The translations under genes and the position numbers were made by a program. A DNA stretch of 64,000 bases from Phoronis australis (taxonomy: Eukaryota; Animalia; Phoronida): contig NMRA01000188.1 in assembly GCA_002633005.1 (NCBI GenBank), forward strand, positions 356,921 to 420,920, written 5' to 3'. Of the stretch, positions 1-64,000 are shown in pieces; the first letter of the stretch is position 1; every line of letters starts with the position of its first letter. The notes beneath the pieces were generated by a model. It searched no databases. It was not told the DNA's origin and worked only from the letters and a program-made list of their open reading frames with translations.

Positions 1-3000
1 CCTGCTCGTCACTGTTAACAGCCTTCAAGCAGTCGTCAACGTAAAAGTTGTGTCGGATCGTGGTTGCTACTTCAGGATCGCAACTTTCAGCAGTTTTTCT
101 GAGGGCGAAGTTGAAAACACTGGGGGACGATGCGGCGCCGAAAAGATGTACCGTCATTCGGTAGTCCTCCAATCTGGTCTGTAAGTCGCCGTCAGGCCAC
201 CAAACGAATCTTAGAAAATCTCGTTGGCATTCAGGTACCTTTACTTGGTAAAACATGGTCTCGATGTCTGCTGAAAACGCTATTTGTCCACCACAAAATC
301 TTGTCAAAACACCGATGACTGAGTTGGTAAGATTTGGACCTTGAATCAACTGATCGTTTAAGGACGTGCCTTGAAACTTGGCTGCACAGTCGAACACCAC
401 CCTCAACTTTTTCTTCTGCGGATGGTACACACCATGGTGCGGGAGGTACCAAGTAAAACCTTTGCGACCTTGAACTTCCTTAGCTGGCACTTTCTCTGCA
501 TAACCCTTAGTTAAAAGATTGTCGATAAATGTCTTGTACTCGTTGTAGCACAAACTGTCTCCCATCATCTTTTTCCTTTGGTATGATGCTCTGTGGACAG
601 CTTGTGATCTGTTGTAATTCATTACAAGATTCTGGTTTCTGAAAGGAAGTGGGATCTCAAAGTGGCCGTCGACATTCTTCACGCATTGGTTGTCACGATC
701 CATGAACTCCAAGTCCTCTCTAGAGTGGCCCTTCTCATTCGGGTGTGAGCCAGCGATACAGTCCTTGAAGTCCATTGCAAGCGTGTCGATAACGTTTGCA
801 GGATCCAGAAACGGAATTTCCTTCACAGAACAGGATTCAACAACTTGAATGCGATTACAGTACGTCATGTAGGCACCAAGAGGATTGTCGGAAATATGCA
901 CGACACCGTTGACTGTCCATCCGTGACGCAAGCGAACAGCAAATGGTCCATCACCTTCAGTAGGAACCACCTGTAACGGCTGGAGCGCAGAGGGGCAACT
1001 TAGCAAACCAATGTAAATATTTGGCATTAATGAAGGAATATTTTGAGCAACTTCACGAAGATAACTGACTTTTTCGAGAACCTCCGGCGTAGGGATATGA
1101 CTTGAGTCCACTGGTATCTGCGCACGAGAGTAAGCTTTCTGGATCGTCACAGGATTATGGCCGTTCATGTCAGTAACTTCCANGCATTAATGGAGGAATA
1201 TTTTGAGCAACATCACGAAGATAACTGACTTTTTCGAGAACCTCCGGCGTAGGGATATGACGAGTGTCCACTGGTATCTGCGCACGAGAGTAAGCTTTCT
1301 AGATCGTCACAGGATTATGGCCATTCATGTCAGTAACTTCCAGATCTTTTATAACCGTAGTATTCACATAATTGCGCCCATGCATGGTGTGGAGATCGAG
1401 GGCAACTTCGTGACCTGTAGCATGTAAATCAGTTTTAAGACGATCTGTAAGGAAACATCCACTGCTACCATTGTCGAATAATGCGTATGTCAGTACCTCA
1501 ATATCATTACCTTTCTGTCTAACACGAACAGGAATAATTTCATGAAGTGTTTTCTGATTGCAATCGTCAAACGAAGGAGTATGGCAGGTACTTACTTGAG
1601 CTGTTTGAAGATCGTGTGAAGAGGAGTTGATCAACGACTTAGGTTGCGTACCTCGTGTGGGTGGTGCAGACACCTTGCGTTGCTGTCCCGAGACAACTGG
1701 TAACAATGCCGTCAGAGCATCAGAATCAAGGTCAGGGGTCGTTGGCGAATGTTTACCATACTCAAACTTGTTTGTATCGTTCGTNGTAAGAACCACCTGT
1801 AACGGCTGGAGCGCAGAGGGGCAACTTGAACCTATAAGCAAACCAATGGAAATATTTGGCCTTATATGAAGGAATATTTTGAGGAACTTCACGAAGATAA
1901 CTGACTTTTTCGAGAACCTCCGGCGTAGGGATATGACGAGAGTCCACTGGTATCTGCGCACGAGAGTAAGCTTTCTGGATCGTCACAGGATTATGGCCAT
2001 TCATGTCAGTAACTTCCAGATCCTTTATAACCGTAGTATTCACATAATTGCGCCCGTGCATGGTGTGGAGATCGAGGGCAACTTCGTGACCTGTAGCATG
2101 TAAATCAGCTTTAAGACGATCTGCAATGAAACATCCACTGCTACCATTGTCGAAGAATGCGTATGTCAGTACCTCAGTATCATTACCTTTCTGTCTAACA
2201 CGAACTGGAATAATTTCATGAAGTGTTTTCTGATTGCAATCGTCAAACGAAAGAGTGTGGCAGGTACTTACTTGAGCTGTTTGAAGATCGTGTGAAGAGG
2301 AGTTGATCAACGACTTAGGTTGCGTACCTCGTGTGGGTGGTGCAGACACCTTGCGTTGCTGACCCGAGACAACTAGTAACAATGACGCCAGAGCATCAGA
2401 ATCAAGGTCAGGGGTCGTTGGCGAATTTTTACCATACTCAAACTTGTTTGTATCGTTCGTCGCTGATCTCTCTACGTGAAGTGTAGTAGGGTGACTTTTA
2501 AAGCATTTTTCGCAAATGCGACGATTCGAACATCCTTTAGACACATGACCATAATGAAGGCAACCGAAACATAATTTCTTGTCCATTATGAACTTGCGTT
2601 TGTCATCCATAGACAACGGTCTAAACGAATCACAATCATTTAAGTGGTGGTCCAGTAAACAATAATGGCACACTGGTGACTTTCTTTCACGTGATGGCGT
2701 CGTTTCCGTGGTGGCAGCAAAACTGGTCTTTGAATAAGTCGGCTTGGGTGGTCTTGCCGCAGCTTCCTTCCCGAAAATAGGATCGTTGGCAGTCTCAGCA
2801 GCCTTCTGAATGAAGCTTACAGGTCTGGCAAACGTGACATTTTTGCGTCGTTCATCGCTGTTCACAAAGTCGCGCCATTTGTTTTGCAGATATAATGGAA
2901 GTTTGTGAACAATTGCTTGAAGATTAGGTATGTGATTCAACACCGACAAGTATTCAATCTTCGACATGGCGTGCTCACGTTGTTTTAGAAAAACTGAAAA

Positions 3001-4118
3001 TCCCTTAATGCCGCTTCAATCTTCTGGATTAATTGTAGGCCATGAGTGGAGTTTATTCAAAAACGACGAAGCAACCTTGTACGGGTCACCGTATTCACGT
3101 TTCAAAGTTCGCCGTGCAAGACCACCCAAGCCGACTTATTCAAAGACCCATCTTCTGGATTCATGAAGAGACATCCGGCTACGAGTTCCTTTGCTTCGCC
3201 TCTTAAGTAAGAGTCCAAGTAGTATAAGCGCTCTGTGTCGGTTGAAGTCAGTGGTACAATTTGCGAATCAAATGCCATCTCGAATGTCAAAAAGGTCTTG
3301 ATGTCTCCCGTAAATGTCATGAGATTTGGTGGCGGCAGACGTAATGTTGATAACATACGGGTCAATTCTTTATCGGAATTTTCAGGTTTAGAAATAAGAG
3401 ACGTAGGTGGCATAACCTGAGCACCTGGAACGCTCTGCTGGGGTAAACTAAATGCTTTTGATTTGACGCATGACCCGGAGTCATTGGTACTTGACGCAGC
3501 TTTCAGCACTGCCTCCTCGGCGTTTGCTTTGGCGATCCGGACATTCAGGGCAGACAACAAATGGTGACGTTTAGCTTCGATTTCGGCCTTTTTTAGCTCG
3601 GCCTCCATTTTTAACGACTCCTCCAATGCGGCCTTTTCAGCTGCCAAACCGGCGGTTGTAATGGCGGCTTTCAACCTGAGGGCGTGTGAACTTTCCGAGG
3701 ATTTCTTAGAGCACGTTGTCGAACGCCTAGAAGTCCCTCGCGAAGAAGCTTTAACTGAAACTTCGGATACTGAGTGAAGGTTTTGTTGAAGCGAATGTTC
3801 CGTTTCCATTACCCACTGGTGTACAGTATCACAAAATTCATGAAACACTTGAATCTGATCGTGTTACTTCTGAGTCACTGTCTTACGCTGTAACTCAGTT
3901 GTGATCAACGCTATATGACTCTGATAAGCGTCTGCAAAAACCTGTATATTATGACTAAATGTAGCCAGTTCATCTTTGACTAGATGCAAGCGCTCTGGAC
4001 TTTCCATTAACTTTTTCATTTTTGTCGTCTGCCTTGTTGCCACAGCTTGAGTCGATGACTGTCGCATCTTCAAGTCATTTAACCTAATGGTGTCAGCTGC
4101 TCCATCTTCAGACGACAT
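1..4118 (-). mobile_element. BEL/Pao LTR retrotransposon gag-pol, decayed; runs off the left edge of the window
   Basis: Minus-strand frames give gag (FTGD...RLYYL...L.GEAKELV), a Cys/His knuckle region (CHYC...H...C; CFGCLHYGHVSKGC; CEKC..SHPTTLH), an aspartic protease (YAFFDNGSSGCF) and RT (WYLPHHGVYHP, LRVVFDCAA, HLFGAASSP, NFYVDDCL near 30-50). Stops and frameshifts are present in gag. Confidence 0.92.
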
Positions 4119-4322
4119 GATGAACTATTGATTTGGTCACTGCACGAACACTGAGCCTGACACTTCAGTCGACCTTGGTAACAATAGATATTGTTCCCCG
4201 AGACCCATTCTAGACCGGGATCCCAGAGCTTTTTTGGGCATGAAAAGGTAACCAATTATCTTTGGTGCCACAGTGCTCTATGGGTATCCTGATGCTTGGA
4301 AATGGCCGTCTGGCAGGTTCGN

Positions 4323-5700
4323 GTACAGCCTAATTCTTTTATTCGTGTGCCGTCAGTACATAGACAAACCCGTAAACTGAAATAAACAAAACCCTGAGAC
4401 ACTACTACGAAATATAATACAAGCACAGGCAGTGACAATATATACAAAACCGTTATTTACATCAACGAAGAAAATGTACAAGTAACGAAATGGCTACATC
4501 AGATAAACTGAATCTGATATGAAAATACTATATACAAAAACGAACCTAATTCATACACAATTCTGCCGTGAGACCGTGACGCAAACTACATATCAAGTCA
4601 CGCTAAACTTTTACAATAATATGAGCTTGAAACAGACTGGTTTGTGAATTGCAATCTCAAGGTTGCACCGAACAACGCCCAAACCCTCGACACGAACCAC
4701 GAAGGACGAAATACGGCAAACTAAATAAAGCGAAAATACTGAAATTACACGGGACACGAGAGAATGCATTGCACAAACAAGAATATAACAATAAGCAAAA
4801 GAACAATACTTACATCATGAAAACCCTGCAATCTCGACGACGAAACCAATGACATGCATACACTGCACACAGATAAATACGAAATACGAATGAATGGAAC
4901 TGGTGGGTAAAACGCTTTTAAATGTCAGTACCACGTGACAAGTTCACAATCTGGGGGGTACTTGAAAATGAGTACAACAGGAAACAATACTTAATATACA
5001 CAGGCNATTCTACGTACAGCATAATTCTTTTATTCGTGTGCCGTCAGTACATAGACAAACCCGTAAACTGAAATAAACAAAATCCTGAGTCACTACTACG
5101 AAATATAATACAAGCACGGGCAGTGACAATATATACAAAACCGTCATTTACATCAACGAAGAAAATGTACAAGTAACGAAATGATGGCTATATCAGATAA
5201 ACTGAATCTTATATGAAAATACTATATACAAAAACGAACCTAATTTATACACAATTCTCCCGTGAGAGCGTGACGCAAACTAGATATCAAGTCACGCTAA
5301 ACTTTTACGATAATATGAGCTAGAAACAGACTGGTTTGTGAATTGCAATCTCGAGGTCGCAGCGAACAACGCCCAAACCCTCGACACGAACCACAAAGGA
5401 CGAAATACGGCGAAGTAACTAAAGCGAAATTACTGAAACACGGGACACGAGAGAATGCATTGCACAAACCAGAATATAACGATAAGCAAAAGAACACTAC
5501 TTACATCATGAAACCCTGCAATCTCGACGATGAAAACAATGAGATGCATACACTGCACACAGATACGAAATACGAATGAATGGAACTGGCGGGTAAAACG
5601 CTTTTAAATGTCAGTACCACGTGACAAGTTCACAATCTGGGGGGTACTTGAAAATGAGTACAACAGGAAACAATACTTAATATACATAGGCAATATGAAT
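4323..5700 (-). repeat. Two near-identical ~690-bp copies upstream of BEL gag; probable 5' LTR/leader assembled twice
   Basis: 4323-5005 is repeated at about 5013-5690, separated by a single n. A minus-strand AATAAA lies near the gag-proximal end. The LTR termini and PBS could not be resolved. Confidence 0.5.
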
Positions 5701-6483
5701 GATTGCGTCTGCAGTAACATTTGTGTTACTTACCTACGGTTATCATTAAATACAACTTTTGGTCCTGTGAACTTGTCAAGATTATATCCTCAATACTAGC
5801 ATAAGTAAAAGACAAATCGAATTTTGAGTAAAATCTGGTGGTTATACTGGGTTCGAATTTCCACGCATTACCTTTCTAAAAAGTTTGGTATTTTCCCACT
5901 TTTCAGAAAGAATCAGAAAACTTGCTCTAAGCCTAAGAAGAAAACGTGACAATAATTCCATGCAGTGAGTACTCAGGGCTGAGGCCAAACGTACTGGAAA
6001 AATCTCTTTGTTTCACGACGCGCTCCCCCATATAAATTTTCCTACAATTTTGAGAGCACCAACATCACTGCGATTTGACTGTCCGAGATCATTTTACTGA
6101 ATCCTCGTTCAGCTGCACTGCAAGGAAGCGTCTTAATACATAATGTAAAAAATGGTTGGCTGCGCCCTTGTGCGCCTACGCCCCACTACGTCAGCACTGA
6201 TTATTAGCGTTTTTGTTAATATTATTTTTGCATTCTTCCGTCTCAGTAGCCGCTCTGCCAGAGTTTTCGATTTTATGGACAGATGGCGCTAGTAGTTGTT
6301 AGCCGTACGGTGATGCTCTATTTGTTGCGACCGTTCTCGTCAGTACTTTTGGACGTACTAGTCATGATACGAATCATCAACTGTAAGTTTTTTTGACGCT
6401 TTTTTCTATCAGTTCGCTAGACTGATTGTCATGTTAGTTTTTTGCAGTATTTTTCCACTCTCATTGTACCACACCTGCTGTGA

Positions 6484-6639
6484 CAGTGGCGGATCCAAGA
6501 TTTTTAAAGGGGTGGGGCCGGTTTTTTTAAAGGGGGTACAAGTCAACAATTTGAAAATTCTAGATTTGACATCACTAAAATCAAGGGAAAAAGGGGGGGG
6601 GGGTTCGTAACCCTTTGACCCCCCGCCGATCCGCCTATA
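6484..6639. mobile_element. Short hAT-like MITE
   Basis: Ends are CAGTGGCGGATC and GATCCGCCTAT, with internal G/C runs. No clear TSD. Confidence 0.5.
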
Positions 6640-6899
6640 TATGAACACAATATAAGAACTTATCTCTTATGCAGTTTTGTTTTCATGAGACGTAAGGCAT
6701 AATACCGAAGATCGAGAACTTTTTAAGTTTGTAGCTTTTGCAAGCGCCAACATCTACATTGACCTGTTTTACTGTAATAATATTAACTCGTCGAATTTGG
6801 AGCACGTCATAACCGGCCCCCTTATTTTCGTGAACGGCTTGCCATTTTGATTGCGCTTGTTAACTAATCATTTGCCTAACACCAAACCTGATAGGTACC

Positions 6900-7580
6900 A
6901 ATTTCAGCGTTAACCTAGAAAAAACGATTGAAATCAACTACAATGAGAAGATTGACGAAATCAATTATCTTTTAAAAATTTGGACTAGAAGAAAAATCTC
7001 TTTTTGGGGAAAGTTACGGTGGTAAAAACCTAGATTGTGCCAAAATTTATTCACTTAATGACAACTCAGCCTACTCCATCAGACATTGTTATTATGAATG
7101 AATTTAACGCAAATTTTTTTTAGGTTATTTGGAATAATAAAAGTGAGAGAGTGAAGAGAGGTGTATCAATTAAAGCTTACATGTATGAGAAAGAGAGAGT
7201 GAAAATATTTAATATAATTCTTTTTAACAAGGTTATAAAATTTCATGAATAAAGAAATACATACCTCTGAAACAAAATGTGTGAAATTACTGGAATTTGA
7301 AGCGGGAATTACAAAGTCAAATATTATAAAGTTTGAAAATGATTATATTAAAAATCACACTGAAGTAGCCAATCCATTATGGAACAAAGTTCTAAGTAAC
7401 CGGTCCTTTTTGATAAAGATGCAAATGATGTACTCTAAAGAATTAATGGCACAATGATGAAATACAAAAAGACAGAAAATCTATCTTGCTTGCTACTGGT
7501 GGCGTTCTTTTTATTAATGACTTACTTGATGAAAATAATAAGTTTTACTCATACTGTATACTGAATTTACAGATGCAGTT
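6900..7580 (+). mobile_element. L1/Tx1-type LINE ORF2 remnant (post-RT region)
   Basis: Translates with frameshifts and stops as NYNEKIDEINYLLKIWTRRKISFWGK-VTVVKT*IVPKFIHL...W.NK.ERVKR...PLWN. Confidence 0.7.
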
Positions 7581-8086
7581 AATTAAGATATATTGCACGT
7601 CAGTATATAATTACACAAAACGTACCGAGCGTGGCGTACATGAAATAATGTCCCACTCGATATTATTCCGCGTATCGACCTCGACCTTCGGTCGCCACTC
7701 GAGGTACATGTACGTTTTGTATTCATCCCATACGCATCGAATCCTTGAGTTTCTTTTGTTTTCTTTCGGCATTTTATAAATACCTCACCCTGACTGTTTA
7801 CGTGGCTAATCACAACCAGTTGAGTATGTACGTGCGCGTTATGTTGCTAACTTACTATAGCAAAAGAAAACAAATAAATGTAACTGTTTATTACTTGAAA
7901 TTGATAAAAAGTGTGAAAACGAAAGTTACCGTGCATTGAACTTATATCACATTTCGAAAATAAAAAAGTAACAAGAATATTTATAACGTTGTAAAATCCT
8001 CTTCGGGTAGCTGCACCCATTCATGAAACTAGGTCATTGACCGGAGCGCGTAGCCTTCACGTCGTCTGTTTTCACGAAGATGTTAA

Positions 8087-9358
8087 AGGCGAAGGCAACC
8101 TTTTTTTCATGTCACTTTTAGCAAAAATAAGTTCGTTGATTATCCCAGACACATTTTTCACTTAATTACAGCTTTTCGTAATTTGATTAATTTCTCGTCC
8201 TCTACTCCGGAAGTGACGTTTTGGGAGGCAAGAGTTTTGCGCCAATTTCTTTTCATTGTAGTCTGACACTGAGGGCTATCGAGTCAGTCATTGTTCTACC
8301 TCGGTTGTGATAAGTTCGGTCGTCGTTTGCTTTTGTTTAAAGTCAGTCAACATGCCACGCTGTTGCTGCGTGCCGGGATGTACTCATTATCGTCTCACAC
8401 GTGCTTTGGATACGTTGCGTTGCTTTCCGAAGGATGACACACTTCGCCGTACGTGGCTAGCTCGTTCATGTGAAGAACGCAGTGATACCCGTTCACGCAA
8501 CGTACAAAGCAGCGGAGGGTTACCGAGTTTGTGGCAAGCATTTTCTACCGTCAGATTACGACAGAGATATGAACGCTGAATTGCTGAAGGTCCCCGCGAA
8601 ACAACGCCTGAAAAAGGGTATTTTACCGTCGCTGTTGATTCCCGGCAGTGCCCCGTCGCCAACCTCGAGAAGTGCGTTTTTGAAGCGAGAAGCCTCGCGA
8701 GCTGTAGCCACTATATACAGTGACTGGAGGCACTTCATCTAATGTCACCCGTGCCTCAGAACGTACCCTATTGCGAGCCTGTAAGCAGCCCTGCAGCGAT
8801 GTTGAGTACTGGGAGTGAATACAGGCCCAGTTCGACACCCAGTGAAGAGGACAATTCGTCATCCAATGAACAGATCGGTGAGCCTAAGTTTGATAAGTTT
8901 AATGTGGACTTGTATCGGAGCTATTTAGAAGGTGCCAGGTGTGTGGCGAGGAAGTCACACGGCGGGATCTAAGCAGTTTTGGTGCTCAGATAACCCTCCA
9001 GTGGGAGTGTGTCGCGGGACACTCGGGCAAGTGGGACAGTTCTTCCTCTGTACGTGAGACGATAATGAGTATACCCTAGCAACAGCGTGGCATGTTGACT
9101 GACTCGGAAGCAAAAGCAAACGACGACCGAACTCATCACAACCAAGGTAGAACAATGACTGACTCGACTGCTCTCACAGGCAGACTATATGAAAAGAAAT
9201 TGGCGCGAAATTCTCGCCTCCCAAAACGTCACTTCCGGAGTAGACTACGAGTAATTAATTAAATTACGAAAAGCAGTAAATCAGTGAAAAATATGTCTGG
9301 GATAGTCAACGAACCTTATTTTGTCTAAAAATGACATGAAAAAAGGTTGCCTTCGCCT
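8087..9358 (+). mobile_element. Kolobok-like non-autonomous DNA transposon with ~310-bp TIRs and a THAP-domain remnant
   Basis: TTAA at 8083-8086 and 9359-9362. Termini are AGGCGAAGGCAACC and GGTTGCCTTCGCCT. The inverted repeats run about 8087-8398 and 9055-9358. Confidence 0.8.
8352..8742 (+). pseudogene. THAP zinc-finger ORF with a frameshift near 8465
   Basis: MPRCCCVPGC...FPKD...RRTW then, in another frame, RVCGKHF.PSDY...RLKKGILPSL. This is the C2CH THAP signature plus an AVP-box-like end. Confidence 0.8.
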
Positions 9359-9924
9359 TTAAAAGTGCCACCGTTGATGGCAGCTCCGGCGAATATGCCT
9401 GTTGTAGCATTGTTGCAGGTACGTTGTCGCTGTATAATAAATATACGACAGTCTGTTGATACAGCTAGCTGGCTGGCTACGGATTCTGTAGCATGGATGC
9501 TGTAGGTTCACGTGTTGCTGGGACGGTCGTCGTTGCTGCTCGTGTAATCACTGTCGCCGATAGTATCGGGTGCTGTCATGGCCAGTGACAACAATGTTTG
9601 ATATTGGCGAGGAATCGGTGCCTGAGTTGCAGACGATAACAAATATAGAAATGGAAAACTGAGACAGAACTGTCATATAATTAGCAGTCCTGTTCCTGAT
9701 GTTACGATTGAGACCTGGTTGCATGTTGAGTGGTATTTGCACTGCTACAATTGTATTACTTTAACCTATTTTCCGAATGTTCGATTATCTAACCGGCCAA
9801 CGACGTCGAGTCGACATTGACCTACCTTTTGAACCTTCAATGTCAGAGGTCATTGTTGAAGTAGTGCGGGAGGTGAATACGGAAAACATTAATACCTGGC
9901 CGTATTCCCCTCGACAGATTCAAC

Positions 9925-10500
9925 GCGTATGGGATAAAATGAAACTATTTGCCAGAAAAAATTTTGCCGACTGGCCAAAAAAATTTCAAGAAGGAAGTTA
10001 TAACTTTGAAAGTCATGACTGGAAAAATTTGTATTCACTATGTTTTAAAACCACTTTCGATCTCATGTTATGTACGCTGCAGTTTAAAATATCACATAGA
10101 ATACTTGCAGCGAACTCTTTTCCGAAAAAAAATGTGGACTCTGATGTATGTACTTTCTGCCATTCGCAAATTGAAACAGAAGAATACAGCCTTTTCAAAT
10201 GAGATAATATTAAAATATAGATAGAAGAATTATGATGTTGTTTGTAAAAAGTATCAATTTGATTATAGGCAAAAAACTTTGGCTCGCCCATAAGTATAGA
10301 AAATGAAGTTTCAAATTGTATTCTGTTGCATCTAAAGAATATTATTTATGTGTCTAAGTGTAAAAAATAATCCCTAGTTTCTGTCATATTCTTAAGATAT
10401 TAAAAATAGAATTTTATATTCAAAGAAGAATTTTATTAAATAATGGTAATTTACATGAATACCAAACCTGGAGAAATTGGCTAACCACAACTATTTCCAG
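9925..10500 (+). mobile_element. L1/Tx1-type LINE ORF2 C-terminal remnant (zf-RVT), probably the continuation of 6900-7580
   Basis: DWKNLY...QFKISHRILAANSF...SDVCTFCHSQIETEEYSLF. Confidence 0.7.
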
Positions 10501-10543
10501 ACAACATCCTAGCTAAACAGGGTGGGTATGTTGACGGGGGCAG

Positions 10544-10594
10544 GTGTGTGTGTGTGTGTGTGAGTGTGTGTGTGTGTGTGTGTGTGTTTGTGTG
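10544..10594. repeat. (TG)n microsatellite
   Basis: Visible TG run. A paralogous degenerate run lies at about 38625-38710. Confidence 0.95.
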
Positions 10595-11731
10595 CGGTGA
10601 GAGAGGAAACGTATTGATGTTCTTTTTCTTTGTATCAAAAAAACACCAAAACTTATCAAGAAACCGGAAGTCGAATACAAAGGCCATCGAGAACAATATT
10701 GTTCATACCACACCGGTGGTCGTCATGACAAGCGGCAGCATGTGACTAGCGAAAGTAAATAAAGTAATTTCAAAAAAATTATTAAGAAAATAAGGGTACT
10801 GAGTTGGGCGACCGCCCCCAAATCCTAAAGCGTTATCAGTATTTGTATTTTGGTTGGCTCGATGACTACGACACATATTTTATTAAAATACTTTATAAGT
10901 TTATATAAAGCCGTGAATAGTTAGTTTTATTAAGAATTTTAGTGTTGCCCACAACCCAGTGATACATAAGTTTGTTAAAATACGCCTTAAACAGTTAAAA
11001 TACAAAAACACTAGTCCCATAGCTACATGTATATAAAACGTCTGACGTCTTGTCGAAAACCTGGAACACTGAAAACGGGTACTGTTATGATGGCGATGAA
11101 CTTGTAACGACTGTCAAAATTATTTCAAACAATTTTATACAGGAGGCTACTGTTCAAGATGCAGTCTGTTAATGGGTCATCTCTAGTTGCCTCACAGTAT
11201 TTGAGGATATCACCACATCCACATCTTTATCGCTTTCTTCAACTTAGTGAAAAGCGTTATCCCATTTGTCCTTTCTCACATTGCTGCATGCGCCCAGCCA
11301 GCCTTTAATATGGGGCTCGAATTTCCGATGTTGTGGTCCTTTTACTAACAAAATGCGAGAGGAGTGGAAAAAGAACGGCGTACTACTTTCGGAGCTGTGA
11401 ATTGTACATTTCTGCATTTTTTAGCTTTTATATTGGACTTTTTGTCTCGTTATCTCGGAGGTTTTGTTTCTCTGAGGCGGACCTTTTTGTCCGCTTCGCT
11501 AAATTGGGGTTTCCCGCGAGCCTCCCCCACATGTGCTGTATTGTACAATGTTATTGTATTACAATTTCATGCTTACCCTCTCCCCCCCCCCTTCCCCGCT
11601 GAATACTACTCTCAGATTTGCAAATGCAACCCTAAATTTTTGCGCTTGTGACCTTGTTTGAGCCGTTCCAGGGGATAAAACTGAACTGAGTTCAGCAGTC
11701 TCAAACATGCGATTTTAACTCAGAGTTTAAA

Positions 11732-12394
11732 CATAGGCGGATTTAGGGGGGGCCCAGGGGGCCCGGGCCCCCCTCCCCNAAGAAAATGGAACCTGAGTGA
11801 CGATGAAAAAAAAACAGAAGCTGCTGGTAAGATGTGAATTTTAATCGAAGCCTTAGTGAATCACTCAGAAACTTGCAATACTCTCTTTGTCAAACCTTAT
11901 CTTAAGACGATTTCCAAAGCAATCCCGTCACTATTGCCAACACGAAAAATGGGTCTTTTGGGCATTTGAAGACTATTTCAAATACGAAAAATTTGTTAAG
12001 AATTGATGGCACAAAATATGAAACGTGTAATAAGCATTACAAAAAGAAGTAGGTTTCGCGCGCAAACGCTGTGGCCCATAAACAAGTAGGTCTTTTAGTA
12101 TGAGATCGGTAGCTATATCGTGGTGGTGTAGTGGTTACGTACGCGCGCTCTAAACGCAAGGTCGTGAGTTCGAGTCTTTGGTACTTGCATGTTTTCCTGT
12201 TTGACACGTTTTCCTTTTTTTCTTGGATAATACTTCAGGAATCAAGGGAAATGCTTGATTTCTAGAGGTAAAAACAGAAAAATTTCCCCCCATTCGGTAC
12301 TATGCGCATCTACAATCATGGTTCAGTTTGCGCAAATGCTTCCAGCCGGACAAAATGTTGGGCCCCCCCTTGTGATATCCTAGATCCGCCACTG
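11732..12394 (+). mobile_element. hAT/P-like non-autonomous element carrying a tRNA-like (SINE-head) segment
   Basis: TIRs are CATAGGCGGATTTAG and CTAGATCCGCCACTG, with a 7-bp TSD GTTTAAA. The element is absent from the paralogous site near 39630. An A/B-box segment lies at about 12121-12180. Confidence 0.75.
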
Positions 12395-12796
12395 GTTTAA
12401 ATTACTAATTTTCATTTAGCAAGAATCTCTCCTTCATTACTAACATTAGCCATTTTTCAGCGCATCATTTGTTGTGTCAAATAAGTATGGGAGTTGCTTG
12501 AGACTTGACACCGACAGATTTTCCTTTCAAGGAGTGTAAAGCGCCGACGACACGAGTTTATGAGCTCTTTTTAAATCATAACATGCACATGTCGTACCTT
12601 GTCAGAGAGTATAAAAAATTGTTGACTTGGTAGACTCGGACGCGTTTGCGTTTAGTGAGTCTATTGAATTGAAAAAAAACGTCGAGAAAGTTCACCTAAG
12701 CCTAGAAATATCACGTTAAGACGACGGCACACCACACAGTTAGGGTCAGAAAGTACATGTAATATAACTAGACCGGTATGGACAGTTCACTTCGCA

Positions 12797-13156
12797 TCAG
12801 GAGTTGGTGTTTAAGGATTTAAGGTTTCCGATATCTAGCCATTCCCGACCGTAAAACACTCCACCAACAACGAGACATAATACTGAGAGCAAAATTTGCA
12901 CAAACATGTTCTCGCCATTCGCGGTCTTTCTCAAGCTTCGCTTTTTTAGTGCAGAGAAAGTGTTACGATACGCTTCGATTGTGGCCTGGCGAGCACCGGA
13001 CCAATTATGAGGTCCCGTTAACCTGTACTGCACTGGAAAGGCAGGACCGTAGAAACACAGAAAGGCCAGAGTGGGGTCGCGAAACAGCAGAGACATGAAA
13101 CGAGGTTTGGCCCCGATGATGTCAGCGATTTGGTCGCAGTACGTCAAATTATCCAC
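12797..13156 (-). CDS. FMO: Flavin-containing monooxygenase, exon 6 (last; C-terminal membrane anchor)
   Basis: AG acceptor at 13157-13158. Translates as Y.DQIA..IGAKP...DP.LA...FYGP..P.QYRL.GP..W.GAR.A, then a hydrophobic tail and TGA. Confidence 0.93.
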   Translation of the reverse strand: MDNLTYCDQIADIIGAKPRFMSLLFRDPTLAFLCFYGPAFPVQYRLTGPHNWSGARQATIEAYRNTFSALKKRSLRKTANGENMFVQILLSVLCLVVGGVFYGREWLDIGNLKSLNTNS

Positions 13157-14041
13157 CTGAAACGAAGAGGTACGACCTGATCACCAGATGCCTGAGCTTC
13201 AGAAATGAAAATAACATTGCATAAACCACTTTTCTGGTGAAATCTAGTCAAATAGTGTACCCAGTTCACTGGCAGATAATGGAGGTCGTAAGGGGGGGGG
13301 GTCAATCACACGTTACGAAGAAAAGGCGGTAACGTTTCATTTTGGTTATATGCAGGGATAGTGGCCCTAGGTCGCTCTAGCAATTTGTTATAGCGAGATC
13401 GCATGAAGCTTTATTTACTTGCATCGTCGAACTCGTCACATGCGGTAAAATGAAGACCTGTTGGAATTATTGGACGCCACGTAGCGTTGTGTTAGTTTTA
13501 AAGGGGCTTTATCTGTTTTACGTCTGAAGAACCCATTTGAAGTTACTAGCTTTGACCAGAGCTTAATAAAACAACGTTATCCATTGTGTTTTGTGACTTG
13601 GTTACAAGTCGCCTGTTCTCTCCGTAGAGTGTCCGACACTCGTCGAAATCAAGGTCGTTACATTTACTAGTTAACTACAGTACACGTTTGTCATCTGTCG
13701 ACGTGGAATTCAGCTCCGTACGGTCAACAGAGTGTTACACTGCAATGATGGGGTTAGCAGTCACGAATCCGCTCATATGGGAGTATGATCTTAGAGTGAC
13801 CTGCCGATAGTGTCCCTTTAATAACACACCTTTAGGTCGATTGCTTATGTTCATCAGCAATTTCATTTCCCAGCTTTTGCGTTCCATTTTCATTTGGCCA
13901 ACGATTGTAACCAGAACAGCAACTGAAGTGAATTTTATAAGAATACAAATGCGGTGTTACTTAATCAGTACAGTGTATGTAGTGACCCTGACGCCAAATA
14001 CACATTTGGTTACAAATAAGAACTAAAACTATGTGACTCAC

Positions 14042-14295
14042 CCTGAACTTTTCACCACACTCTCTTTTCATTTGTTCTTTTGCGTTTTTGACGTCATCAG
14101 CCATTTGCCTTTGAGCAGGTAGCCCCATCTTACCACTGAACACTTGAGCTATCCATCGACATTGTAATTCAATAACGGACGTTAGAGATCCATTGCTGGA
14201 AACAATTCCGACAACGGCCAGTGTGTTGTGTTTTGACCGAAGTGGCCAGATGTATTTGTACAAGTTCAGTTCTTGTTGGCGTGTTGTTGGCACAT
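14042..14295 (-). CDS. FMO: FMO exon 5
   Basis: AG acceptor and GTGAGT donor. LYKYIWP...TLAVVG...ELQCRWIAQVFSG...LP. Phase is compatible with both neighbours. Confidence 0.92.
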
Positions 14296-14633
14296 CTGCA
14301 AAACATGGATACAATCCTAAAATCTCTGACAGAATTCAGTCTCTCTTCCTCAATTCATTTCACACTAATCATCGCCGCCTCACCACCTGTGACATTCGTG
14401 ATGGGTTAAAGAATGCTTGCCGCTTTGAGGCGTTGCAACCCGAATATCGCCAGATAGCTTAGTTCGTTAATGGTCATAGCATGATTTCTAAACTGAGAAA
14501 TGAACAAAAAGAGATCGATTTTATAACGGCAAGGGGGCTAAATCAAAGCAGGTTTTGTGACAAAAATCAAGGGTTTTATACCGCTTTCAGAGTGTTCAGG
14601 ATGAGATCTTGGACAGCACATATCAATATTTAC

Positions 14634-15024
14634 CTGACACAACACCATCTTCGATCAGGTCAAAGTTGACTCCGTAACCTGTAGCATAAATCACAGCATC
14701 AAGCTCCTCGATTCTCGTTCCATCATCAAAAAGGGCGCCATCAGCCGTGAGTTGTACTGCATACGATTTCGGAAGAACTTTGCCACAAGCTATTCTCCAA
14801 CCTAACTCGTCATTAACGCAGATGGCAGCTTTGAATACGTTCTCCTCATCGGACTTCAACCCGTAGAGCTCATGGTCCAAGTACTTGTAAGCCTCTTTCT
14901 TGGCGTTGTATCCAAATAGCCACGAGAAAGGTATGGAAAAACGCCTAGCCAATAGATCCTTCGGAATGCCTTTGTCGGCAATTCTCTTCAGCAAGTAGAG
15001 ACCACTGCCAACGCTCAAAATAAC
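14634..15024 (-). CDS. FMO: FMO exon 4
   Basis: AG acceptor and GTAAAT donor. DHELYGL, VNDEL, FDDGT, DAVIYATGY (FATGY motif). Confidence 0.93.
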
Positions 15025-15439
15025 CTGGACAAAACAGGAATATGCGTCACGAATCTGAAGCCGTCACGTAAATTTGCGAAAAATTGCATAGGAATTCTTA
15101 AGCTGTCAGGGTCAACTTTGTAAGAGATTAAGGAACTCAAGAAGACTTCAACAAACGAGCACGGGTTAAGTCAGTAAATGTCCAAACACACGGATATACA
15201 GCTTGCCTCAAGTAAGATGTTTAGACTAACCACATCTTTAACTTTCGTGCGTATTGAACGGACACTAAACTCTGTTTTGATGATTTCAACCAATCCTCAT
15301 TCTGTCACCTGCTTGTGCATCATTGGTGTCCAATTTGAGTGGCAAGAGCAAGGCAGAGCGTTGAAATGCGCCAACGACTGCACAGAATGGTGTGCTGGCA
15401 CAGAATACATTGAACCCATCCAAAATTAATGGGAAAGTA

Positions 15440-16900
15440 TCGTCGTCTCTCAAAACTATTTATCAAATTTCATGAAAATACATCAAAGAAATCTCAATAT
15501 ACAAAGGCAAACGAAAAAACAAGCTGCCATTAGGAACGACTGCGGTAGCCGAATCTGCCCGTCCGGTGTCAAGTCAATAGGAATACAACTGCAAAATTTC
15601 AAAAAACATCTTGCAAGGGTAGACGCGAAATAATGTCACTTGGGGCACCACAGTAGTTGGACCCGTTTGAAAATCCACGTCAATCATGCTCTTGTCTGTA
15701 GGAACACATCTGCCACTTTTCATAATGGTCCTCTGCTCAGTTTAGTAGATGTAGAAGACAAAAACAGGCAAAATCAATAAAGAAGGCCACTGGTTGGTGC
15801 AGAATGCGCCAAATTCATCACAAAAAGGAAAGTTGCTGCTGTTTTCATAATAGAAATTTGTTTGCCTAATTTCATAAAAAACATCAAGCAACTCTGAAGT
15901 TACAGAGCCATAAAAAATAAAGTCGCGACTATGGAGCACAGCTATAGTTAAATTGGTCTGAAACTCGCCATCAGCTGTTGCTATCTCCATAGCAACATCT
16001 GCTATATTTCAGCAATGAGATGGCCCAGGGGAAATGAGATACAGCCTTGGACTCAAAAAGCTGCCACTACGGGGTGGCCGAGTAACTGAAAACGTACGTC
16101 CGAAAATCAACGTCAGCCTCGGTCTTCTCATTGTGAACACATCTCCAAATTATAACAACCCTTCAAGCGGTTTGGTGGATGCAGAGGGTGGTGTCAAAGT
16201 GTTCTCAAAAAATTAAAATGGCATCCGGGTGGCTGAGAATATGTCAAATCCGCCCGAATATGACAAGGCATTGTCGTTTCCTTAAAAAACCTATTTGCAG
16301 AGTTTCACGATAATAAAAGCAGCCGTTATACGTATGATCTATACGAAAAAGGAAACCTGTTGACTCTTTAATAGAAACTTGTTTATTAAATTTCATAAAA
16401 AATTTGCCAAAGAGTTTCAAAGATACTGTACACCCGACAACAAAAAATGAAACTGCCTCTAGGGGGGTCCAGCGGTAGTCGGATCCATCCTAATGTCGTC
16501 GTTGTCCGTTGTCAATTTCATAGAGTGGTTTGGTTGACATAGGGGCGGACGCCAAAAACAGACCAGAAAACAGCAAACATGGCCACTAGATGGCGTAAAA
16601 TTTGTCAAATCCCTCCGAAAACAGAAACACGTCATCGCTTTTTTAATAGAAAGCTTTTTACGAAGTTTCATAAAAATCCTTCAAGGAACTTCTGTGAAAC
16701 AGGGGGAAGGGAAACAATGAAACTGCCACAAGGGGCACAAGCTTTCGTTGGATCAGTCCGAAAGACGTCGTCGTCCGATGTCAACTTCATATAAATACAG
16801 TTGGTAAATTTAATAAAGACCTTGCAAATAGTTTAGGAGATGCATCCATGGGCGCAAAAACAAAACTGCCACTAGGAGACGCCTCAGTAGTCAGTAGTGC
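15440..16900. repeat. Degenerate interspersed repeat array in FMO intron 3
   Basis: Recurrent motifs AAA/GTTTCAT.AAAA and CTGCCACTAG spaced 150-350 bp apart. A related piece lies at about 46260-46440. Confidence 0.4.
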
Positions 16901-17525
16901 TTATGTACACATATACACATATACAAACAGATCTATATCACGTCTGTGTACGTGTGCTTGCATAGATTCTGTGTATTTCCCATGTCAGGTTCCAAATTGA
17001 CCAATCGCAAGCTCCGCCTCCTTCCGAAAAGTCACGTGACACCCGACAAACAAGAAAAACGTGGCAAATACTGAGTCGCTAAACGACGTTCCTGGTGCAA
17101 TTGATGGGTGTTTTTTGTACTTTCCTAAAACGTTTTGACAAAGGCAACACTCGGTACTTTTTAGTTGAGCGTCGTACGTTCATGACTTGGAAATTTGTAG
17201 AGCTGCGACGATGAAAAAAGTGTTCGAGGAAAAGTATTTCGGAGCCAGCGAAAACTGACAAGGCCGCTGATACGACATGTTTAGGTGAAGAGGGGTATCA
17301 AGTCGAGTTATCTGTACGATGCCATAGATTTCAGGATATTTCGAACAAAATCAGTAAAGATTCGCCGATATATTTATTCTGCCGTCTGCTAAATTCCGCC
17401 AAATGAAAAGTAGGTCACAACAGATAGTATTCTCCGAGTAAGGAGGTCTAGTCGATAGCACTGTTTGTACTTTTCTGATTTCGAGCAAAATATTTTGATT
17501 AAAAAATCAGATCGGTTACACAGAC

Positions 17526-18230
17526 GTGCTTGTTCGGCTCCTGGTGCACCACTTTGATAAAATGAAATGTTCACAGCTTTGGATGAAATCAGGCACTACG
17601 AAGAAAGCCTCGTACATACCAAATCTTGAGATATACCGCAAAATGTCCAATTCCATAGTTGCAAGCCTACCAACGTTTCATGCAATTACAGGTTGTGACA
17701 CAGTTTCCCAGCTTCACGGACACGAAATAATGTCACCTGGAAAGTGTTTATGGAATACCATGCTCTCTTAGAAGAACTCGGGAGGAAAATACTTACACCA
17801 CAGGCGGCATCTCAAGCTGAAGAGTTTGTGTGCCATATTGATGGTGAGCACAATCAAGCTGCCTGCAATAGAGCTGTGTGTCGCCTTATTTGGCAAAGGT
17901 ATCTTGCATTAGTCTTTGCTGCCGTCGTCTGACGCTGTCCAGTGGCACATACAAAGAGCTAACTACCAGGCAACTGTTTGTAGACAGGGAGACAAGAGCA
18001 CTCAAGAACTCCTAGACATTGCTCATTCTAGTTTGATAGTTGTAGGCGAGCTCACAATACCTTTGTTGATGACACTATAACCAATTCCACATTCCTAAAT
18101 AGAACTATCAACATGTATAGGCACCAAGGGCTGTTCTAGCGTACGATGTGGTTGTTTACAAGTTGGACTCTGGTGCACTGATGCGTGCAAGTATATGGAC
18201 TCTCCGACATGTTGCCAGAATGCCAGTGAT
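17526..18230 (+). mobile_element. Academ-type transposase C-terminal remnant
   Basis: LPTFHAITGCDTVSQLHGH; LLPSSDAVQWHIQRANYQA; CXC-like tail C..TKGCSSVRCGCLQVGLWCTDACK. Frameshifted. Confidence 0.7.
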
Positions 18231-19211
18231 TGAGAAGTGATTGACTTGTTTATTACTATAACTTTCGAAGTTTTTACTGTTGCCCTTTGTCAAATGCCGT
18301 TAACCTGTAAGCTAATCTCATAATAATGGTAATGAATGGAGAAGAATTCGACTCTGGCACTTTAACTCAGAAAGCAAGATCGCTCCATGAGGAACCACAT
18401 TTGTCACGCTTTCTTTATTACGTGATGCTCAAAGAATTTTTTTACGGAAAATATTCTGTTTGACATGTTACATCCTTAATAAAAAACATGTTTTTATAGC
18501 AAACAATGTTTGTGTAGCTGTAATAAAAATGAAAATGAAATAGGAGTGGTTTGCCTCTGCTGGTAATCCATTGCAACTGACATTTTCATGAGTTCAAATC
18601 ATAACACATCTTTAAAATTCAAACTTTGAGCACAATCGTGATATCCAATCACTAAAATAGTGCTTAAAATGATCTTCGGTGCATGAGAACCTAATATATT
18701 GACATATGGCTCGGGAGCTACGAATACTTCTTAAGGCATTACAATTTGACGATGGCAGCTGGCGGCCATCTTAGATTTATCGACGACGTAAGCAAAAATC
18801 ATTTTGCCATACAATGTTATGCCTGAAACACTCCATAACTAATCTGAATTTATGTGTAAAGATGCCCTGAAATATTTGAGCTCACTATATTTCACTGTAT
18901 TTCCAAAGCAACATGTGCAACATAATGTGACCTTGACCTAGACGTTTTCGAGTGACCTTGAACTCCAATCACAAAAATAGTATCAGAATCTATTTCATCA
19001 TGCCTGAAAACCTGTAGTTTGATGTACCATACTCATTTAAAAAGGCATTAATTGGGACTTGCCAATTTCAGTCAATATGGCCCATTTATTGCCAAATTGG
19101 ATCTTGACTAAATATCGTGGGACACACGCTTGGCTGTTGACATAAACTTGCATCCACACCAAAATTTAACTAATTAAACGGAATGAATTGCAAATCTTAT
19201 CGCAAACTTAC

Positions 19212-19267
19212 CGTCTTAGCATGGCGACTGATATCCACGGCTACGTCTCCTGCTGAATTGGCATTGC
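19212..19267 (-). CDS. FMO: FMO exon 3 (56 nt, NADPH-binding motif); not in the ORF track
   Basis: CAG acceptor and GTAAGT donor. Encodes (G)NANSAGDVAVDISRHAKT in the correct phase. Confidence 0.9.
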
Positions 19268-20080
19268 CTGTAAACGGACAGGAGATGAAAGTTTCAATGG
19301 AAAATACCAGTGAAACACTGTCAGTTAGCGCCATGTACAGTACAGTGTTGAAATGTCGAAACTGTTCTTCTCAGACAACAGAGACCGCGGGTGCATGGAA
19401 CAGTCAAGTTAGGGACTCAGCTATGCTCCCAAAAGTAAATTTTCCGCATTGTAGACTTTGTCCTACTGTTATATTTTTCGAACATGTTATTTTGGTTGTG
19501 AGCTCTTTTTTATTTTGACACTCTCTAATAATGTATTTGAAAACATATTTTAACGGAAACCCATCAGGACTCCGTCCTTGCATCAGAGGTAATTCACGAA
19601 AATTTCCTAATTTACAATATGAATTCAGCGTATAATTTACTCTTGGCATGTACCTAAACTGCAACTTAACGAAGCAATGATAAAATGTCAGAAAAAGATC
19701 AAACAGTGTTTGCACAGCCCACAAATGCTTTGAAAATTTAAGGAAAATTGCCGGCTTAGACTCTGGGATTGCTTCATACAACCAGTTACAACGGAATTTT
19801 TGAAGCTTTGTGAAACCAATATTTAAAATCTTGCTTTGGAACTTAGTGGAAGATTCTCTGGTTCTTTTGGTTTTTAGCTTAAAATCCATTGGCTACATGG
19901 TACATGACCCAAGTCGTCATTGCCAGCGACAAATATTACTTTTTTGAAGACACGGTCGCAAACAACCCCCGCTTTTAGTTTCCCGTTTGCGTACTGGGCG
20001 GTCTCTCGCAACTTTCATTGCGTGGGCCTTTTTGTCACAGGACGATGGAAATTCGTGAAGGTCACAACTAGGGGCCTTAC

Positions 20081-20548
20081 CGATAACTAAAACTCGCTTA
20101 TTCTTAAAGGATTCGCCGCAGCGGAAGTCGCGGCTGTGCATCTGCTCTCCTCGAAACACGTTTTTTCCATCGATGAAAGGTGTAATAGGAATTTTGTTGT
20201 TTCCGATGGCCAAAATAACACGAGGAAATGTCTCTTTGTTTATTGACACGTCAGTTCCATCAGACCATTTCAAAGTCAGGTCCCAGTTTCCGCTAATTTC
20301 GTGGTCGGCGGATTTTTCTATTTTCAGTACTTCTGTATTTAGCTGAAAGTAGTCTTTCAGCCGGAAGTGTTTGGCATAACTTTCCAGATATTCATACATC
20401 AGATAGTGTGGCAGGTATGGCGGGTAGCTCTTTGGCATGGGGAAGTCGCTGAATTCCGTCCTGCACTTGCTGCTGTTGGTTACCAACGATGGGTAAAGGG
20501 CAGCCCCTTGGTTTGGTCGACAGGCATCTGAATAGTACCACACACCAC
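20081..20548 (-). CDS. FMO: FMO exon 2
   Basis: CAG acceptor and GTAAGG donor. GGVWYY, Y.SLVTNSSK, FSDFPMP, and the FMO fingerprint FRGEQMHSRDF (FxGxxxHxxxF). Confidence 0.95.
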
Positions 20549-21669
20549 CTGGAAATAATTTAAATCAATAAGACATTTCACTCCTTGTAATTAAAGTAGG
20601 CCTATTCTTATTTTAATTATTAATTGCGTACATATTTGGTATTGGATCAATTAAAAATGAGGGTGACCACTTCCCTGTTTTCCGAACGATCCCTCCTTGA
20701 GCAGACAGTAAAATCTAACAATCGCAAACCGGCGTTTACATGAGTGAGAACATAGACATCGGGATAAACACTATACCTTGGCAACGTCCACAGCTACGTT
20801 TTCATATCGAAACGCATTTTTTCCTTTTCAAAATGGTTACCCTTCCCATTCACAGGTGGGCCTATACAGTGAAACTGGCAGTTAATCATCTAACGCAACT
20901 TTTTGAAAAATGACTACACAGAAGAATGTGTTTTTGCAAATTTCATTTTTTCTGTGACCCTACTCGTGGGTATTAAACTTATCTTTGTGTAACTTTGAGG
21001 TCACGTCATCAAGTCAAAGTCTACTAGTAAATATGCTTAATCAGTGTTTGTTGTCGTACAGTATCAACACGTTCGTGTGGACGGAAAAGATGAGAAAACT
21101 CACGTCTTGACTAAAACCTTTAAAAATTGACACAAAAAGTCGCATTTCCAAGTGAAAACGTAATACCGTGGACACAGGCTTTAGTTGATCGAAAACGCCG
21201 CGAGAAAAAATGATCCATGTAATGCCTGCGGGCAATTTTGCATGCGCAAGAAATCCACATGAAGTTTTTTAATACCAGGGCGTTGTTTTCGGTATAGTCT
21301 AGGTACAACATTCAGTGTATCGAATAGCCGTAGCATCACTCATTTTTGCATGTAAAAGTGTAAAAATTACACATGGGTTCAAAAAGTTAGATCCCTTCGA
21401 AGTAGTAAACCTTTGGAATGGCGAACCGAATGGTAAGTAGTGGGGTGTTCCCAATCCCAAGTTCACGTAAGCAACTAAAGTAACACGCAAAAACATAATT
21501 AGATAAAAAATCATCAGGTTTTATGATCTCCGACTAAAATTTCTGTCCAAGTAGGTGTAATCACTCATTTAAGCGTGCCTGGTTTGAAAATTGGACAGGA
21601 CGTAACGAGAGAACGTTTTGGACCACATTACATCCGAATTGAGTCCCGTTATTTGCGAGCAGCCGCCAC

Positions 21670-22110
21670 GGCATCGTCACCTCTGGTATTACTAATTCCA
21701 TCTCGTCTCAAAAACACAGAGCTGAGAGTCATCGTTGTGTATACAAACATCCCTATTAAGCTGCGTAACCTGAAGTCCCTAATGAAAACTCCACAGTGTC
21801 GAAGTTTGCAAAATATCAAATGTCCACTGTTCATGAAATTCGAGCAACGCAATGCTAGCTATGGGCCTGGAGCTACTCTTCGTGGTCTGTAACACTTTGA
21901 GATTCCTCGCCTTGTCAATATCATTTCTCTGCCGTTGTACACCTTTACAGCTAAAATGAGATTTACCGTCGTCCTTCTCCACGTGCTTTTTAGAGCAAAG
22001 TACTATGCAGTAGTCCCCTTCGAATTCCAACATCAATAAAACAGGTGTGCGCGTGTCGTAGGCCTCGTTTTCTTCCGTTGATCTGTTTGTCTCGAAAGCT
22101 TCTCGTACGT
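21670..22110 (-). mobile_element. Polinton/Maverick-type DNA polymerase B C-terminal remnant
   Basis: YDTRTPVLLMLEFEGDYCIVLCSKKH...FSCKGVQRQRNDI...LKVL.T, then RDFR...GMFVY...DGIS in another frame. This resembles the RTPGLFKxExxG...LCSKxY...KGV motifs of protein-primed polB. Confidence 0.65.
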
Positions 22111-24678
22111 TATGCACGGGCACACTTGTCACTAGTACTACTAATAGTAGGTAGGAGCGGAGAAATACAGTCAATGGTCCTAAACACGAGGCTCAGCGTA
22201 CTTCAAAGATTTAAAGCTGAGTCACTTTACCCAAACTGATGATTTCTTATGCACGGTTAGATGGGTTGGATTGTTACTCAGGCAATAGTCGCTGGCAATC
22301 CGCATTTTGTCAAGCAGTTCTAACGCCTGCTATTGTAATTCAGTGAAACACAGGCTCCTGCTATTCAATGGAAACCAATGGTTCTCAAACTAAGGGAGCC
22401 CTGTATTACTATAATATTACCATTTGCCATAATGTTTTGCTCAGTGTTTTGAGCAACATGCAGGTGTTTCATTCTTGTGGTTATGATCTATATAATACAG
22501 CAGTGATTTTAGTCAACATTTTGGCCTCTTTGAACAGTTTTTCAAAATAGCAAATTTGACTCTTATTGAGGGGACCTCGTCGCGGCAAGATTTGGGCAGT
22601 GTGAAATGCTTCAGAACATTCGCACTGGCAAACACCCTCACGTTCACTCAAAATTAAAAACCGTGACGTCATTAATGTGTTTCTAGAAATATTACACTCA
22701 TAGGTTACAAAACACACAGCATACCAAAACAATTTCGAGTTTGATTTGGATTGAAGGCTTCACTATAAAGGTGACTGTATTCCCAAAACATTACCCTTTT
22801 CAGGGTTTTAAATCATACAAAAGTTCGAGCTAGAATCTCTTAAGCCCAAAAAGCCTTTAAATACAACGCGGAGAAAAAGAAAACATCTTTACTAGAATGA
22901 ACTCTTTTTAAGTTCCTTATCCTCAAAGTGAGCCAATTTTTCAAGGTGCTATTAAGCCAACCTCTCTTTACAACCGTCATGCACCGTTATGAGATTAGTC
23001 TCGTACAAACAATGTTGTTTTGGCCAAAATAATAGCAAGAGTCTAATCGCAAGCGCTCACTGGAAGATTGGCATATCCAGCTGCTGGATTTGGATACTAG
23101 TGTCCGAAGTTAATCCTAATGTATGTGATCGTGATTTCTATACACTTGATCTCGTGCTGTTCCTTGCTCAGATTATACATGTATGTGGTATCTTGGCCTT
23201 GGTTGAATTGATAGCTTGTAACTGTTTAAGACCAGGCGCAATAACCTGACTTGACAGGGCGGGTCAAAATGCACCAAACATGGCTTTAAGTAATAACAAA
23301 GTTTCAGTTCTTCCAAGTCAACTCAGGGATATATGTAGGGCTTGAAATTTTTCTCGTTTAAGAGGATTTTCTAGTGTTTGTTTTGATTTTCTTATATTTG
23401 ATTTCCAGCTTCCTCTATTTATCATTACTTTGACTTGATTCATGCAAAAACATCTATTTCAGTTAAATTTTACAACACAAAAAATAAAATATTTCTATCA
23501 CATAAGCCTATTTATTTGTGGAACTATACATCACTTGGAAAATTTTCTTCTTTTTGTCATTAGTCATTCCAATCTCTGTATTTAGTGGTAAGTTCTGAAA
23601 TTAATTGTTTTGTACTTTCCAAGATGTTCTATTCACATTGTTAGGGATAGGGATGGGGTTCGTTTCACCCTGCTCGTTCTTTTAGAGTACCCTTCTAAAA
23701 CCATTCCAGGGGATGCTCCCACAGGTTTTAACAGGACATGACACACAGCTGGGCGATTTTTCTCAGACTACTTATCTACAAAATGGCGATTGAAATAATC
23801 TGAAATAATCACTGCCAAAGCAAACTTTTCCCATGAATACAACAGGTTTCACTCTGGGAGTTAAAAACACTTCTTAAAGCTTAATGGGTGAAAAGACAAC
23901 TGTCCAAGAATTGCTAAAAAAAAAGATTAAGTAAGTGGGGGCATTAACCCTTATAAAAGGTTGTGCATTTGGAAAAATTAGGCTACATTTTCATTGAACT
24001 CCAAACCTCGGACAACAATCCTTTGTTCATTTGAGTCCAAACCAAAGGTTTTTAGCCAGAGTCTAAATGGGTGGTTATTCTTATAGTACTAGATTATGCA
24101 CAAAACTAAAGCTTGGGACACCTGCCGGTATTTTCGTTGCTACACATTTACTCTCGGGACATCGAGAGCACCTGTGCTGTTTTTATTTTCCTATTTACAA
24201 ATTTCCCTTCGGAACACTTCGAGTACATGTATTTTCGTAGCCTCAAATATCCTCTCGGAGATGAACTGTATCCAAAATATGGCAAGTCATGTGATTTTCA
24301 ATCTTGAGAATAACAGGCTAACTAAAGTCCGCACATGCACAGACAGCGTTCACCTATTAGGTGAAATATCAGTTTACGGCAAAAAACCCAAGCTGTTCTG
24401 GATGCCCTTGGAGATAAATGTTTTCAGTGCATGCTCGAACTTTTGGTCATTGTGGCCAATCATTCTCCACTGAGTTTGAAAGTCACGCAGGTTAAATTCA
24501 CCTCAAAGGAGAAATCTGAGTTTCCGAATATACCCAAGGTGGTATGCATGGCTTGGGATCCTCGCCAATCCTTATCATACCATACACCATCGGCCAACGA
24601 GTAATAATAATTGACGTCTTGTTCCACCAAACACAATGGAGAATGACCAATGGTGCGACTGGTTGTCCTAATTTAGTT

Positions 24679-27600
24679 GAGTCGAAAAAATGGCCCCCGT
24701 GCACCCCCCGGACTTCAACACTTTAAGTCCATTTTTGCCAAGGGAAACAAGTGTGAAAACCGAAAAAATAAGTTAACAAGCCGAAAAAGTGTCCCACATG
24801 CGTTTTTTTCATGCAAATTAGTGTCGCCATTACCGATTTTTCGTTATCTAATGACAGAGGACTTTGTTTATTCCTGTAATTGAAGAAATCAAGTGTGAAA
24901 ACTGATATTTTGAGTTTCAAGCATTACGAAGGAATAATTACTTCATAATATATTGCATCTGATTTGCATTATACGATTATTCATAATCAATACTACACTA
25001 AAGTGTAGATAAGCCAATACAAACACTAAAATATTGTGCAACTTTCAGTGCTTATATAGTCAAATTTTTAGCGAACCGTATTTCAACAATTTCGTTTTAG
25101 TATTTCAAGGAAAAAATACAGGGAAATTATAACAGAAATGTGGGCAGTCATTAGGTGCTGATGTCACTGCTTACATGTTCCATCACTCCTCGTCACGTTC
25201 ATCGCTTTCCGTGAAACTGCCATACAACTCGTCACTTTCCTCTTCCACTTCACAAACATCGATGAGCAAGATATCAATCAGTGAGTTTGGCAAGATAGGA
25301 CCACACGGCAACACATATTCTAACACTTCTTCGTCAGTCAGCATCCACCCTCGTCCTTCGTCATATGGTTTCGGCGCGCTTGTACAAAGCGACACGGTGA
25401 TTTACTCGTTGGATGTGAGGTTTCCGGGCAGCCAGACACGGTAGAAGTCAAGCAAGGTCAACCGTGGACTTGTGAGAATTTCATCTTCACCGACCACGTT
25501 GCGCAACATCTTGGTACGAGTAGCATCTATCAATTACTCACGACTCACACATGAGGCAAGTAAATTCCTCCATCCCTTTCAATTCTTCAGAACGTACAAC
25601 CCAATCAACGCCAGGTTGGCTGAATGTTGGGCGAAACTTTGAATTCTTTTCCAGTTTTTTTAAAGGGTTCAGTCTTTCCTTTATCTTTAAAATCACTGGT
25701 GCAATCTTCTCCAGTGTATTTATAAAACCCACACTAACCTGTTCCCAAGGATTTTTGTCCAGGTCGGGGAGATTCAGTAGTCGCCGATGTTTTTCAAACT
25801 CTGTATCTAGATATACCACTCAACTTTATGGCGCAAGTATGATGCAGCAGAATTACAAAGCAGAATTTAGTGTCATGGGATCTGACACGGCTTTTCTGTA
25901 CCCAAGTGAGACAACGTACTAGAGGTACAAAACGATTCTTGTGTCAGTCTCTCATTGGTTGCAGTAGATATGTGGGTGCTCCTGAGTATGAACTACAACA
26001 TCAGATTAATTTACTGTGTGACATCGCAGATTATTTTAAAGTAAAAAATACTCAGAAAATTATGTTCAGAGAAAGATTGTGGACTGTCCTAGCAATCGGA
26101 TGTAACTGGCTTCTCACCACTCTAGACTAACAGTAACAGTTGACAGAGTTGTGTTTTGTTGTCATCGTTTGCAAGAAAGGTTTTGAAGTCGTGCGGTTTC
26201 ATGTATGTGGTCCACCCACGATTATATTCTCTGAACTGCTACCTTAGAACCATTCCTGGGCTTTGATAAATTCAGGGAGATAGCGGACAGTTAATAAGAA
26301 CATGAAGTGCTTCTTCTACGCCATCTTCTCAAGTATTTGTAAATAGATCTCACCACATATTGTAGGGAGATTAGCTAACGTGTGGAGAAGTGTCATGCCA
26401 TCATGGATAAGTGGAGCATGCTCAGAAAAGTCTTCTGGAGCAATGTTTTCCAGAAGAATGCAAAAGGGAGGATGTGTTGGTCTTGGAAAAAGGGCCATCT
26501 GTTGTTCCAAGATGGAGATTCTACTTGAAGACTTCGTTGTCGGTTGCGACCTGTTAATGACTAGCATTGCTTTATCTTTGGAAGTTTCAAAACCAGGCTT
26601 TACCTCTTGAATCGTGATTCGTCAAGCACTGTTGACGATGTTGCTGCCATGTACATTCGTGGTCATTTTATTCAAACTGTCTCACTCACCACAGGATACG
26701 TTGTTACCCTCACGTGTGAGGAATAAGATGAATTGACACATCCCATCACGTTTGCCAAAGCGGTATAAAAACCTAAGACGGTCATAGCTCTCCGGGTGAC
26801 CCGGCCAGTTTGTGCAATATTAGGCTGCTTGCTTCAAAACAATTTTTGATGGCCACACAAAGAAGTTCGCGTTTGACGGTAACTTCCACTTTCCGTCTGT
26901 GATATCTTGTCCAATAGAGGAAATCAGTCTCTTGAATTTTTCACTCGTCATCAGCAAACGGAGAAATCGAATGAGTTGTGGAGGCAAAAGTTCTTAAATA
27001 TCAAGTTCAACGTAATATTGGCTGTTAATGACCACGGTAGTTCTGAAGGCTGTTTGCATGCCATCGGAATGTCATCTCAAAGACGTTTACCAGTACTTCC
27101 TAAACAATATGCTTGTGCCAAAGCAGATGAAAGGTTATACTTGATCTATGAAACAGCCAAAATGATTGTGTGACCTCTGTCAATTTTTGTGAAGTTGACT
27201 AGGTTTGCAATGAACCTGTCTTAAAACAACAATCAATAGCTTCTCAGAACGGTACCTAGGATTCCCATGCCCGTTCCTCAACTTAAAGCAAACGGAAGGA
27301 AGACACCTTGACTGCATCATTTTGTTGGACGATGCGAGTTTTAAGCTGCGGCAGTCTTTTGCATTCCTGTTCCTCTCACATTGCGTAATGCTGTAAAATT
27401 GTCATGCTCCCTTACAGAATCTAAACGAAGAATGCATAGGGGTAGAAACTGGTCTTTCGCTTCATTTGCTAAGTTTCGACCTGGTTTTATATAGGCATGA
27501 CGTTTGCATCTGTCTGGATAGCTGCCTTAGTTTCGAACGCAGTCTGATTTCCCTGTCCCCCACATTGGATTCGCTCTGATTGACAGGTCAATAACCGAAT

Positions 27601-28170
27601 GCATATTTTATGTTAGTTTCTATTCAAGACGTTTATTTATGTCAAAAGCTGATTTACAGATTTGATGTGTTATCATGTGACTGTCTTAAAAACAATGCTC
27701 ATCTTCTTTAAAGATGAGAAACACTGTTTCATTTGTTGAATCTAAAATATATTTTGGTTGGACGTCACCCTAAATATAATGGCACGGTTTGTTTTCTTTT
27801 ATGCTGTCGACATCAAAATCCTGCATTTGGATAAAAATATTGAATTTTCATGCCCCACACAACATTTCTGTTACATATGTTGCGTGTTTTGTACCGGCAA
27901 GATGACTTTCACCACTTACTTGTAGTTGCAGTTGTAGTGTTAATGTTTGTCCCACAAAACACAAGCCCAGACACAATTGTGTTGTCGGGGGATATAATTG
28001 CGAAATATAGCAAAATCGGTGGTGGTGGCACTAATTTGCATAAAAAACATACGTGGGACATTTTTCGGCTTGTTAACATCATTTTTCCTTTTTCACACAT
28101 AATTTCCTTAATAAAAATGCAACGTTGAAGTTGACGTCCGGGGAGTGCACAAGGGGCTATTTTTAGACTA
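24679..28170 (-). mobile_element. Academ-like DNA transposon, decayed, in FMO intron 1
   Basis: ~170-bp imperfect TIRs (GAGTCGAAAAAATGGCCCC... and ...GGGGCTATTTTTAGACTA). Transposase pieces LIHDGMTLLH, FLANDDNKTQL and LLPC...PHIQRVN, plus an acidic C-terminus. The flanks are joined in the paralog near 42075. Confidence 0.8.
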
Positions 28171-30784
28171 GACATTCTACAAAGTATGTTTCGACTAATA
28201 AATGCCTGTAACTCGAAATCAGCTAATTAACATATCGCCAGAGAGAATAACGGGTGTTAGGCTGGTGCGGTTGTTTCTTGGGATTTTGATATGGAATTTG
28301 TGAGTTTTTGCACTTTGGTAACTGAATACCGCAGACTTCAATTGGACCTAGTTTTTCGAAGATTGTTTGATAGATGTACATATGGAGAATTTCTCGCTTA
28401 GTACACTGGTCACCTTTCTGATTCCCTAAGCCTCAGACAACATTGATGATGCCTATTCAACACACCCTTTGTATTGAACTGAGTAGATCATGAGCTAATG
28501 AAGTGGAAAGGTAGCATCTAGCACTACTTTCCTAACAACTGTGATTGTTATTACACCCAAATTGGTTTTCTCTGGCATTTACACAGAGTTGAAGCCTGCA
28601 ATGTGGAGAATATTTTTAACTGGGTACATTAAAAAGTTAATTTGCGTTGATATTGACAAAGAGCCACTTCCCAAAGCAACGTTGGTTTTAAATATGTTTC
28701 ATACCTGTTTTCATTACTTTGTTTTTAACACCCCTATGTACTTGATTTTTTTTCCTACCAGTTGGTATCTTTTTATCTTGTTTTTAAACGAAGTATCAAA
28801 ACAACTTGGAAGTCAGTTGATTGTGGACCCATACCTAAATTTTCCAGGTTACAGCTACACCAAACAAAACTACACATGTTATTAGTTCAAGTTCAATCTT
28901 TATTAGAACTCAAATCATAAAATGCATACAAAATGCAAATATGGTGATAGCCAAAGTGAATATTTGGAGCCTCTGGGCAATTTTGGTTGCAGTAACTACA
29001 TAACTATTAGATTTCCAGGATGCCTTAAAAATGAAATCACAGCTCTTGCCCTCCGACCAACCTCATCCACTGCTTGTACTCTTTCGTTGACTACAAAGCT
29101 AGCTATCTTCTTGTAGTCACACGAGTTCTATAACAACACGCTAACTATCGAAATTGGCGCATTTCCGCGAATATCAGTTTTCCGGTTAGTGTACTACCCC
29201 TGAGTAAATTAAGTAGTTGGCCATGCACTGGGTCATAAACGATGTTTTGTAAGTTATTGACATCTAATTTAGCCTCTCTGTGTTGTTTATGAATATTTCA
29301 ACGTAGCTCATTTGTATGTTAAAAGACTAATCCATGTGATATTGTTAACTCTGATCAGCGTTTGTAAATCCACCGAATAGTATCTATACGCACGTCGTTT
29401 ATTTTCAATCGTACCCAATGGTCGTCGATTTAGCTTAATAGTTCATCGGATTTTTAAAAATCGAAAACCAGAGTTGGTTGTTTTTTTTTCATCTGAATAC
29501 CGCTGTGGTATTCGTTTTTGACGAAAAGTGTTGGTTCAGGCATTTTGAAAATTCGCCAGTATGTAAAAGCAGAGATGTTTACTACAGTTTATAGTCGGGT
29601 AATTACACTTAATTGGGTCTTGCAGCAGACATTGCTGTCGTCGCAACCGAGTGCGACTCTGGCGCGGCGTTCTCCTTGATCCTGGTAAAAGAGTTTCAGA
29701 AGGATGAGCGGTGAAAAGTCACGCGTGACCTCGTCACGGTGTGAGAGTGTTATTCATGGCATGAAAAAATAGACATTAAATATTTAAAATTACGCGTGGT
29801 TTCAAAAATATGGACATTCGTGGGTGGAAAAGAGTATCCCTTGAAGATCACATTCATTCATAAATAACACTTTTGACTGATTTTGATCCCAGCGACGTAT
29901 GATTTGGCTTGGCCTGTATATGATAACCCAGATTGAAACTTCAGCGAGGCCCAGAAATGGTCGCCTGATCACCGTGCGTCGGAATTTTCATCGATAGATT
30001 GTTTATGTTTTTAGAGCAGTAAAACTGCCTTTTCAGTAACCACAGCGACTTGCATCAGTGTTGTAGGTAACCCAGATGACTGAGCCCATCAAATTTAGCG
30101 TTGTAGGCCTACCTACGAATTTACCGACCCCCAGCAGCATACTGCCCACTAACTGTGAAATAGGGCTTATACCGTTAATTACGGCCTCTACCGTGGTATA
30201 CGGTTTGGCCGGCTCTACTTTTCCGTATATCACAGTTGATAACGTGACGTGTACAACATCCATCATTCCACATATATGGGATGAATATAGATTATTACAT
30301 GGCGAAGACGTTATCCCTCGTATTCTAGAGCACGAGTAGATTTTGGAGATTATCGCCCGAGTTGCGTTAGCGCCGAGGGTGATAAATTCTCCAAAATCCA
30401 CGAGGGCTCTACATAAGGGGGATAACGACTGAGAACTGGGCGAGAAACATTGCTATGAATCGATCTTCCTTTCTCGACTCGCCTCGGCTTTGTAACTACT
30501 TTCTATGTCAGAGGCCCGAGGTCGGAGGTCGTGACCTTTTATAAAAACCGAGTTTTTTTGTCAAATAATGATTTTACACATAACCAATTGAAAATTTAAA
30601 CAAAATAGAAATAAAGTGAAACTATAGATTAAGGTTTAGCAACTGTTAAAGCTTTAATTACTACACATTTTGTCATGCTAAGCTTCGATCGAGAAAATAT
30701 CGTCTGCGTCTTATTTTTCATAGCGTATAAATGTCGGTACAATACCCTTTGTTGAGCATGCAATTGTTACGCGTGCTCATTTAA

Positions 30785-31230
30785 AGGAGACTGCCACCCG
30801 ATTTAATTAGTCTTTTTTGCCGTCTTAATCGGTCTATATCCACATCGCCTCGCATACTTTCGACGTTACCTTGCCGAGAGGTGTCGCGTTAACCTGTGAG
30901 GAAAGTGAGAAACGACACAGCGACGTCAGTGATTCATTTGCAGAGTGACTGCTACTATGTTGCGGTGCATCGTTCCCGCTTGTCCGAACTATGCAGCTGC
31001 GACGAAAGCGGGTATATCGTTTTTTCGACTTCCTCGAGAGTTCGAAATGCTTAAGAAGTGGCTCGCAGTAGTGAAGAAAGAAAAGTACTCTGTAAATAGC
31101 AAATATGAGGCCGTGAAACATCTCCGTGTCTGTTGCCTGCAGTCGTTGACAGTGCCTGACGAATGCCGGCTTACCAAAAGCTATTCATACGTTCCGTTGT
31201 CTGAGCTTAATTTTTCACGGCGCCTCTAGA
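30785..31230 (+). mobile_element. Kolobok-like left end with a THAP remnant
   Basis: TTAA-AGGAG terminus, then MLRCIVPACPN...SFFRLP...KKWL...LRVC. No right end was found. Confidence 0.55.
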
Positions 31231-32471
31231 TTTCTAAATCACTGTATTCCGGTTCGAAATGATAGCCTGTGAAACTTAACAGTCCACCTGGGAAGTCTTC
31301 GTCGGGATGAGCTCTCGTTTAAGTCGGGATTGCGAGTTGCCACTTGGCATGTTGACGTTTATTACTGAGCGTTCTGTTTCAAAATGAATCATTCTCAGCC
31401 TAAGCAATATAAAACTGAAACAAGGTCTGTCTCATTAGATGCAATTTGTAATGCCTTTGGAGTGCTCGTGAGTGCAAATGATATGAGAAGCCAGCAATGA
31501 ATAAATCACTGCGTTACCGGCTTTAGGTGTAATAAACTAATTGACGGAACACCGAGGCCGTGTGAGCTCATGCTGATTCAGTGTTTGCTGACAGAAACTG
31601 TTGTGAAACAACTCGATCTCTATCTTACGGCCAGGTGTTAGGGGAATCTTCATTTACATTTAAATTATTCAAATAATGATTTTCAATGTACAATTTCTAC
31701 CCTCACGGTTCTGTTGCGAAAGCGGAACCTGAGTTCGCGGCCCCCGACTATCGAGCAAGTAGATTTGCAGTTTGGTGGCTAATTCACCAACATAATCACG
31801 TGCATATTTAAATTTACTTCTTTGGCTCACTAGTATAGCATTTTCTTGACTGGAAGCTTAGTTTCTAACTTTGGCTGGTTTATGTTCGTGATGTCTTCAG
31901 TCCCGCCGGGCGCGTCGGGCCTGATCGGCTTCCGAGCTACTGGCCAGGATAACAAGCGTTTTGTGTGTTTAGAACTCAAAAAATCACAAGTATAAACAAC
32001 ACAAATCTAGGTTCTCCTGTCTGTATCTCACGAAAAAATACTTCGAATTTATCTCCGAACAGACCCCCAAACTCCTGCTACGGACCCTGCCTAGTGCCGA
32101 ACTCTGTAGGCTACGGTGTGTCCAAATACCAATAAGTCCGTAACAGCGAAATAAAACAACACGATTTTATAGGAACTCGGTGTATTTTTAAGGGTTTTAC
32201 ATCGAAGTTTGATGATTTATTGGTGTTAAACGATGAATTCAAGCGATAAGCTGACACCAGTAACCCGTGTTGTCAACTTCTGAGCAGACTGTGTGTGAAA
32301 CCAATTACGTCATTAGATAATTTCAACACCTCCGCCTGCCGTCATGTGTTAGGTAACGCAACCGTATGTGCCGTTATCAAGTAGAACTACTCGATCTAAA
32401 TTGATAAAACTTAGGTTGTTTTTCGGGTGGCATGCTCCTTTACGTATTCTATTTTCACGTTCGATGACGTC

Positions 32472-32550
32472 AGCCGCTGAGTGGTGCAGTGGTAAAGTCG
32501 ATGACCCGAAACTCTTGCGGCCCGGGTTCGAAACCGGCCTCGGTTCCCGC
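32472..32550 (+). repeat. tRNA-derived SINE head
   Basis: A-box-like TGGTGCAGTGGT and B box GGTTCGAAACC. No convincing cloverleaf. Confidence 0.55.
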
Positions 32551-32749
32551 CAAAATGTTATCTCACTAGTGGGATAACTAAACGGGTTATTAAACGGCTG
32601 CATTGGCCATTCGAGGCTGATATTGTGGTATAAAAGACATTAAATATTGAAAATTAGTCATGGTGTGAAAAAATAGGAACATTCGTGAATGGAAAGAAAT
32701 ATCCCTTAAAGATCACAGTCATTCATGCAATAGTCAGTCTGATGATTAC

Positions 32750-32867
32750 CTATCTGATCGTGCTGTTCAAAGCAGACCGGAAGCAGTCCTTCGTCAAGAC
32801 ACTCCTTCACAGACACAATTCCTCCAATGCCTCCTCCCACTATGGCCACACGCACTGTTTCGGTCAT
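32750..32867 (-). CDS. FMO: FMO exon 1 (FAD-binding Rossmann motif); not in the ORF track
   Basis: MTETVRVAIVGGGIGGIVSVKECLDEGLLPVCFEQHDQI(G), GTAATC donor. Phase 1 matches exon 2. The six exons total 1647 nt, i.e. 548 aa. Confidence 0.88.
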
Positions 32868-35245
32868 CGTAAATGCTGTCGGTCTCAGTTCTTACTCAAA
32901 AGGCTCAGATTTCTACGCACGCCGACAACGATACTTCTGAAAAACGACAAAATACGAAAGATGAGCAATGCTAAGCGTCTATTTGAAACTTGTTCACGAG
33001 AGCTTTGATGGTATGCTTCTAGGGGTGTTGACTAGTCAGCCATAGTGCCTCGCTTTGCTACATGGTCTATCAGCCATGAATTGGAAAGGATTTCTGTAAA
33101 CGCTTGAGGAAGGGCGACTGTCGTCCATCTTACGTTGGAAAGGTTGTCCCCAGGAACTGGTTCCTAGCTTATCCCAAATGAATTAAGTTCTGGTCAAAAC
33201 TCAAATATTCGAGGTTTTGGGAGTTTTTACCTCATATCCTATAGGGTTCATCAAATGCTAATTTGAATTAGAAATTCATCCGCACCGGCAAACCGTGTTT
33301 GTACTGGAGTACATAACAATGGATACTTATCTTATGCACAAATAGAAAGGAATTAAGATGCCACTAAAATTTTTAGTTAGATTTCGAGTAGAAGTATTTG
33401 GTCCTCCCGTCGCTTGTCTATAATTTGAGCTGTATGGGGATCGGGGGTACACAAATTGATCTTTTCCACTGAGTGACGCAACTGCCATGTAATGACAGAG
33501 AGAGATGTCACGTCGACGTGACTGAACTATGCACAATGCTCCAAGGGTACTCATATCGGGAATCTAAATATTTCCTTCAGGTACAGTATTAGCATCTCTT
33601 ACCTTTTTAAATAACACCTGCAATATTGACCGGACTAAATAAACGGGGTCAGGAGGTTTGCTGTAGACCTTTACAGAATCTTACGCGATGAACTATCGAC
33701 TGTCGGTCCTTATTTTTTATAACTAGTTACCTATAAACCTAGCTGCCTATAAACCATTCAGTTATTCAAAATGAATAGAAAATCTGGTTTTGTCTGGGAA
33801 CGCGACAGTTAGGTCACCGCGACGAGGTATTTCGTCTATTCACCTACGTGAACAATAGGCACAGAGCACCGTAAGCCATACCATGACAGTACGAAGCCGT
33901 AAACGGTCATTATGGTTGCCTAACTTGTATTTGTGTTGGCCGCGCGTTCGTCAACAGTCGGGCTCTTCAGTTGTTCGTCAGTGTCTTCTCCAGGTCCGAG
34001 ATTCAATCAGGGTCAAGTAAGGAGTTTACTGCAGAACATTGTACTACACTCCTTTGAGCTCATTGCCTTGACGGGAACTCCGCCTATTGACTGAGCCGTG
34101 CTTCGTTTTATAGGGATTACCTATTACATAGACAATGAGTGAATACCAGATATGGCAGTTCCAGGCGATGATAATCTTACATTTTGCATTTTATTGGCTA
34201 GTGCGTTTGAATTTAGACCCCTAATTAGCGCATTTTGGAAAGTCTTGTCCTAGAACTGTTTCATGATGGGCCTCTCGGACAGTAAATTCCGATTCCATCG
34301 GGTTTAAATTTTATCTCGTAAGAATATAAACTGAGTTTCGGCTTCAACTATAACTTTAATTAATTTGAATACCATGACTCCTGTATTTTGTAACCAGTCA
34401 ACGTATTTTTGAGATTGAGAATTTAAATGCGGTCCCTCGTAGACAAAAAAGGAAAACTCGCGGTGTAAAGTTCCACGAAAGTTCAGCTAATAGAAACGAC
34501 TTCTCTCAAACGAGATTCAAGTTATATGACATTTGGCGTGAAATTAACTCGGATGTTAGGAAATGCACTTGAAGCGATAAGAATATGCCATGCCAAATTA
34601 GAATTCATTTGACATGTGTCTAAGTTTCCAGGAGTAACTTTATACTCCGAAATAACTGAAAAAGATAAGAGAGGTCCTTGTTTTTAGAAGTTAGTTTAAC
34701 GATGCCAATTAATCCACAAAATAACTGAGCATGAAGTTGTCGAATTTTCTCAGAACCCATTGTCATATTTAAGACAAAAATTGAATGTGGGAACTTTTTA
34801 AAATCGAAATCAGAAAAACTTCAATCTCTTTTGAAAAGAGGTTGCAAAGAAGTCTCATTCAGACGAAAGTGTTTTATTAGAAAAAATGTAAAGCGATCCT
34901 CCACTGCTAGAACTCGTAGTTGCAGTTGGACGACCGTCCCCAAATCCTAAAGGGATATAAGTATTCGTGTTTTGGTTAATTGACTGAATGTCTCCGACGC
35001 ATACTGTACTAAAAGATGTTTTGAGTTTGTAAACCGTCAATGGTTGGTTTTATCAAGAACTTTACTGTTGCCCAAAGGCCAGTGTCAGATTTGTTGAACA
35101 CCGGCGTCTTAAAGTGACTTGTGGGGGGAAGCTAAAGGACATAGGGAGCGGACCAAACCAGGACTTCGATCATCGATGTAGGATAAAGTGGGGTGCCGTG
35201 AGACGTGAAGAACCATGTGACCACCCATTTCCAGTAAACCAGTTC

Positions 35246-35704
35246 TGTTGATGCACTATTTTATTTTGCAGTGCGTAAGGTTACGTCATACTACGTGTGT
35301 TAATTGGTTAAGCTTCTTATACAGGTATAACAGACTTTCCGGTACTATCTGGCCTTCTTGACATGAACCGCTATGATACTGGTAACGCGTACAACGCTAA
35401 CGATGTTTTTATGGAGCCTAGAGCCTATATCATTGTACATGTAAGTTTATACTTTTTTTCGCGTATTACCGTAGAATTCACTGGCTGTTTCTCGTATTGT
35501 GTAAGACTGTTTAGCCCATGCTGTATTACGTGGAATATCTTTATTGTATTGTAACGTGAACGCTGTATTTCCAAAGACTTATTATTCGTTATATTTGTTT
35601 CAGTGAAACCGGCCTTGTCGGACAGTAAGCATAACGTCAACCTTGTTCAGAATAAACGTATCATATCCGACTATCCCGTGTGTTCAATGCCCATGGCTCC
35701 TACA
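35246..35704 (+). mobile_element. Solo LTR (459 bp)
   Basis: TG...CA ends, 5-bp TSD AGTTC, AATAAA near 35651. Absent from the paralogous site near 52225. Confidence 0.85.
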
Positions 35705-35779
35705 AGTTCTATATTTTAGGGACATGCTGCTTTCATGTCGCTCCCGTATCGGTATTCACAGATACTGAGAACTGGCTTC

Positions 35780-36072
35780 CAGGGGCGCATCCAGGATTTT
35801 GAGTTAGGGGGGGCCAGGGCACAGGAATAGTCAGAATTTCGCCACATGCCCGCGCCAAGTCTAACATGTAGGGATGCAGGAGCCTCGAATTTTTGGCTTT
35901 GTGGTTCTTTTTACTAAAAAAAGGTAAACGGGAGTTGTTCAAGGCCCGAGCTCCCGTGGGTGCGCACATATGCTATTCGGCAATTCGCACTCCGGAATGC
36001 CAAATGGTTTCTGGGAGAATTTTAGAGGGCCATGGCCTCCTTGCCACCCCCCCCCCCCCCAATCCACCACTG
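35780..36072. mobile_element. hAT-like MITE
   Basis: CAGGGGCGCATCC...AATCCACCACTG, 5-bp TSD GCTTC. The empty site GAACTGGCTTCCGT lies near 52290. Confidence 0.75.
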
Positions 36073-37261
36073 GCTTCCGTCTGTGTTTTTGTTAATTATG
36101 TTGAGTTTATCGATTTACTGGTTGTGAAGTTTTGTCTCTATACTCTATAATGCTTCGAGTAACAGAATTTTATTAATAGTGTTTTAAATATGCATATGTA
36201 GGTCTAAACTGAGCACACATTTGATTACGAAATTTTCCCTGTTTTGTTACAGCGCATTTTAAATTGAAAAGTGTTGGAGTGAGACTGAGCTCCTGGGAAG
36301 AGTGAGGTCAGTGTAGTTTGTGCGAAGATTGGGGACACAAAGCCTGCACTGACTTGGAGAATATGTGTGTGATGACTGTGCAGTGTGAAAAGCGGCTGTT
36401 ATGGCAAAGCCGGTTTTGTTTTAATTCAGAAGCAACTAGAATTTTCAAATATTTTGTATTCTTATGACCTTTGTATATCTTTGTAACTAATATGTCTTTA
36501 AAGTAGTACATTTAGTTATTTATTTTGTTTTCCCAATTTCATCAAAATTTGGTTCCAAACTCTTTCAAAAACATAAACTTTGCAGTGCTATCATATATAT
36601 TGCACGTGTCTCATGGTGCCCAGGTTGAGGGTCAACAAGAGACTGCCTTGTTCTCGTTCTCAACCATCGTCTACACAAATTTGGCCAACTTCAATATTTT
36701 TTTTCAATTCGTAGAATCGTTTTGGGCACGCAGAAGAAGTAATAGACGTTTCGTGTCGCTCCGTGTATTCAAACACGATATACAAAGCTCGTGGGTAAAT
36801 GTATACGTTGGCGAAGCCACGAGGGTACAACAGAGTAATGACCTGTCTGTTCATTGCAAAAAAATAATCCCCCCGGTTAGAACTTGTTACGGCCAAGACA
36901 ATCAAAAAATAATTCTAGCGATTGTGATGAGCAACGAGCTGTTTATTTTTCAGTGGCCCGGTTACGGCACGTGAACACAGATACAAGGAGCCAAGGAATA
37001 TTTTGCAAACCTGTGAACTCGTTAAATAAAGTAAAATCAAACACAAAATGACAATTGACATATAAGATACGGTTACTTTATTTCTGTTTTTGTTGATTAA
37101 GGAAGTTGTTACCTCCGAAAATTTCAAATTTCAGTTGATCCATTCTTGTTGTTTTATTTACCGATTTATATTCTTCATTTCATGAAACAATAATATCCTT
37201 GGGAGGATCTGGATCGTCTTATTTAGTTTCAGATATATTTTCTACGTTAAATGTAATAAAA

Positions 37262-37640
37262 ATTACAAAAGAAGGAGGTTTCGCGCGCAAACGCTGTGAA
37301 CCATAAAAAGTAGGTCTGAGATCAAGTTAGGCGTTAAGTTGTGGTGGTGCAGTGGTAAAGCACGCGCGCTTTATCCGCCAAGTTGTGAGTTCGAGTCTGT
37401 TGTACTAGCAGTTTTTGCTGTTTGACACTTTCTCCGTGTTTTTTGTTTGCCTATTTTCTTGGATAATGCTTGGGGAATGAAGGAAAATGCTTGATTTTTA
37501 GAGGAAAAAACAGAAAAATTTCCTGGCCCCCTTCCCGACCTCCCCCCATTCGGTGCTATGCGCATCTACAATCGTGCTTTGAGCATATGTTTACAGACAA
37601 AATGCTGGGCCCCCCTTGTGATATCCTGGATCCGCCACAG
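37262..37640 (+). mobile_element. Partial copy of the 11732-12394 element
   Basis: Aligns to about 12035-12394, including the tRNA-like segment and the GATCCGCCAC end. Confidence 0.8.
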
Positions 37641-40037
37641 TGTTTATACAGGTAGCTGGCTGGCTACGGATTCTGTAGCATGGAAGCATGGATAGGTTTA
37701 CGTGTCGCTGGGACGGTCGTCGTTGCTGCTCGTGTAATCACTGCCGCCTATAGTATCGGGTGCTGTCATGGCCAGTGACAACAATTTTTTGGTATTGGCG
37801 AGGAATCAGTGCTTGAATTGCAGACGATAACATATATAGAAATTGAAAACTGAGACAGAACTGTTATGTAATTAACAGTCCTGTTCCTGATGTTACGATT
37901 GAGACCTGGNNNNNNNNNNNNNNNNNNNNNNNNNNNNNNNNNNNNNNNNNNNNNNNNNNNNNNNNNNNNNNNNNNNNNNNNNNNNNNNNNNNNNNNNNNN
38001 NNNNNNNNNNNNNNNNNNNNNNNNNNNNNNNNNNNNNNNNNNNNNNNNNNNNNNNNNNNNNNNNNNNNNNNNNNNNNNNNNNNNNNNNNNNNNNNNNNNN
38101 NNNNNNNNNNNNNNNNNNNNNNNNNNNNNNNNNNNNNNNNNNNNNNNNNNNNNNNNNNNNNNNNNNNNNNNNNNNNNNNNNNNNNNNNNNNNNNNNNNNN
38201 NNNNNNNNNNNNNNNNNNNNNNNNNNNNNNNNNNNNNNNNNNNNNNNNNNNNNNNNNNNNNNNNNNNNNNNNNNNNNNNNNNNNNNNNNNNNNNNNNNNN
38301 NNNNNNNNNNNNNNNNNNNNNNNNNNNNNNNNNNNNNNNNNNNNNNNNNNNNNNNNNNNNNNNNNNNNNNNNNNNNNNNNNNNNNNNNNNNNNNNNNNNN
38401 NNNNNNNNNNNNNNNNNNNNNNNNNNNNNNNNNNNNNNNNNNNNNNNNNNNNNNNNNNNNNNNNNNNNNNNNNNNNNNNNNNNNNNNNNNNNNNNNNNNN
38501 NNNNNNNNNNNNNNNNNNNNNNNNNNNNNNNNNNNNNNNNNNNNNNNNNNNNNNNNNNNNNNNNNNNNNNNNNNNNNNNNNNNNNNNNNNNNNNNNNNNN
38601 NNNNNNNNNNNNNNNNNNNNNNNNGCGTGTGTGTTTGCATGTATGTGTGTGCGTGTATGTGTGTGCGTGTCTGCGTGTCTGTTTGTCTTTGTCTTTGTCT
38701 TTGTGTGTGGTGAGAGTGGGAATGGCTTGTATATTTAGTCTTTGATATCTTTGCATTTATGTCCTCTGTACCAAACACAAACAACAAACACAAAACATAT
38801 CCAGAAACCGGAAGTCGAACACAAAGGCCACTAAGAACGATATTGATCCTACCACACCAACAGTCGCCATGACGACAAGCGGCAGCATGTGACTAGCGAA
38901 AGCAAATAACGTAATTTCAAAAAATTATAAAATATGAGCTCTGAGTAGGGCGACCGCCCCCAAATCCTAAAGCGTTATCAGTATTTGTGTTTTGGTTGGC
39001 TCAATGTCTCCGACACATATTTTATTAAAATATTTTATAAGTCTGTATAAAACCGACAACAGAAGAATTTTAGTGTTGCCCATAAACCAGTGATATATAA
39101 ATTTTAAGTTTGATAAAATACGCCTTAAACAGTTAAGATACAAGACCACTAGTCCCATAGCTACATAAAACATCAATGTCTTGTCGAAAACCTGGAAAAG
39201 TAACAGATGCAGAGTGAAAATGTTATGACGGCGCTGAACTTGTAACGAGTGTCAAAATTATTTCAAACAATATCATACAGGAGACTACTTTTCAAGATGA
39301 AGGCTGTTCATGTGTCGGTTACCAATGATTTCTCTAGTTGCTTCACAGTATTTGAGAACGTCACCTCATCCAAATATTTATCGCTTTCCTTAACTTTGTG
39401 AAAAGCGTTAGCCGATTTTTCCTTTCTGGCACTGTTATATTATATGGTGTTGTTGTATTACAAGTTCATGATTCTCCCCCTCCCTCTTGCTGAATACTAC
39501 TGACTAGCAAACCCAACCAGGTCTCTCAATAAATTTTTGCGCTAGCGACTTGGTGTGAGCCGGTCCGACGGGATTAAACTACCCGGGACATAAAACTGAA
39601 CTGAGTTGAGCCGTCTCGACATTAAATCAAGGCTTGAATTAATCATTTTCATTAGGATGAATATCTCCTTCATTCCTTACATTGGTGATTTTTCAGTGCA
39701 TCATTTGTCATGTCAAATATGTATGCGAGATGTTTGGAACTTGACACCGACGGGTTCTCCTTTCAAGCGGTAGAAGCCGCGGGCGACGCGAGTTTTTGAT
39801 CTGTTTTTAAATCAAAATATGGCACATGTACTTCGTCAGCTCACTTATTGAAAGATTGGGACACATTTGCGTCTAGTGCGTCTATTCCATTGAAGCAAAA
39901 CGTCGAGAAAGTCCACCTATGCCTTTAAATATCAGGTTAAGACGACGGCACACCATGCAGTTAGAGTGGGGAGATACATGTAATTAACCAAGCGGTATAG
40001 ACAGTTCACTTCGCATAAGGAGTGGATGTTGAAGAAT

Positions 40038-42508
40038 TTAATGTGCTTTGAAAAGGTTTCCGATATTTAGCCATTCCCGACCGTAAAACACTCCACCAAC
40101 AACGAGACATAATACTGAAAGCAAAATCGCCATTCGTACAAACGTGTTCGCGCCATTCACAGTCTTTCTCAAACTCCGTGTTTGTATTCCAGAGAACGTG
40201 TTACGATACGCTTCGATTGTGGCCTGGCGAGCACCTGACCAATTATGAGGGCCCGTTAACCTGTATTGCACGGGAAAAGCAGGACGGTAGAAACACAGAA
40301 AGGCCAGGGCGGGGTCGCGAAACAGCAGTGACATGAAACGAGGTTTGGCACGGATGATGTCAGCGATCTTGTCGCGGTAAGTCAAATTATCCACCTGAAA
40401 CGAAGAGGCACGACTCGATAAAAAGATGCCAGTGTTTCAGAATTGACAATTACGTCGCATAAGCCATTTTTCTCAGTGAAATCTAGTACAATATTGTACC
40501 CAGTTTACTGGCGGATCTTGATGGGGGGGGGGCAACCACAAGTTTTGGAGAAAAAGTGGTAACCAAAAACGTCAACGCATTTTATTTTGGTTGTAGGCCG
40601 CCTTAGCAATTTGTAATTATATAACGAGATCGCATAAAGCTTTATTTACTCGAGTCGCCAAACTCATCACATGAGATCAAAATGACGAACTACTGGAATT
40701 GTTGGACGTCGCGAGGCTTTGGGGACATTGTCGGTTTTATGATTGAAGAACCCATTTGTTTTTGAAGTTACTAGCTTTGACCAGAGCTTAATAAAAACAA
40801 TGTTATCCATTGTGTTTTTTGACTTGGTTAAAAGTCGCCAATTCTCGCCGTTGAATGTCCGAAACTCGTCAAAATCAAGGTCGGTATCTTTACCAGTTAA
40901 ATACACTGCCATCTGTAGACGTACATGTACATGTAGAATTCAGCTCGGTCAACAGAGTGTTACACTGCAATGGTGGGGTTAGCAGTCACGAATCCGCTCA
41001 TATCTGAATATGATCTCAGAGTGACTTGCCGATAGTGTCCCTTTAATAACACACCTTCATGTCGATTGCTTATGTTCATCAGCAATTTCGTTTCCCAGCT
41101 TTTGCATTCCATTTTCATTTGGCAAACGACTGTAACCTAACAGCAATTGAACAATAAGAACTAAAACTATGTGACTCATCCTGAACTTCTCATCAAACTC
41201 CTTTCTCATTTGTTCTTTTGCTTTTTTGACGTCATCAGTCATTTGCCTTTGAGCAGGTAGCCCCATCTTACCACTGAACACTCGACATTGTACATATAAT
41301 TCAATAACGGACGTTCGAGGTCCGTTGCGGGAAATAATTCCGACAACGGCCAGTGTGTTGTGTTTGAAATAGTCCACTCATTTATACTTCATTTAAGGAA
41401 AACTGGAGATCACAAATCCTTCTATCAGTAAAGCTTAATTTTTGCATTAGTGGAAATTAGCTGAGAATGCGTACCAACGACACGACATTTTTGGATGCAT
41501 AGCCTGGGATAAGAAAATGAAGTGATCGGTATGCTCCCAGAACAGGGTTACCTAGCACTAAGTGAGATGTTATGAGTGTGTGACTGTATATTGATGAAAC
41601 AGTGCTCAAATGACCAACGCACTATTGAGACTAATTGTAAGCAAGCGGTTAGCCCTAGCTTAAAGTGCTTAAAACCATCACTTACGTGTTTTGACACCTG
41701 ATAACAATGCCAGCATCATTAAACCTTCCTTTATAGCAATGTATACCACAATTGTGAATTCGAAATCCCGAAAACAAGAAAATAGAAGAAAAGCAACTCC
41801 AGTTGAAAGCTTCTTAGCTCCACGGACATGAGCGTGACGTAAGGACGTACTCAGCGCCAGTGTGTCAGGATGCCGGTCCATCACTATGGCGCCGGGCTTT
41901 TCCTGTGTCCCACGGCGAGGTCAAATACTAATTGTCACAACCACCACAAACTCAAGCAACGCCTCGCCATGCCGTATCACACCATACACCATGGGAAAAC
42001 TAGCAGTAATATCTGAAGACTTGTCCCACCAAACACAATAGAGAATGACTAATCCTGTGATTGGTTGTCCTAATTTTACGTAGTATGTTTTGACCAATAA
42101 ATGCTCCGTAACTCGAAATCAGCTAATTATCATATCGTCAGAGAGAATTTGCAGGTGTTCTAATTTGACAGCTGATCGGCTGGCGTGGTTGTTTCCTCAG
42201 GGTTTTTTGATATGAAATTGATGATATAAGCACTTTAATAAATGAATATCGCACACGCCAATCTAAAGAGTTGTATCAATTTTTCGAAGATGATGGTTGG
42301 AAAAAATAAGGACATTAATGGGCGGAAAGAAGTACTATCCCTTAAAGATCATATCGATTCATGCAATAGTAAATCTTAAGGTACGATTACCTATCTGATC
42401 GTGTTGTTCAAAGCAGACCGGAAGCAGTCCTTCGGTAAGACACTACTTCACAGACACAATTACCCCAATACCGCCGCCCGCTATGGCCACACGCACACTT
42501 TTGGTCAT
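40038..42508 (-). pseudogene. FMO: FMO pseudogene (exon 1 at 42391-42508, partial exon 5 at 41180-41365, exon 6 at 40038-40394)
   Basis: Exon 1 has GAG>TAG and GGGIGG>GGGIGV. The exon 5 donor is GT>AT at 41179 and the exon has an internal deletion. Exons 2-4 are missing. Confidence 0.9.
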
Positions 42509-42837
42509 CGTAAATGCCGCCGGCCTGTTGTTACTCAAAAGGCTTAGAATTCCCTGGCCTCAAATACGTCTAGGCGTGCGCGGCCGACAATGATGTTTCT
42601 GAAAAGCGACAAACTAGGAAACAAGAACAATGCAAAGCGTCTAGGCGAAATTCGTCAACGAGAGCTTCGTAAACGGTGTGCTTCTGGTGGACTTGATTAG
42701 TCAGTCTCAGTGCCGCGCTTTGCTATGTGGTCTACCAGTCGTGAGGCAAGAATTTCTGTAAACATCAGAAAAAGCGACTGTCCTCCATCGTAAGTTGTTA
42801 TGATAGGCTACGTTACTGTACGTTGTACCTATAGGAA

Positions 42838-43483
42838 CAGTGGCGGATCTAGGATATCACAAGAGGGGCCAACACATTGTCCGGCTGTAAGCATTTGCGC
42901 AAACTGAACCACGATTGTAGATGCGCATAGCACCGAATGGGGGGAGGTGGGGAGTGGGGTTTGCCCCCCCTCCCGCCCACGAAATTTTTCTGTTTTTACC
43001 TGTAAAAATCAAGCATTTTCCTTGATTCCTGAAGTATTATCCAAGAAAAACAAAACACGGAGAACGTTTCAAACAGGAAAAACTGCAAGTACCAAAGACT
43101 CGAACTCACGACCTGGAGGATAGAGGGCGCGTGCGTTACCACTACACCACCACGATTTAACTACTAATCTCATACTAAGAGACCTACTTGTTTATGGTCC
43201 ACAGCGTTTGCGCGCGAAACCTACTTCTTTCTGTAATGCTTATATTTTGTGCCATCAATTCTTAACAAATTTTTTCGTATTTAAAATAGTCTTCAAATGC
43301 CCAAAAGACCAAATCCGTTTTTCGTGTTGGCAATAATGACGGCATTGCTTTGGAAATCGTCTAAGTTAAGGTTTGACAAAGAGAGTATTGCGAGTTTCTG
43401 AGTGATTCACTAAGGCTTCGATTAAAATTCACATCTTACCAGCAGCTTCTGTGTTTTCATCGTCACCCAGGTTTCATTTTCTT
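42838..43483 (-). mobile_element. Inverted copy of the 11732-12394 element
   Basis: Begins CAGTGGCGGATCTAGGATATCACAAG and is a reverse-complement match to about 11780-12394. Confidence 0.85.
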
Positions 43484-45964
43484 TAAAAATGAAGTAAATT
43501 TTCTTCATTGCACAGTGGAGCAGACAACGGTAACGGAGTCGTAGTGCGCAGCGCCACTGCCGGTCGCTATATACTTAGCCATAGTTACGTTTCGAATGCG
43601 CCGTGTTCCGAATTTGACACCTGAAATTGTCTCCGAAACATACTTTATTAAGAGTCACTGCGTGAGAAAGTCAGGCAGATGCGGGAACATGACATGTCAC
43701 GGATTTTTTTGAAATATAGCTTAGTTTTACTCTTAGGTGGAATGGTCAACACCTAAAATAATTTTATTTGAAATATCTAACTTCTTCACAGAAAACTACC
43801 CTCTCGAAATTTTTGGCTAGTTTATGGCTTCGAAAACCATCAAATTTAGAATTTTTGTTGCATCACTGTGTACATTGTACCAACGACAAATTAACAGAAA
43901 CTGACATACTGAATAAACACACACTTCTGTCTACATGAAAACCCACCTGTGTCAAGCTGTGCGTTATTTTTTTACCTCGCAAAAACACTCAGAAAAGTAA
44001 CATACTACATGTGAAAGCTGAGCCTTTGTAGAGTACATATCTATTCAAACATTCCTGGACAGCGACCTGAGTGTCCTGCATGCTTTGATTGAAACCACCC
44101 ACTTTGCAGATATCGGTCGTTCTGTTCGCCATCACTGTCACACTCCCATTAACAAACCAACAAAATTCTAAAGATTTATGAGTAACAAAAAACGATGTCA
44201 ACAAGATCGTTAAGATTTTTCAAAGCTCGAAATCTGAATTACATTAAAATTCTCGCGGCTAGTGCTCAGAACTTTACAATTAAAGCTGAAATTACGGCCT
44301 CAAAACGATGGCAATTGTTGGTCCTGTAATGTCTGCTTGACGTCTAGTAATGACGTAAAGTGGTTCCGAAAAAATAGGAGCATATCTTAACACGAGGCAA
44401 GCCAAAAATCATACTTGATTGAATGATTATTTCTAACCATACCTTTTAAGTACCGAAGACCCACGGGGAGCACTGATCCTGTAAAGGTGAAAATCTTCCT
44501 GGTAGTAATTTTTCTGCTGCTCATCACCGCTTTACAGAGTCGGAAAAATGAACCTTCTGTTGAACAAGTTGTACTCATTACGCAGTACCAATTCAATATT
44601 TTAGGGCGCGCCCAAGCGTGTAACTTTGAGAAATCCTACATTTTTGGCACGGAAAACCTATATTGGCTATTACTATTTGTATAGGAGTGTTTTCGCCAAC
44701 CTCCGCTCAACAGCTCTTGAAGCAACGTTTCAGCCAGTTGTATTTATAATTATCACCGGGACTTCCATTTTAGTGATGACGATTGCAAAGGACTGAAACG
44801 TAGATTCGATGAAGCATTGCAGGTTCAGGTGAGAATGGACCAGAAGATTCCAACCGTGATTATAGAACATCCCTAACACAATATGAATTCGAGATGTACA
44901 TAAAAATACTAGGGCTAGGAATGTCATTGGTTAATCTGGGCATCAGGTGTAAATCACTAGCAGATCCAGAATTTCAAAAGGGGCAATTGCAGTGGTGCTA
45001 TGAATTTGAAATACAGACAGACTACGAAAATGTCAAATTATTTTACGTAAGGTATCGTTGAACTTAAGTGTTTTATTATCTAACACTCATGGACGAAACT
45101 CTAACTTGCAACACATAGAAAAACACATCAGTGCAGTATTTATTACACAGGAAATTTATACAACGCAGTCATGGTTGACATCGAGCTATGGATAGGACAC
45201 TTTAGTTTCCCACATGTAAATTGATTATAGTGCATATGTGTATTATACAAGTGTGGGTGTTAAAGCTGGTAGTGAACGTTAAGCTTTGGGTATCGAGATC
45301 TTTGATCAAAAGTAGTCTACATCACACTGCAATTTTTTGTCAACATTATACAAAAAGCAGGAAAACGGAAAGTGCCCAAGATTGCATCTCTGGCAGTATG
45401 CTTCCAGGGATGTTAATAATATGTAATATATAAAATAAAAAACTATAGGTGGTGCAGCATACATTATATTCATCGGAAACATGACTGTCACATTCTAGCC
45501 CAATTCCATACATCAAGATACTTGGTTGGTACAGAACCGCTAGAGGACGCCACAACACTCAGACATGTCCTAAAATTTATGCCGGGCATACTCTCCTCAA
45601 TAATGCAACACATACATCAAATTGCACCCAGATTCATCAACAGAACTTTGTAAATATTGCGGTACAGATAAACAAACAAATTGACACTCCGGGAGCCTCG
45701 GTGATTACACCCATCAGAAAACCTGTCAGTCGTGATCATCTCAATAGGAACACATGAGCAAAATTTCAGAACTATCCTCCAAGCAATTTCAAGGACAGAG
45801 AGGCTGCTGCCAGAAATGATAATATTTAGTGGCACAGAATATATATTTCAAATCCAGCCAAAACTAGCAGTTTGTTCTCGTTTCCTCAACAGAAACAAAT
45901 ATATCATTTTGCACGAAAATACATCAAGAAACTTGGTAGATATAGAGGCATACGTAAAGAAAAC

Positions 45965-46119
45965 ATTGCTGTAGTGGCGGGTAGGCACAGGTAGGCGCAA
46001 CCAACCACCTTTTGGCATTTGAACGTAGTGCCTACGCACCATAAGTTACGTTCAGTGCTCAAGGTGATACGGTGGACTTTGGGCGCCTACTTACCTTTAA
46101 TTTTACCCCTACGGCACGG
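45965..46119. mobile_element. hAT MITE, diverged copy of 55349-55504
   Basis: Shared core AACCACCTTTTGGCATTTGAACGTAG...GCGCCTACTTACC. Confidence 0.7.
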
Positions 46120-48282
46120 CCATTATAGGGCACCATAAGAGATCGTCCAATCAACAATCAGTGTCAGTCGTGCTCATCTCAATGGCAACATTTCTGTACA
46201 TATTACATAGGTACGTCAGGGAGTAGGAAAACGTGGATGTCTCCATAACTGAAACAATTTTTCGAAATTTGATGAAAATCAGTCAAGGAACTTGCTAGAT
46301 AAAGAGACTAACATGAAGAAGTAAAGTTGTCACTAGGGGCCCAGTGGTAGTCAAATACATCCCAAAATTCTCTTGTATCATTTCATTTGTAAAATTTCAC
46401 ATTCACCAAGGATTTGGAGATGCAGCAGCAGATGCCAGACAAAAAGACCGGGATGACAGCATAATGGGCCTACACACGCATGCTTGCATGCATGCAGTCA
46501 AACAGATCAAGGCAAAAGTAATCAGACAATATAAATCTTTGCCCAGCTTGACCGCTAATGACTGGTAATAACTATTATGACCGCTAATAACAGAATGTCT
46601 CAGCCACAATATTAACTTTCCTGTTTCCCTTCATTTTCACTCACAAACAAAGATCACTTTGACCACGAATTCTACTTTTGCCCTAGCTGTCATGGCAAGG
46701 AATTCCGGGTTATTTTGTCATGATACGTTTGGCTTGTACTGTATATTAATGTATACAAATAACCTGGAAATGACAGTTAAAGGGACACTCTTGGCGTGAA
46801 GTAATTTCACAGAAAATATCATGGAATCAAACTCACTAGCAACATTACTTCATAGCAATAGACACACCATAAGGTGCACAACAAGAATACAGTAACACTG
46901 ATGAATACGATCTACATGGATACTGCTCAAGATATTCAAACAGCAGTTCTATGATTGTGTCCTGCGGTTCTCTTTTGTTGAGAACACCTCACTGGATGGC
47001 TTTTTGACCAGTTTTCATGCCTTCATTGAACGCATCAGTTAAAAACACCTTTACAATTTCAGTCATTATTTCAGACCTTTATGCTGACTTCAGAGCCCAC
47101 CCCGCCCATTGTGCTGTATGACTCTCCTGCTGTTTGGGTACTAGCTGTCTGCATTTTTACACCTGAAAATATAAAACTCAATAAGATAGTATATGTTATC
47201 TAGTCCATTGGCAGGCTACCAGAACAACAATTGTCAAACACTCGTAAACACAACTCACACACCTAATTGTAAGCTGATCCCTGTTCACACAAATCAAACA
47301 CAGCTTTCGCAACCAATAAGCAGTTCAAAAACTCACGTGACTAAGAATCATGTCTATGACTCAGGGAACAGTGTGTGAGGAGTGTTTAATGATAACAAAG
47401 CTGGATGCAACACCAGGAGCCATGCTTTTTGGATGGGTAGCCATGCTTTTTGAATTCACAAAATGAGCTTACAAAATCCAAATGCTGTGGTCATGAGTGA
47501 GAGAGTTGTGCTGTTTGAGTGGTCTGATTGATATATTAATCCACGTCAAAAAAATCCAACCTAAATTTGTGCGAATGTCCAAACCATGGCTGCATAGGCT
47601 GTTGTGTAGCATGTTCCACAACAACTTCGCATTTCCATGTTGACTCTTAAGCCAACTTGGAACAGTCAGTGACTACAACGCACAACAAAGGTTATATGTC
47701 CAACTTATGGATTTGTGATGCCAAATTGAGTTCAAAGAGCATGCTGTTTAACTTCACCTTCTATACCAGTGACTTTGGCAGTCCACTTTCTCCCCACATC
47801 AGCGATGATCTTCAAGTGCTGTTAGCTGTTTGTCATGCCAGCCCATGCTAACTTGCTGCTTGAGTTCGTTTCGAAAGGCAAAAGTATTGTTACAGCCATC
47901 TTTTGGACACAGAAATATCTTCGTCCTTCGATTTGCTGAAACTAGTGAAAGGTCACAATTAGGATGCAACATGACATTCCTCAACCACTGGTTCCACTGG
48001 TTTTCAATCAGAAGCAGGATTCTCCAAAACCACCCCATCTCCAATCCCATATACAAGCAACTACATTTCTTGTTGAAATAGGTAACTTAGTTGTAAGCAT
48101 TAGAACACAAGTCCTTTTTAAAAATCAAGCTATGAAAGAATATTCCATTCCATCAAATATTTAACTTTTGTTTCAGACCACATAGACAGCTGAAACTAGT
48201 TCTGAGATGGTATGACTAATCACAGTGAGATTTCTGAGAAAAATCTATGTAATTGAATACAGCCCATACTATGATTTGTTAC

Positions 48283-48587
48283 TATAGTAAATGTCGACGT
48301 CAGTCTCGGCTGTGGCGTCTCTATGTTGTGATGTCCTTTTCGTGACAATGTTGGTCTTGGCCTGGTGCGACATCTAACGCCAGAAGAGCCCAGCCGAGGT
48401 CACACTCCTATCACGTGACGAGTCACCCATGAAGACCACGTGACAAGATCGTCTGGGCCTTCTGGAGTTCGCTGCCGTCCTGTGCGGACGCAATGTGAGT
48501 ATCCTCCAGACTTTGCTCTTGCACCGTGTTAATAGGCCCGAACTTGTGTGTCTGTGTAGCCGACCCCTTTTTTCATCTATTACAACA
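48283..48587 (+). repeat. 5' LTR
   Basis: TATAGTAAA...TTACAACA. Identical by eye to the 3' LTR except at base 2. Confidence 0.97.
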
Positions 48588-48589
48588 TT

Positions 48590-48606
48590 TGGCGTAGTCG
48601 GCAGGA
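48590..48606 (+). promoter_or_regulatory. Primer binding site complementary to the tRNA-Ser 3' end
   Basis: TGGCGTAGTCGGCAGGA is the reverse complement of the eukaryotic tRNA-Ser end TCCTGCCGACTACG-CCA. It starts 2 nt after the LTR. Confidence 0.9.
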
Positions 48607-48655
48607 GGTCACCCTTCCACAAAGGGTGAGGGATGCTGGTTCGCCATGCCCTCGG

Positions 48656-49615
48656 ATGTCGTGTGTGGCAAAAGCCCGCCAGCCACCTGGCATGCCCTTA
48701 AAGGGTCAACGTTCATCTGGGGCTTCGCCGTCCGCGTCCAAAGCTAAATCAGGACCACCTCCTGATTTAGCTATAGATGCCCACTTCCATCTGGATCGCT
48801 TGTCGGCATCCTGGGCTCAGCTTCATATCACTGAGACTAGGATGCTGACGATCGATCAGATGCTCAGCACCCAGCTGCCACGGGTTTCTCAAAAACCTGT
48901 GCGGTTGGTTGGTGGGATTGCAGTTTTCTGCGATGTGGAAAACTGGAAGTACGTTGAGGCTTCCCGTTTCCCACATGGCTGGAAGGCTGTGGTGGGCATC
49001 CACCCCAAACGGGTTGGATCAACGAATCCCAGTGTTCTGGAGCGTCTCCCCCAGCTACTAAAGGAGCCCTTTGTAGCTGGCCTTGGTGAGGTCGGTCTGG
49101 AGGCCCGGGAGGACTTGGCCATCCAAAAAGAAGCTTTGGAGGAGATGGTGCGAATATTTGCGGAGGTTCGGGCCAGCTCCCCCAGCTTCAAAAATAAAGT
49201 CGTGGTGATCCACCTTCGTGGCTCCCCCGACAATCCACGCTTCTTGGAGGGACAAGACTTCGGCTTCGACCTCCTGAAGCGCCACTGTGATGCAGACTTG
49301 GGTTTGCATCTCCATTGTTTTGGAGGTGCGCCCGAGGATGTACTCCGGTGGACGGGGTTCTTTAGAAACTGCCACTTCGGCTTCGCCGGTCACGTGCGGC
49401 AGTTTCTGAAGTTCCAAAACAAGGGGCTACAAGAGGTTCCGATGAATCGACTCCTCCTGGAGTCCGATTCACCGCTCCTCGCCATTGGGCAAGCCCCAAT
49501 GGCGCCCCAATACCTGGGGGAAGTAGCTATGGAGGTGGCGCAGCGTTCTCGTTGTCCGCTGCGTGACATCCTGGCTGCTTCCACCAGGAATGCCAGGCGG
49601 CTTTACCATCTTTAA
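48656..49615 (+). CDS. tatD: TatD-family metal-dependent nuclease (TIM barrel), intronless
   Basis: IDAHFHLD, VGIHPK, GLGEVGLE, VVIHLR, HLHCFGG, FGFAG, LLLESDSP, N..RLY. The first in-frame ATG is at 48656; the frame is open from 48560. Confidence 0.93.
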   Translation: MSCVAKARQPPGMPLKGQRSSGASPSASKAKSGPPPDLAIDAHFHLDRLSASWAQLHITETRMLTIDQMLSTQLPRVSQKPVRLVGGIAVFCDVENWKYVEASRFPHGWKAVVGIHPKRVGSTNPSVLERLPQLLKEPFVAGLGEVGLEAREDLAIQKEALEEMVRIFAEVRASSPSFKNKVVVIHLRGSPDNPRFLEGQDFGFDLLKRHCDADLGLHLHCFGGAPEDVLRWTGFFRNCHFGFAGHVRQFLKFQNKGLQEVPMNRLLLESDSPLLAIGQAPMAPQYLGEVAMEVAQRSRCPLRDILAASTRNARRLYHL

Positions 49616-50487
49616 CAAATTGTTAGAGGTGGTTCAGCATCCTGGTGTGCCTGGGTCATAACCTATGCCCCAGGTTTTCTCCTAGTCCCTTGGGTAATTG
49701 CCCGTTATTATCAACTCTGGGGCTGACTACGGTCTCTGGATTTGTGCCTTACCCTTGGTCCTAGGAGAAGTGTAATGTCCGTATTAAGTAATATAAGTAG
49801 TATAAGTAGATAAGTAGCGTACTGGTCCATTATTTTTATATAGTAGTGTTTATTTGTTAAAACTATATAGTATATTTTTGTTATAAGTTTTCATACTATA
49901 TACATTGTCTATTATATATTCAAGACTATACTTTCTATAGTATTATGTATTAGTTGTTACTATATACTTTATTTTTGTATATTTAGTTAAGTTTCCTATA
50001 TAGTCTATGTATGTTATTAAAGACTTTATCATTTTATATCTCTGTTCATCACTACTGAAGTAATGAATACTCATTTTAGGGCCAGTATGCTTTTGTTGTT
50101 CAGTTTTTTAGTTTTAAAAAAAAATGTATATATTCTCTCGCCAGGTCATCACCAACAATAAGAGTGTTGTCATAGCATAGTCCAGGAATTTTATGCTCCC
50201 TGGTACTGGTATTAGTGGAGCATATTTTCTTTTTTTTCTTTTTTAGTCATGTTTGACTACAATAATGGATATATGCTATGACTGTATGTCTAATTAGTAT
50301 GTGTTTTTTTTTGATAGGGGGGAGAATAGTTAGATAAAATTTTAAACAGTAATTCTTACTTCATAAGGTCATTCCTAATCATGTTACTAATAGGGTTTAG
50401 AGTCTTGTCATCTTAGGTCAAGGGTTTATGTTTAGATGTTGGGAGTGACGTTCGCCATTTGCTATAAGGGCTCCACTCCTTTTCTTT

Positions 50488-50501
50488 AGGGAAGGGAGGA
50501 A
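50488..50501 (+). promoter_or_regulatory. Polypurine tract
   Basis: AGGGAAGGGAGGAA immediately precedes the TG of the 3' LTR. Confidence 0.9.
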
Positions 50502-50806
50502 TGTAGTAAATGTCGACGTCAGTCTCGGCTGTGGCGTCTCTATGTTGTGATGTCCTTTTCGTGACAATGTTGGTCTTGGCCTGGTGCGACATCTAACGCC
50601 AGAAGAGCCCAGCCGAGGTCACACTCCTATCACGTGACGAGTCACCCATGAAGACCACGTGACAAGATCGTCTGGGCCTTCTGGAGTTCGCTGCCGTCCT
50701 GTGCGGACGCAATGTGAGTATCCTCCAGACTTTGCTCTTGCACCGTGTTAATAGGCCCGAACTTGTGTGTCTGTGTAGCCGACCCCTTTTTTCATCTATT
50801 ACAACA
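50502..50806 (+). repeat. 3' LTR
   Basis: TGTAGTAAA...TTACAACA, 305 bp. Confidence 0.97.
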
Positions 50807-53800
50807 TTACGTAGCTCACCTTCAAATGAGAAGTTATTAAGTTGACGTAGTCCTGGGATTGAATGGTGAACACCCTTTGCATTCCTGAGGCTGCAAACGT
50901 ATACCTTTGTCCTTGGGCATGGCTTACAACCTGGATACTGCCACATACAAACGTGACATACGGTGCTTTGGACAGACGATCGTTTGTGCTAATAGGCTGG
51001 CCAGTTCCTTTGTCTCTCACACTCCCATTCGTGACAGATTGCCAATCAACTCCCATTCTTCCAATTGACCTAATGCTCTGACACTTTTCAGGTATTTGAC
51101 AATATCTTTGTTGTAAGTAACCACAGCGGCTCGCTGGCTTTGCCATTGTCTTTCAGAGCGTGACCTATTTTCGTAAACCTCATTCGGTTTCTTAGCTAAA
51201 TGTCAGTAACGCGATATTTCGCTGAACGAACGCTGGAAGCAATTCTGGTTATCTTGAATAAAATTTAATATGATTTTTTATTACGATTTACTTCCAATTT
51301 GGATCATATTTTCATATTTTCTGCTTTGCAGCCCTCTATTGGTGGCAATATGAAACAGGTGAAAGTGGTGAAACTGCCTTCGCTCAAGTGTAAATTCGAG
51401 ATTTAAAAAGGTGCTGTTCACGAAAATAACGATACGTTGTCAAAGACGAGAGCTGTTAGCTATCACAGAACTCATGTGTGGGTGGTGTGCGTTTTTGCGC
51501 GCTTGAATTGCATAGGCCTCTATATAGGTCTAAATTGGTAGCTGGTTTTGGCCGTGGAGACAAGGCATTCAAAAGTACCTTAAAAATATCAAAATACATC
51601 ATTCTGAATTATTTTTGGCATTCTCAACTACAAAAAGGATAGTTGATTATAACTCAATCAATTTCTTATTTTTAAAACGCTCGCAAAGTTATTTAATTCC
51701 CATGGAAAGATAGGGCATTTTCAACAGTCGCGCACAAGGGGTTAGGCCATTTTTTCACCCGATTTAGTTATTCGTTATATATTTACAGAGTGACCTAAGA
51801 CAAAACTAAATTTTATATTTTTGTAGCTAATTCACCCCAAGTGATATATATACTATATCAAATTTAAAATTCGTGACATGTCATGTTCCCATCATAATAA
51901 TATTGCAAATTGCCAGACGTTCTCATGCAGTGACTCTTAAAAGATTCTTTGAGTTTGTAAACCGTCAATAGTTGGTTTTATTAAGAATTTTATTGCTGCC
52001 CACATGCCATTGACAGATACATTTGTTGAACATCGGCGTCTAAACAATTTACATGTAGATTTACGACTTACGAGTACTTCAAACACTCCCGCACCCATTA
52101 TGTGACTTGGAGGTACGAAGCTAAAGGAAGCTGACCAAACCCGGAGTTCGATCATCGATTTAGGAGGAAGTGGAGCATCGTGAGACGTGAGGAACCATGA
52201 GACCATCCCCTTTTCAGTAAACCGGTTATATATTTTAACGACAGGCTGCGTTCATGTCGCTCACCTATCGGTATTCACAGATACTACGAACTGGCTTCCG
52301 TGTGTTTTTGTTCACAATTTATGTGGAGTTTATCGATTTACTGGTTGTAAAGTTTAATTTGTCTCTATACTCTTCAGTGTTTCGAGTAACAGATTTTATT
52401 AATAATGTGTTTCATATGCATATGAATAGGTCTAAAATAAGCACACATTTGATTCCGAAATTTACCCTATTTTCTTGCAGTGCATTCTTAATCGAAAGTG
52501 TTGGAGTGAGACGCTGTGAGAGACAGCACCTCAGAAAATTGGACTGAGTGTAGTTTGTGCAACTTGAGGATTGGAAACACGAGGCCTGCACTGACTATTC
52601 AGGGCGTGGACAAAATGTGTGTGATGACTGTGCACTGTGAAAAATTCGGGGACTCATGGCGAAACTGGTTTTGTTTTAATTCCAAAACAACTAGAATGTT
52701 CAAGATTTTGTACTATTTATGAGTTTTGTATATATTTGTCACTAATATTCCTTTAAATTAGTATATTTAGTTTTTTATCATGTTTTCCCAACTTCACAAA
52801 AATTTAGTCGTAAACTCATTCAAAAAACACGAATTTTGCACTGCTATTTTATATACTGCACGTGCCTCATGGTGCCCCAATTGTGGGGCAACATGAGACA
52901 GCCTCGGTCTCGTTCTCACAAACATCTTCGCAATTTTGATATCGTTTGGGTACCTTTTTAGTACGTTTTGGATCCACGCCCAAGAAGTAATAGACGTATC
53001 GTCTCGCTATAGATGTATTCAATCACTTTATACAAGGTCCATGTGTACACGATGGCGAAGCTCGAGAGTACAACAGAGTGATGACTTTTGTGTTCATTGC
53101 AAGAAAAACATCCCCGTTTGGAACATGTTACGGAGATAATGAAAAAAATAATTCCAGCGATTGTGATGAGCGATGACGTGTTTATTGTTCCGTGGCGGAG
53201 TTACGTCACGTGAACACAGGTGCAAGAAGTCAAAGAATCTTACAAAACTGTATATAGCGATTATAGTCAGTGCTCGTAAATATTTTTAAAAAAAACACGA
53301 CAGAAACTAATAACTCTTAAATTGCTTGCCCATTTCTAGTTAATATCGTTAATTGTACGTAGTCGAGACCATTTATTAAAATTACTTCGTGACGCACAAA
53401 CAAAGGTAACTAATTACACTATACGTGATCTCCCTAAGAATTACTCGTCGTGCTTAAATGCCAGTGATCGATCGTGACCGAATGCATGAAACAGTTATAA
53501 CAGCGACTCAACTAAGTTCCCTAAATCTTTTACTTCCGTTCCTTACTCATAGGTGTAATCTTTTGCTGACATGTTATTTAGCTTAATTGTAATCTGCTCT
53601 TTGCCTAATGGCATCAGCTGTGTCTTAAAAACGGGTACTTTGTCCCTATATATTTTAATTGTTATGACAATTCCACGTAGAGTTCATTATCGATTTGTAT
53701 CAAAGCTAAATAAGTAATGAAATAAAAACAGCATAAGAAAAGACAATCAACGTTTCCACAAATACGCTGTAGACTTGGGGTACTTCGTTGATTCCATGTT

Positions 53801-54208
53801 TGGGGCTATGCACGCACAACGAAACGTAATTTCTTACACTATACAATAATCTGCCAACAAATTTTACGTCTTGCTTAGGGGTCTGATTCGTCAAGACCTG
53901 AAATTTAAGTCAGAAATTTTAGTAATGCTTCGCTATTCCTGAACACAGATGTCAAAATGTGATTGTTATCAATGACATCGCATTTTAACAATAATTCATC
54001 AGACTTTTGAATCAATAATTTTGGGTCAGAGACTTTGCACTTGGCTTAACTGAGATAAATCATATTTCTTAATAAGTAGCCTGTTAAGGTTTAGTTAGGA
54101 ATTTAACACTCGATTAAAAATCACTTTTCATAACACATGGACTCAAGTCGGAGGGGCTAAGCTAGCTTATGACCCGTTATATTCCATTTGATCGTTTTTG
54201 GAAATTAA

Positions 54209-57200
54209 GTACTAATCCACGAGAGCACCAGCCATCCAGCGGCAAGGTGGGGGTCAGCCGATTTTCACCAAATTTGGCACATAGGTAGTCCTATGGGATA
54301 TATAAACAAAGGTAAAATATTTCCTCAAAATTTTACGTCTTCCCAAAGTTATAGGCTCAAACACATTTTACGGCTTCGCGGCCATGTTTTCACGATATAA
54401 AAACTGTCCAGTTTTAACTGTTTATATTTTTCCTTGAATGAAAACTATTGATTTATTATTCACTTGGCATTGTTTAGTGGTGCCTAAAGATTGTTACACA
54501 GATGTATTGAAACACGATTCCGATTTACCACCCTCATTTAGTAGTTTTACTACACTGCCCCCCGTTATGCCATTTTGAGGTTGTGTTCAGTACACTGCTG
54601 TACCAAATCTTCCCCCACAGCTATGAGAATGAAGCTTGGCCAAAATGTTGAAAAACCATGTTACTTTCATTGCATAAAATGAAAACTTTGTCAGCCAGTT
54701 TATTAGTTATACATTTTGGCACCTCAATTGTACTAAAATGAGAAATTTTCATATATCTGAGATCGATGCGTGAGCACCCTAAAATCAGATTATCCTTCAT
54801 GTTATTCGATATTTTGCAACAAGTTAGTTCCTCCTGAATGTTTTACTACTTACCACTTAGGGCTATAGTACTTCTAGATACCATACATGGCTCCATTTTG
54901 TAAAAAGCCGATTATGTCCTCCACAGTGAACAGGGTTAGACATGAACTCGACAAATGCAGGTTATTTCGATTTACAGTTGTTATACCTTGCAATTTCCTC
55001 ATGGGTATTTCTTCACACATATTCAAGTCAGATTTTCTGTTGATCAAATGTTCATGTAATGCATTGTAATATCAAATGAATGATAATTTTGGTGGCATGA
55101 CCGCAATACCGCAGAAATTTTCCTGACGAATTACCGGGTTTGCAGTTCTCTAAAAACATTCGAATGACAAGACAAACTCCACCATTGTCCATGGCAACTC
55201 GTCGCATGTTTTTCGCCCATCGGTCCTATCATTGTTTTTCTTTGTTGTGTCATTGTTGGATATAACAACACAAGTCGCATGGATATAGAACCTTGCGTAC
55301 ATCAGACCGTTGCCGATAAGTGCTCGTCATCTTTATTATAACAACGGGCAGTGCTGTAGTGGGGCGTAGACGCACGTAGGCGCAGCCAACCACCTTTTGG
55401 CATTTGAACGTAGCGCCTACGCTCAGTTACGTTCAGTTCTCAATGTAATACAGTGGGCTTTGCCGGGGCGCCTACTTACCTCTAATTTTACCACTACAGC
55501 ACTGACAACGGGAACAATGAAGATGCTAATCTATTGTTCTCTATGCGACCAGGTTTCCCGTGGATGAGCACAGAAGAGGGGTAGCAAAGTATCCACAAAC
55601 AATGACCACGCACCTTAGTAACTATTACCGCCCACACGAATCCTTTCCGAGGAACCTAAACACCAATTTTTTTATATCCGTGTATTGTGTTGTACTGCTC
55701 ATGGTACGGGTTCAGACTCCGTTGTATAAAGATTCCAATCCCCAACCCTGTAATACATGTATGTAGTTTGAGTAACATTTCTAGACAATGCAGGTTTATG
55801 GATTTATTCTCCTTTAAATGAAGAGTAAAAATCAAATTCTGCACAGGTTTTTTAAAAGTAATCACTTATTGGAAGATCACACATCTAAAAAATAAATACA
55901 ATGTTTGACAATTTTATTCGTTATCTTATTTGAAAATTGCCTACCTCACAGACAACTCATCTAAGTTGAGAATATTTCTTGTGAAAAAATATAAAATACC
56001 AATCAGAGACTTGTGTACTACAAAATATGTTTTCGTAATACAATGCAAAGATAACTGTACAGTCAAAAGTGCAAATGTTATGACTCTAATAAAAAATTGC
56101 CTTCTAGATTTTTTCAACACTCCAATTGCTACAGGACAGAGTCAACCACACAAAGCCCATAAAGTGAGGGAATTACATTTAAGGTGATGTAGTCTCACTG
56201 CGAAAAAGTGATTTTGCAATGTCGCTGACAACACTGGAAATCTCTTCTTCACAAACTTGAGGTAGCTGTATTTACCACTTCAATGTTCTAATCAAAACTA
56301 ACCACCACAAAATGAAATTGGCTTGTCGGTTCCAATTAGGCAGCATTTTTACAATGAAATGGTCATGAAAAAATACTTTTGCAACATGATTTGCGTTACA
56401 ATTGCCCTACGATTACAGTTGTACATACATACTAGACCAATAACAAAATTACCCATGGGAACCATAAAATGGTCAATTCGCCAAAAAACAAGGAGCCACT
56501 AGAGCTAATGTGTCAATACTTTTTAGTACTGCAACAAAACATCGTTTGAAGTTGACATAAACTCGCCTAAAATCACATAAAACAAATTTTGATTTAGACA
56601 TTTTACCATCATGAAATAGGTATTACATAAATTCAGATCAATTATGCATCTTCGAGGAAAAGGAACAGTAAAGTGGTCAGAAATCATCTAAATGTCATAT
56701 GGCCACACTGAGAAATCCTGTCAGACCAAAAAATCCAGTGGCTAAACAAAATGAACAATGTACCATTACCATGTGGCCCAGGATCATGATCAGTGCCTGG
56801 ACAAAAAAATTCAGTCCAGGTAAATTTTAGATTTGTGCTGTTCACACAAGCAGTTCTGGAGCAAACAAAGCTTGCGACAACACACAAGCCTACTTCCCTA
56901 CACAGCTGTGCTGACACAATAATGCCCCCTCTGGATTTAGCAGATGAGCCGGCTGTTTCCTTCCTTTGAATTTTTACAATGCTACATCCTTGACAATCGC
57001 AGATTGACTCTTTCAATGCATACTCCACTTCCTCTGTCCCAGTTTCCCCACATTTGCTGAGAGAGGCCTATCTCAACAAATTACTTTGGACCTGTTGTGG
57101 TATAAGCCAGTAATCTTTGGCAAATACTTTTTCCCCGACTCCTTCCTCAAGTTACAAATTCTCTTTGACATATCTTCTGGGAGTAGACTTTTCGACCTCT

Positions 57201-59121
57201 CTCTAGCCCCCTCACTTAGTTGTCCAGAAGGGCACCTTCTTGCTGGTTTTGAACTTTTCCATACCCAACCTTTACTAATAATCGGCAGGTCTCCAACTTC
57301 AGCAGAAGCCACTTCTTCAGCATAACCCTTTCCTGATTCCTAAAATTGTACTAATGAAAAAATTAAACATATTAAATTTAATGTGGCCATTTCGGCTCAG
57401 AAAATATGAATACCAAGCTAAAGTGAATCCATCACAAATAAATTATTCAGATTTGATTATAAAAATTTTCAAAATGAAAAAGGTATAGAACAGACGTATG
57501 TCACATTACATGTAGAAAATATTGAGACCGATTTAAATTATCAGCACTACCTATGTGTCAGCGTTCATTGTGAAATGAATGAGTTGTGCATTACCGGTAT
57601 ATTTCTCTTCATAACATTAAAACATAAAACAATTGACCGATGTAATATTTTTGAGAAATACACCAAGCATGTTTAATTAACTTCATAATCGCAGAAATTC
57701 ATTGGCAGACATAACTTACTCCCTAGTCTCTAAAAGTAGTTCATGGGCAGAAGTCATGTTACACATTTGGTGGTTGTTATGAAAAGTTATGATGACTACC
57801 TATGTTCTATGTCAATTTATATATGTAGATGCATAAACATCAACACATTTGAATAAGATATGATTAAGCAATAAGGCCCAAGTTATAAGCAATCACGGTG
57901 TGTCAATAAAAGTACTTTTGCATGAATGACGTGCTTCTAAAAATATTCCTCAGGGTCAGACCCTGGAGTTTGGTGATTCCTACCTGAGCTCACACGAAGC
58001 AGGATGTTGAACCTTTGGTCATTTTTCAGACCTCTATCAGATTTCTCCTCTAGTGTGCAGTGGATGTACTCGGTGTCTTTGGCGACGCCAATATATCTCG
58101 AGGGTTGCAACGATGATTCGGGCAAGTGAATCTACTACGGTAGATTATGTAGCTCCTGCTGCCCACCTGCCTCCGAGGCAGACACTGAGACAGAGTACTT
58201 CTCAGAAGGACACGTTTCACCTCCCCTTACTCTTATAAGGTGCTCAAATGTCTCGCTCTATTCCTTGTGCATTTCCCAAGAGTTTCCAAAGTTGTTTCTC
58301 TCCGTGGTAGAAATACCACATTCGATGCCACTGACAGTGCCAGATAAATAGATAAATTCGCAAACCCGCACTTTAGATCAGCCATCATTCAACTAACGCA
58401 TTTTAAGCTTCAGTTTGGTATTCAGACGAGTTGGATGAATAAATTTAGTATAATTTCATATTTTAGTGGGAAATGCTAGTGCCCTTAGAGTTAATTAAAA
58501 ACATTTAAGCAAACCAATTCTTTTAATTGTATTATACCACGGCATTTTAATGCGTAGAAACGGCGCACAACTGGTTTAACATGACAAATACACATACGCC
58601 GGTCTGAAAATAGTGAAATTCAGACACCTATTACCAAGCCTGCCTGAAGGGCTGACAAAGTTTTATTGTATTAATTTCAAGGGCATGGAGTCTTCTACAT
58701 GTCCATGTTATTATTTTTAGTTTTCTTTTAGTTTTCACAAGAATGAAATGTACCTCCACGGAAACAGTTCCAGTGCTACCATGGTAACCGATATTTCAGT
58801 GTCGGTGCCGTTTTTACTGACATTCGTCATGAACCTATCATGTGATATCAAAATTGTTCAGAATCGATTCTGTTTAAAGCAGCAACTGGAGTAGAAAATT
58901 TGGTCAAAAATGACTCATTCCACATCAAGAAATTGCCTCATTTTGCCCCCCAGAACACTGCACTTGTATCTCCTAAACCACCAAACTTTGTGATGTCATA
59001 CTTCACCCAATTTCTCTCATCCCTAATGTGATTTATCAGACTAAACATGGATCTGAATGGCTGACCCCCCACTTTGCCGCTTGTTGACTGTACAGTTGTC
59101 TGTGGATCCGTGGACTGATAC
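54209..59121 (-). mobile_element. Second TTAA-flanked Sola3-like element, decayed
   Basis: TTAA at 54205-54208 and 59122-59125. Imperfect TIR GTA...TCCACG...GCGGCAA.GTGGGGGTCAGCC. Remnants CPNHR/ATLEIYW...HPLH (near 58100) and KGWVWKSSK (near 57270) resemble those in 43652-51936. Confidence 0.6.
55349..55504. mobile_element. hAT MITE
   Basis: Perfect 14-bp TIR CAGTGCTGTAGTGG and 8-bp TSD ACAACGGG. A reverse fragment lies at about 6150-6199. Confidence 0.9.
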
Positions 59122-60919
59122 TTAAATTCGCTTTAATAATATCCAGTGCAGGGCTCGACTCTTAACGTCTTCAAAACTATGTAATTCACTTCACATTTAC
59201 ATCAAACAAGTGCCTTTTGAGAAAAATCAATAACTTAATGTTCATAAATTAACAAGAATGCATAATGTCGGCAGTAGGTAAGATCACTGCATGAATAAAT
59301 AAAGTAAAATTTGTTCCTGAACTCACAATAGAACAAATTCTACACGTGGGAGTATTCCTCACGGTTCCCGCGGGCGTTGTTAACAAATTCTTTTTCCCAT
59401 TATACAATTGCTTTTTATGAGCTGTAACTACTTTCTCATGTACCACAATTCCAGTCTTTCGAACCCATTTCTCTACTCATGAACGGCAACTAATTGTAAT
59501 AGCAACTCAAAGGTCATGAACCTGTAGCATAGCTTAGTTAAGATGTTTGTGTACGTTTGCTGATTTCTCAAAAAACCAACGGTAAATTAGCTTCGATATT
59601 TGTAAATAAACAATCTCAACTTGATTTTAGCAGTCTTACTAATTTTGGATGGATCTTGTATTACAGGTTTTGTCGAGGGGCTAATAAAGCAGCCGCGGTG
59701 CAAAGATTTATAACTATACATCTTGGATGGACGTGGGTAAAATGTGAGCAAAAGAAAATCTTGCAATAAGTTAATGCCATAACAAGCCAGGCTCTTCCTC
59801 GATTAATTTAACTTGGTTACCACCGCAAAAAGAATGTCGGTAGTACGTTTCGGCTTTCCATATTCTAAAAGCTCAGCAATTATGAAATAAACAACTCTTT
59901 AGTTGTAAAAATCAGTGAATCCATAAGGGATTTGAATCGTGTTTTTCGTGTTTTATTGGTGCAAAGCGATAAGGCCGGCTGATGATAAACTTGCTCGATT
60001 GATCGCAAGCGTGACATACGTGACAACAGTCTTGATCCGTAGACGTAATTGGATTTAACTTAATTCTAGCAGCTTCGCGGGCATCTATCGTCTAGTAAGT
60101 GTCAGGTAAAACTGAACGTAATGTTATCAAAGGTACCTAGACAATTGAAGTTGAGGTAAAGTACGTAGTTTTGGTGGCATGACGTTGTTATGTAGGACCC
60201 TACAAAATCTCCACCAAATTTGGTAGACTTCGGAACGCCTTGTCCCAGAAACGGCTGAGTGATTGGACTGTTCTACAAAACGCCGCTAAGAATTGTCTTG
60301 AAAATGTTATTGATACAGTTGTTTTGCTATGCATGTACCTAAGTTTCTGTTTTGCTAAAGTCTACTAAAAACATGGCCGTGAGACCTAGTTAATGGCAGT
60401 CTAAAGTACAAAACAGCGCATAAAGTATAGTATCAGAAAGTTTTATATGAATTCGAAGGGCTATCAAACACCCTTTCATTATTTCTATAAAAGTTAACTA
60501 AATAAAACGAAAATGAAATGATCCAAAAATTGTAACCAAACGAATTTTGGTCATATTGTTGATTCTAGTGTTTTGCTGTGAACGTACCTTTCTTTTTTGC
60601 TAAAATGACATGGTCACGTGACCCAATTAATGTAAGATAGGTATTAAAACAAAAATCAAATTCTACAGGTTTTCTACTTTCAGAACACATATTCGTTTAT
60701 TGAGTTGAAATGCATTGTTGTGTACAAATTTGTCTAGGTACATTGTACACATACTTAATGTTGATAATGTCCTACATTAATAGGCTATTGAGGTTGGTCT
60801 GTCAGAATGCAGGACCGGCAGCGGCCTTTTAATTAACTGAGCAGTTAATAACAGTTAGTGTCTAAATTAATGCTGGCATGACTCGAAACGTTATTTTGAG
60901 TTACCCCATGCCGGCATGT

Positions 60920-61936
60920 TTACGAATATATTCTAAACTTGCTAAGTCTTCTAAGTAACAAGCGCAGCTGTTGGCGGAAAATTTCACATCGCCAGTTGTA
61001 AATAAAGAAGTTGATGAAACTGCCACATATTGCTATCCAATAAACTATGAATAAGCTGACTCTCACGAGGGAGCTGTACTCCTTGTGTGGGTCGTAGCCA
61101 CCTTCCAGTATCACGTGTATTACCAACACTGGAGTATAACACACTATAAATCCGCCGATGAGCAGAGCACTAGTAACAAAGTGTTTCAGTTTTTGTCGAC
61201 TGCACATCAACTCGTGTTTTATAACCTCCTCCGAATACGCCAGCGTTGATGGGATGGTGCCACGAATGGCCCGTCGGTGACGAGTGACAATTTTGCGCAC
61301 TTTCCAGAAGCACACTAACATGATTATCAGTGGAATGCCTATTGCTGTCGAAGTCCCTGTTACTTGAGTGGTATTACCGGATTGATAAGACGAAGCGCAT
61401 GATTTCACGGGTGACACATAGATGTAAGTTCTCCATCCTGTGGGTGGCTGGATACAACCCAACGCTATTAAGACAAATTGAACAAATATCAAACCAATTT
61501 GTTTTCTTTTTGTCATGTAGATTATGTAACGAAGACCCTTTGTTATTCTGAAGTATCGGTCCAGAGTGATCATGGCAAGAGTTGTAATGGATATGAAGAA
61601 CGCCAAAGTTTTCACTGTGCCGATGAATGTACACAATGCGTCGCCGTGCGGCCATATTCCGTAGTAGGCTGGTTCCACTGACGTGAAAGAAACTAAACCG
61701 ATGACTAAATCGGTACAACTTATCTCCAACATGAAGATACCGCCAAGTGCTTGGAGGTTGCTGACTGAATAAATAATGATATTTAACAGATTGACAACAG
61801 TACAGACTAAACTGATGCTGGCAATGACAATGACGTAAGGCCATCCGAACTGCTGGTCGCAAGGACAAACTGCCTTTCGGGCTGTGTCTTGGATAAGCGA
61901 GAAATTTAACTGCTCATTCTCAGCGTCCATCGACAT
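60920..61936 (-). CDS. Intronless rhodopsin-like (class A) GPCR, orphan
   Basis: Seven hydrophobic segments, TM2 Asp, WPHG..LC, LDRYF, CYTP and NFFIY. First ATG at 61936 (338 aa). Confidence 0.92.
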   Translation of the reverse strand: MSMDAENEQLNFSLIQDTARKAVCPCDQQFGWPYVIVIASISLVCTVVNLLNIIIYSVSNLQALGGIFMLEISCTDLVIGLVSFTSVEPAYYGIWPHGDALCTFIGTVKTLAFFISITTLAMITLDRYFRITKGLRYIIYMTKRKQIGLIFVQFVLIALGCIQPPTGWRTYIYVSPVKSCASSYQSGNTTQVTGTSTAIGIPLIIMLVCFWKVRKIVTRHRRAIRGTIPSTLAYSEEVIKHELMCSRQKLKHFVTSALLIGGFIVCYTPVLVIHVILEGGYDPHKEYSSLVRVSLFIVYWIAICGSFINFFIYNWRCEIFRQQLRLLLRRLSKFRIYS

Positions 61937-63759
61937 CGCGTCATCAACCAATGTCTAATGCCTGCCAGGGACTAGTGTTTGAATCCTTTGCTTCAGTCTA
62001 CCACGCACCTTCTGGTCACGTCAATACTGGCGGTTTCGCATAATTTATACGTAAACTGCAAGATGTGATTGACGTCAATGTATGATTGACGGTTTGGATT
62101 CAGCCCTGAATTGACGGTTGGTTGCTTGAACATTCAGAGACACGTCATGACAAGGCTTATGGACTTCTCTTGCACGTAAACACGTAGTGGTTTACTCAAA
62201 ATGCTTTGGAAATTTTTGCTGGCACTTAAGGAAGTGTACTGCTGTACATGGAAAATGGCCTATGAGGGACCTTCCTGGTCGATACGGCTCTCGTGGCTGT
62301 GGTTTGCAATAAGATTATGCAGTACTTTATCGACAAGACTGTACACTGAGAAAAATATCTAAAAAACTAAAGATTGTAACTCAGCAAAAGTATAATATAT
62401 TTTCTGAAAACAGAAATTCCGTAGAATCTGATTTTTGACTTAATATCAATTTGCCATTAATTAGGTCACAGTCACATGACCATGCTTTTTAGTAAAATTT
62501 AGTAAAAACAGAGGTACATTCAAAGAAAAATAACATGACCAATAAGATGACCAAATCTCGTACGATGTAAATGTTCAAGAGTACAATATCAATAACGCTG
62601 TTACAGTTTTATTCAAATTTAAGCTTTCCACAAAAATCATATTTGAAGCCCTAATTTGATAGCCCCTGGAGCAAAACTGTAACACTTTAAAAAACCATTC
62701 CTGTCAGCATTTTGGAGAATAGGGCATAAAGCATGATATCTGAAAGTTTTGTGTGAATCAGACCAGCCATTTCTGAGATACTGTGTTCCGAAGCTGGACA
62801 AAATTGGACATTTTGAATGACCTTCTCTGGTTGACCGGTATGTATAGTATTGCGCCGGTCGATGAGTGAGCCCAAAATGTTGAAATCAAACACCTCGGAA
62901 GCCCGTATAGATCTGTCATATCGACCACAATATTAATGGGATAGATTAGTTCTGCGAAATTCACTCCCTATTCATTAAATGTTCAAGAACATGAAAACTT
63001 TGGGTCAGCATTGAGCAGAGGAAAGTGGCGAAGGGGCTCAATTAGCTCGAGGCACCAAGAGAGGGGAGCTTCGCCAGACCACCAAAAATAAACAGTGAAT
63101 GTGACTTAAAGTTTCCTTTGCACTATCCGCCCCCCTCCCCACAGGCGGGTTTGAAGTGATGGCACTGGCTTAACCACGAGGGGTACAAAGTCCATCTCCC
63201 GCTCTGAACATTTCAATTTTGTGTTTCAAAGTAGCCATCTGTTCTATGCAAGATATCCTCGCACCGGTTGCGGACAATTTCGCCCCCCCCCCCCTCCTCT
63301 CCCGTTGCCAGTGCCTAATTTGGGCTACGCCTGTGGACGAAGGAGTAAGGAGCGCAGCTCACCTCTTCCGGACTCGAGCAGAGATTCTTTTTTAGAGCGT
63401 GCGCGAACACAATTCGTTTGAAAACTGTGGTTGTGACCCGTTGCGACATTCTTGACCCACCAGTGCCTTCGGACACTACTGTTCTCCTCTGCCGTCAGAT
63501 TCGCTCGCGTGGTCGTAAATTAACCGCCTTTGAACAAGTCGTCTGTCTTCTCAGGGAAGTCATAGGCCATGTAAATGTTTACAGGTCGTTTTAGTGTAGA
63601 AACGTTGCCCCTAACGCCGTGAGTGGGGAGACGAAAAAATGTCCATGTGCCTTTCAATTCATAAGCTTACGTTCTTTGAAATTTGCAATGTTTTTGAGGA
63701 AACGCACACCAAATAGCGAGATTTTTATTAACTTCTAAGTTTTTACATTTTCCTGTACT

Positions 63760-63835
63760 CATGGGCGACGCAGCACTGAAAAAAGTGGGGGCTATAGCCC
63801 CCTCAATCACCTAGGCCTATGGGGTGCCGTCCATG
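63760..63835. mobile_element. 76-bp MITE
   Basis: CATGGGCGACGC...GTGCCGTCCATG with a 5-bp TSD GTACT. Confidence 0.65.
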
Positions 63836-64000
63836 GTACTACATCGAAGATAATGGCTGTCTTACAGTTTCCGTAAACATTTCATGTTTACGCTAGTTTG
63901 TAACTGATTGGGTGAGCAGCCAATGATTCCTTGTAAAAAATTGCCATGGCAGTTATAACATTATGTTGGGAAAGTGAGATTGTCGTGTAGTGACAAAAGT

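Follow-up and report, generated by a model that had tools for sequence, protein, structure and literature searches.

A young LTR insertion in Phoronis australis is most likely an internally deleted copy of a Ty3/Gypsy family whose ORF3 ends in a predicted TatD nuclease

A 2.5-kb unit bounded by long terminal repeats (LTRs) in the genome of Phoronis australis is a young insertion and most likely derives by internal deletion from a multi-copy Ty3/Gypsy family, the longer members of which carry a third open reading frame (ORF3) ending in a predicted TatD nuclease. The unit was found in the window, i.e., the 64,000-nucleotide stretch of contig NMRA01000188.1 that was analysed, which is animal DNA of ~40% GC. 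About 7-11 kb (gag, pol, and the front of ORF3) would have been lost from it, most likely during reverse transcription, and we infer the gag-pol of its own family from the sequences of relatives. The window copy itself is ordinary; the interest lies in the parent clade, which comprises many divergent families in bivalves and sea urchin.

Table 1. Features of the insertion (positions in the window)
Feature	Position	Strand	Remarks
Left target-site duplication, TTAC	48279..48282	.	Empty-site copies of the flanking repeat
5' LTR, 305 bp, TA start, CA end	48283..48587	+	
Primer-binding site, 17-nt match to tRNA-Ser 3' end	48590..48606	+	tRNA-Ser template in PMC3299991
Deletion join: 7 nt shared by the end of the tRNA match and the start of the TatD-side segment	48600..48606	+	Read ends
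ORF3 3' remnant: 59-aa low-complexity linker and TatD domain	48599..49615	+	
Predicted Group II (HxH) TatD domain	48773..49609	+	Ligands at 48782, 48788, 49088, 49211, 49313, 49466
3' non-coding region with AT-rich stretch 49771-50380 (27% GC)	49616..50487	+	Also covered by family reads
Polypurine tract, 14 purines	50488..50501	+	PPT/LTR join identical to full element L006
3' LTR, 305 bp, TG..CA	50502..50806	+	
Right target-site duplication, TTAC	50807..50810	.	

The hallmarks of Ty3/Gypsy elements are present in the window copy (paired LTRs, target-site duplication, primer-binding site (PBS), and polypurine tract (PPT); Table 1), and on each of these the sequence-only reading, which had reported 305-bp LTRs differing at one base, a TTAC duplication, a tRNA-Ser PBS and a PPT, was borne out. 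Its description of the LTRs as TG..CA holds for the 3' LTR and fails for the 5' LTR, because the single mismatch falls on LTR base 2. The terminal dinucleotide is required by the integrase, so the TA of the 5' LTR probably reflects either a base error or a substitution that followed insertion. The distance between the LTRs is 0.0033 (1 mismatch in 305; 95% interval 0.00008-0.018). Copies of the flanking repeat that lack the insert were found in sequencing runs X1 and X3, in which contigs join the left flank to the right (joints 48243/48249 to 50807), as expected for a true target duplication. Against the human tRNA-Ser template given in PMC3299991, the PBS agrees at 17 of 18 bases. The insertion target (window 47300-48282 and 50807-51800) is itself a multi-copy repeat with a depth like that of the element.

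The reading frame that had been described as one uninterrupted ORF is indeed open from 48560 to 49615; it is, however, truncated at its N-terminus, since it has no natural start, opens at the PBS join and represents the 3' end of a longer ORF3. The whole Pfam TatD profile was matched (1-253/253, 95.4 bits), and the predicted model (pLDDT 93.7) had only TatD structures as its top Foldseek matches, with a predicted fold at TM 0.72-0.76 to YcfH-type structures. The metal ligands noted earlier (HxH, E, H, H and D, following the Group II definition in the accessible text of PMC10085689) are all there, and so are all 8/8 active-site positions of the related elements. The distance from the join to the first TatD motif (59 codons) lies within the range of 37-282 between the zinc-finger-like domain and TatD in relatives, which would place the break near the end of that domain; the domain itself was not detected in the window by a profile search (best E 0.51). 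In agreement with the sequence-only reading, no similarity to gag or pol was found anywhere in the window by tblastn with the gag and pol of a related element as queries (E 1e-5), and since the pol order PR-RT-RH-IN is missing from the window copy, it is a derivative and not an autonomous member. In-frame ATGs at 48656 and 48692 precede the complete TatD domain, and overlapping out-of-frame ATGs in better context lie upstream (48633 and 48646); translation of TatD from this copy appears doubtful. The frame presumably owes its intactness to the youth of this copy and not to selection on it. The domain, intronless and well folded in the model, lends itself directly to an assay.

TatD had been regarded as the sole cargo of the unit, which is not supported: in most of the related loci it stands at the end of a long ORF3 behind a Gypsy pol. 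A homologue search of 1.84 billion representatives returned 437 proteins at E up to 1e-10 (a search with the single window ORF returned 1 homologue). Among the 150 matches listed of these 437, 75 are at least 450 aa long with a C-terminal TatD; named members come from Mya, Pecten, Saccostrea, Mizuhopecten and Strongylocentrotus or bear the label of a Sedimenticola metagenome-assembled genome (MAG), and 13 near-identical Mya arenaria proteins represent at least 12 gene ids. Upstream of TatD, a C-x4-C...H-x4-H motif plus helical domain of about 140 aa is conserved (P0002-P0151). This zinc-finger-like domain was found in 71 of the 75 long proteins among the matches listed, a count that is partly circular because its profile was built from 34 of these proteins, and it corresponded to no Pfam family in the 65 proteins scanned.

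The layout of the relatives, gag-pol(PR-RT-RH-IN-PHD)-ORF3(zinc-finger-like domain, linker, TatD)-PPT, was examined in 18 loci from two sources only, namely L006 and 17 of the 23 matches in one MAG (the six left out were three short contigs, one grouping with bacteria, one weak and one broken). L006 is a complete circularised element with a zinc-knuckle gag, a pol in the order PR, RT, RH, IN, PHD (Pfam), and an ORF3 of 712 codons ending in TatD, followed by the same PPT/LTR join as in the window; colinear pol was found in L190, L193, L197, L199, L201 and L203. The pol 3' end lies directly upstream of the TatD ORF on the same strand in 16/18 loci (the other two are L198, which stops within ORF3, and L204, with its scaffold gap). 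In these pol-adjacent elements the eight active-site positions are invariant (16/16), and the zinc-finger-like domain shares the frame of TatD in 15/16. PBS and TatD are 7.6 kb apart in L006, 10.2 kb in L193 and only 186 bp in the window. Matches of the PBS to tRNA are about 11-16 nt long in several relatives, compared to the 18-nt form of L325; a scan of 129 loci with ARAGORN gave no tRNA. Viral contigs yielded 5 weak TatD loci (25-30% identity) and 120 stretches with the 14-nt PBS pattern. L204 was considered as a second deletion derivative and rejected, as its RT fragment beside ORF3 sits at the scaffold gap. L192 and L194 have the same pol-end score (45.5% over 209 aa) and different ORF3s (803 vs 1021 codons), possibly by ORF3 exchange or through a shared collapsed pol. 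In the bacterial MAG (G001; L086, L189-L204), at least 16 contigs are animal Gypsy elements and presumably represent host DNA; NCBI lists the ORF3 proteins of these contigs as "TatD family hydrolase [Sedimenticola sp.]", which could create a spurious signal of horizontal transfer.

In a quick phylogenetic tree of 78 rows, the window TatD was placed with the ORF3s of the elements on one side of a branch with a support of 99, apart from 35 prokaryote rows, although its own branch is long (1.47). TATDN1/2/3 were not included in this tree; in the family profile comparison, which covered YcfH, TATDN1 and TATDN3, the scores were 127, 65 and 60 bits, respectively. The TatDs of the relatives are 25-40% identical to that of the window, and 17/18 of these relatives come from one MAG. 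With the Group II TatDs (YcfH, YjjV, TATDN2, TATDN3), as these are presented in the available parts of PMC10085689 and PMC10711561, the element TatDs share HxH, the two-metal ligand set and the fold; they differ from cellular TatDs in being only about 20-30% identical, in forming a clade of their own, in being encoded by retrotransposons, and in that their activity is predicted. The activities described for Group II TatDs are those of a 3'-5' exonuclease on ssDNA and of an AP endonuclease (PMC10085689), and R-loops are cleared of their RNA by TATDN2 (PMC10711561); the TatD mentioned in the accessible portion of a squid paper is the host TATDN2.

The nature of the deletion was addressed with reads of five runs (X1, X3, X5, X6 and X7; at most four samples from two studies), which are from close kin and not from the individual of the window (word share 0.38-0.41, fixed differences 1-2%; raw runs read to 18-19%). 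No read or contig of these other individuals bridged the PBS-TatD join, and the depth was 0 at 48578-48595 in 4/4 runs (171-base stretch); this does not make the short form a single copy in the genome from which the window comes. On the TatD side, reads began to fit at 48600 in all five runs, with loose ends before this position in one contig of X1 (depth 428), in 10 reads each of X5 and X6, in 4 reads of X7, and in X3 too; the upstream sequence beyond 48600 was the same at every listed loose end. On the PBS side, 9 reads of X5 departed from the window sequence at 48603. Since reads continue into other DNA on both sides of the join, the family copies hold more sequence there. Eleven contigs of X1 carry differing DNA before the LTR start, indicating several insertions of the family, and contigs with the TatD ORF had depths of 797 (X1) and 224 (X3) vs about 45-60 and 7-14 for minor contigs, roughly 15 times as much, where depth is not copy number. 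Differences among copies comprised 5 synonymous and 3 other changes in the TatD domain and 2 and 5 in the linker (50 rows of >800; too few for dN/dS). RNA reads lay thinly over the family copies in either direction, much as over the flanking repeats, and are not assignable to this copy. In window 48357-49715, RNA first mates were 2-3 times commoner on the + strand; the library type is unspecified, and in the usual stranded library such an excess would mean antisense RNA. The reads and the related full elements thus agree with the second option of the sequence-only reading, a deletion derivative of a Gypsy lineage with TatD as an accessory ORF.

The join suggests how the deletion might have arisen. 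Plus-strand strong-stop DNA includes a copy of the tRNA primer. The TatD-side segment opens at 48600 with seven bases equal to positions 11-17 of the tRNA-Ser complement, so that a pairing of 7 nt would be available to the 3' end of this DNA at an internal site; in sister copies, the agreement with the tRNA stops after 14 bases (9 reads of one run). During the second strand transfer, the strong-stop DNA would have paired by its 3' end with this match just before TatD and not with the PBS, a mis-pairing that would delete everything between the PBS and the internal site and regenerate the longer tRNA match. The two-LTR product would have kept both LTR ends, and the integrase that the parent had supplied to the particle could have inserted it. 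The short form may date from the very cycle of reverse transcription that gave rise to the insertion, and the helper element that had been invoked for its mobilisation is not needed; no amplification was seen in the runs. Retroviral deletions from strand-transfer errors were reportedly described by Pulsinelli and Temin in 1991; these and the window deletion alike are large, have an end at the PBS and show short homology where the ends meet, although the window case is deduced from a single genomic copy and not from a replication assay.

Alternatively, the insertion could have been full-length at the outset and have lost its middle afterwards through a microhomology-mediated deletion at the DNA level, an unlikely course of events that would keep the verdict of a deletion derivative and change only its timing, so that most of the weight it carries is shared with the reading preferred here. 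The short homology at the join is compatible with it, partial copies formed by microhomology are described for rotifer LTR elements (PMC5408684, in the part available), and a parent with a PBS of 17-18 nt would allow such an ordinary deletion. Yet one breakpoint lies exactly on the end of the PBS, the internal site has 7 nt in common with the tRNA copy as against only 4 with sister copies, and the near-identical LTRs leave little time. An error during reverse transcription thus remains our preferred explanation. We consider it improbable that the short form is a non-autonomous satellite family copied in trans, in line with the earlier idea of a satellite spreading a nuclease, and that it provides a free TatD domain from an internal ATG. 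All cis ends (LTRs, PBS, PPT) and both in-frame ATGs ahead of the complete domain would serve such a family, but the join was absent from all five runs (of other individuals), the two upstream out-of-frame ATGs have the better context, and the leader behind the PBS, which usually holds packaging signals, is deleted. TRIM/LARD-type elements are non-autonomous, internally deleted LTR derivatives which likewise possess LTRs, PBS and PPT but no gag-pol; the window short form differs from them in showing no sign of amplification in the runs.

Still less credence is given to an assembly artefact joining the PBS to the TatD region. It would account for the missing read support at the join, and there is a scaffold gap elsewhere in the window; however, an overlap of only 4-7 nt is far exceeded by assembler word sizes, both ends carry the matching target duplication, and the runs come from other individuals. 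Least credible, and largely refuted, is an origin from a spliced ORF3 message that was reverse-transcribed, or from a host TATDN gene as an LTR-flanked retrocopy. An AG at 48603-48604 could be read as a splice acceptor, but the join cuts inside ORF3 instead of before its start, and in the PBS-side reads departing at 48603 the onward sequence does not begin with GT. A one-off host retrocopy, named by the sequence-only reading as the outcome that would overturn it, is disfavoured by the grouping of the protein with pol-adjacent ORF3s (in a tree without TATDN1/2/3) and by the lower TATDN1 and TATDN3 scores.

Because the ligands are invariant across families that are only 25-50% identical, we infer that the ORF3 of the clade encodes a catalytically active two-metal 3'-5' nuclease kept by selection. 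As to its role, trimming of unpaired 3' ends, or of the RNA of RNA:DNA hybrids, during cDNA synthesis is a tentative suggestion, which we would rank ahead of counter-silencing or integration-gap repair. With a PBS match of only about 11-16 nt, as in several relatives, a 3' tail would stay unpaired at the second transfer; on the other hand, many Gypsy elements have short PBSs without any such gene. A bolder and somewhat more doubtful proposal is that a large, undescribed Gypsy clade of bivalves and echinoderms uses TatD in replication, where it might trim the 3' tail, clear hybrid RNA or destroy silencing RNAs, and that short copies with a PBS join could be copied in trans and supply free nuclease. 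No description of TatD in LTR elements was found in the literature searched, a scope that excluded Repbase reports, subscription journals and supplements.

The closest counterparts are Juno and Vesta of bdelloid rotifers, which, as far as the available part of PMC5408684 goes, share with the clade a Gypsy-like organisation, an ORF3 behind pol that encodes an enzyme instead of env, a nuclease with a merely predicted 3'-5' activity, and partial copies by microhomology deletion. The rotifer ORF3 enzymes reported there are a DEDDy exonuclease and a GDSL esterase, and ORF3 evolution within the genome is given as not departing from neutrality. In contrast to the DEDDy enzyme of that account, the clade has a TIM-barrel TatD and not an RNase H-like fold, fused to a preceding zinc-finger-like domain and with its active site invariant at 25-50% identity; it is also spread over bivalves and sea urchin. 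With the parent clade, the third genes of LTR elements that encode enzymes come to include two unrelated nuclease folds, and the evident long-term conservation in the clade points to a repeated demand for 3'-5' nuclease activity beyond what reverse transcriptase offers. The clade further accounts for the multi-copy "TatD-like" genes in bivalve and sea-urchin annotations and the "bacterial" TatDs in a contaminated MAG.

Elsewhere in the window, decayed and partly duplicated retroelement frames on the - strand occupy 1030-5700; they are presumably BEL/Pao-like, and one frame scanned against Pfam matched no family. A duplicated segment (9500-14150 and 37690-41290; 82-95% identity, about 27-28 kb apart) lies beside a 720-base N gap. 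An FMO-like exon was found at 19917-20564 (-) and a single-exon GPCR of the rhodopsin family at 60920-61954 (-).
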